Part shown: one piece after another, positions 1-64,000 of the stretch
Numbering within the stretch: the first letter of the stretch is position 1
Layout of the letters: every line of letters starts with the position of its first letter
Source: Nitrospinota bacterium
Lineage (GTDB): Bacteria; Nitrospinota; Nitrospinia; UBA9942
Direction of reading: 5' to 3'
Assembly (NCBI GenBank): GCA_016194325.1
Contig: JACQBS010000051.1
Span: 7,855-71,854, forward strand
Length of the DNA: 64,000 nucleotides
The notes under the pieces: model-generated
Told to the model about the DNA's origin: nothing
What the model saw: only the letters and a program-made list of their open reading frames with translations
The model's database searches: none
Translations under genes and position numbers: made by a program

Positions 1-1
1 T

Positions 2-1396
2 GTCGCTGTTTCTGACAAAGAGGATCAGGATGCCCTTAATGCGATAAGGATTGCAACCGGATTTGAGGTAAAGGCACTCAAGGCAAGTGATGAGGATATC
101 TTAAGGGCAATAGAACAGCACTATAAGGTAGGGCAGTCCAGTGTGGACGAGATTATTGGAGATATAGCAGCTCATGATCTTGAGGGGAGGATAAATGATG
201 AGGATATTGACCATTTAAGGGATATGGCCTCTGAGGCTCCTGTTGTGAGACTGGTTAACCATATTATAAGCAGTGCCATAGGGTGCAGGTCCAGTGATAT
301 ACACATTGAACCCTTTGAAAAAACACTGAAGGTAAGGTATAGAATAGATGACATCCTACATGAGAGAGAGATTCTTCCCAAGGCGCTTCAGTCAGCGGTT
401 GTATCCAGGGTTAAGATACTTGCTAATCTTAACATCGCCGAGAGGCGTCTCCCCCAGGATGGAAAAATCAATGCCAGATTAAGCGGTAAGGATATAGACC
501 TCAGGGTTGCCACCGTTCCTACTGTTCATGGAGAGGGGGTGGTGATAAGGATATTGGATAGGGGCGGACTTGTATTAGAACCTGGAGAGCTTGGTTTAGC
601 CGCAGAAAATAAAGAGAAATTTGAGCATATGATAACAAAGCCACATGGTATGATTCTCGTTACCGGACCCACAGGAAGCGGTAAAACTACAACACTATAT
701 GCCGCACTTGAAAAATTGAATACCACGGATAGGAAGATTATTACTATAGAAGACCCTGTAGAATATCAGCTTGAGGGTATCAATCAGATACAGGTAAAAC
801 CACAGATAGGACTGACCTTTGCTAATGGACTAAGGAATATTGTCCGGCAGGATCCGGATATCATTCTTGTTGGCGAGATAAGAGACAGGGAGACCGCTGA
901 GATAGCTATACATGCTGCATTGACAGGACATCTTGTATTCAGCACACTGCACACCAATGATGCGGCAGGCGCTATAACCCGCCTTATTGAAATGGGGCTA
1001 ACAGATTATCTTATCGCCTCTACCCTTATTGGAGTGGTGGCACAGAGATTGTTCAGGAGAATCTGCAAGAAATGCAAGAAGGCTGTTACACCGAATGAAT
1101 TGGAGATGAATGAACTCAAAGGTATTGCATGGAGTGTTAATAATATAAAAATATATAAGGGTGAAGGTTGTAATGAATGCGTATCAACAGGTTATTGGGG
1201 ACGAATAGCGGCATTTGAAATATTGGTAATAGATGATAATATAAGGTCGCTTATACTCAAAAGCCCTGGTGCAAACACGATAAGGTCTGCTGCTGTAAAT
1301 AGGGGGATGAAAACCCTTAAAGAGGATAGCCTGAGAATGGTTATGGAGGGCATTACAACTGTGGATGAGGTATTGAGGGTGATACAGGAAGATTGA
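2..1396 (+). CDS. Type II secretion / type IV pilus assembly ATPase (GspE/PilB family), 5'-truncated by window edge
   Basis: The frame is open from nt 2 (VAVSDKEDQDALNAIRIATGFEVKALKASDEDILRAIEQHY, a GspE/PilB N-terminal domain), so the listed ATG at 143 is internal. Motifs: Walker A GPTGSGKTTT, Walker B/Asp box DPDIILVGEIRD, His box TGHLVFSTLHTND, C-terminal tetracysteine CKKCKK...CNEC. Confidence 0.9.
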   Translation, partial: VAVSDKEDQDALNAIRIATGFEVKALKASDEDILRAIEQHYKVGQSSVDEIIGDIAAHDLEGRINDEDIDHLRDMASEAPVVRLVNHIISSAIGCRSSDIHIEPFEKTLKVRYRIDDILHEREILPKALQSAVVSRVKILANLNIAERRLPQDGKINARLSGKDIDLRVATVPTVHGEGVVIRILDRGGLVLEPGELGLAAENKEKFEHMITKPHGMILVTGPTGSGKTTTLYAALEKLNTTDRKIITIEDPVEYQLEGINQIQVKPQIGLTFANGLRNIVRQDPDIILVGEIRDRETAEIAIHAALTGHLVFSTLHTNDAAGAITRLIEMGLTDYLIASTLIGVVAQRLFRRICKKCKKAVTPNELEMNELKGIAWSVNNIKIYKGEGCNECVSTGYWGRIAAFEILVIDDNIRSLILKSPGANTIRSAAVNRGMKTLKEDSLRMVMEGITTVDEVLRVIQED

Positions 1397-1578
1397 TGCG
1401 TATAATATTTTATAGATTCTGTGTGAAAATACCCATCCCCTCTAAAACCCACTAATTCCTCATTTGTTAAGGTGAAATTTAAAAATGGGGTTGCAGGATA
1501 GGAGTTGATATATCAAACAGTTAGAGGTATTTAGAGTTTATAATTTTCTATGTATATATAGAGTGGAGTTTTGATTTA

Positions 1579-1594
1579 TGGCATAGAAAATGCA
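1579..1594 (+). promoter_or_regulatory. Candidate sigma-54 (-24/-12) promoter
   Basis: TGGCATagaaaATGCA has GG and GC spaced exactly as in the consensus TGGCAC-N5-TTGCA. It lies 81 nt upstream of ATG 1675. The same TGG-N9-TGCA pattern recurs at 7065. No enhancer-binding protein gene is in the window. Confidence 0.4.
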
Positions 1595-1674
1595 ATCTCA
1601 AGTTATTGATAGATAGGTTTGTTTATACTAAGTTAAATTCATTTGCTTTCACTATTTTTCTTAAAGGTTTAGCC

Positions 1675-3879
1675 ATGTTTAGAAAATACCCGAATAAAAA
1701 CCTGAATTTAACTACAGAAGCACAGAGGACACGGAGACACAGAGATTTTAAAAGCGGTTTAAACAGTTTAAACGGTTTAATCCGGTTTTTTCCTCAGTGC
1801 CTCAGTGTCTCTGTGGCTTATAACTTCCTGCTCAAAATAAAGCTGATATTACTTATTTTTTTAGTGGCAGTTGATTTTTTTCTTTTAATCCTTATCTATA
1901 CGCCGATTGTAGATGCAACAGGGGGGGCATTTCCATATACGAAACATGGAGGTGTTGCAGGGAATGGAGTGGATCGCTCTACAACAGGGAACTGGCCCCC
2001 TGCATCTGGTGCAGGCACATATCAGAAAGGTGAATGCACTCACTGTCATGAACCACATGCAAGCTTCGGTGGAGACGAACCCTATCCCAACTATACCAAT
2101 CACCCCTCCTTTATGACGCAGGAAGAAGCTCAGGGGCCAGACCCATATCTTCTATTTGCCGATGATAACGCAAATCTATGCTGGACATGCCATGAGACTT
2201 TTCAGTTTACAGGCAAACCATTAGGATGGGGGGCATATGGATTTTATCAGGGGAGGAGTGTCTATCTGTCATCAACACATGGTGACCCATTGAAAAATGC
2301 AAATATGTTATGGCCGGGTATTAGCGGTGCAACGGTTCATCCAAGAAAAGCCCGCCCATCTACACTCAATGGTGTTTCTCAAAAAGGTATATGTCTGAAC
2401 TGTCATACTCCTCATGGTATTCGCGGTAGTGAAGGGAATGCCTATGATACAGATGCAGTCCCTGAGTCAAAACAGCTTACAACGAGCAACCCTTCTGTTA
2501 CTGCGGATTATCTTATTCCCCGTCAGCTTAATGCATGGGAAGAGAAGCTATGTGAAACCTGTCATGACGCAAGTGGGCCTGCAATTAACAACATTCAGAG
2601 TGAAATTGATAAAAGAAGTCTTGGGGGAAGCGGCCACCCTGTGGATGATACAAATCTATCAGGGCGACATGTTGTCAATGAAACTTTTCCTATAACTTCA
2701 AAGCATGTGGAATGCTATGATTGTCATAACCCTCATGTCATTAAATCAAGCAGCAGGGTTGAAGGATTAAGATATGTAGATATAAGTGGTGTTCCAAAGG
2801 ATCCAGCAGCAGGTGATTCACAGCCTTATGTCTATCAAATATGTTTTAAATGCCATGGCGATGGATATGCTAATTTTATTCCTGCGAAAACCCATCCCGG
2901 TCCCGGGCTTAATCCAAATCATTCAAATCATCCACTGCGAACCAGTACTGGAAATCCTGCCTCAGGTAATACTAATGGGAGCAATAAAAGGCTTGAATTT
3001 AACCCTTCAAGCACAAGCTCTCAATCAGATTGCGGATCATACCAGGCATCTGATTGCAGGCCCAGCCCAAGTCAGAATACTGCCTATCATCCAGTAGCCT
3101 CTACTGGTAGGAATACATCGGCTGCTATACAGAGGCAATTACTGGCTGGTCTATCTCCTGACAAGACTATTATGTGCACTGATTGCCATAATTCCGAGGC
3201 AACAGGAAGCATACAGGGACCTGTAACAGAATCCAACTTAAGGGCTACAGACCTTCCATCGGGATATGCCGGAGTAAGCCCTATAGGTCCTCATGGCTCA
3301 CAACCACCTTCTGTAGGCGGTTACCAGACATATCGGATTTTAAGGGCCAATTACAATACGACATTAGGGGGGGCAACTGAGCCATTTACTTCTTACAATC
3401 GTGATAATTTTGCCCTCTGTTTTCTCTGCCATAATGAAGAGGCATTTACAAAACAGTGTGGTGACCCTTATTTTGAGTGTGGTAGCTGGACAGATGGGCC
3501 CAAGACAAACTTCTATAGCACATTATATGATATAAATCTCCATGCAACCCATATAGCCAAAAAACCTGTTTTTGCAACTACTGGAACTTCTACAACCTGT
3601 GCAAACTGTCATTATAATGTTCATTCCAATATAGAGGCTGCCAATACTATGTATAACGACAGCAATGATCCGAACTGGAAGAGACCTCTGGATGGCGGAA
3701 CTCGTCTTATTAATTTTTCTCCAATTGTTGGAGCCAGCTCATGGTGGACCTATAGCAGACCATTCTGGGGGTGCGTTAAAACGACTGGCATATGGAGGAA
3801 GGGGTGTGATTTTAACTGTCATGGCTTCGATATGGAATTATGGTATTCACCCCCTAATATTGCAGACAGCTGTTACTAA
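1675..3879 (+). CDS. Multihaem c-type cytochrome (9 CXXCH + 1 CX3CH), membrane-anchored or secreted
   Basis: Haem motifs: CTHCH, CWTCH, CLNCH, CETCH, CYDCH, CFKCH, CTDCH, CFLCH, CANCH plus CDFNCH, many in a CXXCHxPH context. Hydrophobic segment LILLIFLVAVDFFLLILIY. The C-terminal ~390 aa are paralogous to the C-terminus of 11392..16635. Start uncertain: the ORF opens at TTG 1606 and ATG 1675 was chosen. The N-terminus is read through hairpin element 1715..1816. Confidence 0.8.
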   Translation: MFRKYPNKNLNLTTEAQRTRRHRDFKSGLNSLNGLIRFFPQCLSVSVAYNFLLKIKLILLIFLVAVDFFLLILIYTPIVDATGGAFPYTKHGGVAGNGVDRSTTGNWPPASGAGTYQKGECTHCHEPHASFGGDEPYPNYTNHPSFMTQEEAQGPDPYLLFADDNANLCWTCHETFQFTGKPLGWGAYGFYQGRSVYLSSTHGDPLKNANMLWPGISGATVHPRKARPSTLNGVSQKGICLNCHTPHGIRGSEGNAYDTDAVPESKQLTTSNPSVTADYLIPRQLNAWEEKLCETCHDASGPAINNIQSEIDKRSLGGSGHPVDDTNLSGRHVVNETFPITSKHVECYDCHNPHVIKSSSRVEGLRYVDISGVPKDPAAGDSQPYVYQICFKCHGDGYANFIPAKTHPGPGLNPNHSNHPLRTSTGNPASGNTNGSNKRLEFNPSSTSSQSDCGSYQASDCRPSPSQNTAYHPVASTGRNTSAAIQRQLLAGLSPDKTIMCTDCHNSEATGSIQGPVTESNLRATDLPSGYAGVSPIGPHGSQPPSVGGYQTYRILRANYNTTLGGATEPFTSYNRDNFALCFLCHNEEAFTKQCGDPYFECGSWTDGPKTNFYSTLYDINLHATHIAKKPVFATTGTSTTCANCHYNVHSNIEAANTMYNDSNDPNWKRPLDGGTRLINFSPIVGASSWWTYSRPFWGCVKTTGIWRKGCDFNCHGFDMELWYSPPNIADSCY
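1715..1816 (+). repeat. Tandem-unit hairpin element, CACAGAG/CTCTGTG family with CGGTTTAAA-repeat loop (copy 1)
   Basis: Left arm cagaagcacagaggacacggagacacagag; right arm cctcagtgcctcagtgtctctgtgg, about 21/29 complementary. Loop aaaagcggtttaaacagtttaaacggtttaatccggtt. A near-identical element lies at 17537..17643. Confidence 0.85.
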
Positions 3880-3893
3880 TGGAAGGAAGAAAA

Positions 3894-3979
3894 AGTGCCA
3901 GTGAACAGTGTCAGTGTCAGTATAGGATAGAAGTTGAGAAGTTAAGAGGTTTTTCTCATCTTCCCATCTTCTCAACTTC
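3894..3979 (+). repeat. Heptamer block (GTGYCAG) followed by hairpin GAAGTTGAGAAG/CTTCTCAACTTC; possible terminator or RNA-processing hairpin
   Basis: agtgccagtgaacagtgtcagtgtcag occupies 3894..3920. A perfect 12-bp stem pairs gaagttgagaag (3931..3942) with cttctcaacttc (3968..3979) and is followed by cattttt. It sits between stop 3879 and start 4003. Confidence 0.6.
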
Positions 3980-4002
3980 CATTTTTAAGGGAGGTATTTA
4001 AA

Positions 4003-4290
4003 ATGAAACGAATGATTTTAATATTATGTTTCTGTATCCTGTTTTTAATTCTCCATATCCCGCTAATCCCGTTTTACAGCATAACGGGACAGGTCTATTC
4101 TGAGATAAAAAAACCTGCATTGGGGACAGAGATAAAACCTGATTGCAAGGAATGTCACAGCAGGAATGCGACGATAAGGGGGAGTGGAAAACCTGCTATA
4201 CCTGGCCAGCCTATGAAGGGGGATGGTAAACCTACCCCACCTCCAGACCACATCAGGAAAGATAAGAGGAAAAATAAAGGGCAGCAGTAA
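4003..4290 (+). CDS. Small secreted mono-haem (CXXCH) protein, hypothetical
   Basis: GGGAGG RBS 8 nt upstream of the ATG. Hydrophobic N-terminus MILILCFCILFLILHIPLI. Single CKECH motif. Lys/Pro-rich tail. Confidence 0.5.
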   Translation: MKRMILILCFCILFLILHIPLIPFYSITGQVYSEIKKPALGTEIKPDCKECHSRNATIRGSGKPAIPGQPMKGDGKPTPPPDHIRKDKRKNKGQQ

Positions 4291-4310
4291 ATAGGAAATT
4301 ATAAAAACTT

Positions 4311-4451
4311 GCCACAGAGTCACGGAGATTTCTTTAATTTATAGTACAGGAATTTAAATGTTGAGATTGCTTCACCTTCGGTTCGCAATGACAAACAAAA
4401 TTAATAGCAATCTAATTTATTTATTTCTCTGTGCCTCTGTGTCTCTGTGGC
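4311..4451 (+). repeat. Tandem-unit hairpin (CACAGAG/CTCTGTG family) spanning the start codon of the next gene
   Basis: The left arm gccacagagtcacggagat (4311..4329) is complementary in about 13/15 terminal positions to the right arm tctctgtgcctctgtgtctctgtggc (4426..4451). ATG 4388 lies in the loop. The right arm encodes LCASVSLWL of the signal peptide. Confidence 0.8.
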
Positions 4452-5122
4452 TTATTTTATTCTCAAGCATTGGTTGTAAAACAGCTACCCAAAAGGATGA
4501 AGTAAAAACAGATGTAGAAGTAATAGATAAAGAAGGGTTTGGTTCTGTCCCTTTTTTAGAAACTGGTAAACTTGCCTTCACAACAGAGGAGGCAAAGGCA
4601 AAGATGGAGGTGAGGTTGAAGAGAGAAAAAGAGGAACTTGAAAGAAAAAAAGGTGAATTTCAAGCCCAGGCAACAACCCGATGGACAACTGATTTCTGGA
4701 TACCCCCTCCAACGAATCCTCCGCTGGTATCCGCCCTTAGGGAATTTCCAAAAGATTCATTCGGTTATCCTGATTGGAGTATGGCTGTCAAAAGGGGTAT
4801 TATAAATCCGTTAGATTCAATTAAAGGGGAAAGAGTTAAAAAGGAGCAGGAAGAATTTAATCAAGATATAATATTTCAGATAAACGATAGGATGATGGCA
4901 AATGTCCGTTTCCCTCACAGTGTACATAATTACTGGCTTTCATGTAAGGTCTGTCATCCTGCTATCTTTATAGCAAAAAGAGGCGGCAATGATTTTGGAA
5001 TGACAGATATCTGGAATGGTAAATTTTGCGGGCGGTGTCATGGTAAGGTTTCGTATGCCCCTAAGGGATTTGAAAACTGCATCCGCTGTCACAGTGTGAG
5101 GAGAGAGAAGGTTGGTTTTTAG
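4388..5122 (+). CDS. Tri-haem c7-type cytochrome domain lipoprotein
   Basis: C-terminal VRFPHSVHNYWLSCKVCHPAIF...MTDIWNGKFCGRCHGKV...FENCIRCHS matches the c(7)-type tri-haem domain pattern (FPH..H....C..CH...C..CH...C..CH). The N-terminus has lipobox-like LFSSIGC. The ORF opens at 4358; ATG 4388 is preferred. Confidence 0.75.
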   Translation: MTNKINSNLIYLFLCASVSLWLILFSSIGCKTATQKDEVKTDVEVIDKEGFGSVPFLETGKLAFTTEEAKAKMEVRLKREKEELERKKGEFQAQATTRWTTDFWIPPPTNPPLVSALREFPKDSFGYPDWSMAVKRGIINPLDSIKGERVKKEQEEFNQDIIFQINDRMMANVRFPHSVHNYWLSCKVCHPAIFIAKRGGNDFGMTDIWNGKFCGRCHGKVSYAPKGFENCIRCHSVRREKVGF

Positions 5123-5151
5123 TTTGTTCATGTATAGGAAATTATAAAATT

Positions 5152-5228
5152 AACCACAGGTGAACACAGGTAAACGCTGAAAATAAAAAAAATAAAATAA
5201 CTGTGTTAATCTGTGTTTATCTGTGGTT
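5152..5228 (+). repeat. Decamer-unit hairpin element (AACCACAG-GTGAACACAG / CTGTGTTTAT-CTGTGGTT), empty loop
   Basis: Left arm aaccacaggtgaacacaggtaaac; A-rich loop; right arm ctgtgttaatctgtgtttatctgtggtt. Preceded by the TAGGAAATTATAAAA box (5135..5150). Same family as 10908/11307 and 54092..54172. Confidence 0.85.
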
Positions 5229-5249
5229 TCATTAAGTTTTTGTTCTTTT

Positions 5250-6752
5250 ATGAGAAATTTTTTTTTAAGATTAGTTCATGATAGTTGTAAGTTGTTGGTT
5301 GTCAGTTGTTGGTTATTTCTCTGTGCCTCTGTGTCTCTGTGTCTATTAGTTTTTTGTTCAATCCCTGCCTATGCGGAAAAGGGCGATGCGGTGGCAGGAA
5401 AAGAGGTTTTTGAGAAAAGATGCAGGCAGTGCCATGGTGATACAGGTGAGGGGAATGGCCGCGTAGCGGACAAGGTATATCCTCCGCCGAGAAATTTCAC
5501 ATGGGGTCTTTTCAAATACAAGACATCCCCTATGGACCAACCTCCAAGAGATGAGGATTTGTTAAGAACGATAAATGATGGATTTGGCGAGGCATCTATG
5601 CCTCCGTGGAGGGACATAATGACTGAGAAGGAAAAGCGGGATGTTATAGCCTATGAAAAGAATTTTTCGGATATTTTTGAGACAGAGAAACCGCCTGAAG
5701 AGATTGATTATGGCGAGGAGATTCTTTACTCAGAACAGAGCGCCATTAAAGGTAAGGAGCTTTTTAAAAAGGCAGGGTGCCCTGAGTGTCATGGTGAAAA
5801 TGGAAAAGGAGATGGTATAAAAAAACTGAAGGATGTATGGGGCACAAGGGAATGGCCCAGAAACCTGACAAAGCCATGGACATACAATGGCGGCAATAAA
5901 CCAAAGAATATATTTGCAAGGATAACGGTAGGCATACCGGGAACACAAATGCCATCATTTGCAGATAAAAATAGTACAAAATATTTTACTGAAGAGGAAC
6001 GTTGGCATATAGTAAATTATGTGAGGTCTCTTGCAGATGAGACGAAGAGGGTTAAGAAAGAAGAAGAGGATAAGCCTTTAAAGGCGAAATATATAAATGG
6101 GGAAATTCCTATGGATGTCCATGCTGATGAATGGAAAGGAGCACCATTTAAGGCAATTAAATTATTCCCGCAGGACCAAACAAAGGAGAAGTTTTTTAAA
6201 CCCACTAATGATGGGATTAAATGGAGGGTCCTCTTTAATGATAAGGAGATCGCATTTTTGTTAGAGTGGGATGATAGGACAAAGAGTGTCCCCGGAGATG
6301 CAGAGGCAGAGAAGCTGAGCGAGGGGGAAGTGTTTGAGGATGCAGTTGCAATTCAGTTTCCCACGGCAATATTGCCCAAGATACCAATAAAAGAACAATT
6401 ACCGTCAATTGAACATGGGGATATGGAGTTTGGTGTAAATATCTGGTATTGGAGTAGTGGAACTACCTTGAGCCCCCAGATGACAAAGGTTAAATATTCG
6501 TATGGTATTAAATCAGAAAGGGTTGAGCCAGAAATTAAAGCAGGTTTAAGCGGGAAAGGTGAATATGCAGGTGGTATATGGAAGGTGATATTAAAAAGAG
6601 GGCTCAAGACTTCAAATCCGAAGGATGACCTCCAGTTTGAAACAGATAAACTTATACCTATAGCATTTGGAAACTGGGATGGCTCAAATGGAGGGAAGGG
6701 AAATAAACATACTGCAACCCCGTGGGATTGGTTAATATTGGAAAAAGGGTAA
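5250..6752 (+). CDS. Di-haem cytochrome c fused to an EB_dh-like (ethylbenzene dehydrogenase / DMSO-reductase type II haem-b subunit-like) domain
   Basis: Two class-I cytochrome c motifs: GKEVFEKRCRQCHGDTGEGNG and GKELFKKAGCPECHGENGKGDG. The C-terminal half (WKGAP...AFLLEWDD...DAVAIQFP...NIWYWSS...WKVILKR...IAFGNWDGSNG) resembles the EB_dh haem-binding domain. The signal peptide ends AYA-EK. The ORF opens at GTG 5223 inside the hairpin; ATG 5250 is preferred. Confidence 0.75.
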   Translation: MRNFFLRLVHDSCKLLVVSCWLFLCASVSLCLLVFCSIPAYAEKGDAVAGKEVFEKRCRQCHGDTGEGNGRVADKVYPPPRNFTWGLFKYKTSPMDQPPRDEDLLRTINDGFGEASMPPWRDIMTEKEKRDVIAYEKNFSDIFETEKPPEEIDYGEEILYSEQSAIKGKELFKKAGCPECHGENGKGDGIKKLKDVWGTREWPRNLTKPWTYNGGNKPKNIFARITVGIPGTQMPSFADKNSTKYFTEEERWHIVNYVRSLADETKRVKKEEEDKPLKAKYINGEIPMDVHADEWKGAPFKAIKLFPQDQTKEKFFKPTNDGIKWRVLFNDKEIAFLLEWDDRTKSVPGDAEAEKLSEGEVFEDAVAIQFPTAILPKIPIKEQLPSIEHGDMEFGVNIWYWSSGTTLSPQMTKVKYSYGIKSERVEPEIKAGLSGKGEYAGGIWKVILKRGLKTSNPKDDLQFETDKLIPIAFGNWDGSNGGKGNKHTATPWDWLILEKG

Positions 6753-6826
6753 TTGTCCCAAAATACTGCTAAACTCACATCTATCCGAAGTAAGTAATAA
6801 ATCCATTTGATTCCCAGGAATTTTGA

Positions 6827-6851
6827 TCCCACACATAATTTATATGTGGGA
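6827..6851. promoter_or_regulatory. 25-bp palindrome TCCCACACATAA-T-TTATATGTGGGA (candidate upstream activator site or terminator stem)
   Basis: Near-perfect inverted repeat (one mismatch) ~215 bp upstream of the sigma-54-like site at 7065 and ~75 nt downstream of stop 6752. It shares the CACATAAT core with the palindrome at 6891..6903. Confidence 0.35.
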
Positions 6852-6890
6852 TTTATCATGTGTTATATTCTACAGGTATTGGGTTAAATC

Positions 6891-6912
6891 GCACATAATG
6901 TGCATTTTTTTT
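6891..6912 (+). terminator. Weak candidate intrinsic terminator
   Basis: gcacataatgtgc forms a short stem (gcaca/tgtgc) followed by atttttttt. The stem is short and AT-rich, so support is low. Confidence 0.3.
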
Positions 6913-7064
6913 CCATTTTCATAGGGTATCTGCAACCTTTTTATGGAACAAAAGACCAATAATAATGTATTAAAATACCGAATAGAGCATAATGCCGCTG
7001 ATTTTTATATAACCCATTATAAATATTAGGTTTATCCTGATTGTAAATCTTTTCTTTATATGAA

Positions 7065-7080
7065 TGGTATAAAAAATGCA
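7065..7080 (+). promoter_or_regulatory. Candidate sigma-54 (-24/-12) promoter
   Basis: TGGTATaaaaaATGCA has the same GG-N10-GC spacing as the site at 1579. It lies 51 nt upstream of ATG 7131, at the end of the largest non-coding gap in the window. Confidence 0.4.
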
Positions 7081-7130
7081 ATATTATAGAAGTGAAATTT
7101 GTAAATATAGTAGAATCTTCTTAATTTTCA

Positions 7131-10100
7131 ATGGACAACGACATGAGTAACCACAAATACACAAGCAAAAAATTAAAGCGAAATAGGGAAACTCTCTATC
7201 TTCCTCCTTTCCCTATTTTTCTTTTTGTGTTTTTGTGGTTAATTATTTTTTCTAATATAGCATTTGCAGAGATTGCTCCAACCACTGTTTATCTATCCGA
7301 TATTAAGAGTGGTCTCTCTGTCCCTGTCCACATAGCTACAGATAAATGGGCGAATATCTATGTAACCGATCCCGGCAGGCAGCAGGTTCATAAATTTAAT
7401 GCCATCGGTGACCTCAAGTTAACGATTACCGGTATTACCGCTCCACTTGGAGTAGCAGTAGATAGTCAGGGGAATATATATATAGGTGATGACAGTAATA
7501 ACAATGTCTCGGTTTTTGATTCTGCCGGTAAGTTTCTTCGCAAATTAGGCTCAGGCAATGATGAGTTTATCATGCCCAATGATATTGTCATAGAGCCATC
7601 TTCAGGACGAATATATGTCACTGATTCAAAGGCAAACATAGTCAAGGTCTACAATCCTGATGGTTCTTTATCCTTTAACATCAGCGGTATTCTTTTTCCA
7701 ACAGGTATTCATATAGATTCTAAGAAGGGGGAGCTTCTTATAGGTGACCTTATAAACTCTCAGGTAAAGGTCTTTGACCTCTCCGGAAATTTTCTAAGAA
7801 GTTTTGGCTCAAGTGGTGTGGGTGCTGGTCTTATTAGCAGTCTGCAGGGGCTGACTGTGGATAAGAGTGGAAGGATATATGTTGTTGATGCCCATAAGGG
7901 ATGGGTTCAGGTCTTTGATTCAGCAGGGAATTACCTTTCCTTTATTGGAAGTGGTAATCTATATACACCGCTGGATGTGATGATAGACCCATACAATAGA
8001 CTTATTGTCTCATCATCTTCTGATGGGAAGCTATCCATTTACGGTATTGATGGTGGTAACCTCCCATCTAATTGGAATGAAAATTACCTGCCTGATACTG
8101 ATGGAGATGGGATGCCTGATGCATGGGAGGAGGCAAACGGACTCAATCCAAATCTTAATGATGCCTCCCTTGACCCTGATAATGACGGCCTTACAAATCT
8201 CAATGAGTATCTATCCGGCTCAGACCCCCACAATCCTGATACTGATGGAGATGGTTTAAAAGACGGTGTTGACCCAAGCCCGGGAATAGCTACTAATAAT
8301 AAACCATCAGCAAATGCCGGTCCTGATATGACATATGACCCGGGTATTATTACTCTTAATGGAAACGGCAGCAGTGACCCAAATTCCCTGTCCCTTAAGT
8401 ATACATGGACAGAGAGCGGGACGAATCCTGCAAATGTAACTCTTTCAGATAATGGGACAGTAACAGCAATTAAACCAACATTTATTGCTACAAAAGCTGG
8501 AGTTTATAAATTTACTCTCAAGGTTGCGAATAACTATTTTGAAAGTAATCCCGATGATGTTCTGATTACAATCAGGAATTTTACTCCAACAGCCTATGCA
8601 GGGTTGGACCAGACTGTCAGTGGTAATACACAGGTCAATATTAGTGGAGCAGGCAGTTTAGATGCAAATGGAGATGCACTAACATATAAGTGGACACAGG
8701 TTTCAGGCACTCAGGTGAGCCTTATTGGAGGAAGCACGAGAGACGCAAATTTTACCCCACAGAGCTCAGGGGTATATATCTTCAGGCTTATCGTGAGTGA
8801 TGGTGTCAATACCAGTGCACCTGATGAGATAAACATAACAGTCAACAGTTCCAATACTGTCCCTGTGGCAGATGCAGGTGTTGACCAGGTCGTTTATTTG
8901 CCTGCTACAGTAACCTTAAACGGTAATAGAAGCAGTGATGGTGATGGAGACCCATTGACATATAGTTGGAATCTCTTATCCGGGCCAAAGGCTGTTACAT
9001 TATCCAATGCCGCTAATAAAAACCCCACATGGACAACTGATACCCCGGGTATCTATACCTTTGCCCTGACTGTCTCCGATGGAAAGGATAATAGCATCTC
9101 TGATAGTGTAAATATTACTGTAAACGGCGCAAATCAGGTTCCTGTTGCAAATGCAGGCACGGATCAGAATGTAATACTCTATTCAACTGTTACCTTAGGG
9201 GGAGGGATGAGCTACGACACGGATAATTCCCCCTCTCCTCTTACATATAAATGGACACAGGTATTTGGAACAACTGTCTCTCTTAACAATTCCACCAGCA
9301 TGACCCCGACATTTGTTCCAATCCACGAAGATGTGCTTAGATTTCAGCTCACCGTTAGTGATGGGCTGAATACCAGTCTATACGATGAGGTTGAGATAAA
9401 GGTAGCAGGCAGTAACATACCCCCTGTGGCTAATGCAGGGAATGACCAAACGGGTATAGTAGGCATATTTATCAAACTTAACGGAACAGGGAGTATGGAT
9501 AAGGATGGGGATACGCTGACCTATCAGTGGACACAGGTGAGAGGTGCATCAGTAATACTCTCCAACATATATTCAAGAGAGCCTACCTTCACACCTTCAC
9601 AACCGGGTATCTATGAATTTATGCTATTAGTGAAAGACAATATTACTTCAAGCTCCGATACAGTTATGATAACAGTTAATAGTCCGCAGAACTCCCTGCC
9701 GCTTGCCAATGCAGGAATAGACAGGATTGTGGAGGTTGATTCTACTGTCCTGCTTAATGGTGGAGGGAGTGATGCAGATGGAGACCCGCTAACCTACAGA
9801 TGGCAATTTGTAAGCGGGCCTGCCTCTATTATTTTATCCAGCACTTCAGCAGCAAATCCAGCTTTTGTGCCAAAGATTATAGGAAGCTACATATTCAGGC
9901 TTACTGTAAATGATACCAAAGGGGATAGCAGTCCTGATGATGTTCAGATTTCAGTGGCTCCTAAAGGTGCCATTGTATTCAATATTAAAAATGGGAAAGA
10001 CAATCTCCTTTCAGCAACCGATTTGACGATATATCCATGGGTTGACCTCTTGATTCCTAACGGGTCTGTAAATGGAAACATGGATATAGCAATTGCAGAA

Positions 10101-10883
10101 GAGAAGAATCCACCCCCAACACGGGTAGGAATAAAGATGATGAATACTGCAGTTGATTTTGCCCCTGATGGCGCAAAATTTAATTCAAAGGTTAAAGTAA
10201 AGATTCCATATACCCTGTCCAGATTATCTGAGGCGGGTATAAGTGACCCTAAGACACTTAAAGTATATACATATAAAAAGGAGACGCAAGTGTGGGAGGA
10301 GATTACCCCTACCAATATCAATGTAGAGAGTCAATATGTTGAATTTGAGACAGACCACTTTTCTATCTATGCACTTGGAAGCCCTGAAAAGACTGGAGGT
10401 TATGGAGATACAGGCGGGTCAGGGGGTTCAGGTGGGTCAAATGGTGGAGGTTCAGGCGGGTCAGGGGGGTCGGGTGGAACAGGTGGAACAGGTGGAACAG
10501 GCGGTGGAAATAGCAATACAGGAGGGCAGATGAGCAGTGGTTCATCTGGTGGCGGGGGCGGTGGTGGTTGTTTCATTGCCACAGCCTCATACGGCTCTTA
10601 TCTCCATCCCCATGTAAAGATATTCAGGGACTTCAGAGACCAGTATCTACTTCCCTATGCTCCGGGGAGATACTTTGTAAGCACCTATTACAAATATAGT
10701 CCTCCTATTGCTGATATAATTGCAGAGCATTGGACACTGAGGGTTTTGACAAGGATTATTCTCTTTCCATTTCTGTTAATTGCCGCATTTTTTGTGAAAG
10801 CTACAGCAATACAAAAGATATTTATTATTATAATAATTGTTGCTATAATGCACAGAAAAAAAATAATGAATTATGAATTTTGA
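7131..10883 (+). CDS. Secreted NHL-repeat beta-propeller / TSP3-like Ca-binding / 7x PKD-like Ig domain protein with Gly-rich linker and CFI-box-like C-terminal anchor
   Basis: - Six NHL-type blades ([75 protein letters not shown], ...).
- [12 protein letters not shown]...[13 protein letters not shown]...[12 protein letters not shown] repeats.
- Seven ~90-aa repeats of the form ANAG.DQ....V.L.G..S.D.DGD.LTY.W.
- A (GGS/GGT)n linker.
- C-terminal [27 protein letters not shown] plus a TM helix. Confidence 0.85.
7149..7240 (+). repeat. Nested hairpin encoding the signal peptide of the NHL/PKD protein
   Basis: Outer arms are aaccacaaatacacaagcaaaaa (7149..7171) and tttttgtgtttttgtggtt (7222..7240). 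Inner arms aaatagggaa (7181..7190) and ttccctattt (7209..7218) are perfectly complementary. The translation is [14 protein letters not shown]...[13 protein letters not shown]. Confidence 0.8.
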
Positions 10884-10907
10884 ATTAAAAGATTAAGGAA
10901 ATAATGA

Positions 10908-11335
10908 AACCACAGATAAACACAGATGAACACAGAAAAAGAATTCCTTTACAAAGAATTAACCGGGGAAATAATAGAGGCATCATATAATGTTCATAAT
11001 AGTCTGGGTTGTGGGTTACTTGAAAAGGTATATGAGAATTCACTTATATGGGAGATAGAATTAATGGGGAGAAAAGTTTCTTCACAAAGAGAGTTCAAAG
11101 TAATTTATCGTAAGAAAGAGGTTGGAATATATTATGCAGATTTAGTTGTAGAGGATAAGGTGATAGTTGAAGTGAAATCGGTAGAAAGGATAGATGATAT
11201 TCATCGTGCACAATTGTTAAACTATCTGAGAATATCTGGCTTAAGGGTTGGGTTGATTATAAACTTTGCCAGATCTAAATTAGAATATGAGAGATTGGTA
11301 GTTTAACCTGTGTTTATCTGTGTTCATCTGTGGTT
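10908..11335 (+). repeat. Inverted decamer-repeat arms bracketing the GxxExxY gene (gene-in-loop hairpin cassette)
   Basis: The left arm aaccacagataaacacagatgaacacaga (10908..10936) contains the ATG. The right arm cctgtgtttatctgtgttcatctgtggtt (11307..11335) starts 1 nt after the stop. The arms are complementary, with two decamer units swapped in order. Confidence 0.85.
10926..11306 (+). CDS. GxxExxY protein (PD-(D/E)XK nuclease superfamily)
   Basis: GLLEKVY is the eponymous G-x-x-E-x-x-Y motif. Length 126 aa, with the typical ...YYADLVVEDKVIVEVKS...HRAQLLNYL... core. Confidence 0.85.
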   Translation: MNTEKEFLYKELTGEIIEASYNVHNSLGCGLLEKVYENSLIWEIELMGRKVSSQREFKVIYRKKEVGIYYADLVVEDKVIVEVKSVERIDDIHRAQLLNYLRISGLRVGLIINFARSKLEYERLVV

Positions 11336-11391
11336 AATGCATAATTAAGGTAATTAGAAAATGGAAATTCTTAAAGGAGGAATACACAAAA

Positions 11392-14300
11392 GTGAAGAAC
11401 CTGTTCAGTAGGGACCAAGGAGAAAAAGTAAAAAGGAAGCCTGTCTGCCCAACAGGTAGAAAGGTATGGTTGGGGGTTACACTTGCACTTATACTTACAC
11501 TTACACTTACACTTTTTAAAGCACAAGGGGCAATTGACCCGCCTCATTATGACACAAGCACGACAAGCCCATTTTATTGTAGCGACTGTCATAAAGAGAG
11601 GACAGAATCAGATGTCCCGGGACTCTGTATGAGCTGCCACAACCCTGCCGGTAGGGCAAAGGCAAAGCCATTTGCCAGAACTGACCAGTCAACAATGGGG
11701 CAGGGAGTGGTTGGAGAGGACACTAAAGGGACCACTCACAGGTTTGATTCTGAAGGCTTGAAATATGTCAAGCTGTGGAAACCAAATAATAGCACGGGAA
11801 AGATAAAGATTGCAGGGGGCTCCATGTATTCAGGTGATTTTAGCACACAAAATGAAATGGAATATGAGTTTGAGATTGTTAACCCAGGGGATGTGGGTGC
11901 GGCAACCTTTAAATACCGTTGCCGCACAAGGAGTAAGCCTCAGCCAACCAGTTCTACCAACCCATTTAATACACCCGTATGGGACCGTGATGCAGACTGG
12001 AGCGGCTGGACATCTGCTTACACTACAGCAGCAAGCGTCTCATTAAACGACTCAATCTGCGGCGGCGATAAAGGTATCTCCCTATCCTTTGAGAATGGTT
12101 CAGGGAGCCCCAACTCCTTTGATGCAGGAACCGGAGGCAGGGTTTATGTAAAACTCCTAAACCAGCCGAGTAATGACAATATGAAATTAAGAGTGATGAA
12201 TAACAAAATCAACTGCTCAGTCTGCCACAATCAGCATTCTATGCAGCTTGACCGCCCCTACCTGAGGGCAGGTAATGTGGGAAATGCACTCTGCAAGCAC
12301 TGCCATGATGACAGGGATAGGAGTCATTATATGCAGGAGATGGGGACTGCTGATGATGGAACTGGGGATAGTTCCAATCAGACCACACTTCAGTTGGTGG
12401 ATATATCAAAGAACTGGACAGTAAACCAGTGGGTTGGAAAGCAAGTCTATTTCCAGAAGAACTTCAGGGGTGTGCAGGCGGCAGTAGATAATGAGGAAAA
12501 AAATCTTACAGGGACTTTGACCTTTACGCAGGGCTCTGCAACAGTAACGGGTGTAGGGACATTATTTTCAACAGAGATAAGCTCCCTGCAATTTATAAGG
12601 CTCTCATCATCCTCCAAATGGTATCCTGTAACATCTATAGGAACAAATACCTCATTAACCCTTTCAATACCATTTGAGGAAGCCACTGTTACGGGTAATG
12701 CCATGACTTCATCCTTCGCTGGTTTTTATCGTAAGATTACCTCCAATACTTCAAACACACTTGTTCTGGATGGCGCCTTAAATGCCAAAATTGATAATGG
12801 TCTCAGATACAGGATTGTAGATACTAATAATTACGGCAGTCATCCGGTTGGTATTAAATACTCACAGATGGATTTTGATACCCGCTTCAATTCTGATATA
12901 AAACCCCTGCCGCTTGATGACAATGGAACACCATCGGATACAAGTGATGACACTGTTCAGTGCATGACCTGCCATAGTCCGCATTTTACACATTCAGTAG
13001 GAACAGAAGGTGGTGCTGCAACATCAGGGACCACCACATCCCTTACAGATACAACAAAGAGTTGGACAGCAAATTCATTGGTAGGATACGAATTAAGGAT
13101 AAGAAATGAATGGACATCGGGGACATCCAATCAGAATCCGAACTGGCGAAAGAGGAGGTTTATCACCTCAAATACAGCGAATAAAGTTGAATGGCTGGAC
13201 CCACTCACCATCAGGAGTAACCCAAATGACAGTTCTGTGATGATTGACAGCCCTCCATCTGCGGGTGATGTTTATGAGATTGTTAATACCAGCGGGACCA
13301 ACCTGACCAACGGAATCGGTGATGGGTATATCTTAAGAAAGCCGAATGGTTATTCAAATGGGTATATACGGAAATATCAAAATATTGATGATGATAAAGT
13401 AATCTGTAAGACCTGCCATAAATATAAAAACCATTTTGGCGATGAAACTGCCGGTGGGTATGCCAGAAGCTGCATGGATTGTCATACACCGCATAATACA
13501 ACAAACAGATTCCTTTTGAGAGAGGTAATCAATAACCGTGAAGTCCGTATAAGACCGGGTGATAACTATGTAAACTCCTCCCGCACAGGCGTCTGTCAGG
13601 TCTGTCATACACAGACAAAACACTGGAGAAACGATGGGTCGGAGCCTCAGGCTCATTATGCCGAAGGGTGTCCTCAGTGCCACCAGCATGATAGTGAGGA
13701 GAGGAGCTGGATTTATATATGTAAAACATGTCATGGATACCCGCCTGTCCCAAAGGGAACTATTGTGGATAAAAAGGGTAATATACACACCAACATCAAT
13801 GATTCTATTTGTACCAACACCAGTGACCCTAATTATGCCGGTCCTTGTGCTGAGTATAATACCTTCAATCAAAATATACCTCATTCATCCTACCGTATTG
13901 AGGATTACGATGGCGGAGGCGGCGCACATCTTGTCCATGTGGTTGGGGCATTACAACAATTTGAATGTAAAATCTGCCACGGACATATGGGTTATGGGAA
14001 TGAGCATGGCGGCAGTGTGGGCAGAAAAACCCCGGACAGAAACAATATTACCTTTAATTTCCAGCTTGATTACAGTTTCAACGAGCGATTAGAGACAAAA
14101 CTTGGGTATCAGACAATAGACCCGCCTGTCTATCCGAAAATGATGGGTGTAGAGGTGGGGACATCGGCTACTTATATGAATCGTGCCGATGCCACAAATG
14201 GTTATGGACCCGGGAAAAAGCATATTGGTTCTGGTGCTACAAGTAACGGTGGGAACAACGAAGATGCTACTACACCGAGTATACTTGGCAGGGCGGTTAC

Positions 14301-16635
14301 TTCTTCTGACCCGCCAGAATGTTATGTAGGATGTCATAATCCGAGGAGGCTCTATATGCAGACTGAGCCTGAGTCTGATATGGTAGATACGGTGGGCTCA
14401 GGAAGAGTGGATCCGATAGAGAACGCTCAGAGAGAAGCCGATCCAACATATGGCGATTCTGGTTACGGAAACAAATTTAACTGGACATGGTATTTTAATT
14501 CATCCGGAGTGCAGGGAGGGGCAGGAGGATTACCGAGGGATGAGAACCCTGATGTGCCATGTGCAAAATGTCATGACGCTCAGGGGACCCTTGTGCAGGG
14601 GAATGAGGATAGTCCATCTAAATATAAAGGCGTCAATTATATATCAGCCCATCCGCCAGACCCAACTAAACGGACCGACTGCCTTGTCTGCCATGATTAT
14701 AATAATTCAACAAAACCGCATAAAAAGGGGACACCCTATCTGAATAATAAAGATGGCGGTGCATCTATTGAATTTGATATTACAAATCCATCATCCCTTG
14801 AGCCATTCTGTCTCTCCTGCCATGATAGTAATGGCGCTACTGATGGCAATACTGCTACAGGAAATCCAAAGAGACCCTTCAGTAAAGAGACAGATGTATC
14901 CAATGAGGTTCCAGATGTAAAAGTAAGGTGGACAGGTGCTGCACACTCTGCAAATATCTCCTGTTTCGGGGATGGAGTGTCTAATGGCTGTCACGGCAAT
15001 CCGCACGGCTCTGGAAAACGGGCACTCCTTGCACCGTATAGTGAATCAGTAGGTGAAGACCAGAAATACTTCTGCTTCAACTGTCATGGAAATAATCGTG
15101 ACAGACTTGTCCTTGCACCGAATATACAGGACCAGATAGAGAAAAGGTCAGTTATCTATGGGAGTGATGGAAATCAATATCGTTGTATTTTAAGCCATAC
15201 ATCGGCAGCAAGTAATAAACCTATAACAGGGGCAAGCTGGGCGACTTATTGGGTGGCAACAGGTGTAGCAACAGGAAGTGATAACTGGGTTAGCGGAAAA
15301 AATTATACAGGTGGCAGCGGTCATCCGATACCTGCTGCCGGTGAGCCGTGGCTCCACAAGCGGAAAGAGTCCATAATCGTGTCTAATAGGCATTCAGAAT
15401 GTATTGACTGCCATGACCCTATGGGTGATAGGAGCACCCACAGGCTGCATTCGCGGAGATATGTGGATATAGATGGAAACCCATGGAATCCTAATAAAAA
15501 TTCAGTGGCATCAACACATCCTATGTGGGGAGGGGATTCAACTACAAACTATGTCCGACAGCCATATGTATATGAAGTGTGCTTCCGCTGTCATGGACCA
15601 AATTATGGAACATTCTTTAAAGATTATATGCCTTTCCCTCAAGTTGCAAAAGACAGGGTCGGGATGGATGGGCATTTCAGTGACAAGAGGAAGGAGTTTG
15701 ACCCTCGGTCTAACCAGTTTGCAGATTATCCCGCAAGCGGGAACCTCGGCGCAAATACAGCCTATCATCCTGTAGCTGCCCCGGGCAGAAATGCAACAGA
15801 CCCGCTTTACAGACAATTACAGGAGGCATTTGATTTAACATCTGCGAATGATTTAAAGTCACTCACTATCCAGTGTCCGGACTGCCATAATAATAATGTG
15901 TTGGGAACTGCTTCCACAGGCTTAAGGGGACCTGTAACCTACTCCAACCGTCGTATTACTGATAAAACACCTGCGATTGTAAATACTCCCAATACCTTCA
16001 GTAATACAGATAACAGGCAGGATGACAATAGGATAGGGCCACATGGCTCAACAAACAGAAGAATCTTAAGGGCGCCTTATAATACCAATGTTTATAACAC
16101 AAGAACGGAAAGAGGCAGTTATGGAACGGTAGGGGCAACATTTGGCAGCGGCGGTGCGAGAGATAACTTACAACTCTGTTTCCTCTGTCATAAAGAGTCT
16201 GTTTTATTAGAAACGGATGGCGGGGCAGCAGGGACAAACTTTGGAGGCACAGGTAATGGGTGGTGGACGGCAAACCTCCATGCAGAACATCTTTCTGCGT
16301 CAACTTACTCAGGCAGTGAAGGGGGACAGGCTGTCTGCCATGAGTGTCATCATAATGTCCATAGCAATGTAGAGGCACAGAATACCATTTATGGAGATGG
16401 GCTCGGCGGTATGCTCCCGCCTGATAATGAGGATGGAATCCTTGATGGCGTCTCATCCACACATCTATTGAACTTTGCCCCTTCAGTTCAGGGTGCTACT
16501 GCACTCAAGCCGAGGTGGTATTACGACGGACAGTATTACAGATGTGATATGTATTGTCACGGTGCGAATATGAATTATTGCTGGTATAAACATGGACAGG
16601 CAGGAAGCATATCACAGTGGTGTGAGGATGACTAA
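11392..16635 (+). CDS. Giant multihaem c-type cytochrome (20 canonical CXXCH + 2-3 CX3CH variants), secreted
   Basis: GTG start 9 nt after AGGAGG. The (LT)n-containing signal region is LGVTLALILTLTLTLFKAQGA. I counted 20 CXXCH: CSDCH, CMSCH, CSVCH, CKHCH, CMTCH, CKTCH x2, CMDCH, CQVCH, CPQCH, CKICH, CAKCH, CLVCH, CLSCH, CFNCH, CIDCH, CFRCH, CPDCH, CFLCH, CHECH. CYVGCH and CDMYCH are additional variants. Long haem-free beta-rich inserts occur between haem clusters. Confidence 0.85.
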   Translation: MKNLFSRDQGEKVKRKPVCPTGRKVWLGVTLALILTLTLTLFKAQGAIDPPHYDTSTTSPFYCSDCHKERTESDVPGLCMSCHNPAGRAKAKPFARTDQSTMGQGVVGEDTKGTTHRFDSEGLKYVKLWKPNNSTGKIKIAGGSMYSGDFSTQNEMEYEFEIVNPGDVGAATFKYRCRTRSKPQPTSSTNPFNTPVWDRDADWSGWTSAYTTAASVSLNDSICGGDKGISLSFENGSGSPNSFDAGTGGRVYVKLLNQPSNDNMKLRVMNNKINCSVCHNQHSMQLDRPYLRAGNVGNALCKHCHDDRDRSHYMQEMGTADDGTGDSSNQTTLQLVDISKNWTVNQWVGKQVYFQKNFRGVQAAVDNEEKNLTGTLTFTQGSATVTGVGTLFSTEISSLQFIRLSSSSKWYPVTSIGTNTSLTLSIPFEEATVTGNAMTSSFAGFYRKITSNTSNTLVLDGALNAKIDNGLRYRIVDTNNYGSHPVGIKYSQMDFDTRFNSDIKPLPLDDNGTPSDTSDDTVQCMTCHSPHFTHSVGTEGGAATSGTTTSLTDTTKSWTANSLVGYELRIRNEWTSGTSNQNPNWRKRRFITSNTANKVEWLDPLTIRSNPNDSSVMIDSPPSAGDVYEIVNTSGTNLTNGIGDGYILRKPNGYSNGYIRKYQNIDDDKVICKTCHKYKNHFGDETAGGYARSCMDCHTPHNTTNRFLLREVINNREVRIRPGDNYVNSSRTGVCQVCHTQTKHWRNDGSEPQAHYAEGCPQCHQHDSEERSWIYICKTCHGYPPVPKGTIVDKKGNIHTNINDSICTNTSDPNYAGPCAEYNTFNQNIPHSSYRIEDYDGGGGAHLVHVVGALQQFECKICHGHMGYGNEHGGSVGRKTPDRNNITFNFQLDYSFNERLETKLGYQTIDPPVYPKMMGVEVGTSATYMNRADATNGYGPGKKHIGSGATSNGGNNEDATTPSILGRAVTSSDPPECYVGCHNPRRLYMQTEPESDMVDTVGSGRVDPIENAQREADPTYGDSGYGNKFNWTWYFNSSGVQGGAGGLPRDENPDVPCAKCHDAQGTLVQGNEDSPSKYKGVNYISAHPPDPTKRTDCLVCHDYNNSTKPHKKGTPYLNNKDGGASIEFDITNPSSLEPFCLSCHDSNGATDGNTATGNPKRPFSKETDVSNEVPDVKVRWTGAAHSANISCFGDGVSNGCHGNPHGSGKRALLAPYSESVGEDQKYFCFNCHGNNRDRLVLAPNIQDQIEKRSVIYGSDGNQYRCILSHTSAASNKPITGASWATYWVATGVATGSDNWVSGKNYTGGSGHPIPAAGEPWLHKRKESIIVSNRHSECIDCHDPMGDRSTHRLHSRRYVDIDGNPWNPNKNSVASTHPMWGGDSTTNYVRQPYVYEVCFRCHGPNYGTFFKDYMPFPQVAKDRVGMDGHFSDKRKEFDPRSNQFADYPASGNLGANTAYHPVAAPGRNATDPLYRQLQEAFDLTSANDLKSLTIQCPDCHNNNVLGTASTGLRGPVTYSNRRITDKTPAIVNTPNTFSNTDNRQDDNRIGPHGSTNRRILRAPYNTNVYNTRTERGSYGTVGATFGSGGARDNLQLCFLCHKESVLLETDGGAAGTNFGGTGNGWWTANLHAEHLSASTYSGSEGGQAVCHECHHNVHSNVEAQNTIYGDGLGGMLPPDNEDGILDGVSSTHLLNFAPSVQGATALKPRWYYDGQYYRCDMYCHGANMNYCWYKHGQAGSISQWCEDD

Positions 16636-16639
16636 ATTT

Positions 16640-16761
16640 AGCAATGAGCAATGAGTGCTAAGCGATGAGTAAAAACTTATTGCTAATCACACATTATGAA
16701 ATTATGATTCGCAATTTATTATTTACATTGCTCATTGCTCATTGCTTATCACTCATTGCTT
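16640..16761 (+). repeat. Octamer-unit hairpin (GCAATGAG/CTCATTGC) with the gene start codon in its loop
   Basis: The left arm agcaatgagcaatgagtgctaagcgatgagt pairs with the 3' part of the right arm (ctcattgcttatcactcattgct) in about 21/23 positions. The loop contains gaaattATGATTCGCAATTT (ATG 16704). The right arm encodes LLIAHCLSLIAYA. Confidence 0.8.
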
Positions 16762-17531
16762 ATGCAAGTGAGATGGTTCTTATACCGGAGGGTAAGTTTA
16801 TAATGGGAAGTCGTGGAGACGGCGGAGATGAAGGTGTCTTAGGGGTGGATGTTGGGGTTGACCAGATTCCGCAAAGGGAGGTCTTCTTGAAGGCTTTTTA
16901 TATGGACAAATATGAGGTTACTGTCCAAGAGTATAAGGAGTTTGCAAAGGCAACAGGTCATCCCCTTCCCGGTCTTTTGACAGGTGAAGACAACCCCCTA
17001 ACCCCCTTTATTAAGGGGGAATTTAATGTGAAGGAGTGGGCAGTTAAATATCCTCCCATAGAGGATGATTTTCCAATCAATGATGTAACTTATATGGATG
17101 CGGAGGCTTATTGTTCATGGGCAGGTAAAAGGCTGCCTACTGAAGAGGAATGGGAGAAGGCTGCGAGGGGGAAAGATGGGAGGTTATACCCATGGGGAAA
17201 TGATAAAACAATTGGAAAGGCGAATACAATAGAGTGGTCAAAGGAAAAGGTGGCAGCGGTTGCTGTCGGGAGTTTTCCGACAGATATAAGCCCTTATGGA
17301 GTTTACGATATGGCTGGAAATATCATGGAATGGACATCTTCATGGTATGAGGCATATCCGGGGAGCAAACTAAAACGAGCACAATTTGGAAAAAAGTATA
17401 AGGTGATGAAAGGCGGGGCATGGATGGGACCAATGACACCCTTTGCACGGGGAGCACATCGGTATGCAGCAGGTGTTACAGAGAGAAACCATCATCCCCA
17501 TTTTGGATTTAGATGTGCAAAGGATATATAA
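16704..17531 (+). CDS. Secreted FGE-sulfatase-fold (SUMF1/formylglycine-generating-enzyme family) protein, catalytic Cys pair absent
   Basis: MVLIPEGKFIMGS...YMDKYEVTVQEYKEF...VTYMDAEAYCSWAGKRLPTEEEWEKAARG.DGRLYPWGN...YGVYDMAGNIMEWT...GFRCAKD. No GGS(Y/F)LCH.SYC motif. The ORF opens at ATG 16665 within the repeat arm. ATG 16704 (MIRNLL...) is preferred by analogy with 17660 and 19169. Confidence 0.8.
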   Translation: MIRNLLFTLLIAHCLSLIAYASEMVLIPEGKFIMGSRGDGGDEGVLGVDVGVDQIPQREVFLKAFYMDKYEVTVQEYKEFAKATGHPLPGLLTGEDNPLTPFIKGEFNVKEWAVKYPPIEDDFPINDVTYMDAEAYCSWAGKRLPTEEEWEKAARGKDGRLYPWGNDKTIGKANTIEWSKEKVAAVAVGSFPTDISPYGVYDMAGNIMEWTSSWYEAYPGSKLKRAQFGKKYKVMKGGAWMGPMTPFARGAHRYAAGVTERNHHPHFGFRCAKDI

Positions 17532-17536
17532 AATTA

Positions 17537-17643
17537 GCCACGGAGACACGGAGGCACAGAGTTTTTAAAAGCGGTTTACACGGTTTGAACAGTTTAAACG
17601 GTTTAATCTGGTTTATATCTCTGTGTCTCTGTGACTCTGTGGC
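17537..17643 (+). repeat. Tandem-unit hairpin element, CACAGAG/CTCTGTG family with CGGTTTAAA-repeat loop (copy 2)
   Basis: Left arm gccacggagacacggaggcacagag; right arm tctctgtgtctctgtgactctgtggc, about 21/25 complementary. The loop aaaagcggtttacacggtttgaacagtttaaacggtttaatctggtt is homologous to the loop of 1715..1816. Confidence 0.85.
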
Positions 17644-17659
17644 AAGAAAGGGTGAAATT

Positions 17660-18697
17660 ATGATTCGTAAATTATTACTTAAAACAGTGTCAGTGAATAG
17701 TGTCAGTGACAGGAAAAAAATACTAACATTGATACTTACACTTACACTTACACTGACACTGTCACTTGCATCAGCAAGTGATATGCTCCTCATCCCTGCC
17801 GGAGAATTTATTATGGGGAGCGGGGCTGTTCAGGGAACAGACCCTTACACTGACACTCACACTTTTAAAGAGGGGATTGACTATGGAGTGGATGAGATTC
17901 CACAGAGGAAGGTTTTTGTCAAAGACTTTTATATTGACAGATTTGAAGTAACAAATGCCGAATACAAAGAATATCTTAAATATCTCATTAAGAACAGGGT
18001 GAGGCTTCCATTTTATGAGGATATAGGTATCCCTATCCCGGAGGATTGGAGATATCTAAGAAGCAGTGTCAAAGAGTCAGAGAGTCAAAGTGTCAAAGTA
18101 AAAAATACTGATACTGACACTGACACTTATACTTTTAAAGAAGGCATGGAATATCATCCTGTAAGTGATGTGGATTGGTATATGGCAAATAGTTATTGTC
18201 AATGGAAAGGCAAGAGATTACCTACAGAAAATGAGTGGGAGAAGGCTGCAAGGGGGACAGACGGCAGGCTCTATCCATGGGGGAATGAAGAGAATAAAGG
18301 ATATGCGAATACCAGAAAAAGCAGTGTCAAAGAGTCAGAGAGTCAAAGTGTCAAAGTAAAAAATACTGACACTGACACTAACACTGACACTGGCACTGTG
18401 GCGGCAGGCTTTTTTAAAAAAGATGTTAGTCCTTATGGTGTCCATGATATGGGGGGGAATGTGGCTGAATGGACATCATCTTTATATCGTCCATATCCGG
18501 GAAGTCCTGTGGCAGAAAGAGAGGCATTTAAGAGAGAGTTCTATGTTGTCAGGGGCGGGTCCTATTTAATTAATGCCCATGAATCGGCAAGGGCATCGGC
18601 GAGATACTATATGCTCCCGACCCGTATGCCAAGGGCAGCAGATGCCTGGCATGGTGACGGGATGGTGGGGTTCAGATGTGCAAAAGATAAAGAATAG
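17660..18697 (+). CDS. Secreted FGE-sulfatase-fold protein carrying two in-frame hairpin-repeat insertions
   Basis: The leader is MIRKLLLKTVSVNSVSDRKKILTLILTLTLTLTLSLASA. FGE-family motifs: LLIPAGEFIMGS, RFEVTNAEYKEY, WYMANSYCQWKGKRLPTENEWEKAARGTDGRLYPWGN, YGVHDMGGNVAEWT, GFRCAKD. GGSYLINAHESARASARYY replaces the FGE motif GGS.LCH.SYC..YR, so both Cys are lost. The listed ORF start at 17513 is read-through of element 17537..17643. Confidence 0.8.
   Translation: MIRKLLLKTVSVNSVSDRKKILTLILTLTLTLTLSLASASDMLLIPAGEFIMGSGAVQGTDPYTDTHTFKEGIDYGVDEIPQRKVFVKDFYIDRFEVTNAEYKEYLKYLIKNRVRLPFYEDIGIPIPEDWRYLRSSVKESESQSVKVKNTDTDTDTYTFKEGMEYHPVSDVDWYMANSYCQWKGKRLPTENEWEKAARGTDGRLYPWGNEENKGYANTRKSSVKESESQSVKVKNTDTDTNTDTGTVAAGFFKKDVSPYGVHDMGGNVAEWTSSLYRPYPGSPVAEREAFKREFYVVRGGSYLINAHESARASARYYMLPTRMPRAADAWHGDGMVGFRCAKDKE
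18065..18136 (+). repeat. In-frame hairpin insertion 1 in FGE-like CDS (AGTCAAAG arm / A-loop / CTGACAC arm)
   Basis: Sequence: agtgtcaaagagtcagagagtcaaagtgtcaaag-taaaaaat-actgatactgacactgacacttatactttt. It is 72 nt (24 codons) and encodes SVKESESQSVKVKNTDTDTDTYTF. Confidence 0.85.
18323..18398 (+). repeat. In-frame hairpin insertion 2 in FGE-like CDS
   Basis: The left arm and loop (agcagtgtcaaagagtcagagagtcaaagtgtcaaagtaaaaaatactga) are identical to insertion 1, which lies 258 nt upstream. The right arm is actgacactgacactaacactgacactggcactg. It encodes SVKESESQSVKVKNTDTDTNTDTGT. Confidence 0.85.
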
Positions 18698-19160
18698 TAT
18701 CAAAGTGTCAGAGTATCAGAGTGTCAGAGTTTTTTACTTTGACACTATATAAAAGTGTCAGAGGTAATATGGAAGAGAAAAAGGGTTACAAAAAACTGAG
18801 GGTATGGGAAAAGGCACATCAACTTGCAATGGAAATTTATAATACTACTAAAATATTTCCAAAAGAAGAGTTGTATGGATTAACTTCACAGATTAGAAGA
18901 GCAGCGTTTTCAGTTCCTTTAAATATAGTAGAGGGACATGCAAGTATTAGCAAGAAAGAATTTTTGAATTTTCTTAATATGGCAAATAGGTCCCTTGTTG
19001 AGACAGAATATCTGTTAGAGATAGTGAGAGAATTAAGCTTTTTAAATGAACCCGAGTATCAAAGGTTAGAGAAAATACGCAGTGAAGTTGCAGTTATATT
19101 AAACGCTTTTCGAAAAAGTATCAAACTTTGATACTTTGACACTCTGACACTTTGACACTT
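18696..19160 (+). repeat. Inverted octamer-repeat arms bracketing the four-helix-bundle gene (gene-in-loop hairpin cassette)
   Basis: The left arm is agtatcaaagtgtcagagtatcagagtgtcagag (18696..18729), followed by the mini-hairpin ctttgacact/aagtgtcagag (18737..18762). The right arm ctttgatactttgacactctgacactttgacactt (19126..19160) overlaps the stop codon. Confidence 0.85.
18769..19131 (+). CDS. Four-helix-bundle protein (23S rRNA intervening-sequence protein family; Avd-like fold)
   Basis: MEEKKGYKKLRVWEKAHQLAMEIYNTTKIFPKEELYGLTSQIRRAAFSVPLNIVEGHASISKKEFLNFLNMANRSLVETEYLLEI matches the family pattern (L.VW.KA....iY..t..FPk.E.ygL.sQirRAa.S...NI.EG). The ORF opens at GTG 18721 in the repeat; ATG 18769 after GAGGT is preferred. 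Confidence 0.85.
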   Translation: MEEKKGYKKLRVWEKAHQLAMEIYNTTKIFPKEELYGLTSQIRRAAFSVPLNIVEGHASISKKEFLNFLNMANRSLVETEYLLEIVRELSFLNEPEYQRLEKIRSEVAVILNAFRKSIKL

Positions 19161-19168
19161 TAAAACTT

Positions 19169-22100
19169 ATGATTCGCAAATTGCTGCAAATATTACTATT
19201 TACACTGACACTGACACTGTCACTTTCCCCTGTGTTTGCTACGATCTCTACTGTTGACTCACAGGGTGGTGCGTATAGCTCTATTAAGCTCCAATCTGAT
19301 GGTAAGCCTGCGGTTGCCTACTTTGACCATAAAACCGGGGAGTTGAGGTATTCTTACTGGACAGCGAATGGGACAGTGAATCAATGGATTCGCACTGTCG
19401 TGGAAGAAAAAGGTGTAACAGGGTATGTCTCCCTATGGTTAGGCAGCGGAAATAAGCCCTACATAAGCTACTATCACAACATAAGTAAGAATAACAGCAC
19501 AGGCTCAGATATAAACGGTAAATACGGCAACCACATGGTAGGTGCACTCAAATATGCCTATTGTTCTACTACAACCTGTCTTACACCTGAGGACTGGACA
19601 AAGGTAACTGTGGCAGAGATTGGTCAATCACAAAACGGGCATACTGGAGGGTTTACATCCCTTGCCTTTGATTCGTCAGGAAATCCGAGGATAGCCTATT
19701 ATGACTTTTCTCATAAGATAGATGCCAATGACATAAAGAAAGGTGCATTAAAACTTGCCTATTGTGACAGTAATTGCAGCAGTAGTAGTAGCTGGTCAAT
19801 AAGCACAGTTGATACTGATGGCGGCAGGTCTGCCTCTATGGTTATAAATTCCAGCAATAAGGTGATGTTCAGCTATGATGCTGATGAAGTGCAGACAGTA
19901 AGGTATGCGGAAGGCTCACCCCCATTTTCATCATGGACTAAAGCGGATATAGATACAATTGTAAACACGAGTAATTTATTCAGGGATACATCAATAGCAA
20001 TTCATCCAACCACGGGGAAGCCGAGGCTTATATATCAATATCAAGGGCAGGCTGACTATGGAACAGGCGGTACTTGTAGTTCTTGTACCCGGTCTGTCAG
20101 CGATCGATATTATGGTTACAATACTCCCGGGATTATAACCCGTCGTGATGCATACTATGCCTATTGTGATGCTGCTGATTGCACAGTTTCTACAAACTGG
20201 ACAAAAAATGTTGTTTTAGAGAGTAATGAGAGATATTTGAGGGGATATACATCTTCAATTAAGGTTGGGAGTGACGGTCCAAAGATTGCGTATCATTACT
20301 GGGGGCATAGGGCAAATAGTGCTTATTCTATTGGGCTTACTCAGAACCTCCAATATGTTAACTGTACTACCGCGAATTGTTCAAGTAAGAACATCTCCAC
20401 TATTGATTCAACAGAGAACACAGGGCTTTATTCTTCCATTGCACTTGATTCCTCTAACAATCCTTTGATTTCTTATTACGATTATGATTCAAACCAATTA
20501 AAGCTTTACCATCCGACAAACTCTTATACTGATGCTGGTATTACAGCAGATACCCGTGCAAGCGATACATCCAATGGAGGCACAGGACTACAGAGTGGGG
20601 ATAGCTTCAAAATCCTCTTTTCAGGTGCTACTAATGGAGCAGCATGCTCTATTACTACTGCTAATATAGACAGTATCCTCAAACTCTCAAATGGTCATTC
20701 CTGGGTATGCTCGGGGAGCAGTATAACAGCTACATGGAGTAACACCTACAATACAAACGATACACTAACAATCACGGTTACTTCCGGCACAGGTGGCTGT
20801 GTGCCTACAGTGGAGGTTGGGGATAGGGTATCTCTGAATGGAACCTGTATATTAGATGGGAGTGGTAATCCTATTATTTTACAGACAGAGATAAGGGGTA
20901 GCACCGGAGTCAAGGTTCCAACCGGCGCTGTAGCATATTGGAAGATGGATGAAGGTGCGAAGCTTACTGCCTGGGACAGTGTAGGTCCACATAATGCATC
21001 TTTGAACAATGGTGTTACATGGACAACAGGTCTTAGTGGCTCTGGACTCTCTCTTGATGGCAGTGATGACTATCTGATTGTCCCCGGAAACCCTGTTGAT
21101 TTAGATATTAAAGGGGGGAAGATTACCATTGAGGCATGGCTCAAGCCGAATAATTTATTTAGCACAAATTATACTGTCCTCAGTAAAGAGAATAGTTATG
21201 CAATGACATCAAATGGTCAGTGTGCCATAGAAACATCCGATACAGGAACAACATGGGCATGGTATGGGGGAGCGAGTATGAGCAGATTGCAAAGAAATTA
21301 TTCAGGAAATAAGGATATATGGAGACAGGTTGTCTGCACATACGATGGAACAACACAGAAGGTTTATATAGATGGCATCTTTGATGGAAGTCTATCACGG
21401 ACAGGAACTGTAAGCGCCTCAAATTATCCTTTTGTAATGGGGAGGAGGGAACTGTCAACATGGCCTACGAACAGAGGATATGATAGTAATGGTTGTCCTG
21501 GTACCGTCAGCGGTTGCAGTGGTGAAAACTACTGGGGGACAAATTATTACAATGGGAAAATGGATGAGGTTGTTATATATAATACTGCACTTTCACAGAC
21601 TGAAATTTTAAATCGTTTCAGCTCATTACCTGCCCAGTTTGAGAGGGCAGATGCAAATGATACATCTATGAGTGGCTATGGGCTTCAGGCAGGGGATACT
21701 ATAGCAATAAGGTTCACGAATGAGACAAATGCCCCTACAATAAATGCAGGAAATATAAATACAGTCCTCTCAGTTACTGGAAAGACATGGAAGGATGGGA
21801 GTGGAAATATAGGTAGTGCAGTATGGAGTCAAACAAGATTCACTAATGATACACTATTAATCACATTAAGCACAGCAACCAGTGCCCCCACAGTTGCAAC
21901 AGGAGATATAATAACCCTATCGGGAGGAATAATAAAAGAGAAAACCGGGATCAACTCTATTACAGGCTCCACTAAAATCAGGGGAAGTTATGATTTGAAT
22001 GGTGCTGTTGCATACTGGAATCTTGACGAGAGCAGCGGGGATCCATCAGACAGTGTCGGGCAGTATAATACCGGGACACTTGCTTGTGTTGGTACGGGTT

Positions 22101-25100
22101 GCACTAATCCAACCTATGCCGCAGGTAAATATGGCAATGCTATGACATTTGCCAGCGCCTCATCTCAATATGTTTCTGTCTCAAACTACCCTGATTTAAA
22201 CCCATCTACCTCTATCACAGTAGAGGCATGGGTTAGCCTTAGTGATACAGGGGCTGAGCATGTTATATTATCAAAGAATAATCAGTATCTTCTTAGATAT
22301 TCTACAAACAACAAATTCTCCTTTTATTTGTATGATGGGACCGATTGGGAACCAGGTGTTCATAGCGCTACATTACCAAGCTCCAATACATGGTATCATG
22401 TTGTAGGAACATGGGATGGGACAAATCAAAAAATTTATGTAAATGGAGTATTGGAAAATACTGTTACCCATAACTTCACGTCTGCCTCTACTACAAATGC
22501 AGTAGAAATTGGAAAATGGTCTGCATATATGAACGGTCTTATTGACGAAGTTGTGATTTACAATCGTGCCATTACGGATGATGAGGTTCGGAAGCGGAAT
22601 AGTTCAAGGCTTAAGACTGCTGTGGCTAAAGATGCCTCAGGCTTATCAGGTATTCAGGCGGGGGATAAGGTTATAATTACATTTGATGCACCCACAGGCG
22701 CCACTTCAATAACAAGCGCCAATATAGGTACCGCCCTATCCCTCTCCAGCAGTCATTCATGGAAGGATGGTGCTGGAAATATAGGAAGTGCTGTATGGAG
22801 CACAACAACCTATACAAATGATACACTTACAATAACTTTAAGTACAGGGACAAGTGTTCCAACTGTTGCTGTCGGGGATACGATTACACTCGGTACCACA
22901 ATAAAAGATACATTTAATAGAACAATAACAGGCTCGCTAACTATAGGTGGAACATTCGGGACTGCACTTCCATCCGGGAGTGTAGCATACTATAACTTTG
23001 ATGAGCAGAGTGGAGGGACAGCACACGATTCAATAGGAAACAATCATGGAACGCTAAATAATTCCTTCTGGAAGACTGAGCGGCTCTTCAAGGGACTCTA
23101 CTTTGATGGCAGCAGATATGTTGATGTCCCGGATAGTTCTGACTTTGACCTCTCATCCTATACAATAGATGCGTGGGTGAAGGTGCCTGATGGATTAACT
23201 ACTACTACCCAATACAGACAAATTATCTCACAGGATGATGGTGCAAACTACTGGAGGATGAGGCTGAATAATAACACACTTGAGCTCTGTGACAGCAGGC
23301 TCACAATGAGCGACTCAACTACATGCTTTAAAACAGCCACAACTATTAATGATGGAGAATGGCATCATGTAGCAGTTGTCCGGGATGGGACAAATAATCA
23401 GGTTTTACTATATATAGATGGTGTCCCCCTCGCAACAGATAATACTACAGGTGGAGGGACCGCCCACAATATCTCGGCTGCGGTTCAGCTCGGCAGGAAA
23501 TATGATAGCACAGGATATTTTTATGGAATGATAGATGAGGTTGTCCTCTATAACAGGGCACTAACGGCTACGGATATACAGAGTAGATACCGTGCACCAT
23601 TAAAATCAGCCTTCACAAGTGATATATACTTTAATTCAGGAAAACAGGCAGGTGATAAGGTTATTATCAGGTTCCATGGGAAGACGAATGGCTCTACTCC
23701 TGCGATTGATGCTACCAATATCAATACAATCCTTCAACTCTCAAGCGGTTCATGGAAAGATGGTGCAAATCAGATTGGCAGTGCGGTATGGTCAACATAT
23801 AAATGGACAAATGATACATTAACCATAACATTGAGTGCAGGAACAAGCGCCCCTACAATAGCATCAGGTGCTACCATAACAGTGAATGGGACATATATAA
23901 AAGACACATTTAATAATGCCATATCCGATTCAATAACATTAAGTAAAGACTTTGACTTTAACCTGCCAGAGGGTGCAGTGGCGTACTATAAGATGGAGAA
24001 TAATAATGACAGCTTTGGCACGAATAATATAACAACTAACACTGGCACAGGAGGTGCATGTAAGTTTGGCAATTGCTACACCTATGGTGCAAATCAATAT
24101 GCCTCTATTACTAACTCCTACACTCTAAACCCTGAGAGGATTACAGTAGAGGCATGGGTTAATCCCGGCACCTCAACTGCAACATGGGCTACCGGAAATG
24201 CATACTTCTTCTATGGAGCCAATTCTGTTCAGTTCTATGGTGCAGCCGGTGCAGCCACAGTTCGTTTCAGTGTATATGTAAATGGTGCATGGACGAATAT
24301 GAATTATACGCCCTCAAGTATCTCCGGATGGCATCACTATGTTGGGACATATGATGGTGCAAACTTAAGACTCTATATGGATGGTGTGGCAGTGGGGACC
24401 CCTGTTACATTATCGGGAGTTATAAATCAATTTGATACTGGCACTTTCTACCTTACTCAACCTGCAACCGCAAATAATCCATCTGTTTCTATAGATGATG
24501 TCGCTGTCTATAACCGTGCATTGACAGCAGAAGAGGTTCTTGGCCGTTATGGAGATTATACAGTTACTGCCATTGCAAGGGATACATCTGGAGGAGGACC
24601 TGGTATTCAGGCAGGGGATACAGTTACATTCAAGTTCTCAGGACCAACAAATGGTGCTGTTATTGATGCTGCCAATATAGATAATGCCCTTGCCATTTAT
24701 GAGCTAAACACATGGAAGGATGGGAGTGGGAATATAGGGAGTGCAGTATGGAGTTCTCCTACCTATTCAAACGATACACTGACAATTACATTAAGCACAG
24801 GGACGAGTGTCCCCACTGTTGCACCACTGAATAATATTACAATAGGCTCGCCAATAGGCTCAAAATACAGGGCATTCACAAAGAGTGCAAAAATCGGAGG
24901 ATTATTTGGGGATAATCTTCCTGCTTCGGGTAACAAGGTAGTCTACTATAACTTTAATGAGCAGAATGGAACTACTGCCTATGATTCAATTGGAAGCAAT
25001 CATGGGACGCTAAATAATTCCTTCTGGAGGACGGAGCAGACATTCAAAGGACTTTATTTTGATGGCAGCAGATATGTTGATATTCCTGATAGTGATGATT

Positions 25101-28100
25101 TTAACCTCTCATCTTATACAATAGATGCATGGGTGAAGGTGCCAGATGGCTTGACTACAGGCATTAGACAAATTATCTCACAGGATAATGGAACGAGCTA
25201 CTGGAGGATGAGGCTAAATAATAACACACTTGAGCTTTGTGACAGCAGGCTCACAAGTCCGTGTAATAATACAGCCACAACTATTAATGATGGAGAATGG
25301 CATCATATAGCAGTTGTTCGTGATGATGCATTGGATAAGGTTTTATTTTATATAGATGGTGTGAATATCTGGACAGTCTCATCACTTACAGAAACAGGGA
25401 CACATGCTATAAATGCTAATATTCAAATAGGCAGGAAGTATAATGGCACAGAATATTTTTATGGAATGATAGATGAGGTTGTCCTCTATAACAGGGTGCT
25501 GACAGATGCAGAAATACAGACCAGATACCGTGCCCCTGTAAAATCTGCCTTCACAAGTGATTCATATTTTAGCTCAGGAATAGTCTCAGGGAAAGATAAG
25601 GTTGTTATAAGATTCCATGGAAAGACGAATGTGGCGACGGCAATAGATAGCACTAATATCAATACAATTCTTCCAATAACAGGAAAGACGACAGGATGGG
25701 GAACTGTCCAGGGTGCAGTATGGTCAACATATCCTACTGGTGGAACTATGACAAATAATACACTGACCATAACATTAGGCACAGGGGCAACAATAGCAAA
25801 GGGGGATACAATAACAACAAACGGCACATATATCAAAGATTTATATCTCAATTCCATATCCGATTTAATAACATTGAGCGGAGATTTTAACCTTAATCTG
25901 CCTGAAGGTGCAGGAGCATACTGGAGATTTGATGAGACTACCGGGACTACTGCATCCGACAGTTTCAATGGTAATAGCGGGACACTTATAAATTCCACAT
26001 GGACTACTGGAAAAATCAATAATGCCCTCCAGTTTGGTGGACCCTTGACTTATACTAAACTTTCAGCAGGCACAGCCACTGCCATCAGCACCAGTGCTAA
26101 TTATAGACTGAATGGACCACAAGATGGTCAGGGGAGTACCGTTGGAACTTGCACCTCCACTACCAGTACCTGTTATACCTGGCGTGCTAATACCGCTGTT
26201 AACAATGAGTGGTGGCAGGTAAACTTCGGAAGTTCTCAAACAATTTCAAGGGTAAAAGTGTATGCATATACAACAGGCACAACTGCAACTTATAAAGTGC
26301 AGACATCACCAGATGGCTCAACATGGACAGATAGGGGGAGCACAACAACGAACGGATGGACTACTTTTGATTTCTCTCCGATAACATCGCAATATGTCCG
26401 GGTGTATGAGACCGCTAATGCCGGCGATGGCTTTCTCTATATATCAGAAGTAGAGGTTTATAATGATAATAGTGGTAATAATTATGCTCAAGTCAATAAC
26501 TCCTACTCCCTGAACCCTGAAAGGCTCACAGTAGAGGCGTGGGCAAAGAGTGGTGCAGCTTCATGGAATGTTACTGATGCACTTGTAACTAAGGCTTCTG
26601 CTTACAAACTCTCTACAACTTCCGGTTCCAAAAATATGTCCTTCTACATATATGCAGGCGGGGCATGGCGGGGTCCTGCTACATTTACTGCTGATGGGAG
26701 CTTTGACATCACACAGTGGCACCATTATGCAGGGACCTATGATGGGGCAAATTTAAAAATTTATGTTGATGGTGTGCTTAAGAATACTACTGCCTATACA
26801 GGAGTGATAAATATCACTGATACAACGGGTCTTTACATAGGCAGTGATAATGGAACAACAAACTATTTGAATGCCAATATAGATGAGGTTGCAATTTATA
26901 ACCGTGCATTGACATTAGAAGAGGTGATTGGTCGTTACGGAGATTATAGCCCAATTACAGCCTTTGCAAATGACCCTGCACCTGATGTTTCGGGTATTCA
27001 GGCTGGGGATACAGTTGAAATAAGGTTCCCTGGACCAACAAATGGCGCTTTCATTGATGCAAGTAATATAGATAATTTCCTTACCCTATCAAATACCCAT
27101 TCATGGAAGGATGGGAGTCTTGCAATAGGTAGTGCAGTATGGAGCACAAGGGTATATGAGAATGATACATTGACAATTACATTAAGTGCAACTACAAGTG
27201 CACCTACTGTTGCACCACAGGATACAATCTCAATAGGCGGTGCCGGAGAGATAAATGCGAAATACAGGGCAGCCGCATGGAACCCGAAAATCAGCGGGAC
27301 ATTTGGAGAGCCGTTACCCGGGACACCCGCAGCATTTTGGAAGATGGATGAGAATACCGGCAATATTGCCTTTGACACTGTAGGGACGAATGATGGAACC
27401 CTTTCTGGCACAACTATCCCGGCATGGGGGACAGGCTTCTTCAACTATGGGCTGGACTTTAACAGCAGCACTGCCTATATGAATGTCGGTAGTATAATAT
27501 TAATTGGTGATTGGTCTATAGAGGGATGGTTCAAGTATCCTCTACCTATTGTTACAGGTACATATAATTCTCTTACAGGAGACCGCCGTGTTGTAGTCCA
27601 GAGAACAACAATGAAACTTGGGACATATAATGGTGCATTTGTTGATCTGGATACTCCTTATTTGATGAGTGGACTCGTATCAGGCTGGCATCATATTGCA
27701 GCAGTAGGTGATTCTACTGTTGGTGGATGTTCGCCCTTGCCCGACGGATGTACAAAGTTTTATATTGATAGTGTCCTTGTAGGAACAGCAAATTATAAGA
27801 CCACTGCTGCATTGACGACTATAGGTAATACAACTGCAGGTAATGAGCAGTTCGGTCTTATAGATGAGCTCGCTGTTTACTCAAGCGCCCTCACAGCAGA
27901 TGAGGTAGCCTCCCGCTATCTTGTCTTCTTTAAGGAAATCTATGCAAAAGATACGAGTAATGGTGGTGCTAATGTCCAGAATGGGGACCAGGTCATTGTC
28001 AGATTTGATGGACCTACAGGTGCAACATTTATAGATGGTAATAATATAGCTAATGCCCTGCAGTTATCTGCCGGCAGTTGGGGGACTATAACCTCTGCTA

Positions 28101-36403: not shown

Positions 36404-36439
36404 GAGAAGAAAATTGGAAATTCTTATAGGAGGATTACC

Positions 36440-39400
36440 ATGAACAGAAAAGAAATAGTGTTAGTGAATAGTGTCAGTGTCAGAAAGAAAATGCTTACAC
36501 TTACACTTACACTTACACTTACACTAATGCTTTCAGTTTATGCCTTTCCATGGAGTGAGCCGGTTATTATAGACTCAGGACCTTTCAATGCCTACAGGAC
36601 TGATATTGCATTTGACTCCAGGGGTAATGCCATAAGTGTATTTGAACAGAAGAGTGGTGATTTCTATAGAATATTTGCTAACAGATATGTCAATGGCAAG
36701 GGTTGGCAGGGGACGGTTACAATAGATGCTAATAGCGGTGATGCCTATAGGGCTCAGGTGGCATTAGATAAAGAAGGGAATGCTATGGCAGTATTCAAAC
36801 AAGCAAACAGGGTCTTTGCCAACCGATATATTTATAATGAGGGTTGGCAGGGGACTGTCCCTATTGATAATGGCACAGGTAATGTCGATGGGCAGGATAT
36901 AGTCTTTGACAGTGAGGGGAATGCTGCTGCAGTCTTTGAGGAGTATAATGGTAAGGAATTTGGAATATATGTAAATCTCTATTCTTCTACTGACACTAAT
37001 ACTAACACTGACACTTCTAAAAGTAGCTGGTCTGGGGCTTTCCGGATAGATACTGGTCATGGTAATGCCTTTTTCCCATATCCACTATTTGATGACAAAG
37101 GTAATCTTTATGTAATTTATTATAAGGAAGAGTCCAGTGGGCTGGAGGTTTATGTCAGCCGGTTACAGAAGCCAGAAGTTAGAAGCCAGAAGTTAGAAGC
37201 CAGAAGTCAGAAGATAACTTATGGAAACATAGTACACAAGAAAGAGAAATGGGTTGAAAAGAAAAGTGAAATAGGGAGAGGAATTAAGTCTGTATATAAT
37301 CCCATGTTTTTAAGTGAGCTCAAAAAGAGGATATATTCGGGGAACTACTCCTACTCCCGCTGGGAGACCCCTTCAAAAATAGATTCAAGGTTCAGAGATG
37401 CATACAGACCAACCCTTCTTGCTAATGGGAATGGAGAGGTAACTGCACTATTTGTAAAATGGGATGGCGAATATTTAAGTGGCTATATGGTTAGCCACAG
37501 AAATGGTAAATGGGGCAAAATAGAGGAGATTGATGCAGGGAAGGGTGATGTGGAGCATATAAGAGGTGCAGTAAATTTCAAAGGTGAAATGGCAGTCGTA
37601 TTTACACAGTGGGTGGATGATAAACAAGGGGCAAGGGGCAAGGGGCAAGGGGCAAGGGGTAATGAAAATTTAAGGATACATGCAAGGATATATTCCCCCT
37701 TAACAAAGGGGGATAGGGGGTTGTCTGGCTGGGGGGAGGCTAAAATCATAGACGGAGGTAAAAAAGATGCCTACAATCCAAGTATTATATTTACCAATAG
37801 TGGTGAAATTATTGCTGTCTGGTGTCAGTGGGAGAAAGCGAATGTTAAGTCATATACAAATATTTACAGAAATGGAATAGGGTGGGGAAATGCAGAACGG
37901 CTTGAGAATAAAGAGGGTGAGACCTGTGGTGTAAGGATTGCATCAGGATCGGATGGTAAGGTCATTGCTATATTTGAGCAGGATGGTGTTAATTCAGAAG
38001 CCAGAAGCCAGAAGATAGAAGTAGTAGCCGTTTCTGACGGCGATAAAGCAAGAAGCCTGCCCCTGCATGATGTAAGCAGGGGAATAAACAGGATATTTGC
38101 AGTGGAATTTAAAAACACTGACACTGTCACTAACACGGACACTTATACCGTAAGAAAGCTTACCAGTGGAGATAGGGAGGATTATTATGCGGAGTTCAGT
38201 CCTGATGGAAAAATGATTGTCTTTGTTTCAAAACATGGAAAATATTCTAATCTCTATATTATGGATGCGGATGGAAAGAACATGAGACAATTAACTTCCG
38301 GTGATGTAACTGATACAGCCCCTGTTTTTACACCTGATGGAGGAAAGATTATCTTTGCCTCAAACAGGATTGCTGAAGGATGGGATATCTGGTCTGTCCG
38401 CCCCGATGGCTCTGAGCTTACCCGTATTACAAAATGGAGCAGAAACGAATACTCTCCACATCCCACATCTGATGGTAAAGGTGTGCTCTATGTCTCTACT
38501 GCAGGTGGTGACCATGCCATCTGGAGTATGGATATAAATGGAGATAATCCGAGACGATTAACCTCAGGAGGAACAGGTGATTGGTTCCCTGCAATGAATC
38601 CGAATGGTAGAGAAATTGTCTTTGTAAGCACGAGGCTGGGATATGGCGATATATGGACGATAGATCCGGTGGAAAAGAAATATCATAGATTGACCTATTC
38701 TGACCTGCCAGAGTTTTCACCGGCATGGAGCCCTGATGGCTCAAAGATTGCCTATGTGACTAACAAAGGTGGGGAATTTGATATCTGGATTATGGATAGA
38801 GACGGAAAAAATAAGAAGAGGCTGACAAAAGGGATATCAGATAGAAATTGGGGAAATAGGTTCTCGGCGATTAAGATAATGGAGACCGCCGGGTATTATC
38901 ATCTCTCATGGCATCCTGACGGGACAAAAATCCTTTTTACAGAATGGGGGGATAATGAAAAAGAGAGCTGCATTTCAATACTTGATTTTGATAAGGCTAT
39001 TATAGATAGATTGGAAGCAGATGGAACATCTATCCCAGAGTATACCTTGATTGGAGAGGGGGAACTGACAAAAGGCGAATGGGAGGATTTTGCTCCCTCA
39101 TTTAGTCCTGATGGTATATCCCTCACCTTTTCATCCAACAGGAGCGGTAACTGGAATATATGGAGTATGGAATTTAATGGAGAAAACTTAAGGCAGCTTA
39201 CGGATGAGAAGGCTGATGCTCTTGCCCCTGTCTTCAGTCCCGACGGCAAAGAAATAGCCTTTTTGAGAAGCCAGAAGCCAGAAGTCAGAAGCCAGAAGGA
39301 TGAAACAAATTTTGAAAATCGTCAATCTTCAATCGTCAATCTTCAATATGATTTGTGGCTAATGAAAAGTGATGGGAGTGGTGCGAGGCAGGTTACAAAA

Positions 39401-39985
39401 GATATTCAGGTTATATCTTATCCTGCATGGAATCCGAATGGTAAAGAAATAGCCTTTGTCGCTCAAGGGAAGGATGTTCCTGAAATATGGACATACAACT
39501 TTGAAAACTCTAAAGTGCGAAGACTTATCACGGCTTACAACTCACAACTCAAGACTCAAGATTCATTAAGCTATCCCTTCATAAAGTTCTTGTATCGTAT
39601 AGGGTATAATCCTGCTGGTGATAAAATTACCTTTGAATCTAATCGTTCAGGAAATGTAGAGATATGGACAATGAGGAGTGATGGGACTAATCTTGCCCGT
39701 ATTACAAATGGGGATAGTCCGCACTGGAATCCTATCTGGAGTCCTGATGGGAAGATGATAGCCTATACAACCGATAAGTTAGGGGAAAAAGCAGGACATC
39801 ATAACTGGCGTAATTACAATATTTGGGTAGCTGATCCAGAGACACATGAAGAGATGCTCATTACAGGTGAAGAGCAGATAGACTGGAATCCTGTATGGAG
39901 CCCCGATGGTAAAAAAATCGTCTATGTTACAAACCGTTCAGGTGATTTTAAACATTTCAACCTGTGGGTGCTGTATTTGAAGTGA
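36440..39985 (+). CDS. Secreted two-part beta-propeller protein: novel N-terminal repeat region + TolB-like PD40 repeats; carries at least 10 repeat-derived in-frame segments
   Basis: The leader is MNRKEIVLVNSVSVRKKMLTLTLTLTLTLMLSVYA. The N-terminal half has ~45-aa repeats (W.G...ID.G...AY....A.D..GNA.AVF.Q......IFANRY). The C-terminal half has PD40 blades (FSPDGK.I.F.S...G..NIW.M..DG.N.RQLT). The conserved tail is NRSGDFKHFNLWVLYLK. Confidence 0.8.
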   Translation: MNRKEIVLVNSVSVRKKMLTLTLTLTLTLMLSVYAFPWSEPVIIDSGPFNAYRTDIAFDSRGNAISVFEQKSGDFYRIFANRYVNGKGWQGTVTIDANSGDAYRAQVALDKEGNAMAVFKQANRVFANRYIYNEGWQGTVPIDNGTGNVDGQDIVFDSEGNAAAVFEEYNGKEFGIYVNLYSSTDTNTNTDTSKSSWSGAFRIDTGHGNAFFPYPLFDDKGNLYVIYYKEESSGLEVYVSRLQKPEVRSQKLEARSQKITYGNIVHKKEKWVEKKSEIGRGIKSVYNPMFLSELKKRIYSGNYSYSRWETPSKIDSRFRDAYRPTLLANGNGEVTALFVKWDGEYLSGYMVSHRNGKWGKIEEIDAGKGDVEHIRGAVNFKGEMAVVFTQWVDDKQGARGKGQGARGNENLRIHARIYSPLTKGDRGLSGWGEAKIIDGGKKDAYNPSIIFTNSGEIIAVWCQWEKANVKSYTNIYRNGIGWGNAERLENKEGETCGVRIASGSDGKVIAIFEQDGVNSEARSQKIEVVAVSDGDKARSLPLHDVSRGINRIFAVEFKNTDTVTNTDTYTVRKLTSGDREDYYAEFSPDGKMIVFVSKHGKYSNLYIMDADGKNMRQLTSGDVTDTAPVFTPDGGKIIFASNRIAEGWDIWSVRPDGSELTRITKWSRNEYSPHPTSDGKGVLYVSTAGGDHAIWSMDINGDNPRRLTSGGTGDWFPAMNPNGREIVFVSTRLGYGDIWTIDPVEKKYHRLTYSDLPEFSPAWSPDGSKIAYVTNKGGEFDIWIMDRDGKNKKRLTKGISDRNWGNRFSAIKIMETAGYYHLSWHPDGTKILFTEWGDNEKESCISILDFDKAIIDRLEADGTSIPEYTLIGEGELTKGEWEDFAPSFSPDGISLTFSSNRSGNWNIWSMEFNGENLRQLTDEKADALAPVFSPDGKEIAFLRSQKPEVRSQKDETNFENRQSSIVNLQYDLWLMKSDGSGARQVTKDIQVISYPAWNPNGKEIAFVAQGKDVPEIWTYNFENSKVRRLITAYNSQLKTQDSLSYPFIKFLYRIGYNPAGDKITFESNRSGNVEIWTMRSDGTNLARITNGDSPHWNPIWSPDGKMIAYTTDKLGEKAGHHNWRNYNIWVADPETHEEMLITGEEQIDWNPVWSPDGKKIVYVTNRSGDFKHFNLWVLYLK
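37166..37214 (+). repeat. In-frame (YAGAAGN)7 heptamer tandem repeat
   Basis: cagaagc cagaagt tagaagc cagaagt tagaagc cagaagt cagaaga encodes QKPEVRSQKLEARSQK. Related blocks lie at 37995..38022, 39265..39299, 46664..46691 and 60542..60569. Confidence 0.9.
37625..37659 (+). repeat. In-frame perfect (CAAGGGG)5 heptamer tandem repeat
   Basis: caagggg x5 (35 nt, not a multiple of 3) encodes QGARGKGQGARG within the TolB-like 1 CDS. Confidence 0.95.
39265..39344 (+). repeat. In-frame composite repeat (SAGAAGY)5 + (AATCKTC)4 at the variable loop of TolB-like paralogue 1
   Basis: gagaagc cagaagc cagaagt cagaagc cagaagg ... aatcgtc aatcttc aatcgtc aatcttc encodes RSQKPEVRSQKDETNFENRQSSIVNLQ. Confidence 0.9.
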
Positions 39986-39990
39986 TAATT

Positions 39991-40073
39991 AGTGCAGAGT
40001 ATCAAAGTATCAAAGAGTCAAAGTATCATAGATTAAAGACTTTGACACTCTGACACTTTGACACTTTGACTCT
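39991..40073 (+). repeat. Intergenic octamer-unit hairpin (AGTCAAAG/CTTTGACA) between TolB-like genes 1 and 2
   Basis: Left arm agtgcagagtatcaaagtatcaaagagtcaaagtatca; 9-nt loop; right arm gactttgacactctgacactttgacactttgactct. It starts 6 nt after stop 39985 and ends 16 nt before ATG 40089. No T-tract. Confidence 0.85.
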
Positions 40074-40088
40074 ATAAGGGGGTTTACT

Positions 40089-42122
40089 ATGAATATAAAA
40101 AAACTGACACTCACACTCACACTGACACTCACACTCACACTGACACTCACACTGGCATATGCGCAGGAGCTTCCCTATACTGTCAGGAATATTACCGATG
40201 GAGAGAGAATAGATTTTCATCCGGAATTCAGCCCTGATGGGAATGAGCTCGTATTTGCCTCTAAAACAGAGATAAGCGAAGATGATAAAAAGAAAGAGTT
40301 TTGGGGTACCAGTCCCTATTATGTGAACTTATGGCTCATGAACTCAGACGGAAGGAACAAACGGCAGTTGACCACTGATAAAGCAATAGATTGTTATCCA
40401 TCGTTTACCACTGATGGAGAAAAGGTTCTTTTTGTCTCCAACAGGGGTGGGCAGTGGGATATCTGGTCTATAAAAAAAGATGGCTCAGGACTTACCCGTC
40501 TTACAAATAATACTGATAAAGATTACTCGCCAAAGGTAACACCGGATGGTAAACATATTCTATTCTTCAGCACACCAACATCAAGTGAAGTTGGTTATAT
40601 TACAGAAAGTGTATGGATTATGGATATGGATGGAAAGAATGCAAAGAGATTGACCTCCGGAGGCAAGGGGGATTGGTATCCCTCTATGAACCCTGATGGT
40701 AAGGAAATTATATTTGCAAGCATGCGGCTTATAGGTGGCAGTCTCTGGACAATAGATAGGGAAGGAAAGAATTACAGGAGATTGACCTATGGAAAGGTGC
40801 TGGAGTTTTTTCCCAACTGGAGTCCTGATGGGGAAAAAATCGCCTATGTTTCAAGAAGGGAGCATGCCTCCTTTGATACTGTAGGCGATACCGAGAAAGA
40901 CCCGCTTGAAATCTGGATTATGGACAGAGACGGAAATAATAAAAGGCAATTAACAAAAAATATATCAGGGGGTATATGGGATTCAAGATTCAACTTAAGA
41001 AAACCCCTTGATTTTATCAGTTATTATCATTTGTCATGGCACCCTGACGGCACAAAGATTGCTCTTACTACATGGGATAGAGGACAAAAGGGTAGCTATA
41101 TCAGTGTAATTGAGTTCGGCAGAGATACTTTAAATAAATTGCCTGCCTTAAAAAACGATACACTTCCTCAATATACTTTGATTGGAGAAAGGGAGCTTAC
41201 TGCCGGTGAGTGGGAGGATTTCGGTCCCTCCTTCAGTCCTGATGGTAATACGATAGCCTTTTCATCAAACAGGTCGGGTAATTGGGATATCTGGAGTATA
41301 GGGGCTGATGGTGAGGGAGTGAAGCAACTTACAAAAAATCCATCCACAGAAATTGCCCCTGTCTTCAGTCCTGATGGTAAAGAGATAGCCTACCTCAAAG
41401 AGGCAAATCCAAAATCCGAAATCAGAAATCCGAAATATAATATGTGGATAATGAAAAGCAACGGGGAGGAGGCACGAGAGGTTACAGGAGCGATTCCTGT
41501 TCTATCTTATCCTGCATGGCATCCTGCTGGTAATGAGATTGCCTTTATATCAAAAGGGGATGAGGGAATTGGAATATGGGTTTACAATGTCATTCAACAA
41601 AAGAGCAAAAAGGTAGCTACTATATGGAATAGCGAAAGAGAACAAGAGGCAAGAATACGTGCAGGGGAGGCTTTAGCCTCCCAAAGAGGCAAAAGGTATT
41701 ATCCCTTTAATGAGCTATTCCTCTACCGAATAGATTATAATAATAAAGGAGATAAAATTACCTTTGAGTCAAATCTTTCTGGTAATGTAGAAATATGGGT
41801 AATGAACAGTGATGGAAGGGATATGAGTAAGGTTACAACAGGGAGTAGTCCGCACTGGAATCCTGTATGGAGTCCTGATGGAAATAGAATAGCTTATGCA
41901 ACAGAGAAACTTGCTTCAAACTTAGGGCCTCCTTTTTGGCCAGATAATAATTATAATATCTGGCTGGCTGATATGAGTACAGGAAAAGAAGAGGCACTTA
42001 CAGCAGAGGAGCAAACCGATTGGAATCCTGCATGGAGCCCGGACGGAAAAAGAATCGCATATGTAACCAACAGGTCAGGTGATTTTAAACATTTCAGTAT
42101 ATGGCTGTTGTATTTGAAATAG
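40089..42122 (+). CDS. Secreted TolB-like PD40 beta-propeller repeat protein (about 12 blades)
   Basis: The signal peptide MNIKKLTLTLTLTLTLTLTLTLAYA is encoded by (CTGACACTCACACTCACA)3. It has about 12 blades with FSPDG/WSPDG...I.F.SNRSG.WDIW. The tail is NRSGDFKHFSIWLLYLK. Confidence 0.85.
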   Translation: MNIKKLTLTLTLTLTLTLTLTLAYAQELPYTVRNITDGERIDFHPEFSPDGNELVFASKTEISEDDKKKEFWGTSPYYVNLWLMNSDGRNKRQLTTDKAIDCYPSFTTDGEKVLFVSNRGGQWDIWSIKKDGSGLTRLTNNTDKDYSPKVTPDGKHILFFSTPTSSEVGYITESVWIMDMDGKNAKRLTSGGKGDWYPSMNPDGKEIIFASMRLIGGSLWTIDREGKNYRRLTYGKVLEFFPNWSPDGEKIAYVSRREHASFDTVGDTEKDPLEIWIMDRDGNNKRQLTKNISGGIWDSRFNLRKPLDFISYYHLSWHPDGTKIALTTWDRGQKGSYISVIEFGRDTLNKLPALKNDTLPQYTLIGERELTAGEWEDFGPSFSPDGNTIAFSSNRSGNWDIWSIGADGEGVKQLTKNPSTEIAPVFSPDGKEIAYLKEANPKSEIRNPKYNMWIMKSNGEEAREVTGAIPVLSYPAWHPAGNEIAFISKGDEGIGIWVYNVIQQKSKKVATIWNSEREQEARIRAGEALASQRGKRYYPFNELFLYRIDYNNKGDKITFESNLSGNVEIWVMNSDGRDMSKVTTGSSPHWNPVWSPDGNRIAYATEKLASNLGPPFWPDNNYNIWLADMSTGKEEALTAEEQTDWNPAWSPDGKRIAYVTNRSGDFKHFSIWLLYLK

Positions 42123-42135
42123 GGGAGGATTTACC

Positions 42136-44403
42136 ATGAACAGAAAAAAAATAGTGTCAGTGAACAGTGTCAGTGTCAGTAAAAAAAACAGTGTTAGCAA
42201 AAGGATACTAATACTGATACTAATACTGACACTAACACTGACACTTGAAGATGCCTTTGCGGACTCAAAGGGGAGACCCGACCACATGTCAAAGGAGATA
42301 ATAAAGACTAAAGAAGTAGTCCCTGTTCCTCCCGATATTCAGGTGCCTTACTCGGTCAAGAGGATTAGTGACGGCAGTTCCATTGATTACCATCCGGAGT
42401 TTAGCCATGATGGAAAACAGATTGTATTTATTAGAAAAATAGATAATGATGAAAATATGAAAAAGGGGGAATTCTGGCACAAGACACCTTATTCCCTGAA
42501 TCTATGGCTCATGGATTCAGATGGCAATAACAGAAGACAGTTAACATCAGGGGATGTGATGGACTTTGCTCCAAGGTTTACACCTGATGGAAAAAGGGTC
42601 ATTTTTGTCTCCAATCGCAGGGATGGCAGATGGGATATATGGTCAATAGATATTGATGGTTCAAACCTTAACAGAATTACAGAGACAGAAGGGAATACAG
42701 GGCTATGGGAAAGGTCACACTATCCTTTCCCTACGCCAGATGGTAAGGAGATGATTTTCGTAATCTATAAAAAATCCCACGGAAGTGTATGGCTTATGGA
42801 TATGAAAAGCAGAAATATAAGAAGAATAACTTCAGGGGGATTTGGAGATGACTTTCCGATGATGTCCCCTGATGGTAAAGAGATTGTCTTCAAAAGCACG
42901 AGACAGGGAAATGGAGATGTATGGTCAATAGATAGAACAGGAAAAAATTACAAAAGATTGACCTATGAGGATTACCCGGAATTTTACCCTGCATGGAGTC
43001 CGGATGGGACTAAAATATCCTATGTCACCAACAAAGGGGGTATCTTTGATATATGGATAATGAATAGGGATGGTAAACACAAAAAGAAGCTGACAAAATT
43101 CCTCTCGCAGGGGGCATGGGGAAAAAGGTTTGATTATAACGACCTTGTAGAGACCGGATATTATCATGTCTCATGGCATCCGGATGGAACAAAGCTTGCC
43201 CTGACCATCTGGGATCCTGATAAAAAAGAAAGTTATTTGACAACACTCGACTTTGGAAAGGATATTGGCAGGGTAATGGATAGCCTGCCTGATGAAAAGG
43301 AGACCCTTCCTGATTACACCCTTATTGGAGAGAAAGATATTACCGGCGGTGGAAGCTGGGATGATTTTGGACCATCTTTCAGCCCCGATGGAAAAACAAT
43401 AGCCTTTGCTTCTAATAGAAAGGGGAACTGGGATATCTGGAGTATCAGCGCAGAGGGTGAGGGATTGAAACAGATGACGGAGGACACTGGTAGTGAGCTT
43501 GCCCCCGTATTCAGTCCTGATGGTAAAGAGATAGCATTTTTAAAAGAAATTGGACAGGATATACAGGATGGACAGGAAAAAAATATAAATCCAGTAAATC
43601 CTGTTAATCCTGTCAAAAAATACTATTCATTATGGCTCATGAATAGTGATGGGAGTGGTGCAAGGCAGATTACTGAGGGTATTAAGGCTATATCTTATCC
43701 TGCATGGAATCCAGATAGTAAAGAGATTGCCTTTGTAGCAAAAGGAGATAAAGGTCCTGAGATACAATTAATCCCCCTTAATAAAGGGGGGCAGGAGGTT
43801 GTTACTGTGAGCCGTGTTATTTCTATATGGGACACAGAGAAGCCTAATCCTTCTATGTTTCCTTTTGCAAAGGATACAAAGGATGAGGAGTTTACTCCTG
43901 AGGAAATGGCAAAGATGAAAAAACTATTCCCGAATGCAAAAGTCGGGATGGGTGGATTGACCCCCTTTACAAAGGGTGAAACCATAGATGTTCCTTATCC
44001 ATTGAAAGAGTTTCTCTACCGTGTAGATTATAATGCCGCAGGTGACAAAATCATATTTGAGTCTAATAAAAGCGGGAATATAGATATATGGTCGGTAAAA
44101 AAAGATGGGACAGAGATGACTCGTATTACAAAAGAAAGTGGACCGCATCTAAATCCTGTCTTTAGCCCTGATAATAAAAGAATCGCCTATGCCCGCAGAA
44201 AATTGGAGTTAAGCTCATATAATGAAGTAAATTATAACATCTGGGTTGCCGATGCGCATACCGGTGAAGAAATGCCTATTAACGGTGAGGAGCAGACAGA
44301 CTGGAATCCTGCATGGAGTCCGGATGGAAAAAAAATCGCCTATGTTACTAATCGTTCAGGGGAATTTAAGCATTATAATATATGGATGCTGTATTTAAAA
44401 TAG
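42136..44403 (+). CDS. Secreted TolB-like PD40 beta-propeller repeat protein
   Basis: The leader is MNRKKIVSVNSVSVSKKNSVSKRILILILILTLTLTLEDAFA, followed by PD40 blades throughout. The tail is NRSGEFKHYNIWMLYLK. Confidence 0.85.
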   Translation: MNRKKIVSVNSVSVSKKNSVSKRILILILILTLTLTLEDAFADSKGRPDHMSKEIIKTKEVVPVPPDIQVPYSVKRISDGSSIDYHPEFSHDGKQIVFIRKIDNDENMKKGEFWHKTPYSLNLWLMDSDGNNRRQLTSGDVMDFAPRFTPDGKRVIFVSNRRDGRWDIWSIDIDGSNLNRITETEGNTGLWERSHYPFPTPDGKEMIFVIYKKSHGSVWLMDMKSRNIRRITSGGFGDDFPMMSPDGKEIVFKSTRQGNGDVWSIDRTGKNYKRLTYEDYPEFYPAWSPDGTKISYVTNKGGIFDIWIMNRDGKHKKKLTKFLSQGAWGKRFDYNDLVETGYYHVSWHPDGTKLALTIWDPDKKESYLTTLDFGKDIGRVMDSLPDEKETLPDYTLIGEKDITGGGSWDDFGPSFSPDGKTIAFASNRKGNWDIWSISAEGEGLKQMTEDTGSELAPVFSPDGKEIAFLKEIGQDIQDGQEKNINPVNPVNPVKKYYSLWLMNSDGSGARQITEGIKAISYPAWNPDSKEIAFVAKGDKGPEIQLIPLNKGGQEVVTVSRVISIWDTEKPNPSMFPFAKDTKDEEFTPEEMAKMKKLFPNAKVGMGGLTPFTKGETIDVPYPLKEFLYRVDYNAAGDKIIFESNKSGNIDIWSVKKDGTEMTRITKESGPHLNPVFSPDNKRIAYARRKLELSSYNEVNYNIWVADAHTGEEMPINGEEQTDWNPAWSPDGKKIAYVTNRSGEFKHYNIWMLYLK
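43552..43615 (+). repeat. Complete hairpin element inserted in frame in TolB-like paralogue 3 (GGACAGGAT / AATCCTGT units)
   Basis: Sequence: ggacaggatatacaggatggacagga-aaaaaatat-aaatccagtaaatcctgttaatcctgtc. The arms are reverse-complementary. It encodes GQDIQDGQEKNINPVNPVNPV at the same loop that carries other repeats in the three paralogues. Confidence 0.9.
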
Positions 44404-44460
44404 TGAAAGTGTAAGTGAAAGTGTAAGTGAAAAGAGTTAACTTACACTTACACTTGCACT
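44402..44460 (+). repeat. Intergenic hexamer/heptamer hairpin (AGTGTAAGTGAAAG / CTTACACTTACA) between TolB-like genes 3 and 4
   Basis: Sequence: agtgaaagtgtaagtgaaagtgtaagtgaaaag-agttaa-cttacacttacacttgcact. It overlaps stop codon 44401..44403 and ends 13 nt before ATG 44474. Confidence 0.85.
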
Positions 44461-44473
44461 ATAAGGAGGAGCC

Positions 44474-46636
44474 ATGAATAGAAAAAAAATAGTGAGGGGG
44501 TTAGTCCCCCTTAATAAAGGGGGATTGAGGGGGTTGTTGATTTCACTTACACTTTCACTTACACTTACACATGCACTTGCACAGGAGCTTCCATATACTG
44601 TCACTGATATCACTAATGGAGATACTGTAGATTTTCACCCTGAGTTCAGTCCGGATGGGAAGTATATTGTTTTTTCCTCCATGGCAGTGGACGGCAGCTA
44701 TTTCACTGATATGCACTTATGGATTATGGATGCTGATGGAAAGAACAGGCGGCGGATAACATCAAAGAGTGCGATGTATCTTCAGCCGACCTTCACTCCT
44801 GATGGGGAAAGGATTGTTTTTATTTCCAATATAGAGGGCGGCTCATGGGATATCTGGTCAATTAAAATTAACGGTTCAGGGCTTACTCGCCTGACGAGAG
44901 ATAATCAGAAAGAATACTTCCCTATTGTAACATCCGATAGTAAAAGTCTTGTTTTTATAAGAAGATATGGTGGAACAGACAGCGTGTGGACCATGGATAT
45001 TGATGGAAACAACATGAGGAGATTGAGTTCCGGAGGGAATGGAGACTCCTTTCCGGCGATTTGCCATGATGGAAAGGAGATTATTTTTTCTACCACTCGG
45101 CTTGGTAACAGCAATCTCTGGACGATAGACAGAGAAGGGAAAGAGTATAAGAGACTTACCTTTGAAGATACAATAGAGTTTTCACCCTCATGCAGCCCAG
45201 ATGGAGCTAAGATTGCTTATGTTGCTATAGAGGGAGGGGCAAAGACTTACAGTAAGGCACGGAAGGGGTTTGAGTTCAAAGAGATATCCTACAGGGAAAG
45301 GTCCTTTGATATATGGCTAATCAACAGAGATGGAAGTGGCAGAAGGCAGATTGCCAGAAATATATTTGAGGTAGGTCCAGGTATGAAGCTATTCAAGTCT
45401 GTAGATATTATAGAAGGAATCAACTACTACCACATCTCATGGCATCCCAGTGGTAAGAAGATTGCGTTGACCAGGTGGAATAAGGATAGACCGGGGAGTC
45501 GTATTAGCACTCTTGAATTTGATATGGACATTATTGAGAGACTGCCGGTTACAGAAACACCCGTTCCAGAGTATTCACTGCTCAGGGAAAAAGACCTCAC
45601 CGGTGGAAGTTGGGATGACCTTGCCCCGAGCTTTGCCCCTGATGGCAAAAGCATAGCCTTTGCCTCCAACAGGAGCGGCAACTGGGATATATGGAGACTT
45701 AGGATTGCGGATTGCGGATTGCGGATTGCGGATTGCAAATCAGAGTTTGATGATGCAAAGCTGGAACAGCTTACAAAAGGGGATGACTATGAGTTAGCAC
45801 CTGCATACAGCCCGGATGGGAAAGAGATAGCATTTTTGAGAAGACAGAAGCCTGCCCTGAGCAGAGCCGAAGGGACAGAAGACAGACTTCAATACGATAT
45901 ATGGCTCATGAATAGTGATGGGAGCAACGCAAGGCAAATTACAAAAGGTGTACCTGTTCTTTCCTATCCTGCATGGAATCCTGATGGGAAAGAGATTGTT
46001 TTTATATCGGAAGGGAATGGATATGCTCCAGAGATATGGGGATACAGCATCGCTGAAAGCAGCCTTAAAAAGATTACGGTCATAAAGGATGCTTCTGTCC
46101 TCGCCTCCAGATTAAACTTGTCCCCGCAAGCTTTAAGCGGGGATAATAAAACGAAGATTGGCCTCATCGCCGACCAGCGATATCCGGATGCCTCCAATCC
46201 TCTATCAATCGGTGCAGGCGGTATTTATCCTTATAATGAATTCCTTTATCGTATAAATTATAGCCCTCGCGGTGACAGAATCATCTTTGAATTGGATAGA
46301 AATGGCAGTGTAGGTATCTGGAATGTCAATAGTGATGGCAATAGTCTCGCCCGTGTTCTGACAGATGATTTACTCCGCTGGACTCCGACATTCAGTCCTG
46401 ACGGCAGAAAGATAGCCTATTCTAAAAAGGCTGATAAACAGTTTGCCCCGATATACTGGACAGATTACAATATCTGGATAACCGATGCTGAGAGCGGTGA
46501 AGAGATGAGGATTAACGGTGAAGAACAGATAGACTGGTTTCCCTCATGGAGTCCAGATGGAAGAAAAATCGCCTATGTTACTAATCGCTCAGGAGATTTT
46601 AAGCATTTTAATATATGGCTGCTGTATTTGAAATAG
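44474..46636 (+). CDS. Secreted TolB-like PD40 beta-propeller repeat protein
   Basis: The leader MNRKKIVRGLVPLNKGGLRGLLISLTLSLTLTHALA contains the G5/C5 palindrome element. PD40 blades follow. The tail is NRSGDFKHFNIWLLYLK. Confidence 0.85.
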   Translation: MNRKKIVRGLVPLNKGGLRGLLISLTLSLTLTHALAQELPYTVTDITNGDTVDFHPEFSPDGKYIVFSSMAVDGSYFTDMHLWIMDADGKNRRRITSKSAMYLQPTFTPDGERIVFISNIEGGSWDIWSIKINGSGLTRLTRDNQKEYFPIVTSDSKSLVFIRRYGGTDSVWTMDIDGNNMRRLSSGGNGDSFPAICHDGKEIIFSTTRLGNSNLWTIDREGKEYKRLTFEDTIEFSPSCSPDGAKIAYVAIEGGAKTYSKARKGFEFKEISYRERSFDIWLINRDGSGRRQIARNIFEVGPGMKLFKSVDIIEGINYYHISWHPSGKKIALTRWNKDRPGSRISTLEFDMDIIERLPVTETPVPEYSLLREKDLTGGSWDDLAPSFAPDGKSIAFASNRSGNWDIWRLRIADCGLRIADCKSEFDDAKLEQLTKGDDYELAPAYSPDGKEIAFLRRQKPALSRAEGTEDRLQYDIWLMNSDGSNARQITKGVPVLSYPAWNPDGKEIVFISEGNGYAPEIWGYSIAESSLKKITVIKDASVLASRLNLSPQALSGDNKTKIGLIADQRYPDASNPLSIGAGGIYPYNEFLYRINYSPRGDRIIFELDRNGSVGIWNVNSDGNSLARVLTDDLLRWTPTFSPDGRKIAYSKKADKQFAPIYWTDYNIWITDAESGEEMRINGEEQIDWFPSWSPDGRKIAYVTNRSGDFKHFNIWLLYLK
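45702..45736 (+). repeat. In-frame perfect (GGATTGC)5 heptamer tandem repeat
   Basis: ggattgc x5 (35 nt) encodes LRIADCGLRIADC. It replaces the SxxxDGEG turn that is conserved in the other three paralogues (NWDIWSIGADGEGVKQLT). Confidence 0.95.
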
Positions 46637-46649
46637 TGGAGGGTTTACT

Positions 46650-47607
<958 letters not shown>

Positions 47608-47618
<11 letters not shown>

Positions 47619-48510
47619 CAAAAGTGTCAGTGACAGTGTCAGGAAAAAAATACTTACAGTTGTATTGACACTTACACTTACACTACCAATTGTTGTTAAT
47701 GCGGAAGAGGGAAAGGATGCAGAAGCACCTATAGAAATGGTCTTCGTTAAAGGGGGTTGTTTCCAGATGGGTGACCCCTTTGGAGATGGGGAGAATGATG
47801 AAGTGCCAGTCCATGAGGTTTGCGTGAATGATTTTTATATCGGCAAGTATGAAGTGACAGTAGAAGAGTTTGGAAAGTTTGTGAAAGAGACAGGTTACAG
47901 CACTGATGCAGAAAAAATGGGCGGTTGTTTTGGAAAGGTTGGTTACAAGTGGAGAAAAAGAAAGGATTTTAACTGGAGTAAGGTGGATTTCCCTCAGACA
48001 GATAGACACCCCGCAGTTTGTATAAGCTATAATGATGCAAATGAATTTATGAAATGGCTGAATAAAAAATTTGTGGTGAGCAAAACGAATTCATCGGGTG
48101 GTAAATACCGTCTGCCTACAGAGGCTGAATGGGAATATGCAGAGAGGAGCGGCGGTAAGGCGGAAAAATGGGCAGGGACAAATAACGAGTCGGAGGTTTC
48201 GGATTATGTATGGTATGATAAAAATTCCGGAGGTAAAACGCATCCTGTGGGTCAGAAAAAACCCAACGGCTTGGGTTTATACGATATGAGCGGCAATGTA
48301 TGGGAGTGGGTAGAGGATTGGTATGAAGTTGATTATTATGATAAAACTCCTAAAACCAATCCGTTAAATGCGAAGCCCAGCCATGCAAAGTCAATGCGCA
48401 GTGGTCCATGGAGCGTTCCTTTGCATGCAGTAAGGGTCTTTTATCGCGGCAGCGATATACCATATAGTATATGCGACGGACTCGGTTTTCGGGTTGCAAA
48501 GACCCCTTGA
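47608..48510 (+). CDS. Secreted FGE-sulfatase-fold protein (second subfamily)
   Basis: The leader is MQDDKSVSDSVRKKILTVVLTLTLTLPIVVNA. Motifs: MVFVKGGCFQMGD, FYIGKYEVTVEEFGKFVKETGY, HPAVCISYNDANEFMKWLN, YRLPTEAEWEYAERSGG, GLYDMSGNVWEWVEDWY, GFRVAKTP. The start overlaps the upstream stop by 11 nt; the listed ORF start at 47497 is out-of-frame read-through of the upstream gene. Confidence 0.8.
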
Positions 48511-48627
48511 AGGATTATAAAAATAATGGAACACGAATTACACGAAAAAGGTGTCAGTGAACAGTGTCAGTGTCAGAAAAAATACTTACATATTCCCCCC
48601 TTAATAAAGGGGGTGAGGGGGTTGTTA

Positions 48628-49491
48628 ATGAGAAGGGTTGCACTCATACTTACACTCACACTTACACTTATTTCAGATAGTGTAAACGCTAAGGAATGCA
48701 CACTGCTGGAGCCTGAGGCACTGAAAAGGGCTATAGAAAATAAATCTATATATGAGATGATTATATTTGATGTTCGTCCGCGGTATACTCCTGACTCGAA
48801 GCGTAGGTTTGATCTTGAGACTAATGTGAAGCGTATCCCGTCGAGTCTCTGGGCGCCTCTTGAAAAGATTGAACTGGACCTGGTTGGTAAGGTGGAGGAA
48901 CTTATTGATAGGAATGTTATTCTGGTGGGGGAGAATACAGAGTCCGCAGAAAGTGTATGCAGGTTTATGATGAAAAAAGATTATGGAATTCGTAATATAT
49001 ATGTCTTAAAAGGGGGTATGGAGAAATGGGATGGTCCTATTAAAGATGATATTACAAAAGTTGAATGTGCGATGATTACCTCCAGAGAGTTGATGAATAT
49101 GATGAAATCTGGAAAAAATGTTGAGATAGTTGACAAACGTTTAGCAGATGAATATCATGAGGGACATATACCAGGTGCAGTATTACGACCTGGCGAAATG
49201 AGACAGCCTTCACTAAAATATCTTATAACAAAACGGGAATTGCGTATAAAAAGGGCGCGGGAGAATACTATCGTCGTCTATGTGTATGATAATGAAGTTC
49301 AAACCATGCTGGATTGTAAGTATGAAAAATATTTCTCACATCCTGCATGGTATCCTGATGGTAATAATGATAATAAGAAAGCAAAAAAAGATGTTTATGT
49401 GCTTAGAGGCGGAATGAAGGTATGGGAAGGAGAAGTAAAAAAAGATTATCTGGAAATATTGAAAAAGAGAGTTAAGGAGAAACTGAAATGA
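48628..49491 (+). CDS. Secreted tandem rhodanese-homology-domain protein lacking the active-site Cys
   Basis: The signal peptide is MRRVALILTLTLTLISDSVNA. There are two rhodanese-like units: IIFDVRP...ILVGENTESAES...VLKGGMEKW and VEIVDKRLADEYHEGHIPGAV...VVYVYDNEVQT...VLRGGMKVW. The positions of the catalytic C-x5-R loop carry no Cys. The ORF-track start at 48526 translates repeat elements. Confidence 0.7.
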   Translation: MRRVALILTLTLTLISDSVNAKECTLLEPEALKRAIENKSIYEMIIFDVRPRYTPDSKRRFDLETNVKRIPSSLWAPLEKIELDLVGKVEELIDRNVILVGENTESAESVCRFMMKKDYGIRNIYVLKGGMEKWDGPIKDDITKVECAMITSRELMNMMKSGKNVEIVDKRLADEYHEGHIPGAVLRPGEMRQPSLKYLITKRELRIKRARENTIVVYVYDNEVQTMLDCKYEKYFSHPAWYPDGNNDNKKAKKDVYVLRGGMKVWEGEVKKDYLEILKKRVKEKLK

Positions 49492-49494
49492 ATT

Positions 49495-49563
49495 AAGTGT
49501 AAGTGAACAGTGACAGTGTCAGTTAAAGGTCTTTTGCTGACACTAACACTAATCACTGACACT
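49495..49563 (+). repeat. Intergenic heptamer hairpin (GTGTCAG/CTGACAC) between the two rhodanese-like genes
   Basis: Sequence: aagtgtaagtgaacagtgacagtgtcagt-taaaggtcttttg-ctgacactaacactaatcactgacact. It starts 4 nt after stop 49491, and RBS AGGAGG follows at 49570. Confidence 0.85.
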
Positions 49564-49580
49564 TTATTAGGAGGTGCAAT

Positions 49581-50378
49581 ATGAAAAAATTATTATATAT
49601 AATTTCAGCCTTTTTCTTTGTGTCCTTCGTGTTCTTCGTGGTTAATCAGGTTTTTATCCCTTCATCATCGGAGGCATCGGAATGTATCCTTATTGAGCCT
49701 GAAGATATGAAGATGAGATATGAAGATAGAGCAATTCTTTTAAATGATATGTTCATATTTGATGTTCGCCCTTATCTGATAGCCAATAAGGGGAAACGTA
49801 TTCCGATGTCTATGGCTATTACTTATGAGTCTCTTGAAAATGAGCTTACTTATGAGATAGAAGTGTGGAAAGGGAAAGATATCTATCTGGTAGGTGAAGA
49901 TACTGAATCAACAGAGAATTTTTGCAAAGTCATGCTGAAGAAAAATTATCCAATTGATGATATTTATGTTTTAAAGGGCGGAATGAAGTCATGGAATGGA
50001 CCTGTTATTGCGGGGAAGTTTGAGGATGTGATATGTGAAGAGATAGATTTGCAGGATGTATTGAACTTGAAAGATTCGGAAAGAAAAGTTGAATTTGTTG
50101 ATATGCGTTCACTAAAAGATTATGAGAATGGGCATATACCCGGTGCAGTAGGTGAGGGTGCATTCAGCCGGGAAAATCTATGCTTAACAGGTGTATTCTC
50201 AAGGGCGGTACGGGAGGATGGTCTTGTGGTTTTTGTAGGATATACCGAGCCAGAAACTTTGCATAGATGCAGGGTGCTGAAATGGGCAGTTGGATATAAC
50301 AATATGCATGCCCTTAAAGGAAACATGAAGGCATGGAAAGGGTTGCTGGAAAAGGGTAGATTCGCAGGTCGTTATTAA
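49581..50378 (+). CDS. Secreted tandem rhodanese-homology-domain protein lacking the active-site Cys (paralogue)
   Basis: AGGAGG RBS. The signal peptide is MKKLLYIISAFFFVSFVFFVVNQVFIPSSSEA. Motifs: FIFDVRP...IYLVGEDTESTEN...VLKGGMKSW and VEFVDMRSLKDYENGHIPGAV...VVFVGYTEPET...ALKGNMKAW. Confidence 0.7.
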   Translation: MKKLLYIISAFFFVSFVFFVVNQVFIPSSSEASECILIEPEDMKMRYEDRAILLNDMFIFDVRPYLIANKGKRIPMSMAITYESLENELTYEIEVWKGKDIYLVGEDTESTENFCKVMLKKNYPIDDIYVLKGGMKSWNGPVIAGKFEDVICEEIDLQDVLNLKDSERKVEFVDMRSLKDYENGHIPGAVGEGAFSRENLCLTGVFSRAVREDGLVVFVGYTEPETLHRCRVLKWAVGYNNMHALKGNMKAWKGLLEKGRFAGRY

Positions 50379-50440
50379 GAGAGTCAAAGAGAGACTGAAT
50401 TGGTTAAGGTTTTGACTATTTGATATTTATTCTTTCGGCT

Positions 50441-51355
50441 ATGAAGAAATATGGAATACTTTTAGTGATATTTTTTTTCTACTCCATTTCCCCGCAGGTT
50501 GTAAGCGGAGAAGATATGGTTTTTGTCAAAGGCGGGTGTTTTCAGATGGGAGATACTTTTGGAGATGCAGAGAGTAAAAATAGAGAGAGCAAAGAAAAAC
50601 CTGTGCATAAGGAAGGTGACGAAAAGCCTGTGCATGAGGTATGTGTGGATGATTTTTATATAGGGAAGTATGAAGTAACAGTGGGTGAGTTCAGGGAATT
50701 TTTAAATACTACAGGATACATGACGGAAGATGAAATTGGAGATGGCTGTTTTGTCTTTGTAGGAAGAGAATGGAAAAAGGACAAAAGCAGGAATTGGCGT
50801 AATCCTGGTTTTTTACAGGATGATACTCATCCAGTATGCTGTGTATCATGGAATGATGCTGTAGCTTATGCTGAGTGGTTTTCAGGTAAGCTTGCCCCTG
50901 CAGGCAGTAAGCAGGGGACAGGCTTGTCCTCGCAAGCTATAAGCGGGGAAAAGAGGTATCGTCTGCCAACAGAGGCGGAGTGGGAGTATGCGGCAAGGAG
51001 CGGAGGGAAAAGGGAGAAATATTCTGGTGGTAACGATTTAGACAGTGTAGCGTGGTATGCTAACAACTCAGGCAGTAAAACCCATCCGGTAGGACAGAAA
51101 AATCCAAATGTATTGGGATTATATGACATGACAGGGAATCTATGGGAATGGTGTTCAGACTGGTATGATGAGAAATATTACAGTAATAGTCCAAAGGATA
51201 ATCCTAAAGGTGCTGTTAGCGGAATTTATCATGTTTTGCGCGGCGGTTCATGGTACAATGTTTCGCATCGCTTAGGAACTTTTGTCCGCGCCCAGCGCGA
51301 GCCTGAGAAGCGGGCTGACGGCAGTGGGTTTCGGCTTGCAGCCTCCGTGAAATAA
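50441..51355 (+). CDS. Secreted FGE-sulfatase-fold protein (second subfamily) with tandem stem-loop insertion
   Basis: The signal peptide is MKKYGILLVIFFFYSISPQVVSG. Motifs: MVFVKGGCFQMGD, FYIGKYEVTVGEFREFLNTTGY, HPVCCVSWNDAVAYAEWFS, YRLPTEAEWEYAARSGG, GLYDMTGNLWEWCSDWY, LRGGSW, GFRLA. Relative to the paralogue at 47608, the insert GKLAPAGSKQGTGLSSQAISGEK is extra. Confidence 0.8.
   Translation: MKKYGILLVIFFFYSISPQVVSGEDMVFVKGGCFQMGDTFGDAESKNRESKEKPVHKEGDEKPVHEVCVDDFYIGKYEVTVGEFREFLNTTGYMTEDEIGDGCFVFVGREWKKDKSRNWRNPGFLQDDTHPVCCVSWNDAVAYAEWFSGKLAPAGSKQGTGLSSQAISGEKRYRLPTEAEWEYAARSGGKREKYSGGNDLDSVAWYANNSGSKTHPVGQKNPNVLGLYDMTGNLWEWCSDWYDEKYYSNSPKDNPKGAVSGIYHVLRGGSWYNVSHRLGTFVRAQREPEKRADGSGFRLAASVK
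50891..50949 (+). repeat. Two adjacent copies of the 27-nt stem-loop element CTTGYCCYYGCA-N7-GCRGGGA, in frame in the CDS
   Basis: The two copies are cttgcccctgcaggcagtaagcagggga (50891..50918) and cttgtcctcgcaagctataagcgggga (50923..50949), with stems cccctgc/gcagggg and tcctcgc/gcgggga. Other copies lie at 38056..38083, 46117..46143, 53578..53604 and 54839..54865. Confidence 0.9.
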
Positions 51356-51422
51356 GAGTCAAAGAGTTAAAGTGTCAGAGAGTCAGGGCTTTGATACTTT
51401 GATACTCTGATACTTTGACACT
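51355..51422 (+). repeat. Intergenic octamer hairpin (AGTCAAAG/CTTTGATA) downstream of FGE-like gene
   Basis: Sequence: agagtcaaagagttaaagtgtcagagagtcag-gg-ctttgatactttgatactctgatactttgacact. It starts at the stop codon of 50441..51355. Confidence 0.85.
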
Positions 51423-51445
51423 ATTATATATCCCCACAAAATTCC

Positions 51446-53947
51446 ATGCAAAAGTTTCCGGACACTTATAAAATACATGTCCTCGAATGTTTTTATCTGG
51501 GATTGGTGCTGTTTTTTGCTATTACGATTATCTCAAGCCCTCTCCTTGCCTCTGAAATGCCTGCCCCTGAACGATTTAATCAGGGGGCTGAAATATTTGT
51601 ACAGATGGGGCATTCAGGTTCGGTTCTCTCTGTAGCATTTTCTCCTGATGGACAATATGTATTATCCGGTGGTAAGGATAAAATCCTCATACTATGGGAA
51701 GCATCCACAGGCAGGGAGATACGTAAATTTGAAGGACATACTAATAATGATATCAATTCAGTTGCCTTCAGCCCTGATGGAAGAACTCTGGCTTCAGGAA
51801 GCAGGGATAAAACCATAATCCTCTGGGATATTGAAACAGGAAATGCCATAAAGATACTCAAAGGACATATTGCTTCTGTAAGATCAGTCGCCTTTAGTCC
51901 TGATGGAAAACTTCTCGCATCAGGCAGTTGGGATAAGACTATAATCTTGTGGGATATTGAAACCGGCAGCGCCATAAAAACACTTACAGGACATAATGAC
52001 TATATTGATTCGGTTGCCTTTAGTCCCGATGGAAAGACTCTCGCATCGGGAAGTCAGGATAAAACTATCAGACTATGGGAAGTATCTACAGGTAAGGAGC
52101 TCCGGAGATTTGAAGGACATACCGGTCATGTCAAATCAGTTGCCTTCAGTCATGATGGAAAGATTCTCGCATCAGGGATTGATAAAACCGTAACTCTCTG
52201 GGATATTGAAACAGGCAGTGCTATAAAGACACTTAAAGGACATACTGATATAGTTTTGTCGGTTGCCCTTAGTCCTGATGGAAAAGTTCTCGCATCGGGA
52301 AGTTTTGATAAAACCATAATCCTCTGGGATATTGAAACAGGCAGTGCCATAAAGACACTCAAAGGACATACTGACTATATCGGTTCAGTTGCCTTAAATC
52401 CTGATGGAAAGACTCTGGCGTCAGGGGGGTTTGATGATGCCATAATCCTCTGGGATGTGGAAACAGGCAGTGCCAAAAAGACACTAAAAGGGTATACTTT
52501 TTATGCCAAATCAATAGCCTTCAGTCATGATGGAAGGATTCTGGCATCAGAGAGCTATGACACTATAATCCTCTGGGATATAGCAGCAGGGAGTGCCATA
52601 AAAACACTAAAAGGACATAATGAATGGGTCTCTGCAATAACCTTTAGTCCTGATGGAAGGGTTCTCGCATCAGGGGGCTGGGATAACACCATAATCCTCT
52701 GGGATGTGGCAAAAGGGAGTGCCATAAAGACGTTCAAGGGACATACTTCATGGGTCAAATCAGTTGCTTTTAGTCCTGATGGAAAGACTCTGGTATCTGT
52801 TGGTCAGGATAATGCTATAATCTTGTGGGATGTGGCAGCAGGCAATGCTATAAAAACACTAAAAGGACATTGGGTCAAATCAGTTGCTTTTAATCCTGAT
52901 GGAAGAAGCATAGCAACAGGGGGTGATTACAATGTAACCCTCTGGGATATTGCAACAGGTAATGTGATAAAGACTTTCACAGGACATACTGATTGGGTTG
53001 TACCTGTTACCTTTAGCCCTGATGGAAAGACTCTGGCATCAGGGAGTGTTGATAAAAACGTAATCCTATGGGATGTGGCAGCAGGGAGTGCCATAAAGAC
53101 ACTAAAAGGACATACAAGTAATGTCGTAACAGTTACCTTTAGCCCTGATGGAAAGACTCTGGCATCAGGGAGTGTTGATAAAAACGTAATCCTATGGGAT
53201 GTGGCAGCAGGCAGAGCCTTGAAAACACTTATAGGACATAATGATATACTCCTGTCAGTTGCCTTCAGTCCTGATGGAAAATTTCTGGTATCAGGGAGTG
53301 GCGATGGCACGAGCAGATGCTGGGATATAAATAGAGGCAGGGAGATTGCACAGTTTATAAGTTTCAGAGATGCTGAGTGGATTGTGATTACGCCTGAAGG
53401 CTATTACAATTCCTCTGCAAATGGTGATAAGCTTCTGAATGTAAGGATTGGCAATAATGTGCATGGAATGGACCGGTTTCGCTCGGTATTCTATAAACCT
53501 CAGATTGTGGAGACTGCATTAAGACTTGGCGATACACAGAAAGCTATTTCAGAAGTTATTGGAGAACAAAAAGCGGACTTGTCCTCGCATGTATTAAGCG
53601 GGGAATTGCCCGCTATTTCTACTATTCAGAATATAGAGCCTCCGTTTATTACAATTAAATCCCCTGAAGATGGGAAAAAGATTGTCTCAACAGATGCTGA
53701 AATCTCTATTTATATTGAGGAGAGGAATAAGACAATAAAAAGCGTAAAGGTCTTTATAAATAGAAAACTTGTAACATCTTCTGATGAAGGGATTGGTGTT
53801 AAGATTGCAGGTGTTATCCCTGAAAAGGAAAAGACTCTAAATTTAAAAATCCCTGTCCATTTGGATATTGGAGAGAATTTAATTGAGGTAACAGCATTTA
53901 ATGGTTTTTCAGAGGGGAGAAAATCTATACGCATTTATGTTGAATAA
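51446..53947 (+). CDS. WD40-repeat protein (about 14 blades) with N-terminal hydrophobic signal/anchor and C-terminal non-WD domain
   Basis: About 14 canonical WD40 units (GH...V.SVAFSPDGK.LASGS.DKTIILWD...G..IKTLKGH). The N-terminus is YLGLVLFFAITIISSPLLA. The C-terminal ~220 aa (EWIVITPEGYYNSSANGDKLLNVRIGN...) is non-WD. An 80-bp perfect internal repeat lies at 53006..53085 and 53132..53211. Confidence 0.9.
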   Translation: MQKFPDTYKIHVLECFYLGLVLFFAITIISSPLLASEMPAPERFNQGAEIFVQMGHSGSVLSVAFSPDGQYVLSGGKDKILILWEASTGREIRKFEGHTNNDINSVAFSPDGRTLASGSRDKTIILWDIETGNAIKILKGHIASVRSVAFSPDGKLLASGSWDKTIILWDIETGSAIKTLTGHNDYIDSVAFSPDGKTLASGSQDKTIRLWEVSTGKELRRFEGHTGHVKSVAFSHDGKILASGIDKTVTLWDIETGSAIKTLKGHTDIVLSVALSPDGKVLASGSFDKTIILWDIETGSAIKTLKGHTDYIGSVALNPDGKTLASGGFDDAIILWDVETGSAKKTLKGYTFYAKSIAFSHDGRILASESYDTIILWDIAAGSAIKTLKGHNEWVSAITFSPDGRVLASGGWDNTIILWDVAKGSAIKTFKGHTSWVKSVAFSPDGKTLVSVGQDNAIILWDVAAGNAIKTLKGHWVKSVAFNPDGRSIATGGDYNVTLWDIATGNVIKTFTGHTDWVVPVTFSPDGKTLASGSVDKNVILWDVAAGSAIKTLKGHTSNVVTVTFSPDGKTLASGSVDKNVILWDVAAGRALKTLIGHNDILLSVAFSPDGKFLVSGSGDGTSRCWDINRGREIAQFISFRDAEWIVITPEGYYNSSANGDKLLNVRIGNNVHGMDRFRSVFYKPQIVETALRLGDTQKAISEVIGEQKADLSSHVLSGELPAISTIQNIEPPFITIKSPEDGKKIVSTDAEISIYIEERNKTIKSVKVFINRKLVTSSDEGIGVKIAGVIPEKEKTLNLKIPVHLDIGENLIEVTAFNGFSEGRKSIRIYVE

Positions 53948-54091
53948 CTTATAAGTGTCCAATTTTACGAATATACAATGTTCTAATACCTATAGCGGAA
54001 TAGTTCTTGCTTAATTACGGGGTTATTTATAAAATATCCATTTTTGGGTATTTTTGCACATGCAATTTTAAAAAGAACAAAAACCTGATGA

Positions 54092-54172
54092 AACCACAGA
54101 TAAACACAGATGGACGCAGATATTTTTTAAAATCTTTTTTCTATCTGTGTTTATCCGTGTTCATCTGTGGTT
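54092..54172 (+). repeat. Decamer-unit hairpin element (AACCACAGATAAACACAG family), empty loop
   Basis: The left arm aaccacagataaacacagatggacgcagata and the right arm tatctgtgtttatccgtgttcatctgtggtt are 26/31 complementary, with a 19-nt AT loop. It is followed by the reverse complement of the AGGAAATTATAAAA box (54175..54189). Confidence 0.9.
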
Positions 54173-54191
54173 GCTTTTATAATTTCCTACA

Positions 54192-54725
54192 ATGAGAAAA
54201 ATTATAATTATAGTAAATATAATAATAACCTTTTTAAGTTGTAATTGTTTTGCAGAGGTAAACTCTCAGAAAATGGAAGAACCTATAAGGGAGTTAATAA
54301 TCAGGTTAAATAATGAATATATTTCTCTTGAGGAGTCATTAAGAAAATTTGAGAAGAACATTTGGGATTTCCCTACCACAATTTTAAATCTATCCATCAT
54401 AAAACGTAGCAGTGATATAAATATAACTTCTATAGAAATTTATGATAATAGTAAATTGTTAGAGGGGCATATTTATACACCTATTGAAAACGAGGCGATT
54501 AATTCGGGTGGCCGCCATCAGCTTTACAATAAGGAGATAGCAGGAGGGAACCGCAATCTCGGAATAATATATTTCTGGACAGAAAAAGATAAACCTCAAC
54601 AAAAAGGGGAGTTATCTATCCCTCTGAATATATCGCGAGGTAAGGATGTTTATATAGAACTGTCTCTTGAAAAGAGGAAAGATAAAGTAGAGTTGCGGGT
54701 ATCTAAGTTTGAATTTGATGGATGA
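54192..54725 (+). CDS. Hypothetical small secreted protein or lipoprotein
   Basis: The hydrophobic N-terminus IIIIVNIIITFLSCNC is lipobox-like. No recognisable domain and no clear RBS. Confidence 0.5.
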   Translation: MRKIIIIVNIIITFLSCNCFAEVNSQKMEEPIRELIIRLNNEYISLEESLRKFEKNIWDFPTTILNLSIIKRSSDINITSIEIYDNSKLLEGHIYTPIENEAINSGGRHQLYNKEIAGGNRNLGIIYFWTEKDKPQQKGELSIPLNISRGKDVYIELSLEKRKDKVELRVSKFEFDG

Positions 54726-54787
54726 CTAATAGCTAAAGTGTGATTTTAAGAAATATCTTATAACTATTTGATATGTCAATGTAATAC

Positions 54788-56686
54788 ATGATTTACTACC
54801 TACAGATATTTTTTCTTTTATTGTTTCCGCAGATATTACTTGTCCCTGCAAGTTTTAGGCAGGGAAATGCGGCAGAACTTCTGCCATCACTAAAGGCTTC
54901 ATCTCATGCTGAAATTGAAGAGGTTCGGATTCCTTTGAGTGAATATCAGTATCAAAATGCCCTCTATCTTTATCTTACAGGTGACTATCTCTCATCATCA
55001 ATATTGAGCAGTAACATTATAAATAATCCCTCTAAAATTAAGGATAAGGCAATTCTTCTCCTGAAGCAATCAGATATAAACAGATTGTCTAAAATGAGAG
55101 AGTATCCCATGTTTTCATTTCAATCCTTTCCTAAGGAAATATCTGAGAGAGTGAAATTATTGGATGTTATTTACGAAATGAGTGAATATGAGAGGTTGTT
55201 TTTGAGTAAAGAGCTGGATAATTTAGAGACTGCAAACTATTTTGAGGGAATTAGCCTTTTAAGGCTGAATAGGTTAACTGATTCAAAAAGACTTCTATTG
55301 CAGATTTCAAGAGATAATAAGCTTTATCCATATGCCAGAATTTCCATTGCCCAGATAGAGGTAATGAAACAGAATTATGAAGAGGCAGAGAATATATTAA
55401 GAGATATCCTCAATCATCCTGTCATAGAAAAAGAGAATCTCTCCGAAAGAATTCATCTCTTGCTCGGGCAGGTTTTATTTGAAATGGGGTCTTACTCCAA
55501 TGCCTTGAATGAGTTTTTATCGGTATCACAAAAGAGTCAATTTTATAGGGAAGCCATTATCGGACAGGCATGGAGTCTTATAAAGCTGGGTTATTATGAA
55601 AATGCAATCCCCATCCTTAAGGTAATAAAACCTCTCCCTCCGTATAATCATGAAGATCAGGAGATTCAGATAGTCTTAGGCTACTGTTATCTTAAGACAG
55701 GCATGATTAAGGAAGCTGCTGAACATTTCCAATTTTTATCAAATGTATATTCAGAGACAGAGGGCAGATTGAAACAGATAATCAGTGATAAAACTATAAG
55801 AAGACAGTATATTTCCAATCTTATTGAGAGAAACTCAGTATCTTTGAGTGATGAGGAACGTTACTACCTTTCGGAGTTACACAGAAATCCGAATCTATCT
55901 GACATTGTAGAGGAATACAAGCTTCTGAATATATTAAGGAACGGCTTTTTAAGAAAAAAAGAAAAGGTTATTAATAAAGAGATTTATGTTGATAACATAA
56001 TAAGATGGATGGAGGATATGCAGAGGAAGATAGGGGAAGATATAGAGTATGTTAAAAACAGTCTGCTTACTATAAGTGGAACGGAAGGAAAAAATAAAGA
56101 GATACTCTTGTTAAAAGGGGTTGAGATAGCCAAAAATCAAATACTAAATGACTACTGGCAGAAAACAGTAAAACACCAGATGACTGAGACTGAAAAAAAG
56201 ATTGTTGAAGCTATTCTCCATGAAGCTGTAGAGGGAATGGGATGTCTTGATTCTCCTGTAACATGCCCTATTTATAGCCATGTAATAGACAGGGGAGTTA
56301 AAATGGTTAAATATGATAAATTAGAAGATTTAAAGAGGATAGTGCTGGTAATTGAGAAGTTTGGAAGGGATATAGATAAGATAAAGAAGAAAGATAAGAT
56401 AGAATTTGAGAATGCTTTATCAAGGGTGATGCCAATCTTTGAGAAGAGGATAGGTAAGGGACGAGAAGACCTGAAGGAACTGGGAATGATAAAGGAGAGG
56501 CTCAATAAGGATATAATAGATACAGAGAGGGCATTGGATGAGACGATGAATAGACTGGATAACCATGTGGCAGAAAGGCTTGCAAAAATAAAATTTGAGC
56601 TTGCAGATTTTAAGGGTGATATTATTGCAGGAATGGATAGTGCAAAAATGAGTGCTGAAAAGGCGGCAAAAGATAAAGGAAAGTAA
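54788..56686 (+). CDS. Secreted TPR-like / coiled-coil protein
   Basis: The signal-like N-terminus is MIYYLQIFFLLLFPQILLVPA. There are several TPR-like helical pairs (YFEGISLLRLNRLTDSKRLL, LLLGQVLFEMGSYSNALNEFLSV, AIIGQAWSLIKLGYYENAIPIL, LGYCYLKTGMIKEAAEHF). The C-terminal third is K/E-rich and coiled-coil-like. Confidence 0.6.
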   Translation: MIYYLQIFFLLLFPQILLVPASFRQGNAAELLPSLKASSHAEIEEVRIPLSEYQYQNALYLYLTGDYLSSSILSSNIINNPSKIKDKAILLLKQSDINRLSKMREYPMFSFQSFPKEISERVKLLDVIYEMSEYERLFLSKELDNLETANYFEGISLLRLNRLTDSKRLLLQISRDNKLYPYARISIAQIEVMKQNYEEAENILRDILNHPVIEKENLSERIHLLLGQVLFEMGSYSNALNEFLSVSQKSQFYREAIIGQAWSLIKLGYYENAIPILKVIKPLPPYNHEDQEIQIVLGYCYLKTGMIKEAAEHFQFLSNVYSETEGRLKQIISDKTIRRQYISNLIERNSVSLSDEERYYLSELHRNPNLSDIVEEYKLLNILRNGFLRKKEKVINKEIYVDNIIRWMEDMQRKIGEDIEYVKNSLLTISGTEGKNKEILLLKGVEIAKNQILNDYWQKTVKHQMTETEKKIVEAILHEAVEGMGCLDSPVTCPIYSHVIDRGVKMVKYDKLEDLKRIVLVIEKFGRDIDKIKKKDKIEFENALSRVMPIFEKRIGKGREDLKELGMIKERLNKDIIDTERALDETMNRLDNHVAERLAKIKFELADFKGDIIAGMDSAKMSAEKAAKDKGK

Positions 56687-56698
56687 TCCCAAAAAAAA

Positions 56699-56762
56699 GT
56701 GTAAGTGTAAGTGTAAGTTAAAGGAATCGTTTTTTTCTGACACTGACACTGACACTGACACT
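56699..56762 (+). repeat. Intergenic hexamer hairpin (GTGTAA)n / (CTGACA)n
   Basis: Sequence: agtgtaagtgtaagtgtaagt-taaaggaatcgttttttt-ctgacactgacactgacactgacact. The arms are complementary in 5 of 6 positions per unit. Confidence 0.9.
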
Positions 56763-56770
56763 ATATAGAA

Positions 56771-59560
56771 ATGTGTATAAAGTTTATTTACATATTAATT
56801 CTCATATTTCTTATCTCCTCCTGTAAAACAATGGAAGGGAGAAAGACAGAGAAATCTGCTATTAATCTTAATGAGACTTCTTCAGAAAAGAGATTTTTAA
56901 AGGAACGGATAAAAGAGTGGGAAGATTATATGAATCTTACAGGGCATAAAGACCTTTCACTTGATACAATTTTAAGGCTTACAGAAGGTTATCTTGAGGC
57001 AAAAGATATTTTGTATAAAAAAGATATGGAGGAATATGAGAAGGCACTGGCTGCTGAGAAAGGTTCGTTAAAAGAAGAGATTCGGCAGCCTGAACAGGAT
57101 TATAGCTCCATTATAAGACATTTCAGGATTCTATCGGATGAGTACCGCTACAGAAAGGGTGCGGATGCAGTCCACTATGCCCTTGGTTATGCCCTCTACG
57201 AGCAGGGGGAAAGGGATGAGGCTGTAAAGGTATTTGAGGGGATTATAAAAAACTATCCCCAGAGTATCTATCTGCCAGAGGTAAATTTCAGGCTTGGTGA
57301 GTTTTATTTTGAGACGGGACAGATGGGGGAAGCAAGAGACTCATATAGGAGGGTGTTAAATTACCCTCAGTCTATATTTTATGACAAGGCAGTATATAAA
57401 CTTGGCTGGGTCTATTATAAAATTGATGATTTTAAAAATGCATCGGATTTATTCATGTCACTAATAGATAGGACATGGGAAGGTAAGTTTAAGGAAGCAG
57501 GGTTAACTGATGATTCTGTCTCTTGTCTTGTAATGAGCTTAACCCATTTTAATAAGATAGATGAGGCTGTGGAATATCTGCAATCTAAGGGGGTAAGGGG
57601 ATATGCAACATTAGTATTAGAAAAGATTGGCGAGGTGCTTACACAGGAGACAAGATATGAAAATGCCATATATGTTTACGATTCTCTGATAAAAAATTTC
57701 CCTGACAATCCAAATATCCCGTTTATGTATGAAAAAATGGCTGCTCTCCTTGAAGTTAATGGGGATAAAGAAACCGCTATTGCTAAAAGGGAGATACTGG
57801 CACACCAGTATAATTACACAACAGCATGGTACAAGAAAAACCATCCGGACGGTTCAGAGAAGATTGATAGTCTCATTTTCAGAACGATTGTTGATGTGTC
57901 TAAGGAATATCATTTGAAAGGGAAAAGTGAGGCTAACATAAAGTATCTGCAGAGTGCAATTGATGGTTATCGTAATTTTTTATTGCTCTTTCCTAAGTCT
58001 CAAAATTATAAGGAGATAAATCTTTTGCTTGCAGAGGCACTGTTTGATGCCGGGACATATAATGAGGCAGCTATGGAATATGAAAAAACTGCCAAACTCT
58101 ATCAGGAAACTTTAAAAAGAGGGGATATAGCCTATTCCGCCTTCTTGACTCATGCAGTAATCTTTAATAAGTCTGAAGGTGACAGGAGGGCGGTTATAAA
58201 CAATGCAGCTCGTATATTGGAGGCATACGAAAAAGATTTTTCTTTGAGCGGTAAGCTGGAGAAGGCACACTACACAATATCTGATATGTATGCCCGGATA
58301 AAGGCATACGATAAGGCAAGGGATATCATTATGCCACTGACAAAGGGGAAGGATTTTGCCAATGCCTATAAGAGGATTGCTGAACTTTATCTTGAAGAGG
58401 GCAACCTTGGTTCCTCTGAAGATATATATTCAAAGTTGTTCTCTACATCAAAAGACCCCGAGCTGCAGGAAATTCTTGCAAAACTCCGCTACAGGCTTGG
58501 TGATGAATATCTGAAGGCTGGCAAGCTGAATGAGGCGGTTGAGAAATTTAATTCAGCATTTACAGTTTATCCTGATTCCGATATTGGAGAGGGTTCCCTG
58601 ATGAAGATAGGACATATTCATATTCAGAGAAAAAACATAAGTGGCATTAGAGATGTGGTTGGACGAATGGCGAAGGCATATCCAAACTCATCCGGGTCTC
58701 TATCCCTCCTTGTAGAGGCAGGACAGCAGATAGAAAATGATGAGCCCTTGAAGGCTGCAATGCTTTATGAGGAGGCATCCTCTATAACATCTGATTCTAA
58801 AAATATTCAGAAACTATTATTTGCGGCAGGTATAATATATGAAAAAAACAAGGAATACAATAAGGCGGTAGAGGTATTTAAAAAATGTTTATTAAAAAAT
58901 GAAATACCACCTGATAGAGAGGCGGAAGCGAGATACAGGTTAGGTTATTCACAAATTAAATTGGGTAAAAAAGAAGAGGGTATGGAAACCTTTAGCAGGT
59001 TAAAAGAGCGGAGCGGGCAAACAGACAATATTTTTGTTGCAAAGGCAGAGTTTTTAATTTTAAAGGAGAGGATAAATGTGTATTTAGATATGAAGATTAC
59101 ACAGCCCTTTGAAGAAACACTAAGTAAAAAGACCGAACTTTTAAATCACCTTATTAAAGACTATTCTGATATGGCAAGGTATAAAATGCCGGAGCTTCTG
59201 ACCGAGATGTTTTTTTCAATGGGGATTGCCCTTGAGAATTTCAGGGATTCCATCCTTCATTCTGAAAGACCATCAGATTTAACAAAAGAAGAACTTGAGG
59301 AGTATAGCTTCCTGCTGGAAGAAAAGGCATATCCCTATGATGAAAAGGCTGTCAGGGTATATGAAAACAGCCTGCAGATTAGCAGGGAATATAAGGTGTA
59401 TAACGAATGGATGCGAAAGGGTCTGGAAAGACTCGTAAATCTTAGACCCGCACTATATAAAAGGGGATTTGCATTTAAAGATGTAAAACCTGTTTTTATA
59501 TATCCCGAGCCTGTAATGATGGAGGCAGGTCATGCTGAGCAGAGATACAGTAAAAATTAG
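56771..59560 (+). CDS. Large TPR-repeat outer-envelope lipoprotein (YbgF/BamD-like TPR units)
   Basis: Lipobox LILIFLISSC. There are multiple TPR units, for example AVHYALGYALYEQGERDEAVKVFEGIIKNYPQSIYLPEVNFRLGEFYFETGQMGEARDSYRRVLNYPQSIFYDKAVYKLGWVYYKIDDFKNA. Confidence 0.75.
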   Translation: MCIKFIYILILIFLISSCKTMEGRKTEKSAINLNETSSEKRFLKERIKEWEDYMNLTGHKDLSLDTILRLTEGYLEAKDILYKKDMEEYEKALAAEKGSLKEEIRQPEQDYSSIIRHFRILSDEYRYRKGADAVHYALGYALYEQGERDEAVKVFEGIIKNYPQSIYLPEVNFRLGEFYFETGQMGEARDSYRRVLNYPQSIFYDKAVYKLGWVYYKIDDFKNASDLFMSLIDRTWEGKFKEAGLTDDSVSCLVMSLTHFNKIDEAVEYLQSKGVRGYATLVLEKIGEVLTQETRYENAIYVYDSLIKNFPDNPNIPFMYEKMAALLEVNGDKETAIAKREILAHQYNYTTAWYKKNHPDGSEKIDSLIFRTIVDVSKEYHLKGKSEANIKYLQSAIDGYRNFLLLFPKSQNYKEINLLLAEALFDAGTYNEAAMEYEKTAKLYQETLKRGDIAYSAFLTHAVIFNKSEGDRRAVINNAARILEAYEKDFSLSGKLEKAHYTISDMYARIKAYDKARDIIMPLTKGKDFANAYKRIAELYLEEGNLGSSEDIYSKLFSTSKDPELQEILAKLRYRLGDEYLKAGKLNEAVEKFNSAFTVYPDSDIGEGSLMKIGHIHIQRKNISGIRDVVGRMAKAYPNSSGSLSLLVEAGQQIENDEPLKAAMLYEEASSITSDSKNIQKLLFAAGIIYEKNKEYNKAVEVFKKCLLKNEIPPDREAEARYRLGYSQIKLGKKEEGMETFSRLKERSGQTDNIFVAKAEFLILKERINVYLDMKITQPFEETLSKKTELLNHLIKDYSDMARYKMPELLTEMFFSMGIALENFRDSILHSERPSDLTKEELEEYSFLLEEKAYPYDEKAVRVYENSLQISREYKVYNEWMRKGLERLVNLRPALYKRGFAFKDVKPVFIYPEPVMMEAGHAEQRYSKN

Positions 59561-60533
59561 TCAAGTTGGCTCAGCCAAGAAACTTGTCCCGTTATGTCTT
59601 AAAACGGGATGGGCATGCGGCACTCTTTTCTTTATTCTATTATTTTTAACAGGATGTGTAACTAATCAGAAGGAGGGATATTCGCTAAAAAATAGGATTC
59701 GTGCTGAATCAGAGGCATTGGTAAAAAAACAGCAGGATGATGAAAGGCAAAGGAAGGCAATAGTACTATTCAATAACGGATTTCAGCTTATAAATAATGA
59801 TCCGATAGGTGCAAATGCACTTTATCGTGAGGGCATAATACTTATGCCGGAGAGATGGGAGGCTTATTATAATCTCGGCATTACTTATATGAAGCTTTAC
59901 GACCACGAGAGGGCAATAAAGGAATTCTCTAATGCGTTAAAATACAATGCACCACAATCTAAGGTGTATAATGCCATTGGAGTAACATACCAATCTATGG
60001 GAAGAAACGGAGATGCAATAAAGTATTTTAAAAAGGCACTCTCTTTAGAAAAGTCGCCAATTGTAATTATGAATATTGCAAACATTTATCAGGATATGGG
60101 GCAGAAAGAGGAATCAATAAAGCTCTATCATCAGATTGAGTTTGTAGATATTTCAAAATTACCCCTTCATAATAACATAGGCAGTCTGAAATATAAGATG
60201 GGCGATTTTAAAGGTGCCAGGGATGAGTTTAATATGGCGTTAGAAAAAGAAGGGGAAAATATACAGGTGCTTTATTATCAGGCACAGACTCTTCTGATGC
60301 TTGAAGAATATGAGAATGCCTTGAATGTTTATAAGAAAATAGCAGCCAAAAACTCTGCTGACCCTGAGCCTTACAGAAATATGGGTATAATATATGAGAT
60401 TTATCTTGGAGATATGGCAAGTGCATATGAGAATTATACTGCGTATATAAAAAACGGAGGAGAGAAGACTAAGGATATGGAATCATGGATAGAGGTGGTA
60501 AAGGTGAAAATGGTAAAGAAGGAGGGGCAATGA
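59532..60533 (+). CDS. TPR-repeat lipoprotein
   Basis: Lipobox LLFLTGC. TPR units: AYYNLGITYMKLYDHERAIKEFSNALKYNP.., VYNAIGVTYQSMGRNGDAIKYFKKALSLE, NIANIYQDMGQKEESIKLY, and others. It overlaps the upstream gene by 29 nt and the downstream start by ATGA. Confidence 0.7.
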   Translation: MLSRDTVKISQVGSAKKLVPLCLKTGWACGTLFFILLFLTGCVTNQKEGYSLKNRIRAESEALVKKQQDDERQRKAIVLFNNGFQLINNDPIGANALYREGIILMPERWEAYYNLGITYMKLYDHERAIKEFSNALKYNAPQSKVYNAIGVTYQSMGRNGDAIKYFKKALSLEKSPIVIMNIANIYQDMGQKEESIKLYHQIEFVDISKLPLHNNIGSLKYKMGDFKGARDEFNMALEKEGENIQVLYYQAQTLLMLEEYENALNVYKKIAAKNSADPEPYRNMGIIYEIYLGDMASAYENYTAYIKNGGEKTKDMESWIEVVKVKMVKKEGQ

Positions 60534-60868
60534 ACAGGAGACAGAAGTCAGAAGTCAGAAGTCAGAAGTCAGATTTTATGTTCTCTGTCCTCTGTCTTCT
60601 GTCCTCTGTCTTCTGTCTCCTGTTAATTATTACCCCTGCATATAGTGCCAATAAGGGGATAATGAGAGGAGATGAACCTGCAGTGGTTGAGCATATGATA
60701 AAGATAGAGGGGAGTGTTGAAAGGCCGAGGGTTATTTTTATTGTGCCGAGGTCAAAATTATGGAGAGACGATATTTTTAAAAAGAGTTTTATTGCGGATA
60801 TATTGAGACCTGTATATCCAAAACTTTCAATAAAGGAAGGGGGTCCCGATAAGGATTCAAGGAGGTAA
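60530..60868 (+). CDS. Small secreted hypothetical protein whose signal peptide is encoded by a 38-bp-stem hairpin
   Basis: AGGAGG RBS and an ATGA overlap with the upstream stop. The leader is MNRRQKSEVRSQKSDFMFSVLCLLSSVFCLLLIITPAYSA. The mature part has no recognisable domain. The ORF-track start at 60485 is inside the upstream gene. Confidence 0.55.
   Translation: MNRRQKSEVRSQKSDFMFSVLCLLSSVFCLLLIITPAYSANKGIMRGDEPAVVEHMIKIEGSVERPRVIFIVPRSKLWRDDIFKKSFIADILRPVYPKLSIKEGGPDKDSRR
60535..60622 (+). repeat. Hairpin (CAGAAGT)4 / (TCTGTCY)5 covering codons 2-31 of the CDS
   Basis: The left arm is caggagacagaagtcagaagtcagaagtcagaagtcag (60535..60572). The reverse complement of the right arm (60585..60622) is caggagacagaagacagaggacagaagacagaggacag. 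About 32/38 positions are complementary, and the loop is 12 nt. Confidence 0.9.
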
Positions 60869-60873
60869 ATTAT

Positions 60874-61512
60874 ATGGAGATATTAGCAAGTTTTTTTAAG
60901 GATGGTGGATTATTCATGTATTTTATACTAATGGCATCTGTTATTGGAATAGCCATAGTGGTGGAGCGTGGTATTACTTTACTATTCAGATATAATGTAG
61001 ATGCCCGCATTCTATGGGAGAGGGTCAGCAAATTTATAGCGGATGGAGATATAGAAAAGGCAAGGTTACTATGCAAAGATTCCAACGCACCTCTTTTCAA
61101 GATATTATATGCCGGTCTTTTAGTATCTGATAGGACGGAAAGGGAAATTCAAAATTCCATAGATGAGGTTGCTCTGGAAATAGTACCTGCAATAGATAAG
61201 AGGGTTTCTTATCTCTCTACCCTTGCCAATATTGCAACCCTTTTAGGTCTGCTTGGCACTATTCAGGGATTGATCCAGGCCTTTGCTGCAGTTGGAGTTG
61301 CAGACCCTTCTCAAAAAGCATCACTCCTTGCTAATGGTATTTCCGTAGCCCTATATACAACCGCCTTTGGTCTTATTGTAGCCATACCGTTACTTGCTAT
61401 GTATACAGTTCTTCAGGCAAAGGCACATAGATTAATAGATGAAATAGATGAGTTTTCCGTAAAATTTATCAATCTGTTGAACAGGAGGAAGAGTGGCATA
61501 CAGACCCAGTAA
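60874..61512 (+). CDS. MotA/TolQ/ExbB proton-channel family protein
   Basis: Three TM segments and the family signature LSTLANIATLLGLLGTIQGLIQAF. Confidence 0.9.
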   Translation: MEILASFFKDGGLFMYFILMASVIGIAIVVERGITLLFRYNVDARILWERVSKFIADGDIEKARLLCKDSNAPLFKILYAGLLVSDRTEREIQNSIDEVALEIVPAIDKRVSYLSTLANIATLLGLLGTIQGLIQAFAAVGVADPSQKASLLANGISVALYTTAFGLIVAIPLLAMYTVLQAKAHRLIDEIDEFSVKFINLLNRRKSGIQTQ

Positions 61513-61975
61513 GAGAAGGCGTCATTCTATATCAGATACTGATCTCAATCTGACCCCTGTAATGAATCTCTTTATGGTTATTATACCCTTTCTCCTCCTT
61601 ACAGCAGTCTTTGCAAAGACTGCAATAATTGATGCATATCTACCACAAGAGAGTGGAAATGGGGGAGGGAGCCAAACTGCTGCCCCCAAAATACTTATTG
61701 TAAAAGCAACAGAGAAGGGGATTGAACTTGGAGGAATAGGGGAAGGAATTTTTATTCCGATGCTTGAAGGAAATTTGAATTATAAACAGCTTTCTATAGA
61801 ACTGGCGAGGCTTAAAAATTCGCATCCTGATAAAGAAGATGCGGTTCTTTTGTTTCCCCCGCAGATAGCTTATGACCATGTAGTTCAGATAATGGATGCA
61901 GCGAGGGAAACAACCGGTGAAAATGGTATAAAAAAGACACTCTTTCCAATAATCTCGCTTGGAGAAAATAAATAA
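61493..61975 (+). CDS. ExbD/TolR biopolymer transport protein
   Basis: GTG start after AGGAGG, overlapping the upstream gene by 20 nt. The N-terminus is RRRHSISDTDLNLTPVMNLFMVIIPFLLL (ExbD/TolR TM signature) and is followed by a periplasmic domain. Confidence 0.85.
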   Translation: MAYRPSKRRRHSISDTDLNLTPVMNLFMVIIPFLLLTAVFAKTAIIDAYLPQESGNGGGSQTAAPKILIVKATEKGIELGGIGEGIFIPMLEGNLNYKQLSIELARLKNSHPDKEDAVLLFPPQIAYDHVVQIMDAARETTGENGIKKTLFPIISLGENK

Positions 61976-61976
61976 T

Positions 61977-62052
61977 GTGTCAGAGAGTTAAAGTATCAAA
62001 GAGTCAAAATTTTTTTACTATGATACTTTGAACTCTGAGATACTTTGACTCT
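61977..62052 (+). repeat. Intergenic octamer hairpin between the two ExbD/TolR genes
   Basis: Left gtgtcagagagttaaagtatcaaagagtcaaaa; loop tttttttacta; right tgatactttgaactctgagatactttgactct. In the best register about 20/23 positions pair, and alternative registers are possible. Confidence 0.8.
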
Positions 62053-62062
62053 AAAAATAGCT

Positions 62063-62557
62063 ATGCCCTTTCAACCATCTAAAAAAAAGAAGAGAAGATC
62101 AAGGCTTACTGAGGCAACATTGACACTCACCTCGATGATGGATATGTTTACCATCATCCTGCTTTTCCTTTTGGTCAACTATTCTGCTGAAGGTATTGTA
62201 GTTACCGACCCTAAAAAGCTGAGCCTGCCAATCTCTACATCGCAGAAGATGCCGACAAGGAAACTTGATATTCAGATTACTACTGAAGATATTATAGTGG
62301 AAGGGGCAAAGATTATGGGTGTAAAAGAGGCGGCGGATAACCATGACTACATTATAAAACCGCTGCTTGATGCATTAGACGAAAACACGAAGAAGGTAAA
62401 ATTTATTGAAAAAAATAATCCTTCCTTTAAGTTTACTGGGGGGGTCATGATTCAAGGTGATAAGGGAATACCCTTTATCCTTCTCGAGAAGGTTATGTAT
62501 ACCTGCGGACAGGCAGGTTACAGCGGTATATCTCTGACAGTTATATCTCGTGGTTAA
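62063..62557 (+). CDS. ExbD/TolR biopolymer transport protein (second copy)
   Basis: MPFQPSKKKKRRSRLTEATLTLTSMMDMFTIILLFLLV is an ExbD/TolR N-terminus. The ORF opens at TTG 62045 inside the hairpin; ATG 62063 is preferred. Confidence 0.85.
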   Translation: MPFQPSKKKKRRSRLTEATLTLTSMMDMFTIILLFLLVNYSAEGIVVTDPKKLSLPISTSQKMPTRKLDIQITTEDIIVEGAKIMGVKEAADNHDYIIKPLLDALDENTKKVKFIEKNNPSFKFTGGVMIQGDKGIPFILLEKVMYTCGQAGYSGISLTVISRG

Positions 62558-63980
62558 AAAAAGAAAGGTTTTTTTTGTATCTCTTCATAAAACAGGTAAA
62601 GGGGTTAAAGAGTTTTTTCCCGAACAGTTTCTGAGTATCGGGAAAAAACCTGACTGTGAAATTAATCCCGTACCAGGATTTTCAGAAGGACATAAACTAA
62701 TTGAAAAATCTAAAATAGGGTATAACCTTATAATCCCTGCAGATTTAGAGGGAACTATTGCCAGAGGGGAGATTATCCTTCCCCTTAAAGGGATTATCGG
62801 GTTTGGTTTTTTAAAGAAAAAGGGCAATTCCTATATCTTTCCATTAACCACAGAAGAATGTATTTTTAAGTTAGCAGGCCACACTTTTACCTTTGGCTAT
62901 AAAGAAATAGTCCCTTCCGAGAAGAAGCCTGCAAAAATTGATAAATTATTAAAGAGGCCATGGATAACAAGAGAGGATTATTCTTTTCTGGTAATCTTTT
63001 TACTCTCCACTATTATCAATTTCTCAACAGTTGGTTATTTAAACTCTTTAGAAATAAAAAAAGAGAAGCCGATAGACGCTATTAAGAAGATACCCCAGAG
63101 GTTTGCAAAGCTCATACTTCAACCGCCTCAAAAGAAGGTTTTAAAGACTGCTATAGACAAAATGCCGATAGAAAAAAAGGAAGAAAAGGTTGAGAATAAG
63201 AAAGAAGATGAGAACAAAAAGGAAGAAATAAAACCGTCGGACGAAGTCAAAGAGATTGATACTGTAAAAAAAGGTAAAGAGGAGATACAAGATATAGAGA
63301 ATCATGAGAAAGAAGTTGCCATGCTTAACCCTCCGGAGAAACTTACATCATCAATAAATAGAGAGGCGGTGAGGGAAAAAGTGAAAACTAAGGGGCTTCT
63401 GGGCGTCATAATGGCAAAGGCGCTGCCGGATGAAGTCTCAAGTGATATTGTCTTTAGGGATATTGACAAGATAGTAAAGGGTATTGAGAAAGGGAGTGGT
63501 GATAAAGAGGGAGAGGGTTTACTTGATATAAGGGGTTCAGGAAAGACTGATGATTTGTCAAAGAAGATTAATGAGACCACTCGAAAAATAAAACAAAGGG
63601 ATACCAGTGAAATAATAGCTGAAAAAAGAGAAATAATAAAAGAAGAATTGAATAAAAATAAGGAGGGTCTTTCTTCTGCCGAAAGGAAGAGGAATGAGGC
63701 AGAGGTATATAGGACAGTCAGTACATATATAGGGGGACTTAAGTATTTATATAACAATACACTCAGAAAAAATCCATCCTTGAAAGGAAAAATAACTGTA
63801 AAGATAGTTATTTCTCAGGATGGCAAGGTTGTTAAATCGGAGGTTGTATCATCAACACTTGGCTTTCCTGAATTGGAAGAGGCAATTATTAACAGAATAT
63901 ATAGGTGGAGGTTTTCTGAGTTAGACGATGTAGAAGATTTTACAATAGATTATACATTTGATTTTGCCCCTGTTGGCTGA
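62550..63980 (+). CDS. TonB C-terminal-domain protein with cytoplasmic N-domain, one TM and a long K/E-rich spacer (TonB/GltG-like energy transducer)
   Basis: TM segment FLVIFLLSTIINFSTVGYL. The K/E-rich spacer is EKKEEKVENKKEDENKKEEIKPSDE. The C-terminal LKGKITVKIVISQDGKVVKSEVVSSTLGFPELEEAIINRIYRWRF resembles TonB_C. It overlaps the upstream gene by 8 nt. Confidence 0.75.
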   Translation: MVKKRKVFFVSLHKTGKGVKEFFPEQFLSIGKKPDCEINPVPGFSEGHKLIEKSKIGYNLIIPADLEGTIARGEIILPLKGIIGFGFLKKKGNSYIFPLTTEECIFKLAGHTFTFGYKEIVPSEKKPAKIDKLLKRPWITREDYSFLVIFLLSTIINFSTVGYLNSLEIKKEKPIDAIKKIPQRFAKLILQPPQKKVLKTAIDKMPIEKKEEKVENKKEDENKKEEIKPSDEVKEIDTVKKGKEEIQDIENHEKEVAMLNPPEKLTSSINREAVREKVKTKGLLGVIMAKALPDEVSSDIVFRDIDKIVKGIEKGSGDKEGEGLLDIRGSGKTDDLSKKINETTRKIKQRDTSEIIAEKREIIKEELNKNKEGLSSAERKRNEAEVYRTVSTYIGGLKYLYNNTLRKNPSLKGKITVKIVISQDGKVVKSEVVSSTLGFPELEEAIINRIYRWRFSELDDVEDFTIDYTFDFAPVG

Positions 63981-64000
63981 ATAAATTTAACAAGATAGAT

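Follow-up and report, generated by a model that had tools for sequence, protein, structure and literature searches.

The window, by which we mean the whole stretch of 64,000 nucleotides of Nitrospinota DNA that was analysed, contains a single GxxExxY gene, and all of its large ORFs are on the + strand. A protein identical to the product of the GxxExxY gene (P0001) is present on a record from a Nitrospinae/Nitrospinota MAG. The gene is located between the genes of a 1250-aa surface protein and a 1747-aa multihaem cytochrome (the Pfam domains of the neighbour proteins were seen on their orthologues in the syntenic locus L001), and over a 428-nt unit, positions 10908-11335, it is enclosed by an inverted repeat built of decamers. 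At least 15 further tandem-unit hairpins, belonging to several sequence families, were found in the window, at gene junctions or in signal-peptide-coding DNA. The features that the following description needs are:

5152..5228, no strand assigned: gene-less hairpin of the same family as the gene-carrying one; A-rich loop of 25-29 nt; between + strand genes; T-runs on both sides; z = -9.3
7143..7246, + strand: degenerate hairpin of the same family; arms 7143-7175 and 7214-7246, 79% complementary; z = -6.6
10887..10907, + strand: leader, 21 nt; homology to copies at other sites begins here
10908..10935, + strand: left arm, tandem decamers AACCACAGAT AAACACAGAT GAACACAG; start codon inside
10926..11306, + strand: GxxExxY / PD-(D/E)XK nuclease gene, 126 aa, assigned from profile matches, conserved residues and a structural model
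11308..11335, + strand: right arm CTGTGTTTATCTGTGTTCATCTGTGGTT; on the right the shared DNA ends sharply at the outer end of this arm
17537..17643, no strand assigned: gene-less hairpin whose GCCACGGAGACACGGAGGCACAGAG units define a third family, at the junction between two FGE-sulfatase genes
18696..19159, + strand: sister element, in which a PF05635 gene is enclosed by a hairpin of AGTGTCA(A/G)AG units (left arm 18696-18740, right arm 19115-19159)
54092..54172, no strand assigned: gene-less hairpin of the same family as the gene-carrying one; 31-nt arms, 19-nt loop; T-runs on both sides; z = -8.2

The two arms of the gene-carrying hairpin are 28 nt each and 93% complementary, with 372 nt between them, and the repeat unit of this imperfect 28-bp inverted repeat is the tandem decamer ACACAGATRA (in the left arm the 10-nt units occupy 10908-10917 and 10918-10927). 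Two of the 28 arm positions form mismatched pairs, the same two as in L001. An earlier note on this DNA had described an ORF abutted by the hairpin arms, with the start codon inside the left arm and the right arm starting 1 nt past the stop, and the coordinates confirm this: the ATG is at 10926, the TAA at 11304-11306, and the paired right arm begins at 11308. The extent of the arms had to be corrected, as the 28 pairs stand but the claimed 29th pair, A10936/C11307, just inside the stem, is a mismatch. Outward, the inverted repeat was found to be 3 nt longer, with TG(A/G) preceding and (C/T)CA following the AACCAC...GTGGTT ends in 61 elements compared from the matches listed. In the minimum-free-energy RNA structure of 10890-11350 the terminal stem closes the entire gene (z = -4.46). 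When a 17-nt arm pattern was searched for with up to 2 mismatches, 10 matches were obtained in the window, where shuffles predict 0.03, and all 10 fall in three places, the gene-carrying hairpin, 5152-5228 and 54092-54172.

Together with the 21-nt leader, the 28-bp stem and the nuclease gene in its loop make up a putative mobile unit of ~450 nt. An AAGGAAA resembling a Shine-Dalgarno sequence is present in the leader, together with an outer ATG (10904), which in the Nitrospinae copies lies just outside the stem and is the start of a short upstream ORF that crosses the left arm out of frame; in some homologues the outer ATG is in frame, giving 133-aa proteins. Consensus scans found no promoter- or terminator-like site above chance with the window element. 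The idea that the arms are a universal three-frame stop module was rejected, as the left arm in the window stops two frames only, and GC-rich arm families are devoid of stops.

The 126-aa protein matched TIGR04256 GxxExxY along the whole profile (positions 1-116 of 116; E 1.1e-40, 138.6 bits, cut-off 35) and PF13366 PDDEXK_3 (E 3.3e-38, 131.1 bits, cut-off 22), and its Pfam and NCBIfam matches are to PD-(D/E)XK families only. Among 40 homologues no variation was seen in the catalytic-type residues G30-x-x-E33-x-x-Y36, D72, E82-x-K84 and Q96-xxx-Y100. In an AlphaFold model (pLDDT 79.6) the order of secondary structure elements is H-H-E-E-E-H-E-E, with a PD-(D/E)XK topology (alpha-beta-beta-beta-alpha-beta core). 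The nearest solved folds were Cas4 SSO0001, lambda exonuclease, LHK-Exo, ACE1, MGME1 and AddAB, all of the RecB-like clade, at a weak similarity (TM ~0.5). A sequence search of the PDB yielded no match, even at E = 1, and with the PADLOC defence-system models the similarity to Cas4 was only faint (E 5e-4 to 1e-2). Judged from the conserved residues and the model, the element apparently encodes an intact RecB/Cas4-like nuclease. The statement of the earlier note that no transposase is involved was premature, as this nuclease is the obvious candidate for a mobilising enzyme. The GxxExxY / PDDEXK_3 family comprises 15,751 clusters at 50% identity (E <= 1e-3), including two-domain forms; a literature search found no paper on the family and no function for it. 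The N-terminal extensions of some database entries (MKPQINTDEHR..., MEPQVNTDKHR...) are translated arm. Hairpins of this kind lead to mis-called gene starts and to odd extensions such as MKPQINTDEHR....

Gene-less hairpins with the same termini had been claimed at 5152..5228 and 54092..54172, and both were found as described, with AACCAC...GTGGTT ends identical to those of the gene-carrying hairpin. The claimed coding-leader version is also real, at 7143-7246, but it is degenerate. It lies within the N-terminal signal-peptide coding region of ORF 7131..10883, and the L001 orthologue of this ORF has at the same position a hairpin of another unit family. A scan of metagenomes and viral contigs with one 20-nt arm detected at least 133 loci. 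Among these were at least about 62 short hairpins (60-250 nt) with AACCAC...GTGGTT ends, at least seven hairpins with a GxxExxY gene in the loop (proteins 43-60% identical to that of the window), at least 50 solo arms, for which a partner was lacking up to 1 kb away, and at least 18 arms at contig ends. In IMG/VR the arm sequence occurs in 13 contigs, chiefly as solo arms, and a peptide-pattern search of the same collection found no close relative of the encoded protein. In the 15-20 kb around a bracketed gene, arms of the same family are only ~2.4-fold enriched, which speaks against rather than for the mobile-cassette reading given below.

The earlier note regarded the empty hairpins as miniature derivatives of the gene-carrying one. 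When a gene remnant was sought in 60 gene-less loops by comparison with six gene-carrying interiors, only chance matches of 11-16 nt were found, and the loops of these 60 hairpins (among the matches listed) are mutually unrelated; an origin by deletion from the gene-carrying form was therefore rejected. Target-site duplications, for which the note had suggested looking, did not emerge either: direct repeats of 2-5 nt flanking 61 elements were no commoner than in permutations. A classical MITE derived from an autonomous transposon was rejected on the same grounds, the lack of target-site duplication and an interior that is not a deletion remnant.

A T-run was present within 14 nt of the stem at 45 of 122 hairpin sides, compared with 9 of 122 control windows. 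Because of this enrichment many of the gene-less hairpins look like bidirectional terminators with unusually long stems; with stems of ~30 bp and loops of 10-70 nt they are outside the usual form of intrinsic terminators and were not called by a simple scanner. The T-runs, and the abundance of tandem-unit hairpins of several families at gene junctions of the window, would also fit an explanation in which the hairpins are punctuation of the host (terminators, stabilisers or RNase III sites, similar to REP/BIME or Correia sequences), and the gene is a resident, vertically inherited one that is to all intents immobile and has its transcript delimited by such a hairpin. On this view a long hairpin of short tandem units would mark almost all gene junctions of the genome.

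How general the packaging is was surveyed with 80 loci from GTDB species representatives of many phyla, encoding relatives 38-86% identical. Of the 78 testable GxxExxY genes, 50 are flanked by an inverted repeat whose score is 14 or more and higher than in any of 100 shuffles, and for 60 of the 78 the score exceeded all shuffles. In the direct-orientation control only 8 of the loci reached that score. The repeats bracket 19 of 24 genes whose proteins are at least 60% identical to that of the window, and 23 of 39 below 45%. The earlier note had held that other copies in the genome lacking inverted repeats would speak against its view; most of the genes sampled elsewhere (50-60 of 78) proved to be bracketed, and on this count the view was not refuted. 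Three loci (L022, L012 and L007) retained the gene with a lost or degenerate arm.

The arm sequences are specific to lineages (CACAGAT, CACGGAT, CGCAGAT, CGCGAAT/G, CACGAAA, CACGAAT, GGCCGAAAA and CACAGAA) and the plan is constant in the surveyed loci: an outer end resembling AACC(A/G)C comes first, and after it two to four repeat units, each ~10 nt long; the left arm begins 16-40 nt ahead of residue 1, and the right arm 0-20 nt past the stop. That start codon and stop adjoin the arms alike in unrelated contexts does not fit well with simple punctuation around a resident gene. One and the same 20-nt arm brackets proteins 43-60% identical to that of the window, whereas CACGGAT arms occur with closer proteins. 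That arms and protein diverge strictly together was rejected, as the same arm was found with proteins 43-100% identical. No description of the hairpin packaging was found in a literature search by family name, accession and arm sequence.

Information on the stem came from 13 Nitrospirota species, in which the gene is found at a single orthologous position, with a type II secretion operon upstream and flanks that are 64-87% identical, and in which the arms differ between species, with compensation. In an end-anchored arm alignment of 16 elements, many of them orthologous at this one site, 91.6% of the cells pair, compared with 30-41% after sliding of the partners. At pairs 7-50 and 17-40 some elements have A-U and others G-C, and the covariation score was 0.198 against 0.099 in shuffled alignments, none of 500 shuffles being as high. 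These results show that the stem is conserved through compensatory change and is under selection for pairing. Between the window and its syntenic orthologue L001 the flanks are 78-87% and the gene is 85% identical, and all 28 arm positions are the same. Mismatches in the stems have no strand bias (47 of the G.U type on the sense strand, 48 of the A.C type), and therefore neither an RNA nor a DNA hairpin is singled out as the selected structure.

That the inverted repeat is a low-complexity coincidence or an assembly error is hardly credible. The data do derive from metagenome-assembled genomes, and nothing else favours such an origin; the number of arm matches in the window exceeds the expectation far too much, the stem is maintained by compensatory changes, and the same architecture recurs in dozens of independent assemblies and phyla.

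Two properties of the gene are compatible with the view that it is a vertically inherited resident among host punctuation. It is strongly co-oriented with its neighbours: at 41 of 68 loci both neighbours have its orientation, and at 3 of 68 both are opposite. Moreover, in most syntenic pairs the element diverges in step with its flanks, and a single site has been kept through the 13 Nitrospirota species, as well as between the window and L001. This co-divergence and the persistence of one site indicate that movement must be rare.

There are nevertheless exceptions. The block 10887-11338, which includes the leader, is 96.9% identical between the window and L221, where the element occupies the same junction (438/452, no gaps; 9 of 127 third codon positions differ), whereas the flanks are only 79% identical (79.4% upstream, 79.3% in the multihaem gene). 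A protein 98% identical to that of the window (P0003) is encoded on contigs in which the element lies at other junctions. The junctions are the following:

Junction A, 1250-aa gene, element, multihaem gene: window, L001, L221 and L226
Junction B, FGE2, element, giant gene: L225 and L222 (in L222 the right arm is one unit shorter)
Junction C, FGE1, element, FGE2: L223 and L227 (in L227 in the middle of a 35.8-kb contig)
Further junction, FGE2, element, multihaem gene: L224

The ORF copies of the P0003 contigs, at junctions A, B and C, differ by 0-4 nt; L222, L223 and L224 are short metagenome contigs that could be chimeric across the 430-nt repeat. More generally, such hairpins can break or mis-join metagenome assemblies. 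The window itself has the PF05635 element at junction B and, at junction C, the gene-less hairpin 17537-17643, so the latter sits where related genomes have the GxxExxY element. The empty orthologous site for which the earlier note had proposed to look was not obtained in this way, as the repeat family of that hairpin is a different one.

On the right, the shared DNA ends exactly with the arm, and on the left its edge is 21 nt outside the arm. The sequence of this left edge, AAAAGATTAAGGAAATAATGA, is similar to the one at the 3' boundary of an FGE-sulfatase gene in L224, GCAAAAGATTAAAGGAAAGAATGA, and it seems from this resemblance that the present copy brought along a scrap of an earlier site. 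The fossil-like position of the left edge, outside the arm, suggests recombination rather than precise transposition. On a wider scale, proteins 74-84% identical, with the same arms, are encoded in MAGs labelled Elusimicrobiota, Sumerlaeota, Planctomycetales and WOR-3, these phylum labels being dependent on MAG binning. In an Omnitrophota copy with a 78% identical protein the left arm is degenerate.

In sum, the gene-containing unit shows signs of mobility, in line with the mobile-element character that the earlier note had ascribed to it. Punctuation of the host, with a gene that stays in place, would not account for a sharp-edged block so much more similar than its flanks, for near-identical copies at three junctions, or for identical arm design around related proteins in MAGs of four other phyla, and we consider it unlikely.

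An alternative that does involve movement is homing. Here the nuclease would cut a pre-existing vacant hairpin, in its loop or as a cruciform, and repair from an occupied copy would install the gene, with the ~28-bp arms serving as homology; the gene-less hairpins would then be vacant sites and not derivatives. Mutually unrelated loops with no gene remnant in 60 gene-less hairpins, the lack of target duplications, arms that do not simply co-diverge with the gene (the 20-nt arm around 43-60% identical proteins, CACGGAT arms on closer ones) and a right edge of shared DNA that is the exact arm end agree with it. An element less diverged than its flanks is characteristic of homing endonuclease genes, and homing endonucleases of the PD-(D/E)XK type, such as I-Ssp6803I, exist. 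Three observations are difficult to reconcile with homing: the vacant hairpin of the window at junction C is of another unit family than the element of L227 at this junction, the left edge of the shared DNA extends 21 nt beyond the arm, and PF05635 elements of the same layout encode no nuclease. We think it improbable that homing of this kind is the explanation.

The PF05635 sister element is ~7 kb from the GxxExxY element. Its gene, 18769..19131, codes for a 120-aa four-helix-bundle protein of the PF05635 23S_rRNA_IVP family (E 2.3e-36), and in the fetched loci four of five distinct PF05635 genes were bracketed by other repeat units. As PF05635 is a non-enzymatic family packaged alike, bracketing alone does not mark a mobilising enzyme. 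The likeness to 23S rRNA intervening sequences (IVS) to which the earlier note had pointed was thereby strengthened, since a PF05635 gene lies in an analogous hairpin of the window, and since 428 nt and a 28-bp stem match the IVS of Coxiella. That IVS is 428-444 nt long; its loop contains an ORF, and its 28-bp stem, in which there are one mismatch and one bulge, is cut in the middle by RNase III (PMC4990558). A location of the GxxExxY element inside rRNA was ruled out: Rfam gave no match to rRNA or any other family in the whole window, nor around the element at a relaxed threshold, and a conserved 23S motif was absent from 220 fetched loci.

The reading that we regard as best, and to which we give about an even chance, is that of an IVS-type mobile hairpin cassette lying between operon genes, in which the nuclease would have a RAYT-like or homing-like role; the mechanism is put together as follows. 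The element, which lacks a recognisable promoter of its own, would be read as part of the host transcript. A stem length of 28 bp suits the known substrate of RNase III. By analogy with the rRNA intervening sequences, this enzyme would cut the 28-bp double-stranded RNA stem, and cutting would free a small mRNA of the gene itself and leave the neighbours unharmed by the insert. The nuclease may act on the arm DNA, as a hairpin or a cruciform, to copy or maintain the element, much as RAYT proteins do on REP/REPIN sequences. The arm-only hairpins would be non-autonomous relatives, many of them probably co-opted as terminators. In the long term vertical inheritance of the cassette would prevail, and only now and then would a copy be duplicated, replaced or passed to another genome.

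If most members of the family are packaged in hairpins alongside the rRNA-IVS family, this would be the first concrete and testable handle on the function of both families. Hairpin cassettes would form a broader class, with rRNA, in which they are known as intervening sequences, as one of the places where they land, and they would provide a nuclease-based counterpart to the long-lived intragenomic replicators of the REPIN-RAYT type. A bolder proposal, on the doubtful side but worth stating, is that there is an undescribed prokaryotic foldback class, made up of hairpins with short tandem units, and that it is mobilised by the GxxExxY nucleases, a family of no fewer than 15,000 sequence clusters. 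The classical rRNA IVS would be the subset that landed in rRNA, and the class would seed bacterial operons with processing and termination hairpins. If this is true, hairpins that are read in frame could even supply the coding sequence of a signal peptide and leader.

In comparison with known systems, there is a close similarity in form to the 23S rRNA IVS of Coxiella and Leptospira (PMC4990558). Shared features are a length of ~430 nt, a stem of ~28 bp that the terminal inverted repeat forms and that one or two defects interrupt, a single small ORF in the loop, reading within the host transcript (probable for the GxxExxY element), and vertical inheritance after horizontal acquisition. In contrast to IVS, the GxxExxY element lies between protein-coding genes and not in helix 25 or 45 of 23S rRNA, its ORF codes for a PD-(D/E)XK nuclease (PF13366) instead of the S23p / PF05635 four-helix bundle, and its arms are tandem decamers. 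It was therefore not classified as a true 23S rRNA IVS, for which the rRNA site and the PF05635 ORF are defining features.

With REPIN-RAYT systems (PMC3116915, PMC3337134, bioRxiv 10.1101/2021.07.10.451892) the element has in common a gene flanked by inverted repeat copies that are dispersed as gene-less hairpins and singlets, compensatory changes, the absence of target duplications, long vertical persistence and poorly conserved spacers. It differs in that the protein is a RecB/Cas4-like PD-(D/E)XK enzyme and not an HUH Y1 (IS200/IS605-like) transposase, and in that each arm consists of direct decamers, so that the hairpin needs both arms, whereas a REP is a short palindrome. The copy numbers of the GxxExxY arms are low, and unlike typical single-copy RAYTs the gene itself has clear signs of duplication and horizontal spread. 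With no HUH Y1 transposase and no palindromic arm units, membership in REPIN-RAYT was rejected. Correia elements and bacterial MITEs are likewise short intergenic inverted repeats lacking a transposase of their own, whose transcripts are RNase III substrates and which can serve as terminators and land in coding DNA (PMC2649163, PMC10969869, PMC2229807). Correia elements, however, duplicate a TA target and share a conserved core, whereas here there is no duplication, the loops are unrelated and a gene-carrying form is present.

Free-standing homing endonuclease genes resemble the GxxExxY gene in being small nuclease genes, far less diverged than their flanks and sporadic across distant taxa; they differ in that the GxxExxY gene is enclosed by a conserved hairpin, and no intron, intein or defined vacant allele was seen with it. 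The eukaryotic Foldback transposons have long terminal inverted repeats composed of short tandem subrepeats, and many of their copies consist of arms only, few having a coding middle; they are much larger and encode unrelated proteins, and their resemblance to the GxxExxY hairpin is in form only. The GxxExxY packaging thus belongs neither to the rRNA IVS nor to REPIN-RAYT, as it departs from defining features of each that were tested.

The GxxExxY gene (10926..11306, + strand) lies downstream of an outer ATG at 10904, one of two candidate starts, which has a good Shine-Dalgarno sequence and is out of frame with the gene through a run of five A residues (10937-10941). Homologues of 133 amino acids, starting MKPQIN... 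or MEPQVN..., are read through in frame from the outer ATG, which implies that they have one base fewer between this ATG and the gene. In an Elusimicrobiota MAG (locus L005, 6381-6720) the intact element is followed by at least four tandem copies of approximately the last 35 nt of the GxxExxY gene together with the right arm, in an array interrupted by an assembly gap. Approximately one quarter of the best-scoring relatives from the representative library (P0121-P0270) were two-domain proteins of 250-295 amino acids, with two tandem GxxExxY modules.

A gene for a PF05635 protein, the 23S rRNA intervening-sequence protein family, is packaged in the same way as the GxxExxY gene, with different repeat units:

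18769..19131, + strand, PF05635 gene, inside a hairpin (18696-19159) with 45-nt arms of AGTGTCA(A/G)AG units

Among the fetched loci, four of the five PF05635 genes were likewise bracketed. GxxExxY and PF05635 genes lay within about 10 kb of one another in four examined loci (the window and comparison loci L007, L020 and L065), reflecting either a functional link or a tendency of both to occupy sites of the same kinds.

Long hairpins built of short tandem units were also found elsewhere in the window, nearly all at junctions between + strand genes, with units including CACGAAT, AGAGTCAAAG, GGACAGGAT, GTGAAAGTGTAA and AGAAGTCAG. The source genome looks "punctuated" by such hairpins. Copies of a recurring palindromic motif, tandem or overlapping, fill hairpin loops and intergenic spacers in related Nitrospinae genomes.

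35695-35828, 39995-40068, 43550-43617, 44400-44582, 49491-49568, 60529-60628 and 61984-62052, further short-tandem-unit hairpins
1750-1789 and 17585-17606 (window), 1743-1790 (related locus L001) and 4455-4480 (related locus L227), palindromic motif AAACGGTTTAAACCGTTT

Some hairpins overlap signal-peptide coding DNA, and several genes for secreted proteins share a start module:

7143-7246, 16640-16763, 17684-17762, 42165-42240, 11480-11510 and 19203-19226, signal-peptide coding DNA that coincides with hairpins of tandem units or with the pyrimidine-rich arms of such hairpins
16704, 17660 and 19169 (window), 3433 (L227) and about 515 (related locus L225), start module GAAATT ATG ATT CG(C/T) AA... 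(MIRK/N...)

In the signal-peptide hairpins of the window, the charged N-region comes from the purine-rich arm and the hydrophobic core from its partner. At the corresponding position, the L001 orthologue of ORF 7131 (7131..10883) carries a hairpin whose units belong to another family. The start module is common to several secreted-protein genes of the operon and is directly followed by the hairpin-encoded signal peptide, a pattern suggestive of shuffling or homogenisation at the 5' ends of the genes. In a Nitrospiria MAG (L012, 5250-7100), hairpins of 7-nt units (AATCCGC / GCGGATT) separate the pseudopilin genes of type II secretion and seem to be translated in frame as part of the prepilin leader peptides (MTNCGLWIADCELRKADLNPKSEIRNPQSKGFTLLE...).

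Repeat modules also occur within the FGE-sulfatase ORF (17513..18697):

18065-18133 and 18323-18398, two copies of the AGTGTCAAAG...ACTGACACT module, in frame

The modules encode SSVKESESQSVKVKNTDTDT..., and their RNA folding is only moderate (z -2.2 and -4.0, respectively). Such in-frame modules recall the palindromic elements found inside genes in Rickettsia.

Follow-up and report, generated by a model that had tools for sequence, protein, structure and literature searches.

The gene of a secreted FGE-fold protein contains two hairpin cassettes with identical 50-nucleotide cores. It is likely that these twins represent a single selfish hairpin cassette in two long-standing slots of the gene, which were made alike by local gene conversion or template switching. 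The window, which is the whole 64,000-nucleotide stretch of DNA that was analysed, contains the 50-mer AGCAGTGTCAAAGAGTCAGAGAGTCAAAGTGTCAAAGTAAAAAATACTGA at exactly two places. The two copies are located at 18062-18111 and 18320-18369 of the forward strand, 258 nucleotides apart, and none of 100 dinucleotide-preserving shuffles contained a match to the 50-mer. The ungapped similarity of the copies extends over 76 nucleotides at 93% identity (18058-18133 versus 18316-18391). Both copies are read in the same frame of one open reading frame, the first as SSVKESESQSVKVKNTDTDTDTYT (18062 copy) and the second as SSVKESESQSVKVKNTDTDTNTDTGT (18320 copy), and the predicted peptide stretch encoded by the cassette is SSVKESESQSVKVK. 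The preliminary description of this DNA had reported identical in-frame cores at about 18062 and 18320, within one gene; the identity and the spacing are exact, and the reading frame is open through both copies. The features of the gene, all on the forward strand, are as follows:

17660-18697, + strand: gene of the FGE-fold (SUMF1/EgtB/PvdO-family) secreted protein; PF03781, E = 1.9e-51
17685-17765, + strand: N-terminal hairpin cassette; RNA fold -27.5 kcal/mol, z = -3.5
17837-17884, + strand: site 0, a half cassette; 79% identical to 18107-18154 (repeat family D5)
18058-18133, + strand: site-1 cassette; left arm 18065-18098, loop 18099-18106, right arm 18107-18133
18316-18398, + strand: site-2 cassette; left arm 18323-18356, loop 18357-18364, right arm 18365-18398

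The host gene encodes an FGE-like protein

The host gene starts with the ATG at 17660 (MIRKLLL), which was chosen to agree with the starts of the orthologs, and encodes 345 amino acids. The FGE-like label given to it previously is borne out by the match to PF03781 (FGE-sulfatase), which spans positions 2-255 of the 255-position profile. The AlphaFold model, based on an alignment of 78 homologs, has a mean pLDDT of 80 and a pTM of 0.80, and the Foldseek matches to FGE, pFGE, CalU17, EgtB, and OvsA have a probability of 1.00. True FGE has a catalytic cysteine pair in the C-terminal region before the GFRC motif, formed in human FGE by Cys336 and Cys341. The translated host gene contains no cysteine between RGGS and GFRC (YLINAHESARASARYYMLPTRMPRAADAWHGDGMV). 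Therefore, the protein is FGE-like rather than a true FGE.

The confidence of the AlphaFold model falls only at residues 1-40, 51-80, 131-160, and 221-240, which correspond to the leader, site 0, site 1, and site 2, respectively. Sites 1 and 2 are regarded as flexible loops on the surface of an FGE-fold protein that is secreted and functional. The gene had been called "otherwise diverged"; however, if this is taken to mean decaying, it does not apply, because the core has dN/dS values of 0.06-0.17 relative to the orthologs, which corresponds to strong purifying selection.

Anatomy of the cassettes

A single copy of the cassette begins with a purine-rich left arm, continues with a loop that is rich in A, and ends with 6-nucleotide units (ACTGAY/ACTGAC...), which form the right arm. 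The left arm is composed of four 8-nucleotide units, AGTGTCAA AGAGTCAG AGAGTCAA AGTGTCAA, followed by AG. The loop of both copies is TAAAAAAT, and the right arm is an array of (CTGACA)n 6-mers, the number of which differs between the twins. Because the arms have different periods, 8-mer versus 6-mer, their pairing is imperfect. RNA folding yields -19.6 kcal/mol (z = -2.3) for site 1 and -28.7 kcal/mol (z = -4.1) for site 2. The copies had been described as a core followed by (CTGACA)n units; the units are present, but the simple layout is not, since the RNA fold of each copy is an imperfect hairpin.

Site 0 is formed by a (CTGACA)-type right arm together with a second occurrence of the flank TTTAAAGAGGG (TFKEG), a non-repeat sequence that natively follows site 1. 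The right-arm-only piece noticed previously is CTTACACTGACACTCACACTTTT at 17844-17866, and the TTTAAAGARGG (TFKEG) flank is included in the longer stretch 17837-17884. The half cassette is found only in this gene and in P0002/L082/L089, and the remaining orthologs have the sequence G-R-M/L-GIDYG at this position. The hairpin at 17685-17765, overlooked in the preliminary description, is the fourth repeat-derived segment of the gene and has 6-mer units in both arms. It is read in frame as the signal peptide, of which VSVNSVSD comes from the left arm, RKK from the loop, and ILTLILTLTLTLTLS from the (CTKACA)n right arm. In orthologs, the same N-terminal position is filled by other repeat families.

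A dispersed hairpin family and the reading-frame filter

The genome is dense in short tandem arrays with units of 6-12 nucleotides. It contains 1321 TRF tracts scoring at least 40, as opposed to 46 in a third-order Markov simulation. Pairing of the tracts in inverted orientation gave 274 pairs, most of which are intergenic. The TRF-based pairing misses the twin, the arms of which have unequal periods, and explicit patterns were used for the hybrid counts given below. The 34-nucleotide left arm is identical at 34/34 positions to that of one intergenic hairpin in contig C22, and about 50 further loci match it at 88-97%; the left-arm family identified by BLAST comprises at least 51 loci. The 8-mer hairpin family has about 50-100 members, all of them intergenic. 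Its canonical element is built of ATAA, four 8-mers, a short loop, four complementary 8-mers (CTYTGAYA), and CTTTTAT, and is usually positioned right behind a stop codon, ahead of the ribosome-binding site of the next gene.

The canonical right arm is incompatible with translation. It contains TGA every 8 nucleotides, so that three units close three frames, and not one of the 100 pattern matches to canonical 8/8 hairpins (both strands) has an open frame. The 8-mer left arm is open in every frame. By contrast, the (CTGACA)n arm contains TGA in one frame only, and the two open frames are read as LT.. and TD... The genome contains 27 (CTGACA)n arrays of at least three units, 19 of which are within long open reading frames, where they encode LTLT at N-termini and TDTD internally. 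The spacing of TGA thus explains the LTLT peptide of the signal sequence and the TDTD peptide of the loops. Only stop-free versions of the hairpin can survive in genes, and the coding copies are thus combinations of the 8-mer left arm with the (CTGACA)n right arm. Such hybrids occur exactly twice in the 3.1-Mb genome, and both are read through by the host gene. A (CTGACA)n match to "TDTDTDTY" in contig C13 was considered as a third coding copy and rejected; it is intergenic, upstream of a response-regulator gene.

Fixed slots with changing content

The host protein has an overall identity of 59-80% to about 27 database proteins, and the orthologs in conserved synteny are 65-80% identical to it. 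DNA sequences were compared for nine loci, which share the order of genes for a multihaem cytochrome, an FGE paralog, the host protein, and a giant LamG protein. Outside the variable segments, the orthologs are 84-94% identical at the DNA level. A hairpin cassette is present at both sites in nine of the nine orthologous loci, which does not support the previous notion of twin insertions, as far as this suggests two arrivals in an empty gene. The loops at sites 1 and 2 are short in the distant homologs P0029, P0035, and P0037 and in the upstream paralog. Therefore, the cassettes are insertions relative to the ancestral protein, and to this extent the earlier view of the segments as inserted was correct.

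The slots are conserved; however, their content is not. The ortholog cassettes belong to unrelated families (identity 0.3-0.6) and include GAAGA../CTCAAC.., CAGTAAG/CTACTGC, and CACCAGA/TGGTGAC arrays as well as GC-rich non-tandem hairpins. The repeat families of the ortholog cassettes are also dispersed in the genome studied here. Pairs of cassettes from different orthologs are either unrelated or nearly identical: L082 and L086 agree at 74/75 nucleotides of site 1, and L083 and L090 at 86/87 nucleotides of site 2, while the cores that flank the near-identical cassettes differ by 10-16%. Therefore, whole cassettes are exchanged or acquired faster than the core diverges. Since unrelated families replace one another between orthologs, a second process beyond homology-dependent conversion must exist.

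The property shared by the cassettes is the potential to fold. Folding z-scores are below -2 in 16 of 18 cassettes (median -4.8), but in only one of 36 control windows from the core. It could be argued that the hairpins are functional, as mRNA structures that pause translation or are cleaved by RNases, as DNA cruciforms, or as loop peptides under diversifying selection, and that the twin is a selected matched pair. The conservation of folding potential rather than sequence at both sites in nine loci agrees with this, as do the tendency of the two sites toward the same family and the secretion of the host proteins of such cassettes in the window. However, selfish hairpins would produce equal structural conservation by construction. 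The fold of site 1 is weak (z = -2.3) and its 8-mer and 6-mer arms pair poorly, the cassette at site 2 of L084 has no fold (z = +0.7), and two orthologs, P0026 and P0031, have lost most of site 1. None of the cassettes matches an Rfam family; a search of positions 16000-20000 with Rfam 15 produced three sub-threshold matches at chance level, none of them on the cassettes. Furthermore, the copies agree at every synonymous position, which points to copying rather than convergence. A selected pair of functional hairpins is thus an improbable explanation of the twin, and copying between two slots is preferred.

Origin of the twin

The two 50-mers are identical, while the core of the gene differs by 6-16% from the orthologs and the corresponding element of L081 differs at 5/50 positions. 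Therefore, the copying was recent, as the preliminary description had proposed. The ortholog L081 (core dS 0.49) contains the hybrid at site 1, where it is 45/50 identical, in line with the divergence of the core, and its site 2 is occupied by a different repeat family. The hybrid at site 2 is absent from every ortholog compared. With L081 as the one informative ortholog, the copying probably went from site 1 to site 2, so that the twin at site 2 would be the younger of the two. L082 is the closest of the orthologs (core dS 0.18); both of its sites are occupied by other cassettes, and it retains the half cassette with the TFKEG flank at site 0. The only possible source of this half cassette is a site-1 cassette of the (CTGACA)n type. 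A near-identical sister strain with site 2 in its state before conversion was not found among database proteins or genome and metagenome contigs, and the metagenome contigs scanned for exact matches to the junction of the hybrid contained none. Protein-based scans of genome and metagenome contigs recovered mostly distant FGE homologs and two more orthologs.

The following history may account for these observations in the most economical way. The cassettes would be drawn from a pool of selfish hairpin repeats common to the genus, with arms of tandem 6-10-nucleotide units, which are normally intergenic. The hybrid would have originated a single time, at site 1, in an ancestor shared with the lineage of L081. 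Subsequently, the right end of site 1 and 11 nucleotides of its native flank would have been copied to site 0, and the site-1 cassette of L082 would later have been replaced. In the lineage studied here, the left arm and loop of the cassette resident at site 2 would have been overwritten by those of site 1. The copying could have proceeded by short-tract gene conversion or by template switching during replication, anchored in the common (CTGACA)n arm. The identity of the twins stops within the (CTGACA)n array, which fits the expectation for a conversion tract anchored in repeats. The unequal numbers of right-arm units fit either a conversion tract that ended in the array or the copying of the whole element followed by slippage. 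Insertion, duplication, and gene conversion had been listed as possible origins of the twin. Of these, gene conversion appears to fit best, fresh insertions are disfavoured, and segmental duplication is rejected; the event may be better described as the replacement, or homogenisation, of an occupied slot.

The twin is one instance of a lineage-wide phenomenon rather than an isolated oddity. The two sites of L085 share an exact tract of 96 nucleotides from a different, nested 6-mer family, and those of L084 share about 40 nucleotides. Among 18 non-redundant orthologs, 3-mer similarity of site 1 to site 2 is found within the same protein in 8/18 cases, versus 12% between proteins (permutation P = 0.0002). 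The (CTGACA)n arrays of the genome are clustered, with 12/27 in the 64-kb window (P = 7e-14) and 4/27 in the 1-kb host gene (P = 2e-10). The recurrence of twins and the clustering of the arrays indicate that short-range copying between neighbouring hairpins recurs in the lineage.

A rival explanation is that an active, MITE-like mobile element entered the gene twice, independently and very recently. The left arm is indeed a high-copy dispersed repeat, with one intergenic copy identical throughout, and the near-identical ortholog cassettes with diverged flanks suggest real mobility. However, the hybrid form is absent elsewhere in the genome, and its restriction to two copies points to one origin with subsequent local copying rather than to a common mobile form that struck twice. 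Both sites were already filled in all the orthologous loci. Target-site duplication is inconsistent, since AAGAAG flanks site 1 and nothing comparable is present at site 2. A transposase-bearing parent was not found in the genome, the Y1 transposase of which is IS200-like and associated with unrelated GC-rich hairpins. We therefore judge insertion of a mobile element to be as improbable as selection for a matched pair.

It is very unlikely that one copy was created by a repeat-induced mis-join or a strain chimera during assembly. The genome is a metagenome-type assembly of 175 contigs, 89.9% complete, and very rich in short repeats, which would favour such errors. However, the stretch shared by the twins is just 50-67 nucleotides long, which is below the length of normal short reads and of final assembly k-mers. 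The copies are in frame, their flanks are unique and correspond to different conserved regions of the FGE domain, and cassettes are present at the same two sites in independent ortholog assemblies, some of them with twins. As far as can be judged, the finding is real rather than an artefact. The duplication of a 258-nucleotide block of the gene including the cassette, to which the direct orientation of the repeats and their spacing divisible by three might point, has a negligible probability, because the similarity ends at the cassette edges and the flanks do not align with each other but with different FGE regions in paralogs and solved structures.

The downstream hairpin and a putative driver of cassette exchange

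The region downstream of the host gene contains two related features:

18696-19167, + strand: hairpin of the 8-mer family around a PF05635 gene; arms 18696-18746 and 19117-19167
18769-19131: PF05635 (23S_rRNA_IVP, four-helix-bundle) gene; E = 2.3e-36

The arms of the downstream hairpin are up to 91% complementary to the left arms of the cassettes (inverted repeats I1-I6). It is possible that this hairpin is a donor or a relative of the cassette arms. In the orthologous loci, the same intergenic slot contains other hairpins, which are empty or enclose a PDDEXK_3 gene. The genome contains about nine PF05635 genes, most of which lie between inverted arrays, and the unit of the arrays differs from gene to gene. 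A correspondence of one PF05635 gene to one repeat family, by analogy with RAYT and REPIN, was considered and rejected, because the arm families span from 1 to 63 loci. Therefore, PF05635 genes are not simple "masters" of the repeats. No transposase linked to the 8-mer family was found; the sole gene-bearing copy of the family encloses the PF05635 gene. The ends of the two Y1_Tnp genes of the genome are unrelated to the cassette repeats. Involvement of a RAYT was rejected as well, since C138:3397-3759 (Y1_Tnp, 155.7 bits, IS200-like) is flanked by GC-rich hairpins of the GCCCTTCAGGGCGGGG type. The common start ATGATTCGCAAATT (MIRK) was tried as a genome-wide leader cassette and discarded, as it is present only at three adjacent genes.

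A bolder and doubtful reading, to which we give slightly more credit than to mobile-element insertion, is that the loop, signal-peptide, and nearby intergenic sites are landing pads kept for structure-directed copying and replacement, driven by PF05635 or PDDEXK_3/GxxExxY proteins. A nuclease or nucleic-acid-binding protein encoded within a hairpin would recognise hairpin or cruciform DNA, and the subsequent repair would use another hairpin copy. If this were true, secreted proteins would have their loops and leaders exchanged one cassette at a time. It would constitute a homing-like, hairpin-targeted variation of proteins in bacteria, and its short-range preference would explain the twins.

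Comparison with known systems

The closest parallels to the cassettes, which we regard as copies homogenised between occupied slots, are Rickettsia palindromic elements (RPEs). According to PMC10969869, which summarises the work of Ogata et al. (2000, 2002), RPEs are dispersed palindromic repeats of about 100 nucleotides that are located between genes or in frame within unrelated functional genes. They add a peptide at positions compatible with the fold and have no known transposase of their own. Similarly to RPEs, the palindromes described here are dispersed and also intergenic (at least 51 left-arm loci; 100 strand-wise 8/8 matches), and the in-frame inserts are located in tolerant loops of a gene that is kept functional, as indicated by the open reading frame, the core dN/dS of 0.06-0.17, and the low pLDDT of the loops. 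Unlike in RPEs, the arms are tandem arrays of 6-10-nucleotide units, a single genome contains many unrelated families, two fixed loops are filled by different families in nine loci, and the slots of one gene are made alike. Furthermore, the stop codons of the canonical arm impose a hybrid form on the coding copies, and the lineage is a different one, with relatives labelled Nitrospinae or Nitrospinota. The likeness is meant as one of working in a similar way, not of membership, and homology to RPE-1 to RPE-10 is unlikely in view of the arms of tandem units and the other lineage.

Intragenic MITEs and REP-type repeats (ERIC, BOX, Correia, QMITE1) are small high-copy hairpins with occasional in-frame fusions (PMC10969869). 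The cassette family resembles MITEs, REPs, and the REPIN-RAYT system in consisting of small non-autonomous hairpins that are present in high copy number and mostly intergenic. It differs from MITEs in lacking a consistent target-site duplication and a parent IS with matching ends. It differs from REP and REPIN-RAYT in that the strong Y1 gene is flanked by unrelated GC-rich hairpins and not by 8-mer/6-mer arrays. Unlike in both MITEs and REPs, the spread observed here is short-range copying between neighbouring slots.

Intervening sequences of 23S rRNA in Coxiella and Leptospira form a long stem around an S23p/PF05635 open reading frame (PMC4990558). The hairpin at 18696-19167 is similar in that it encloses a PF05635 gene, with arms of the cassette 8-mer family. 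An intervening sequence lies in a helix of the 23S rRNA, and RNase III removes it from the transcript. However, the repeats described here are located in a protein-coding gene with no rRNA nearby, and the cassettes of the FGE gene contain no open reading frame of their own and would be translated rather than excised. Long coding palindromes with both arms translated occur in functional genes of Nematomorpha mitochondria (PMC6649704). Those palindromes are perfect and located in conserved protein regions, whereas the cassettes are imperfect, derived from repeats, located in variable loops, and rapidly replaced.

The locus represents a tractable natural system for studying how protein loops and export signals arise from repeat DNA and are remodelled by it, and in the annotation of metagenome-assembled genomes of this lineage such low-complexity segments should be treated as real features, not errors. 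Most known selfish palindromes in frame belong to Rickettsia or to scattered cases of MITEs. Judged from sequence comparison, what the present locus would add is the homogenisation of slots and the stop-codon rule. Relative to the published literature found, three aspects are new: slots that are fixed and keep the hairpin property while their content is turned over completely between close relatives; the concerted evolution of two slots in one gene, which is repeated with different families; and a frame rule, TGA every 8 nucleotides versus every 6 nucleotides, that decides which arms are compatible with coding.

Cassette loss in orthologs of the FGE-like gene

At site 1 of the FGE-like gene (cassette 18058–18133), the ortholog proteins P0026 and P0031 read RYPEKT-VSQLLS, with the hairpin interior cleanly gone in comparison with P0014 (EKTEDEKMGRWEDEKKLSISITSQPLNLSTSQLLS). 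Therefore, cassettes also undergo deletion between their arms.

FGE paralogs and their hairpins

The 64-kb window contains five FGE-sulfatase paralogs, several of which have repeat-derived leaders, and the loop used for inserts differs among the paralogs. Two rhodanese-domain proteins are interleaved with them.

16640–16760, hairpin over the start codon (16665) of the upstream FGE paralog, arms (AGCAATGA)n and (TCATTGCT)n
16665–17531, FGE-sulfatase paralog (upstream)
17537–17645, hairpin between two FGE paralogs, arms (CACGGAGA)n and (TCTCTGTG)n
17660–18697 (+), FGE-like gene (PF03781)
46650–47618, 47617–48510 and 50420–51355, FGE-sulfatase paralogs
48526–49491 and 49581–50378, rhodanese-domain proteins

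The right arm of the hairpin that covers the start codon (−49.1 kcal/mol, z = −5.9 on folding) codes for LLIAHCLSLIA, the hydrophobic core of the signal peptide of the upstream paralog. The hairpin between the two paralogs is very stable (−56.3 kcal/mol, z = −9.5) and has a 55-nt loop built from (AAACGGTTT)-like units; its position in the orthologous loci is occupied by a CTGTGTTCATCTGTGG-type family instead.

Three consecutive genes start with the 19-nt string AAATTATGATTCG(C/T)AAATT, which reads MIR(K/N)L (16699–16717, 17655–17673 and 19164–19182) and has no further occurrence across the genome. The MIRKLL start is retained by orthologs in other genomes.

Genes within or beside hairpins

18696–19167, PF05635 (23S_rRNA_IVP/bAvd-like) gene within inverted 8-mer arrays, tightly flanked by the FGE-like and 5498-aa genes
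35690–35850, (CACGAAT)n/(ATTCGTG)n hairpin
35873–36403, putative endonuclease gene of the Uma2 family (PF05685)

The orthologous loci lack the PF05635 gene. The organization of a gene in a hairpin loop also occurs at most other PF05635 loci of the genome, with a unit sequence that differs at each locus. The Uma2-family gene directly follows the (CACGAAT)n/(ATTCGTG)n hairpin. Elsewhere in the genome, an IS200-like Y1 transposase (contig C138, 3397–3759) is flanked by GCCCTTCAGGGCGGGG hairpins, which are unrelated to the tandem-unit hairpins.

Among the orthologous loci, PDDEXK_3 (PF13366) genes lie in the loops of CCACAG(G/A)TAAACACAGATGAACACAG hairpins in L085 (2054–2434) and L087 (3569–3949); the hairpin is present but empty at the corresponding site of L086. 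Another of these loci, L084, has a (GTCATTG)n hairpin in the slot behind its FGE-like gene (5034–5732); the loop of this hairpin is 130 nt long, and a small pair of PemK-toxin genes comes next.

Follow-up and report, generated by a model that had tools for sequence, protein, structure and literature searches.

In REPIN-RAYT systems, inverted REP sequences lie on both sides of a gene, and the same hairpins are dispersed through the genome. MITEs and in-frame palindromic elements include the Rickettsia palindromic elements and the enterobacterial RU-1/ERIC types. Avd, the accessory protein of diversity-generating retroelements (DGRs), acts on structured RNA jointly with its RT. Large paralog families outside rRNA are annotated merely as "four helix bundle protein", and we know of no function assigned to the ORF of the 23S rRNA IVS since the early 1990s. 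The IVS of Coxiella measures 428–444 nt and has a 28-bp stem, and a homopentamer of four-helix bundles has been reported for the protein family (PMC4990558). Furthermore, CPR bacteria contain non-intron rRNA insertions with 23S_rRNA_IVP and GIY-YIG ORFs (10.1101/2024.02.27.582315). For PF05635 genes outside rRNA that form hairpin-enclosed cassettes, no description was found in the literature searched.

The window analyzed here, a stretch of 64,000 nucleotides from a Nitrospinota bacterium, contains one discrete hairpin-armed cassette of approximately 465 bp (window positions 18696–19167) between two protein-coding genes. Both of its inverted arms are composed of the octamer AGTRTCAR. The features of the locus are as follows:

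17513–18697, plus strand: upstream host gene, FGE/SUMF1-like, 394 aa (ORF list; PF03781, E 2.9e-51).
18696–18740, plus strand: left arm, 4.4 octamer units (AGTATCAA AGTGTCAG AGTATCAG AGTGTCAG AG) followed by a T-run, with its partner at 19115–19159 (inverted-repeat search; TRF period 8; MFE and centroid stem).
18736–18746, plus strand: short internal piece of the right-arm type, ACTTTGACACT (inverted-repeat search; MFE structure).
18752–18768, plus strand: extra left-type unit, AAAGTGTCAGAGGTAAT, leading into AGAGG, a Shine-Dalgarno-like element 5 nt upstream of the ATG (sequence; direct and inverted repeat matches).
18769–19131, plus strand: cargo gene, 120-aa four-helix-bundle protein (Pfam, NCBIfam, and PDB matches; pN/pS).
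19115–19167, plus strand: right arm, 4.6 units of ACTTTGAC/ACTCTGAC, including the cargo stop at 19129–19131 (inverted-repeat search; TRF; sequence).
19169–35665, plus strand: downstream host gene, 5498 aa (ORF list; sequence; TRF; comparison with the sister genome G003).

The inverted-repeat search returned arms of 45 nt at 18696–18740 and 19115–19159, which are 84% complementary and spaced 374 nt apart, as well as a longer pair of 51 nt (18696–18746 and 19117–19167, 78%). The left arm reads AGTATCAAAGTGTCAGAGTATCAGAGTGTCAGAG at 18696–18729 and begins inside the TAG stop (18695–18697) of the FGE-type gene, while the right arm reads CTTTGATACTTTGACACTCTGACACTTTGACACTT at 19126–19160 and ends 2–10 nt upstream of the ATG of the 5498-aa gene at 19169. 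Since the cargo ORF extends from the ATG at 18769 to the TGA at 19129–19131, its stop codon lies inside the right arm. The internal piece at 18736–18746 can pair with the last left-arm unit, giving a small alternative hairpin. Furthermore, the extra left-type unit continues into AGAGG, which suggests that the cargo ribosome-binding site, if AGAGG indeed has this role, is itself made of arm sequence. An earlier, sequence-only reading of this DNA had described a gene between inverted octamer-repeat arms, with the right arm overlapping the stop, and both coordinates and sequence agree with that description. Its claims that the cassette lies outside any rRNA and that the same unit family also forms empty hairpins elsewhere hold as well: each flank is a protein gene, and such hairpins are present at 39998–40070, 51354–51422, and 61979–62050.

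The cargo matches PF05635 (E 2.3e-36; 124.7 bits against a cut-off of 33.8; 105 of 106 model positions) and TIGR02436 (E 6.4e-35; 119.7 bits against a cut-off of 24). With the cut-offs of these family models exceeded over its full length, it is a PF05635/TIGR02436 member, which bears out the previous assignment of the gene to a 23S-IVS/Avd-like four-helix-bundle family. Sequence matches in the PDB were 2GSC (E 2.5e-17) and 2RLD, each entry containing 5 chains. Between the cargo and its relatives, pN was 0.15–0.23 and pS 0.75–0.89, so that synonymous sites are saturated. These comparisons show the predicted product to be a conserved four-helix-bundle protein under purifying selection. No relative of the cargo was found in the viral contigs searched, the PADLOC defence search gave no match, and 18 related loci had no Rfam family nearby.

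Like the ORF-bearing 23S rRNA IVSs of Coxiella burnetii (S23p) and Leptospira (PMC4990558), the cassette carries PF05635 cargo and belongs to a size range of approximately 430–470 nt, with terminal inverted repeats whose long stem encloses the ORF. It also resembles them in having a GC content below that of the host, a patchy distribution, and indications of horizontal transfer, as judged from copy number, the phyla of its relatives, and GC. Unlike an IVS, however, which occupies helix 25 or 45 of a 23S rRNA gene, it is situated outside rRNA and provides the stop region of one protein gene and the leader of the next, and its arms consist of tandem 8-nt units that are also dispersed as empty hairpins. 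LSU/23S rRNA was not found in this assembly nor in any family-carrying relative; the three relatives with a 23S gene have an uninterrupted 23S and no four-helix-bundle gene. With REPIN-RAYT systems, the cassette shares a single small gene between inverted repeat copies, with hairpins of the same repeat dispersed through the genome, as well as the correspondence of gene clade and repeat family across genomes. The gene, however, is a four-helix bundle rather than an HUH/Y1 transposase, the arms are tandem short units instead of one fixed REP sequence, and the cassette itself occurs in multiple, diverse copies and has been transferred horizontally. The bAvd proteins of DGRs, for which a Pfam link is available (PMC10053308), belong to a homologous four-helix-bundle fold family, but the cassette is devoid of RT, TR, and VR and scores under the Avd cut-offs. 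As with MITEs and palindromic elements, short palindromes have colonized intergenic regions and reading frames in this genome; in contrast to such elements, the cassette copy has a protein gene in its loop, and neither a target-site duplication nor a parent transposon was found.

The closest relatives of the cargo (66–78% amino acid identity) are found in Nitrospirota, Lentisphaerota, and Omnitrophota, and its paralogs in the same genome are only 19–44% identical. Despite saturated synonymous sites, arms of the AGTRTCAR type were present in all 5 of the closest-relative loci with readable flanks (Nitrospirota, Lentisphaerota). Moreover, GC was lower in the cassette than in its flanks in 5 of 5 genomes compared (0.42 versus 0.66 in L017). 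Across 31 relatives, the copy number of the family ranged from 0 to 18, with many copies decayed.

In the sister genome G003, the orthologous site (flanks 81–85% identical) is occupied by a GxxExxY gene whose arms are of the CACAGAGA type; in the sister genome G002, it holds a GTGTAAG/ACTGAC hairpin, after which the contig ends. Another cassette of our genome (C67:5755–6266) is cleanly absent from G003, where 2 nt separate the upstream stop from the next ATG; at this one clean filled/empty comparison, no target-site duplication was seen. No transposase turned up within the cassette studied here or next to it. Aligned with the loci L013, L014, L015, and L017, similarity to the cassette studied here starts and stops at the arms, and the flanks are unrelated. 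The cassettes occur singly in unrelated operons (che genes, a PDH operon, the FGE/5498-aa site), and at one PDH-operon site, a cassette is stably retained in three Victivallales genomes. These alignments show the inverted arms to belong to the cassette rather than to the site, with cassettes coming, going, and replacing each other whole between sister genomes. The arms are not a local hairpin that received a gene but part of a transferable, gene-clade-specific cassette. According to the comparison with the sister genome, everything between the two host genes is contributed by the occupying cassette, from the upstream stop to the leader of the 5498-aa gene, which is wholly cassette sequence. 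The physical coupling of cassette, hairpin, and giant-gene start that had been proposed from the window is real.

The genome is rich in repeats, with approximately 3280 short tandem arrays. In a census of how often small genes are bracketed by inverted arms, an inverted-flank score of at least 14 was reached by 12 of 1472 ORFs of 100–170 aa, among them 6 four-helix-bundle, 2 GxxExxY, and 1 GIY-YIG ORFs; in other words, 6 of the 8 family members reached it, compared with 6 of the remaining 1464 ORFs (Fisher test, p = 2e-12). Among pairs of arrays, inverted pairs outnumbered direct ones only at a spacing of 300–400 nt (7 versus 3 at a score of at least 16), with 1 and 0 inverted pairs in the adjoining bins and equal frequencies of both orientations beyond 500 nt. 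When only adjacent inverted array pairs at 330–425 nt were considered, 9 of 11 enclosed these small genes. A few ordinary genes (FlgC, CcmH) are likewise flanked by complementary arrays.

We extended the census to 47 family loci from relatives and approximately 10 phyla, of which 38 were bracketed by inverted repeats, versus 5 of 272 mismatched-partner controls; direct repeats bracketed 10 of the same 47. The geometry across loci had a median cassette length of 460 nt, with the left arm ending a median of 16 nt before the ATG and the right arm beginning a median of 19 nt past the stop. Most cassettes were co-oriented with the upstream ORF (39/45) and with the downstream ORF (39/41). The sequence-only reading had called for such a census and would have been given up on finding a random association; since family members are tied to inverted repeats in a strongly non-random manner, both in this genome and across phyla, this ground for rejecting it falls away.

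The arms are also specific to the gene that they enclose. In the gene tree, close relatives have common arm units, and the motif CRCR[GA]A was found in 14 of 21 GxxExxY arms compared to 2 of 41 four-helix-bundle arms (p = 4e-7). Dispersed matches to AGTRTCARAGTRTCAR, the AGTRTCAR octamer pattern, numbered 153, 109, 78, 17, and 7 in five genomes with this gene clade, the 153 being those of the genome studied here; a sixth clade-carrying genome (G035) had no exact dispersed match. None was found in two genomes of the same class without the family, and the reversed-pattern control gave 0 as well. A replicate with RGTRACARGTRACA yielded 11–26 matches in four genomes with the corresponding clade, all of them small and CPR-like so that they may lack independence, and 0–1 in six others. 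Other cassettes of the genome studied here have the non-cognate units AATGCGG, ATTGAAG, and CACAGATAAA. Taken together, these pattern counts show each gene clade to be paired with its own repeat unit, of which the clade genomes also appear to hold dispersed empty hairpins. Simple co-inheritance can explain this match of clade and unit, too.

RNA folding of 18685–19180 gave a structure of −130.7 kcal/mol, in which the long-range stem between left and right arm closes in both the MFE and the centroid prediction (z = −6.7; 0 of 100 shuffles as good). The mismatches in 44 stems revealed no sense-strand G.U bias (60 versus 54), and, therefore, nothing here favors a structure at the RNA level over one at the DNA level. 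Duplex energies of the sense and antisense strands were equal (−35.9 versus −35.2 kcal/mol), and arm pairing could serve equally well at the DNA level. The purine-first polarity relative to the gene was considered as a further indicator, but it is strand-symmetric in every hairpin and, therefore, uninformative about gene orientation.

We regard it as fairly probable that the cassette is a selfish element of the rRNA-IVS type outside rRNA, which would be transcribed by read-through, cut by RNase III, and recognized at its own units by the protein that it encodes. Read-through is the probable mode of transcription, as no obvious promoter is present in the cassette and its orientation mostly matches that of its neighbors. 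The arms of the resulting RNA would form a stem of 35–45 bp, which RNase III may cut in analogy to the IVSs of Coxiella and Leptospira, for which excision from the precursor RNA by this enzyme, without religation, has been shown. Such a cut would release the cassette from the FGE transcript, and the 5498-aa gene would retain a short leader that comes from the right arm. Stem cutting may also be what makes insertions within operons and rRNA tolerable. Furthermore, given that the arm unit is cargo-family-specific and conserved despite saturated synonymous sites, the four-helix-bundle protein probably recognizes its own units and would help to spread or maintain the hairpin family in a manner resembling RAYTs and REPINs. 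A broader proposal, which we consider possible though doubtful, is that PF05635 proteins, including the rRNA-IVS ORFs, are sequence-specific readers of short tandem units. Each would recognize a clade-specific 6–9-nt unit in the arms and the empty hairpins and be needed to spread or keep the hairpin family, as in REPIN-RAYT systems but through a non-enzymatic, Avd-related nucleic-acid-binding bundle; nucleases of the GxxExxY and GIY-YIG types would represent parallel kinds of cargo with arm signatures of their own.

An unlikely alternative, if one to be taken seriously, is that the hairpins are the mobile agents, moved in trans (e.g., by a RAYT/IS200-type Y1/HUH transposase) or by arm recombination, while four-helix-bundle, GxxExxY, and GIY-YIG genes only ride in their loops without acting on the arms. 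That three unrelated small-gene families use the same packaging fits passive cargo equally well as active cargo, and the genome encodes two Y1 transposases, contains 202 empty versus approximately 15 loaded hairpins, and has many unit families without a cargo gene. However, the Y1 genes are located elsewhere and are not flanked by AGTRTCAR-type arms, and passive riding does not account for arm motifs that are specific to the cargo family and, across phyla, to the gene clade, nor for an arm unit that was kept while synonymous sites became saturated. An integron gene cassette, which consists of an ORF with one attC hairpin behind it in an array beside intI/attI, was also considered and rejected, as the arms flank the ORF instead of following it and the cassettes are single and in unrelated operons.

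Much less probable is a stem that arose in situ around a gene of vertical descent, serving as a signal for mRNA processing, stability, or insulation, with no mobility involved. While the strong predicted long-range RNA stem, the position of ribosome-binding site and stop codon in the arms, the usual co-orientation, and the stable retention in Victivallales would all be expected of a resident structure, it is already largely refuted by same-genus genomes that differ by presence, absence, and replacement of whole cassettes. The closest relatives with the same arms belong to other phyla and unrelated contexts, the GC of the cassette is unlike that of its flanks, and the sense strand has no G.U excess. 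That two flanking intergenic repeats merely happen to be complementary is a highly improbable reading, even though the very high repeat density, the arrays around FlgC and CcmH, and the equal frequency of inverted and direct pairs past 500 nt lend themselves to it; it is already refuted by the census in this genome and elsewhere, and the same gene clade has the same arms in other phyla. Finally, it is scarcely credible that the gene encodes the orphaned accessory protein of a decayed DGR. Weak matches to bAvd (PF22296, E 7e-4), DivGenRetAVD (27.6 bits), and the PHROG "Avd protein of DGR" point in this direction, and the genome does hold a real DGR. The scores, however, are far below the cut-offs (27.6 versus 80 bits for NF033474, 20.5 versus 40 bits for PF22296), and the neighbors are FGE-type and surface-protein genes with no RT, TR, or VR. 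In addition, the true DGR Avd of the genome (C131) is a distant paralog with 22% identity, which is flanked by the VR/TR direct repeat and lacks inverted arms.

If four-helix-bundle genes of this type generally live in mobile hairpin-armed cassettes, these would form a widespread group of small elements, with the rRNA IVS as no more than their most conspicuous site of insertion, and the correspondence of protein clades with repeat units would offer a testable lead to the function of the IVS-type protein. Part of the extreme load of short tandem-repeat hairpins, which this lineage shares with some others, would be explained as well; such hairpins alter the leaders of operons, stop regions, and even coding sequences, among them the start region of the 5498-aa surface protein. 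The signal peptide of this protein (TLTLTLSLS) derives from ACTGAC hexamer repeats at 19202–19224. As judged from sequence and folds, the FGE-type gene upstream contains two in-frame hairpin insertions of the arm-unit family, at 18065–18133 and 18323–18398. More generally, short palindromic elements occupy intergenic regions and even reading frames here, the FGE gene and signal-peptide regions among them.

The window (G000:C69:7855-71854) lies in the source genome G000, a 3.1-Mb assembly of 39% GC in 175 contigs. As the sequence-only reading had proposed, a four-helix-bundle gene is enclosed here by inverted octamer arms:

18696-18740, + strand: left arm, octamer AGTRTCAR, pairing with the right arm
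18769-19131, + strand: cargo gene, 120-aa ORF, full-length match to PF05635 (E 2.3e-36) and TIGR02436 (E 6.4e-35)
19115-19159, + strand: right arm, octamer of AGTRTCAR type, inverted, pairing with the left arm

The arms are 45 nt each, 84% complementary and spaced 374 nt apart, and in RNA folding of the region their long-range stem closes the MFE and centroid structures alike (z = -6.7). By relation, 2GSC and 2RLD are the nearest solved structures to the cargo protein, and a domain-model search against DGR Avd models gave matches below threshold only. The FGE-type gene upstream (17513-18697) ends with a TAG in which the left arm already starts, and an extra arm unit leads into the ribosome-binding motif AGAGG, located 5 nt upstream of the cargo ATG. 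On the other side, the cargo TGA lies inside the right arm, and the end of this arm is 2-10 nt upstream of ATG 19169 of the 5498-aa ORF. The right-arm unit ACTTTGACAC (19133-19161) holds the sigma-70 -35 hexamer TTGACA twice in succession; the sole promoter-like match at this arm (19144-19173) is unlikely to serve the giant gene, since its -10 element overlaps that gene's ATG.

G000 is packed with short tandem arrays: about 3280 of them, with periods of 5-20, cover 2.8% of bases, and chance bracketing therefore needed explicit exclusion. Inverted array pairs exceed direct ones solely at a spacing of 300-400 nt. Eleven adjacent inverted pairs are spaced 330-425 nt apart; 6 enclose four-helix-bundle and 3 GxxExxY genes, with a different unit in each of these 9. 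Among the 1472 ORFs with lengths of 100-170 aa, 12 scored 14 or more for inverted flanks, including 6 four-helix-bundle, 2 GxxExxY, and 1 GIY-YIG genes. Throughout, arms were scored without gaps and ORFs for the controls were called crudely. By this measure, 6/8 four-helix-bundle family members are bracketed compared to 6/1464 other ORFs (p = 2e-12). Bracketing is missing in 2 members, a 157-aa variant and the Avd gene of a true DGR with VR/TR direct repeat flanks. The latter (G000:C131:34814-35119) is a distant four-helix-bundle gene between direct repeats of about 65 nt, whose copies diverge at positions that are A in the downstream one, the TR/VR signature.

The census was extended to 47 family loci from 30 relatives and other phyla (Nitrospirota, Lentisphaerota, Acidobacteriota, Aminicenantes, Bacteroidota, CPR phyla, Planctomycetota, and Chloroflexota). 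Inverted flanks scoring at least 12 were found at 38/47 loci, compared to 5/272 mismatched upstream/downstream partners and 10/47 for direct repeats, so that the association of the family with inverted repeats is non-random. Cassette geometry is uniform (median 460 nt, left arm ending 16 nt upstream of the ATG, right arm starting 19 nt past the stop) and matches that of the Coxiella IVS, which spans 428-444 nt with a 28-bp stem (PMC4990558). GxxExxY genes are similarly packaged in 22/25 cases, and so are the 4 small GIY-YIG genes of G000, given here with their inverted-repeat scores:

G000:C66:2982-3302: GIY-YIG gene, score 25
G000:C17:2276-2563: GIY-YIG gene, score 14
G000:C60:32514-32792: GIY-YIG gene, score 13
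G000:C121:17822-18079: GIY-YIG gene, score 18

The arms of these 4 genes are unique palindromic sequences (e.g., TTTGTCATTGCGAG) rather than tandem units. Non-intron rRNA insertions with 23S_rRNA_IVP and GIY-YIG ORFs have been described in CPR bacteria (10.1101/2024.02.27.582315). All genomes compared are MAGs, with key loci on long contigs with coherent flanks, and rRNA is absent from the relevant assemblies.

The cassette has been transferred horizontally together with its arms. While paralogs in G000 share only 19-44% identity with the window gene, its closest relatives (66-78%) come from Nitrospirota, Thermodesulfovibrionales, Victivallales, and Omnitrophota. Arms of the type AGTGTCAR/AGTATCAA recur in 5/5 close-relative loci with both flanks readable (L013-L017; 2 Omnitrophota loci at contig ends were left out of arm scoring), and similarity is bounded by the arms, the flanks being unrelated. 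In 5/5 genomes compared, the cassette is poorer in GC than its flanks (0.42 vs 0.66 in L017). Between these copies, pS is saturated (0.75-0.89) and pN is 0.15-0.23; selection therefore acts on the cargo protein, and the arm unit has been kept beyond neutral-drift expectation. In Victivallales (L015 and L017, about 1430-1900 in each locus), the cassette (GC 0.34-0.42, flanks 0.50-0.66) separates E1-beta from E2 in a PDH/2-oxoacid dehydrogenase operon, a position common to 3 genomes, and seems to be a stable insertion, maintained vertically, within an essential operon.

Between sister genomes, the unit of change is the cassette including its arms. At the orthologous site of G003, with flanks 81-85% identical, the stretch from the FGE stop to the giant-gene ATG is occupied by a GxxExxY gene and its CACAGAGA-type arms, in the order left arm, gene, left-arm copy, loop, right arm. 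G002 has a GTGTAAG/ACTGAC hairpin there, after which a contig end cuts the allele. Two che genes flank a second G000 cassette (C67:5755-6266, 510 nt), which is built as left arm, right arm, gene, second right arm. G003 cleanly lacks this cassette, with 2 nt separating the upstream stop from the next ATG, and comparison of the filled and empty sites shows no target-site duplication. This cassette (L062) and that of G003:C62 (L011, about 3104-3646) have a full hairpin on one side and a third arm on the other, so that two alternative pairings are possible. In C67, the cargo ATG and that of the next host gene both follow the same right-arm-plus-leader sequence. At G000:C128:2872-3202, a frameshifted four-helix-bundle gene comes directly after two features, the 3' end of a tRNA-like sequence (GGTTCGAATCC...CCA) and a complete hairpin of ACTTATAAC type. 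Internal stops interrupt about 15 other copies in relatives, which indicates that decay is common.

Arm units match cargo type. In the gene tree, closely related genes have common arm units, even across families and phyla. The motif CRCR[GA]A occurs in 14/21 GxxExxY arms vs 2/41 four-helix-bundle arms (p = 4e-7), and AAGT, GTCA, and AGTG each occur in 10-15/41 four-helix-bundle arms vs 0/21 GxxExxY arms. The AGTRTCARAGTRTCAR pattern has 153 matches in G000, 109, 78, 17, 7, and 0 in five other genomes with the window gene's clade, and none in two same-class genomes lacking the family; a reversed-pattern control gave none. This was replicated for a second clade, with 11-26 matches of RGTRACARGTRACA in its four genomes vs 0-1 in six others. 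Across 31 genomes, the two cargo families vary together in copy number (rho = 0.63), and array density is 2-4x higher in the sampled family-carrying genomes, a sampling biased to gene-holding contigs.

The element is a discrete cassette: its cargo gene is under selection, its arms are specific to the clade, and it is transferred horizontally and turns over at the level of sites. It is probably a mobile cassette of IVS type; the overall reading, which also takes in RNase III processing and recognition of the units by the protein, is somewhat favored. Cassettes are co-oriented with the upstream ORF in 39/45 and the downstream ORF in 39/41 cases, and promoter-like matches are near shuffle expectation (6 vs 5.2), none positioned to drive the cargo gene; transcription would therefore probably occur by read-through. 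The arms would then pair in RNA into a 35-45 bp stem. Cleavage of this stem by RNase III, as in IVS, is about an even prospect; it would detach the cassette from the FGE message and leave the giant gene with a short leader from the right arm. Two results count against a purely RNA-level role of the arms: stem mismatches lack a sense-strand G.U bias (60 vs 54), and the duplex has the same energy in sense as in antisense. That the cargo protein reads its own arm units is a tentative suggestion. As for movement of the cassette, the 2 Y1 transposases of G000 show no association with the arms.

The closest known counterpart is the ORF-bearing rRNA IVS, which the window cassette resembles in cargo, geometry, and distribution, although it lies outside rRNA, the location that defines an IVS. 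The logic of the system is also that of REPIN-RAYT, but the window cassette has no HUH enzyme. The literature searched gave no account of non-rRNA PF05635 genes as hairpin-enclosed mobile cassettes.

G000 also contains empty hairpins (e.g., window 39998-40070 and 51354-51422). The purine-rich arm is 5' and the pyrimidine-rich arm 3' in 168/168 of those with compositional polarity (34 more lack it) and in 38/41 cassettes; because a hairpin is identical read on either strand, this is an intrinsic asymmetry of the element, unrelated to gene orientation. The FGE-type gene carries two in-frame hairpin insertions (18065-18133 and 18323-18398; also 17844-17866) that keep the frame open, with the unit family of the cassette arms (AGTGTCAA) and second arms of 6-nt period (ACTGAC). 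The signal-peptide hydrophobic cores (LTLTLTL...) of the FGE-type and 5498-aa genes are encoded by ACTGAC/ACACTG hexamers (17722-17766 and 19202-19224), repeats of the type seen in the pyrimidine-rich arms of the hairpin families.

Follow-up and report, generated by a model that had tools for sequence, protein, structure and literature searches.

A 64,000-nt stretch of one contig (the window) from an uncultured groundwater Nitrospinota bacterium contains a single reading frame of 16.5 kb and, further along the same strand, a set of ExbB, ExbD and TonB genes, which raises the question of what so large a protein does and whether the motor genes have any part in its function. The frame (19169..35665, + strand) is uninterrupted, as an initial sequence-only reading of this DNA had described, and encodes a protein of 5,498 aa (584 kDa) with a pI of 4.9 and a composition rich in Thr, Gly, Ser and Asn. 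No other frame in the metagenome-assembled genome (3.1 Mb, 175 contigs) comes close in length: the runner-up encodes 1,765 aa. In uncultured groundwater microbes the genes for giant adhesin-like proteins, which are common there, rank with the largest and least understood, and this protein is a further example. The case adds a clean domain map with two clear domain-in-domain nestings, as well as a 115-aa spacer module that lies outside Pfam and recurs on lectin giants and extracellular multihaem cytochromes from several phyla. The features of the gene are as follows.

19169..19240, + strand: putative Sec-type signal peptide, aa 1-24, MIRKLLQILLFTLTLTLSLSPVFA (read directly from the sequence)
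19241..20545, + strand: N-terminal region, residues 25-459, with about seven blade-like repeats (phmmer self-scan and inspection by eye)
20546..28906, + strand: eight module-LamG pairs, M1-L1 to M8-L8 (HMMs built from the protein's own repeats, Pfam Laminin_G_3, AF2 of M3+L3)
26078..26446, + strand: F5/8 type C (discoidin) domain inside LamG 6, aa 2304-2426 (Pfam PF00754, E 6.4e-13)
28907..31777, + strand: five tandem modules, M9-M13, without LamG, M11 being split (own-repeat HMMs)
29831..30766, + strand: two-domain insert (DUF2341, then ConA-like), aa 3555-3866, occupying a loop of module 11 (Pfam, HMM halves, AF2)
31778..35662, + strand: LamG 9, then M14-L10, M15-L11 and M16-L12 (own-repeat HMMs)
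~34046-34378, + strand: insert of about 110 aa in L11, no family assigned

By eye, the N-terminus reads as a Sec signal, in agreement with the sequence-only reading; an ACACTG/ACTGAC micro-repeat codes for the hydrophobic core of this signal. Nowhere else is the protein strongly hydrophobic, a window at aa 3935 being borderline (1.65 against a threshold of 1.6), and the sequence shows neither a transmembrane segment nor a lipobox nor any known sorting signal at the C-terminus. A phmmer self-scan with one N-terminal repeat recovered copies near aa 34, 85, 157, 275, 358 and 417, and a seventh was spotted by eye near aa 221; most of these repeats carry a C-x3-4-C loop. The region is unique within the genome and has no match in Pfam or among PDB sequences. 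Its earlier description as propeller-like is borne out as far as the blade-like repeats go; the propeller fold itself is one that they may adopt. All 36 cysteines of the giant fall into 18 sequential close pairs, which suggests that the protein is extracytoplasmic and that the pairs may form disulphide loops.

For the Pfam scan the protein was split into two halves, in which Laminin_G_3 (PF13385) scored 517 and 258 bits (cut-off 27.6; E 5.6e-157 and 4.2e-77, respectively). HMMs built from the giant's own repeats delimit 12 LamG domains, the number first proposed, together with 16 copies of a module of ~115–120 aa, in place of the roughly 20 copies of ~100 aa counted before. The two kinds of domain alternate, as had been claimed, through modules 1-8 and 13-16, but modules 9-13 stand in tandem without LamG. 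Scanned against Pfam, the 15 intact modules yielded nothing beyond isolated matches below threshold (Big_5, Big_9, CusF), so the 115-aa module is left without a family name, and a PDB sequence search with the module profile returned nothing significant. An AF2 model of M3+L3 (pLDDT 72.8) predicts a seven-strand β-sandwich for the module and a jelly roll for the LamG domain. Structures matching the LamG model are carbohydrate-binding LamG and lectin-like ConA-like domains: after normalisation, AbnA domain 4 (5hon_A, TM 0.72) ranks first, and lectin domains of trans-sialidases and the S. sanguinis PilC pilin's lectin module are among the further matches.

Copies of the module also occur elsewhere, on further large proteins, MtrC-like multihaem cytochromes among them, and in two organisms that have no outer membrane or Ton system, a Gram-positive bacterium and an archaeon. 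These occurrences were counted toward the reading of the giant as an adhesin. The module may represent an undescribed extracellular stalk domain common to lectin giants and MtrC-like cytochromes in bacterial phyla and archaea, a proposal that is better supported than the motor-island reading considered below. Roles given here to the module and to the N-terminal repeats are guesses, since neither has characterised relatives.

Pfam places the single discoidin domain, previously put at about 26090..26465, at 26078-26446 (F5_F8_type_C, 49.4 bits against a gathering score of 28.2), and the LamG HMM splits around it (positions 2-67 and 51-204), which shows it to be nested in LamG 6. The DUF2341 + ConA-like unit, first claimed at 29837-30735, is present and spans 29831-30766; it is nested in module 11, whose flanking halves correspond to HMM positions 2-46 and 47-117. 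Pfam confirms DUF2341 (PF10102) at aa 3595-3675 (29951-30193) with 100.5 bits against a cut-off of 23.4, and a search of the genome (108 bits) gives this as the only occurrence of the domain. An AF2 model of the unit (pLDDT 89.6, pTM 0.89) has a second domain that Foldseek pairs with the jelly rolls of GH16, the GH43 C-terminal domain and Emp47p (L-type-lectin). A PDB sequence search with the unit returned nothing significant and NCBIfam gave no match. The cluster representatives related to it number 12,742. Nesting adds three glycan-binding-type folds to the giant, namely the discoidin domain in LamG 6 and the DUF2341 and ConA-like domains in module 11.

We consider it most plausible, with a probability of about 0.6, that the giant is exported by Sec and acts as a multivalent adhesin or matrix protein that binds glycans, and that type II secretion is its most plausible route of export. 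The original suggestion of a giant surface lectin or adhesin is favoured by the LamG and DUF2341-unit models, which match carbohydrate-binding ConA-like and lectin folds, and by the Sec signal and paired cysteines. Glycan binding by the giant is predicted from fold class alone, and ConA-like folds bind proteins and lipids too. The protein would fold in the oxidising periplasm, with its 18 cysteine pairs closed as disulphide loops, and would then exit the cell by way of the type II secretion system whose genes stand at the start of the co-oriented contig. Outside the cell it might serve as an adhesin or as a matrix or sheath component binding polysaccharide on cells, biofilm or particles, with the 16 Ig-like β-sandwich modules acting as rigid spacers between LamG beads and the N-terminal repeats as a head or attachment piece.

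Giant ORFs of Omnitrophota that carry LamG and discoidin domains have been read as adhesins (PMC10066038), and Laminin_G_3 is the commonest domain in the huge proteins of archaea (PMC11573180). The giant resembles these in being a secreted protein of several thousand residues with Laminin_G_3 and F5/8-type-C domains and in its interpretation as an adhesin. Unlike them, it has a Sec leader, no transmembrane helices, an unnamed 115-aa spacer module, about seven N-terminal repeats, nested discoidin and DUF2341 domains, and a Nitrospinota host.

The following genes near the giant bear on its export and its conserved company.

2..1396, + strand: GspE-type secretion ATPase, last gene of a type II secretion cluster (Pfam T2SSE)
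16665..18697, + strand: two FGE-sulfatase-family genes upstream of the giant (Pfam; conserved neighbours)
36440..46636, + strand: four PD40 (TolB-like) propeller genes downstream of the giant (Pfam; conserved neighbours)

On the same contig and strand, the type II secretion cluster runs on for 7.8 kb upstream of the window (pseudopilins, GspK, GspL/PilMN, GspM and secretin), and downstream of it are encoded many extracytoplasmic-type families (multihaem cytochromes, NHL/PKD, PD40 and others). The giant has a Sec-type leader and shares its contig with the secretion cluster; at 584 kDa it would be an unusually large substrate for this system. Because the cluster lies 18 kb and about 10 genes from the giant, and contigs break in relatives, its support from synteny is no better than that of the ExbB block, and it is only mechanistically more plausible. 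Closer to the giant, the order FGE1-FGE2-small gene-giant recurs on contig C62 of G003, and the order giant-Uma2-PD40 on G003:C12 and G006:C95, G003 and G006 being a same-genus and a same-family genome. The FGE-FGE-giant-Uma2-PD40 set is thus kept in two other genomes of the family, separately from the motor block. The giant itself was rejected as an FGE substrate, as the CxPxR motif is missing from it.

An unlikely alternative to a freely exported lectin is that the giant is a pilus- or pseudopilus-associated adhesin, docked by its DUF2341 + ConA unit to the type II or type IV pilus-like fibre whose genes lie upstream. DUF2341 proteins are present in the type IV pilus loci of archaea, where they have been proposed as tip adhesins (PMC4858521), and two close relatives of the unit, P0178 and P0188, are proteins of pilin type that have an N_methyl leader; their identity is 50-53% across roughly half the unit and 38-40% over the full alignment. 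The match of the LamG model to the PilC lectin module and the type II secretion cluster on the contig point the same way. The giant shares with the archaeal proteins and the pilin-DUF2341 fusions both the DUF2341 + ConA-like unit and a secretion or pilus cluster on the contig. Its leader, however, is of Sec type and not a prepilin leader as in the fusions, the unit is a single nested insert, one domain among 30, and the secretion cluster is 18 kb away.

It is also improbable that the giant is a periplasmic or envelope structural scaffold, or a polysaccharide-degrading enzyme instead of a lectin. No outer-membrane targeting signal was recognised in the protein, which would suit a scaffold, and the ConA-like portion of the DUF2341 unit is similar to GH16 glycanases, at the level of fold only (TM 0.55-0.68). 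Against this, inspection of the unit by eye found the catalytic ExDxxE motif of GH16 to be absent, a GH16 enzyme being rejected, and Pfam detects no glycoside hydrolase or lyase family in the giant. Relatives of its module, moreover, belong to extracellular cytochromes or come from organisms that have no periplasm. A giant adhesin of the RTX or type I-secreted kind (LapA, SiiE) was rejected as well: such proteins lack an N-terminal signal peptide, bear a C-terminal secretion signal or RTX repeats and are encoded next to ABC/MFP/TolC genes, whereas the giant has a Sec leader, Pfam finds no RTX or Big repeats in it, and no ABC or MFP genes were found in the window.

The sequence-only reading had linked the giant to a MotA/TolQ/ExbB-ExbD-ExbD-TonB set 25 kb downstream in the same orientation, by which its export, anchoring or movement might be energised. 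The set is indeed there, 25.2 kb and 17 genes from the giant, within a larger block.

54192..63980, + strand: nine-gene block hyp177-TPR-TPR-TPR-hyp127-ExbB-ExbD-ExbD-TonB (Pfam, NCBIfam)
60874-61512, + strand: MotA_ExbB (ExbB/TolQ-like) gene (Pfam)
61493-61975, + strand: first ExbD gene (Pfam)
62045-62557, + strand: second ExbD gene (Pfam)
62550-63980, + strand: TonB-like gene with an AgmX/PglI-type C-terminus (Pfam/NCBIfam)

That this block exports, anchors, tensions or moves the giant lectin by proton-motive force is very unlikely. Possible analogues would be DUF2341-headed ExbB2-type motors beside giant two-partner-secreted proteins, and the Agl-Glt gliding motor of Myxococcus with its adhesin. 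Giant and block share strand and contig, amid genes for mostly extracytoplasmic-type proteins, and the TonB-like protein ends in an AgmX/PglI-type domain like that of the gliding protein GltG (72.7 bits, cut-off 40). The giant's contig encodes no TonB-dependent receptor, unlike contig C7, where an ExbB paralogue has one adjoining. The expectation that DUF2341 is typically fused to or next to ExbB is sound in that the fusion is real: the domain occurs as an N-terminal appendage on ExbB-type motor subunits themselves (PMC12505986), and a pdtA-pdtB-exbB2-exbD2-tonB4 cluster has been described in Pseudomonas aeruginosa (PMC7035377). It does not carry over to this locus, where ExbB is a plain 212-aa protein with MotA_ExbB only and no periplasmic DUF2341 + LamG head, and where the nearest relatives of the giant's unit showed no ExbB domain (0/150 and 0/120, 270 together).

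Gene neighbourhoods also argue against the link. Four relatives (G001, G002, G003 and G006) keep the self-contained nine-gene block together, but its upstream neighbours differ in G003 and G006: those in G003 are orthologues of genes on another contig of the present genome, C80, and the 45 kb upstream of the block in G006 contain nothing closely homologous to the giant's surroundings, with no giant, PD40 or WD40 gene and only one distant FGE-like paralogue (~27-33% identity). Among other genomes with module-bearing large proteins, none of seven has MotA_ExbB within 40 kb on the same contig. Conserved synteny between giant and ExbB/ExbD is therefore absent, a result that the sequence-only reading had itself named as refuting its proposal, and the link to an energising motor is unsupported. 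Promoter and terminator scans from the giant to the ExbB block gave scores near background.

The region does share a DUF2341 + ConA-like unit, a giant secreted protein and ExbB-ExbD-TonB genes with the DUF2341-carrying ExbB systems (PMC12505986). In those systems ExbB bears the head, and the motor genes lie directly beside a two-partner-secretion pair and a porin; at the present locus it is the giant that contains the domain, 25 kb separate the genes and the linkage is not conserved. Pfam finds no TPS (PF05860) domain in the giant, and the ORFs of the window include no TpsB partner (ShlB/POTRA protein) or porin; a two-partner-secretion exoprotein was accordingly rejected. Like Tol-Pal and Myxococcus Agl-Glt, the block comprises a TolQ-like channel, two TolR/ExbD proteins, a TonB/TolA-like protein whose C-terminus is of AgmX/PglI type, and a TPR protein bearing CpoB/YbgF repeats, but it has no Pal, no internal TolB gene and no Glt outer-membrane barrels, and its equivalog scores are all far below cut-offs. 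We regard the ExbB/ExbD/TonB genes as a separate Tol/Exb-like envelope block that is not needed to explain the giant. DUF2341 alone is no predictor of a Ton/Tol-type motor partner; such a partner may be read from the domain only when the motor subunit itself bears it, and the case is a caution for annotation based on gene neighbourhood.

Highly improbable, in our estimate, is the wider proposal that the 74-kb co-oriented island forms one surface apparatus, made up of the type II secretion system, multihaem cytochromes, the lectin giant, TolB-like propellers and, with its GltG-type C-terminus, the TPR-TolQR-TonB-like block, in which a Tol/Glt-like proton motor would tension or move the giant adhesin in a gliding-like or particle-handling process.

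It is very unlikely that the frame was fused in assembly from several genes with repeats, or that it belongs to a gene in decay, as a metagenome-assembled source in 175 contigs and the internal repeats might suggest, given 16.5 kb without a stop or frameshift, diverged repeats, and two ends and a DUF2341 junction that recur collinearly in independent assemblies. Repeats within the giant share only 35-66% protein identity, and at the DNA level they are at most 80-92% identical, over ≤300 nt; family D1, in the M9-M13 region, has spacings of 381 and 1344 nt, and Tandem Repeats Finder detected no tandem DNA repeat in the gene. As far as could be checked, repeat divergence, orthologous pieces and the junction give no sign of an artefact. 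Collinear orthologous pieces in independent assemblies match the N-terminus (77-79%, G003) and the C-terminal part at 31778..35662, on G003:C12 (65%, aa 3949-5493) and G006:C95 (68%). The DUF2341-to-module junction is conserved in a relative, the fragment P0152 (87% identity).

The reading frame at 19169..35665 (+) is single and unbroken over 5,498 aa, as the sequence-only reading had proposed, and is the longest of the 3.1-Mb, 175-contig assembly (runner-up, 1,765 aa). Its repeats share 35–66% protein identity between copies, and DNA identity reaches at most 80–92% over ≤300 nt. In a genome of the same genus ('Nitrospinae bacterium RIFCSPLOWO2_12_39_16'; G003), the N-terminus of this giant protein lies on one short contig (77–79% over ~900 aa), and aa 3949–5493 align at 65% to a second contig in a single collinear alignment; the C-terminus is present at 68% in G006, from another genus of the same family. 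In fragment P0152 (87% identity), the DUF2341 unit continues, as here, into the second half of a module, the unnamed beta-sandwich repeat of the protein. Because the repeats have diverged and the orthologous pieces and the P0152 junction agree, we conclude that the gene is most probably not an artefact.

A Pfam scan of two overlapping halves identified Laminin_G_3 (LamG; E 5.6e-157 and 4.2e-77), F5_F8_type_C (aa 2304–2426) and DUF2341 (aa 3595–3675), the last at 100.5 bits against a gathering score of 23.4, which bears out a domain first named from sequence alone. Its membership of the Laminin_G_3, discoidin and DUF2341 families is clear. Matches to Sialidase N-terminal, Toxin_R_bind_N, Pentaxin and Laminin_G_1/2 fall on the same stretches as LamG; based on Pfam clans, we take these to be related ConA-like families and not separate domains. 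The following map comes from scanning the protein against itself with phmmer and then with HMMs made from its own repeats.

Domain map of the giant protein (repeats from own-repeat HMMs)
aa 1–24: signal peptide
aa 25–459: N-terminal region
aa 460–3246: eight module–LamG pairs, alternating
aa 3247–4203: five modules in tandem
to aa 5498: LamG 9, then three module–LamG pairs

The 12 LamG domains equal the number counted previously, while 16 modules of 115–120 aa each replace the ~20 then estimated; the alternation described holds for the eight pairs and the last three, but not for the tandem modules. The N-terminus, earlier called propeller-like, does contain some seven blade-like repeats, most of which include a C-x3-4-C loop, and its predicted propeller fold is likely. 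Thr, Gly, Ser and Asn are abundant in the 584-kDa protein (pI 4.9), and its only hydrophobic segments are the leader and, at borderline strength, a window at aa 3935. Each of the 36 cysteines has a near neighbour in the sequence, giving 18 successive pairs, which we read as putative disulphide loops of an extracytoplasmic protein. An ACACTG/ACTGAC micro-repeat encodes the leader core FTLTLTLSLS and directly follows an ACTTTGAC octamer array that runs up to the start codon (together 19125–19222).

In an AF2 model of module 3 plus LamG 3 (pLDDT 72.8), a sandwich of seven strands leads into a jelly roll. Foldseek matches are to ConA-like lectin or carbohydrate-binding domains; AbnA domain 4 is the best normalised match (5hon_A, TM 0.72), and others include trans-sialidase lectin domains, lectin-like subdomains of clostridial neurotoxin complexes and, for the LamG model, the lectin module of the S. 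sanguinis pilin PilC; in these models the resemblance is one of fold class only. Neither Pfam nor PDB sequence searches gave a significant match to the module. The DUF2341 unit, modelled with 45 homologues (pLDDT 89.6, pTM 0.89), forms two beta-sandwiches, the second resembling GH16 glycanases, the GH43 xylosidase C-terminal domain and the Emp47p L-type lectin. The sequence of the unit lacks the ExDxxE motif of GH16.

Three domains are nested within others. Discoidin interrupts LamG 6; an insert of ~110 aa in LamG 11 (34046–34378), containing …GSATVLTTNNFSTAGVKAGLAVTGTGIDVDTYVKQVNSGTQITLSKNATASGTVTLTF…, has no family match; and the DUF2341 + ConA-like unit (aa 3555–3866, 29831–30766) cleanly interrupts module 11, whose halves cover HMM positions 2–46 and 47–117. 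Placed on the AF2 model of module 3 and LamG 3, the point of insertion lies in the loop that follows strand three. Module 11 nearly duplicates the intact module before it (DNA family D1, spacings 381 and 1344 nt).

The protein has a Sec leader and paired cysteines, is an all-beta string of domains with lectin-type folds, and shows no anchor signal; we read it, with a probability of about 0.6, as an exported adhesin or matrix protein that would bind glycans multivalently, its modules serving as spacers. The type II secretion cluster on the same contig, 18 kb away, is the best candidate route across the outer membrane, for which this would be an unusually large substrate. The protein belongs to the known kind of giant LamG/discoidin adhesin-like ORFs, the function of which is unexplored (PMC10066038, PMC11573180). 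New here are the unnamed module, which is patchily spread across phyla, two nested domains, and a conserved FGE–giant–PD40 neighbourhood.

Other module-bearing large proteins were found in Nitrospirota, Schekmanbacteria, Deltaproteobacteria, Planctomycetota, Phycisphaerae, an unclassified MAG, a Methanosarcinales archaeon and Brevibacillus ginsengisoli. One Candidatus Schekmanbacteria MAG (JACRJN010000015.1; G042:C32, L043 and L052) encodes a 13,481-aa frame with at least 8 modules and many LamG domains. Four modules each also occur in two multihaem cytochromes resembling MtrC/MtrF (L047 690–5141, L048 5632–10218), of which one comes from a Nitrospirota MAG and the other from an unclassified one; this fits an extracellular stalk role and suggests a putative stalk domain for extracellular redox proteins.

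Every called gene in the window is on the + strand; the window is 7855–71854 of a 74,240-bp contig.

Genes around the giant (window coordinates unless stated)
contig 1–7855, the 7.8 kb upstream of the window (L002): pseudopilins, GspK, PilM/PilN-type GspL, GspM, secretin
2–1396 (+): GspE
after GspE, to 16635 (+): four multihaem or c-type cytochromes (one of 1,747 aa with MtrC/MtrF-like domains) and an NHL/PKD protein
16665–18697 (+): two FGE-sulfatase-family genes, before a small gene
then, in order (+): small 23S_rRNA_IVP gene, giant, Uma2 gene
after Uma2 (+): four PD40 propellers, more FGE-like and rhodanese genes, a WD40 protein
after WD40 (+): hyp177, three TPR, hyp127, MotA_ExbB, two ExbD, a 476-aa TonB-like protein

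The type II secretion operon, cytochromes and NHL/PKD gene may form an extracellular electron-transfer island; the GspE–cytochrome junction is kept in G002 and G003. Within 35 kb (16665–18697, 46650–51355) there are five paralogues of the FGE-sulfatase family and two rhodanese genes, and the giant contains no CxPxR target motif of FGE. The slot 5′ of the giant holds 23S_rRNA_IVP here and PDDEXK_3 in G003. Uma2 (35873–36403) is 92–94% identical to its counterparts in G003 (C12; L036 5173–5700) and G006 (C95; L037 8360–8887), whereas the flanking giant and PD40 genes are only ~65% identical, which suggests a mobile or recently exchanged cassette.

The sequence-only reading suggested that the ExbB/ExbD/TonB set ~25 kb downstream could energise export, anchoring or movement of the giant, and named a lack of conserved synteny as evidence that would speak against this. 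A DUF2341 appendage does occur at the N-terminus of ExbB-type subunits (PMC12505986), and a Pseudomonas pdtA-pdtB-exbB2-exbD2-tonB4 cluster has been published, its TonB system uncharacterised (PMC7035377); DUF2341 is also known from large proteins encoded at archaeal type IV pilus loci (PMC4858521) and from Patescibacteria proteins of >4,000 aa (PMC11809585). The giant and the window's ExbB fail all tested defining features of the DUF2341–ExbB/two-partner-secretion module. This ExbB is 212 aa, without a head; ORF domain scans found no TPS domain in the giant and no TpsB or porin in the window. The only DUF2341 of the source genome is in the giant, and 1 of 40 relatives has a match, a weak one. 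The DUF2341 unit has 12,742 cluster-representative relatives (E up to 1e-3); the best 150 are 231–7,458 aa long (median 1,542), and none is matched by the window's ExbB. Ten shorter relatives have DUF2341 only in Pfam, one with Peptidase_S74 in addition. Among the 120 best matches of 172–546 aa, none has PF01618 and two (P0178, P0188) have a pilin N_methyl leader; their C-terminal half is a DUF2341 + ConA-like unit 50–53% identical to the giant's (best local alignment), and by sequence they are modular pilins with a lectin-like head.

Synteny between the giant and ExbB/ExbD is not conserved: FGE1–FGE2–small gene–giant and giant–Uma2–PD40 are conserved in G003 and G006 separately from the block hyp177 to TonB, whose upstream neighbours there differ, and in 0 of 7 other genomes with module-bearing large proteins is MotA_ExbB found within 40 kb on the giant's contig. 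The two share a contig only in Gram-positive Brevibacillus, at a distance of 41.5 kb. Motor coupling is very improbable. MotA_ExbB also matches 409–630-aa frames (G042:C76, G044:C54, G045:C387, G042:C167, G045:C190), which may be ExbB with periplasmic heads; these genomes also hold module-bearing giants, never on the same contig as such a frame.

The block (54192–63980) is an uncharacterised Tol/Glt-like envelope system of its own. In NCBIfam, the TonB-like C-terminus is an AgmX/PglI-type (GltG-type) domain (72.7 bits, cut-off 40), the 929-aa TPR protein has CpoB/YbgF repeats, and ExbB matches TolQ best, far under cut-off. Six TonB-dependent receptors are encoded in the genome, none on the giant's contig, and one adjoins a different ExbB paralogue (contig C7). 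The block is kept as a unit in G001, G002, G003 and G006. In G006 it ends a 54-kb contig; the other 45 kb carries nothing closely homologous to the giant's neighbourhood, just a single distant FGE-like paralogue. In G003 (C102), genes upstream of the block are 93–98% orthologues of genes on contig C80 of the source genome, and the match stops exactly where hyp177 would follow. The WD40–hyp177 junction is common only to G002, which is nearly identical in this region. The upstream neighbourhood of the block has changed within one genus (54192–63980; G003:C102; G000:C80).

Follow-up and report, generated by a model that had tools for sequence, protein, structure and literature searches.

A dispersed palindromic repeat element that is probably read as a swappable signal peptide by unrelated genes of a groundwater Nitrospinota genome

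In a groundwater Nitrospinota genome, mutually unrelated genes of the PD40/TolB-like, FGE-sulfatase and rhodanese types open with one and the same DNA cassette, which is probably a dispersed palindromic repeat element in translated form that has been captured as an exchangeable signal peptide. The sequence analysed is a 64 kb metagenome-assembled stretch (hereafter referred to as the window). The cassette consists of a GTGTCAG arm, an A-run and a (CTNACA)n arm; its DNA folds as a hairpin, and its translation is SVNSVSV-(R/K)KK-(LT)n-AxA. An earlier note had placed it at 36440, 42136, 17660 and 47608, where I find the same succession of arm, A-run and arm, and the TolB-like, FGE-like and rhodanese-like identities given there correspond to Pfam PD40 (genes 36440, 40089, 42136 and 44474), FGE-sulfatase (genes 16665, 17660, 46650, 47608 and 50420) and rhodanese (genes 48628 and 49581). 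The variants listed at 44474 and 46650 are likewise present, as are the (LT)n h-regions of 11392, 19169 and 40089. The rhodanese cassette, said to start at 48551, does lie at 48551-48666, but is split by a second palindromic element, a nested G5/C5 palindrome at ~48590-48627. A conserved ribosome-binding site (RBS) and start, GGAGGATTTACCATGAACAGAAAA, had also been proposed; this holds for the PD40 genes and 46650 only, and 17660, 47608 and 48628 have other starts. That the leader is common to unrelated genes at the DNA level, and made of micro-repeats, is borne out by repeat counts far above chance: GTGTCAGTG matches 27 times against 0.29 expected, ACACTNACACTNACACT 23 times against 0 expected, inverted 9-mer pairs no more than 160 nt apart number 195 (48 +/- 8 by chance), and direct 9-mer pairs spaced 5-30 nt number 485 (10.7 +/- 4.9 by chance), a ~45-fold excess.

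The coordinates of all features are given in Table 1. At gene 36440, the NCBI protein MBI3583170.1 (1181 aa) uses the identical start, ATG 36440. The RKKM encoded by the loop places positive charges next to the hydrophobic core, and the c-region ends with VYA at 36544, with the mature part predicted to begin FPW. The remaining two frames of this leader hold 5 and 1 stops, and in the orthologues the frame is open as far as the conserved WS(E/S)PV(I/A)ID. Over four leaders and the untranslated copies (alignment A2), the consensus is AAAAAGTGTCAGTGAATAGTGTCAGTGTCAG-AAAAAAATA-(CTNACA)n.

Table 1. Features of the leader cassette, and of related repeat hairpins, in the window.
Feature	Position	Strand	Remarks
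Shine-Dalgarno AGGAGG, gene 36440	36428..36433	+	ATG 36440 is 6 nt on; read directly in sequence
Leader, PD40/TolB-like gene, 35 codons	36440..36544	+	MNRKEIVLVNSVSVRKKMLTLTLTLTLTLMLSVYA; predicted cleavage before FPW
Hairpin 5' arm (GTGTCAG family)	36458..36483	+	GTGTTAGTGAATAGTGTCAGTGTCAG, read VLVNSVSV; aligns with untranslated intergenic copies of other MAGs
A-rich loop / A-run	36484..36493	+	AAAGAAAATG, read RKKM; loop AAAAAAATA kept in untranslated copies (alignment A2)
3' arm, (CTTACA)5.3	36494..36525	+	Read (Leu-Thr)n, the hydrophobic core; TRF 100% matches; reading frame 0
Leader, second PD40 gene, same cassette	42136..42261	+	Arms 42153-42180, 42204-42245
Leader, FGE-sulfatase gene	17660..17776	+	MIRKLLLK then cassette; arm 17687-17712, array 17722-17770
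Leader, second FGE-sulfatase gene	47608..47703	+	Shorter cassette
Split cassette, rhodanese gene	48551..48690	+	5' arm 48551-48576; 3' arm = h-region 48643-48666; annotated start 48628
Post-stop hairpin 44400-44462, then leader of 44474	44400..44582	+	Leader holds G5/C5 element
Leader, FGE gene 46650	46650..46790	+	(CAGAAGA)4.4 read RRQKTEDRRQ, (GCTTCTT)n, (CTNACA)n array
Untranslated hairpin 39995-40068, RBS, ATG 40089, solo (CTNACA)9	39995..40163	+	Leader MNIKK(LT)9AYA
(GCAATGA)n/(TCATTGC)n hairpin	16640..16763	+	Start codon 16704 in loop; z -6.2; 3' arm encodes h-region LLIAHCLSLIAY
(CTTACA)n array, multihaem cytochrome gene 11392	11476..11511	+	h-region
(CTGACA)n array, 5498-aa gene 19169	19199..19222	+	h-region
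Other-family leader, (CAGAAGT)4.6/(TGTCCTC)n hairpin	60529..60628	+	Reads MNRRQKSEVRSQKSDFMFSVLCLLSSVFCLLLII; z -9.3; start codon in 5' arm
Other-family leader, inverted repeat, gene 7131	7143..7246	+	z -5.3; 3' arm encodes leader residues
(CACGGAG)/(TCTCTGTG) hairpin	4313..4452	+	Start codon 4358 in loop; 3' arm encodes LFLCASVSLWL
Mature-region CTNACA array, gene 17660	17844..17861	+	Read YTDTH; insertion vs paralogues (alignment A1)
In-frame same-family hairpin, FGE gene 17660	18065..18133	+	Read SSVKESESQSVKVKNTDTDTDTYT; slot hypervariable among orthologues
Second in-frame hairpin, FGE gene 17660	18323..18398	+	Read ...KNTDTDTNTDTG
Mature-region CTNACA array, gene 36440	36989..37015	+	Read TDTNTNTD
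Mature-region CTNACA array, gene 36440	38115..38147	+	Read NTDTVTNTDTY
Untranslated copy of GTGTCAG element	49491..49568	.	z -4.7; begins at stop codon of 48628..49491
Untranslated hairpin (AAGTGT)3.7/(CTGACA)4.3	56697..56762	.	Between stop 56686 and start 56771
Solo 5' arm (AGTGCCAGTGAACAGTGTCAGTGTCAG)	3895..3921	+	15 nt past stop at 3879
Inverted tandem-repeat arms (CACAGATAAA family)	10908..11336	+	Around PDDEXK_3 gene (10926-11306)
Inverted tandem-repeat arms (AGTATCAAAGTGTCAG family)	18696..19167	+	Around 23S_rRNA_IVP gene (18721-19131)

Judging from the reading frames, translation of the leader into the n- and h-regions of a signal peptide, as the earlier note had proposed, is almost certain. 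The frame of the gene is open in each of the 31 leader alleles, and a stop is present in the +1 frame of all 31 and in the +2 frame of 25. Ten of ten signal peptides use the Leu-Thr frame of the CTNACA arm, and five of five mature-region copies its Thr-Asp/Asn frame. Relative to the 5' arm, the 3' arm is in frame 0 in all four coding leaders, and is spread 3/3/3 over the frames in nine untranslated copies. Within the leader arrays, variation gathers at the four-fold degenerate Leu position. The n-region (before the most hydrophobic window) carries a net charge of +1 to +9 in the 31 alleles, and residues -3/-1 are mostly A/V/S-x-A, with VYA, AFA, ASA, VNA, ALA, VWA, AYA and VFA abutting conserved mature N-termini; some orthologues have AYC in place of the A-x-A ending. 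The best 9-residue Kyte-Doolittle mean is 1.8-3.7, and the pure (LT)n cores (40089, L035, L040) are only weakly hydrophobic, at ~1.8 against 2.3-3.7 for the other leaders. The cassette seems to provide the export signal, and resembles a signal peptide of the Sec type. The leader peptide, used as a query, retrieved no further proteins, for which low-complexity filtering could account.

The suggestion that the leader folds back on itself stands for 36440 (z -3.9), 42136 (-6.3), 17660 (-3.5) and the 48540 region (-2.8), but the fold is weak at 47608 (-1.95) and missing at 46650 (-0.2). About a third of the leaders have a repeat-encoded core without a partner arm, and the hairpin is thus not obligatory. 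The h-region array in the 44474 leader (44541-44582) and the stretch 44403-44432 are 97% complementary. The leader of 47608 begins 5 nt past the stop of the overlapping upstream gene, and the hairpin around start 16704 begins 5-9 nt after the upstream stop.

The GTGTCAG element is one family among many such hairpins in the window, which is full of inverted tandem repeats located past stop codons, around starts, in leaders and in frame within protein loops. Of 31 gene ends, 12 are followed by a strong inverted repeat, and of 150 intragenic control positions none. Exact copies of the 26-mer are found at 21 loci, spread over 10 MAGs that bear the labels of six phyla (labels that depend on binning), with a locus GC of 0.33-0.53. 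Most of them occupy a short gap between genes, 0-8 nt past a stop codon, in both orientations. Untranslated copies end in TTTT(A), and the one that follows gene 48628 ends 12 nt ahead of the RBS and start of 49581. The post-stop position is a trait of intrinsic terminators; a scan of 35600-52000 for Rho-independent terminators (G+C-rich stem, short loop, T-run) flagged none of the repeat hairpins. At gathering thresholds, Rfam returned no match to any RNA family over the whole window, and no rRNA.

These observations do not agree with the idea of a dedicated export tag or translation-control element, put forward in the earlier note. In MAGs of several phyla the very same element, A-run loop and all, is mostly an untranslated post-stop hairpin. 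Mature regions contain it in frame too, there read in another, hydrophilic frame, and the cassette is only one of many repeat-hairpin families of like architecture. At the position where the arms pair, G stands at 26% in leaders against 69% in untranslated copies; the pairing base has drifted at a synonymous Leu position, which speaks against conservation of a regulatory RNA structure.

The other part of that proposal, an exchangeable module, is what the comparison of sister strains reveals. Strains with flanking DNA ~95-99% identical have wholly different hairpin cassettes in corresponding leaders and loops, and the lengths of these differ by multiples of three. Locus L022, from a sister MAG, is 97-99.7% identical to the window save at five hairpin sites, with length differences of 36, 27 and 48 nt inside ORFs; an unrelated hairpin stands there in place of the 42136 cassette, and the leader of 46650 is unchanged. 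At least 10 leader alleles, drawn from one common vocabulary of repeat blocks, are found among the orthologues and paralogues of 36440. Orthologues of gene 17660 have leaders made of other repeats (alignment A3), and the FGE orthologues in general possess 3-4 hypervariable slots. The in-frame copies within ORFs are insertions relative to paralogues (A1) and to the outgroup P0044 (A3), with differences of 27, 36, 48 and 78 nt. At the rhodanese site four alleles are known. The L024 allele retains the outer stem of the L022 allele, with the centre replaced; between L052 and L053, a central 78-nt segment differs. At the 40089 junction, the hairpin precedes the start codon in the window, and in L055 the start comes first, with the GTGTCAG arm inside the ORF. 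As to unit copy number, for which the earlier note had suggested a check in relatives, one rhodanese allele is identical, including its copy numbers, in 11 contigs from 11 samples, and (CTGCCTA) is present as four units in each of three different alleles.

Several other explanations were weighed against this reading. That the true starts lie downstream, with the cassette a 5'-UTR or intergenic element wrongly put in the ORFs, is highly improbable. The element is indeed untranslated elsewhere, an internal Met of 36440 is found immediately ahead of the (LT)n block, and the annotated start of 48628 falls inside the cassette; however, 42136, 17660 and 47608 have no internal Met, AGGAGG precedes the upstream ATG of 36440 at a spacing of 6 nt, and no usable signal peptide is left beyond the arrays (40089, for instance, has only (LT)9). 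The frames moreover stay open, the frame used varies with context, and replacements keep it. A dedicated cis-regulatory RNA, the translation-control idea of the earlier note, whose hairpin just past or around the start codon would be under selection for adjusting initiation or for linking the translation of secreted proteins to their export, seems quite unlikely, since the element is untranslated, post-stop and in either orientation in other genomes, has copies within mature coding regions, shows decayed pairing in the leaders, lacks a partner arm in about a third of these, forms weak structure at 46650 and 47608, and matches no Rfam family. This is despite the fact that most leaders are far better folded than shuffles (z -3.5 to -9.3), that each allele at a slot is another hairpin in spite of its differing sequence, and that RBS and start lie in the loop in several genes (16704, 4358 and L022 3049) and the start codon in the stem in another (60530).

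The remaining alternatives concern how the alleles arise. Slippage in 7- or 8-nt units, or in the A-run, might toggle secreted proteins in the manner of the CTCTT repeats of Neisseria opa (PMC3960869), a precedent to which can be added that units of non-multiple-of-three length are found in 5' coding regions, namely (CAGAAGA)4.4, (TCATTGC)5 and (CTGCCTA)4, and that the frame of the 3' arm is set by the loop A-run. Such contingency loci are very unlikely here: the focal arm is a hexamer array, so that a frame shift is impossible, copy numbers are constant in the rhodanese and (CTGCCTA) alleles described above, and no frameshifted allele was seen except in one probably truncated contig, L042. 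It is scarcely credible that the alleles are chimaeras of short-read contigs misjoined at dispersed repeats. The data consist entirely of metagenome assemblies, with repeats that are both short and dispersed, but alleles recur in independent NCBI, ENA and JGI assemblies, the flanks are collinear, and frame and a plausible n-h-c layout are kept in every allele. An origin in place, through replication slippage at mutation-prone slots, template switching between the palindrome arms, which would carry changes across from one arm to its partner, and gene conversion, would require no mobile element, and the likeness between sites would then reflect a shared mutational process together with gene conversion. 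One architecture across many unit families, hairpin apexes as centres of change, solo arrays without partner arms and the excess of direct 9-mer repeats all fit this, as do Borg tandem repeats, which can arise independently and make new protein regions (PMC9879509). I nonetheless regard it as unlikely, since local generation would not reproduce an irregular 26-mer (with its TGAAYA interruption) and loop that are exact at the 21 loci in 10 MAGs of varied GC; the PDDEXK_3 gene with the same arms is also found at different loci in different genomes.

The preferred reading, that of a palindromic element captured as a leader, can be set out as follows. The element would comprise two arms of short tandem units (GTGTCAG... 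/ ...CTGACAC) flanking an A-rich loop, and would ordinarily reside in the short untranslated gap just past a stop codon, in either orientation, in this lineage of Nitrospinota as well as in MAGs that bear other phylum labels; these untranslated copies may act in mRNA 3'-end protection or processing. Where the start of the downstream gene lies upstream of the hairpin or in its loop, as in this lineage it often does, the hairpin would come to be read as protein, with the 5' arm giving the polar SVNSVSV, the A-run Lys/Arg, and the C/A-rich arm (Leu-Thr)n in one frame of three. The resulting n- and h-regions would join the gene's own A-x-A cleavage region into a Sec-type-like signal peptide, later removed. 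A cleaved signal peptide needs only charge followed by hydrophobicity, and the leader site would therefore tolerate repeat elements, with selection there acting solely as a reading-frame filter. From strain to strain, whole cassettes are replaced at set positions, namely in leaders, in two or three surface loops and at post-stop junctions, often at the apex of a pre-existing hairpin. Of all this, the identity of translated and untranslated copies, the filtering by frame, the replacement of cassettes and the potential to form hairpins are observed, and the function in export, the way the element spreads and any role of the untranslated copies as RNA are inferred.

If so, non-coding repeat DNA appears to turn into the export signal of many unrelated proteins, and different cassettes on almost identical mature proteins point to a possible source of new signal peptides. 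These alternative leaders form a comparison set for the minimal needs of a Sec signal, such as a bare (Leu-Thr)n core. In such genomes, with both untranslated and in-frame mature copies present, annotation pipelines will also treat start codons and domain boundaries wrongly.

REP, BIME and REPIN elements are multi-copy imperfect palindromes located just 3' of genes, in either orientation, and are candidate stabilisers of mRNA 3' ends. The hairpins described here are likewise multi-copy imperfect palindromes directly 3' of genes in either orientation, but differ in that their arms are tandem micro-repeats of many unit families, are often translated, and were not flagged by a simple terminator scan, and in that no RAYT or transposase domain was found in the ORFs of the 64-kb window. 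An overview of such palindromes, and of terminator-like MITEs, is available (PMC2229807, PMC10969869). The classic palindromic repeats inserted in frame in protein-coding genes are the Rickettsia palindromic elements, or RPEs (MITE review PMC10969869), which resemble the present case as a dispersed hairpin repeat of several families, intergenic as well as in frame in unrelated genes, and translated at permissive positions. As for RPE- or MITE-like elements, the hairpins are multi-copy and dispersed, with in-frame copies absent from paralogues and outgroup; no target-site duplication could be recognised at the replaced segments, and no transposase in the 64 kb. RPEs are however ~150 bp with a conserved peptide, rather than inverted arrays of 6-10-nt tandem units, and are not reported to supply signal peptides, or to be swapped for other families at one site between near-identical strains; unlike in RPEs, the reading frame here depends on context (LT vs TD).

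Short tandem repeats in the leader-encoding 5' coding region of an exported protein are shared with Neisseria opa, where CTCTT coding repeats lie in the leader-peptide region (PMC3960869). The opa repeat is a single direct array, whose high-frequency copy-number change shifts the frame and leads to phase variation, whereas the arrays here have an inverted partner and a hexamer focal unit; frame-shifting copy-number polymorphism of the opa type was not found among close relatives, be it in the 11 independent contigs or the three (CTGCCTA) alleles. The heptamer direct repeats of cyanobacteria and Beggiatoaceae, TAACTGA (MacGregor 2015, PMC4679880), are similar in being 7-nt tandem units, intergenic and close to start codons, and common to distantly related phyla with no evident transfer mechanism. 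Their sequence differs from that of the cassette, the arrays are direct (one indirect repeat among 170 sets), and they have been proposed as protein-binding sites of the 5' UTR, not as translated leaders. Borg tandem repeats, which create new disordered protein regions (PMC9879509), are also fast-evolving and in frame within genes, adding peptide segments; they are direct arrays of an archaeal extrachromosomal element, with no inverted partner or signal-peptide role reported.

A broader reading, which I hold as possible but tentative, is that the hairpins could stem from palindromic elements of a class not yet recognised, and be the derivatives that lack an ORF; full-length members would have a loop gene, 23S_rRNA_IVP or PDDEXK_3. 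The elements would colonise hairpin apexes, post-stop positions and A-rich sites, and the lineage would make and exchange signal peptides from selfish hairpin DNA: because the genetic code maps the polar 5' arm, the A-run and the C/A-rich 3' arm as it does, about one copy in three would be a latent signal peptide, and the lineage would therefore create and swap them. Tandem-repeat arms around a loop gene would be the architecture of 23S rRNA intervening sequences, extended stem-loops, some with a 23S_rRNA_IVP ORF, that are removed by RNase III (bioRxiv 10.1101/2024.02.27.582315). Both have long stems with an optional small loop ORF (23S_rRNA_IVP or PDDEXK_3), exist in ORF-containing and ORF-less versions, and are sporadic among strains with differing content at one site; unlike the intervening sequences, the elements here lie after the stops of protein genes or inside ORFs, and none in rRNA helices. 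For the exact GTGTCAG 26-mer element, no version that bears an ORF was found. ORF-less hairpins with arms of the CACAGATAAA family are present at 54092-54172 and 5152-5228, and others with arms related to the AGTATCAAAGTGTCAG family at 39995-40068 and 51354-51422. In L054, the same PDDEXK_3 gene lies with the same arms behind the FGE gene. The stem with an optional IVP-family ORF in its loop is also found in L035 and L038, and in L053 the ORF of L052 is deleted, with the arms retained.

The window is part of a 74,240-bp contig from a groundwater Nitrospinota (Nitrospinae) MAG (proteins MBI3583165-76), has a G+C content of 41% and carries all its large ORFs on the + strand. Pfam confirmed the gene labels of the earlier note, and its description of a cassette shared by unrelated secreted-protein genes proved correct: in the leader (the 5' coding region) of gene 36440, named like the others by its window start coordinate, a GTGTCAG 5' arm, an A-run and a (CTTACA)n 3' arm follow one another, and genes 42136, 17660 and 47608 start with the same three parts. 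The rhodanese-gene cassette (48551-48666) is split by a second palindromic element, with the annotated start 48628 inside it, the leaders of 44474 and 46650 are cassette variants, and (LT)n cores are present in 11392, 19169 and 40089. GTGTCAGTG occurs 27 times, against 0.29 expected, and ACACTNACACTNACACT 23 times, against 0. Most leaders fold much more stably than shuffles (z -3.5 to -6.3), with the exception of 47608 (z -1.95) and 46650 (z -0.2), which fold not much better. The RBS/start, described as conserved too, is so for the PD40 genes and 46650 only, the remaining genes starting differently. Other modules are shared at the DNA level: the start module ATGATTCGYAAWTT (MIRK/NLL) is common to two FGE genes (16704, 17660) and the 5498-aa ORF 19169-35665, which has a putative (LT)n signal peptide, and TGGAAATTCTTAWAGGAGGA lies upstream of two unrelated genes, 11392 (11360-11391) and 36440 (36410-36439).

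The focal cassette does not stand alone. Short tandem arrays of period 6-10 pepper the window (Tandem Repeats Finder and an inverted-repeat search), with the architecture (unit)n - spacer - (reverse-complement unit)n and many different units, such as GTGTCAG, CACAGAGA, CACAGATAAA, GCAATGA, CAGAAGN, CACGAATAT and AGTATCAA. Inverted 9-mer pairs at most 160 nt apart are 4-fold, and close direct 9-mer pairs ∼45-fold, above shuffles. Of 31 gene ends, 12 have a strong hairpin behind them, whereas none of 150 intragenic control positions does. With respect to the gene that comes next, a hairpin takes one of three positions: before the RBS, around the start codon or inside the ORF. By my count, a tandem array encodes the hydrophobic core in ∼16 of the ∼22 window genes with an N-terminal signal or membrane anchor.

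Coordinates of genes, cassette parts and repeat hairpins in the window, unless a locus is named
Feature	Position	Strand	Remark
PD40/TolB-like beta-propeller genes	36440, 40089, 42136, 44474	+	Pfam
FGE-sulfatase genes	16665/16704, 17660, 46650, 47608, 50420	+	Pfam
Rhodanese genes	48628, 49581	+	Pfam
Multihaem cytochrome genes	1606/1675, 4358, 5223/5250, 11392	+	Pfam
Shine-Dalgarno AGGAGG of 36440	36428-36433	+	6-nt spacer, then ATG
5' arm of 36440 cassette, GTGTTAGTGAATAGTGTCAGTGTCAG	36458-36483	+	
A-run of 36440 cassette	36484-36493	+	
(CTTACA)5.3 array of 36440 cassette	36494-36525	+	then c-region ending VYA
Hairpins entirely upstream of RBS	39995-40068, 49491-49568, 56697-56762		
Hairpins around start codon	16640-16763 (gene 16704), 4313-4452 (gene 4358)		hydrophobic core encoded by 3' arm
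Hairpins entirely within ORF	focal cassette, 7143-7246, 60529-60628, 1716-1825		
In-frame hairpin copies in FGE gene 17660	18065-18133, 18323-18398		
Short array in FGE gene 17660	17844-17861		
PDDEXK_3 gene in inverted tandem-repeat hairpin loop	gene 10926-11306, hairpin 10908-11336	+	directly after stop codon
23S_rRNA_IVP gene in inverted tandem-repeat hairpin loop	gene 18721-19131, hairpin 18696-19167	+	directly after stop codon
Second dispersed palindrome, CCCCCTTAATAAAGGGGG..GAGGGGGTTGTT	43771-43806, 44493-44540, 47028-47075, 48590-48627, ∼37690-37711; L015 ∼3040-3075		
Third small palindrome, CTGCCCCTGCA-N8-GCAGGGGACAG	∼38060-38095, 45852-45886, 50885-50915; L022 2093-2210		

Two smaller palindromes are also dispersed. 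The second occurs in frame within ORFs (roughly PLNKGG), and is nested in the GTGTCAG hairpin loop, where it supplies the SD-like G-run and ATG of 48628; the third is nested between (CAGAAGC)n arrays, with in-frame translations such as SLPLHDVSRG and LAPAGSKQGTG. Perfect five-copy heptamer arrays within ORFs, (CAAGGGG)5 at 37625-37659 and (GGATTGC)5 at 45702-45736, translate as QGARGKGQGARG and LRIADCGLRIADC respectively, and the repeats of a WD40 protein (51732-53300) are still visible as a 126-nt DNA tandem array of 12 copies with ∼72% matches.

That the leader is portable and exchangeable, as the earlier note held, is largely borne out by related strains. A contig of a sister MAG (L022, GCA_016234205.1) is collinear with window 41486-51693, with 97-99.7% identity outside five segments, all of which are hairpin sites. 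There, cassettes are replaced on near-identical mature proteins (window and L022 lengths respectively: leader of 42136, 106 and 142 nt; its internal loop, 91 and 118 nt; junction and leader of 44474, 110 and 136 nt; internal site of 44474, 35 and 83 nt; rhodanese leader, 150 and 124 nt). The length differences at the three sites wholly within ORFs are 36, 27 and 48 nt, and while the mature proteins are nearly identical the leader peptides are entirely different, for example MNRKKIVSVNSVSVSKK...LTLTLTLEDAFA in the window vs MNRKIRRQNIEDSMQYAV...LLTAYCLLPTVVFA in L022. Four alleles of the rhodanese leader were found, one of which is identical across 11 contigs from 11 samples, which argues against both rapid slippage-driven phase variation and an assembly artefact. 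Orthologues and paralogues of 36440, at 16 metagenome loci, have 10 or more leader alleles between them, each of which combines blocks from a common set of repeats that double as hairpin arms elsewhere: CTNACA (read as LT), CTGCCTA (LPTAYCL), TCATTGC (HCSLLIAHC), CAGAAGN (RSQKSEVRSQ) and GTGTCAG (SVNSVSV). Such blocks recur on unrelated genes, LLVVSCWLFL(R/C)ASV being the core of both a rhodanese allele (L024) and cytochrome gene 5250.

The 36440/40089 junction reads stop - hairpin - RBS - ATG - (LT)9 in the window (39982-40102), and stop - RBS - ATG - GTGTCAG arm - A-run - (LT)n, MNTNKIVSVKSVSVRKKIIHLLTLTL...AYA|QELPYT, in a sister locus (L055, 1593-1674), with flanks 95-98% identical. The hairpin thus precedes the start codon in one strain and follows it, hence is translated, in the other, and the two strains have homologous (LT)n arrays downstream.

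Are these leaders read as signal peptides? The gene frame is open across all 31 leader alleles of the window and related contigs, while the +1 frame is closed by a stop in every one of them and the +2 frame in 25. The n-regions carry a net charge of +1 to +9, and in most cases A/V/S-x-A stands before the conserved N-terminus of the mature protein. The pure (LT)n core is weakly hydrophobic (∼1.8 on the Kyte-Doolittle scale), and a lipoprotein or Tat signal was rejected, as the focal leaders possess neither a lipobox nor a twin-arginine motif. In the window, CTNACA arrays are in frame 0 (Leu-Thr) in 10/10 signal peptides, whereas those of mature regions are in frame 1 (Thr-Asp/Asn/His/Tyr) in 5/5, a split with a chance of ∼1 in 3000 by my Fisher calculation. 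Measured from the 5' arm, the frame is LT in all four coding leaders and TD in an internal copy (L054), and nine untranslated copies are spread 3/3/3 over the three frames. Variation in leader arrays is concentrated at the third, four-fold degenerate base of the Leu codon, where G, which pairs with the 5' arm, makes up 26%, vs 69% in untranslated copies; this indicates that the peptide is under selection, and pairing under relaxed selection. Comparison of L020, L019 and L005 with the window leaders shows that the frame of the 3' arm, measured from the 5' arm, depends on how long the loop A-run is: leaders have LT, mature loops TD, and certain untranslated copies TGA stops. Slippage by a single base in this homopolymer would take the element from one of these states to another.

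A dedicated export device, one of the roles the earlier note had suggested, is not what emerges, the same palindromic repeat being widespread and mostly untranslated. In a search of species-representative MAGs, the exact 26-mer of the 5' arm, GTGTYAGTGAAYAGTGTCAGTGWCAG, was found at 21 loci in 10 MAGs, labeled Nitrospinae/Nitrospinota, Nitrospirae, Deltaproteobacteria, Desantisbacteria, Deferribacteres and Verrucomicrobia, with a G+C content of 0.33 to 0.53 at the loci. Nearly all are complete hairpins (arm, A-rich loop, CTGACAC arm, TTTT) in short intergenic gaps, often 0-8 nt from a stop codon and with neighbouring genes on either strand; the only coding leader among them belongs to an orthologue of 36440 (L002). 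An alignment of the four leaders with untranslated copies shows that they are the same element, including the loop AAAAAAATA, and the element is therefore the source of the n-region Lys/Arg as well as of the (LT)n core. The lineage tolerates, and evidently also uses, a palindromic repeat as n- and h-regions of cleavable putative signal peptides, and the sequence patterns indicate that selection acts on the reading frame, not on RNA pairing. Among the closest precedents are in-frame Rickettsia palindromic elements (PMC10969869), the repeat-encoded opa leader (PMC3960869), REP-type extragenic palindromes and cross-phylum heptamer repeats (PMC4679880), none of which has inverted arms of micro-repeats together with a signal-peptide role and the replacement of cassettes between strains.

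An Rfam scan of the whole window matched no family, a consensus terminator scan of 35600-52000 did not flag the repeat hairpins, and a viral-contig scan for the 26-mer gave a single match lacking the partner arm. A phage origin is not indicated. Searching 5.8 billion proteins with the leader-consensus peptide yielded 53 word-sharing candidates, none significant, an uninformative result probably due to low complexity, and a literature search for the repeat motifs returned only unrelated primer or miRNA matches, none in a microbial context. Promoter-like matches (53, vs 41 ± 6 in shuffles) are not clearly in excess. The 3'-arm units CTGACA, TTGACA and ACTTTGAC (40039-40070, 19125-19168, 51389-51442) look like tandem -35 hexamers, and promoter-like matches at 51399-51442 lie directly upstream of 51446, possibly by coincidence.

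Repeats also enter mature proteins. FGE gene 17660 contains two in-frame hairpin copies and a short array, all three missing from its four paralogues. Among 25 orthologues, the conserved blocks hardly vary. The leader and three sites within the protein (after MGSG, PEDWRY and GYANTR), by contrast, are hypervariable and hold repeat-derived peptides of different kinds; in an outgroup the loops in these places are short. In one orthologue, from Hainich groundwater (L054), the two major internal sites are both occupied by the cassette with the exact 26-mer, which translates as AVSVNSVSVSKKDSLTDTHTDTDT.

The rhodanese allele of L024 has retained the outer stem seen in L022, with a new inverted array in place of the centre, two loci 98-100% identical (L052 and L053) differ in the central 78-nt segment of one in-ORF hairpin, and the second, G5/C5 palindrome is nested within the GTGTCAG element loop in the window (48590) and L015. 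Turnover therefore looks centred on hairpin apexes. L052 and L053 also have different hairpin families upstream of the RBS. No target-site duplications were found, nor any transposase or RAYT gene within the 64-kb window.

Two hairpins of the window hold a small gene, PDDEXK_3 or 23S_rRNA_IVP, in their loop, and ORF-less hairpins with the same arm families are found elsewhere in it. The IVP genes of L035 (823-1265), L038 (110-624) and L052 share this architecture, and in L053 the IVP gene known from L052, after the FGE stop, is internally deleted with both arms kept. In L054 (1355-1480), PDDEXK_3 comes after the FGE gene and has the same CACAGAT arms as in the window, so that gene and arms are found at different loci in two genomes. 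23S rRNA intervening sequences, described as RNase III-cleaved and sporadically distributed, some with the same uncharacterised ORF (bioRxiv 10.1101/2024.02.27.582315), have this architecture too, but the window elements lie outside rRNA. The architecture is linked to the GTGTCAG 26-mer element only by analogy, and no ORF-bearing version of the exact 26-mer element was present among the fetched loci.

Genes on one strand with a hairpin after each recall an integron cassette array, which was rejected: at up to 5498 aa the genes are much too big, the hairpins are of heterogeneous kinds, and the genes that flank them in other genomes can be on either strand. The IVP family includes Avd-like proteins, and a diversity-generating retroelement was considered but rejected: the ORFs of the window that were scanned, the 5498-aa gene not among them, contain no reverse transcriptase domain, and the changes are cassette swaps, not adenine-directed substitutions.

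Small genes of the Uma2 and 23S_rRNA_IVP families come and go at the junction before the 36440 leader (window 35873-36403; also L035, L036, L038 and L041), where some strains have Uma2 (PD-(D/E)XK-like), others 23S_rRNA_IVP, and L038 both.
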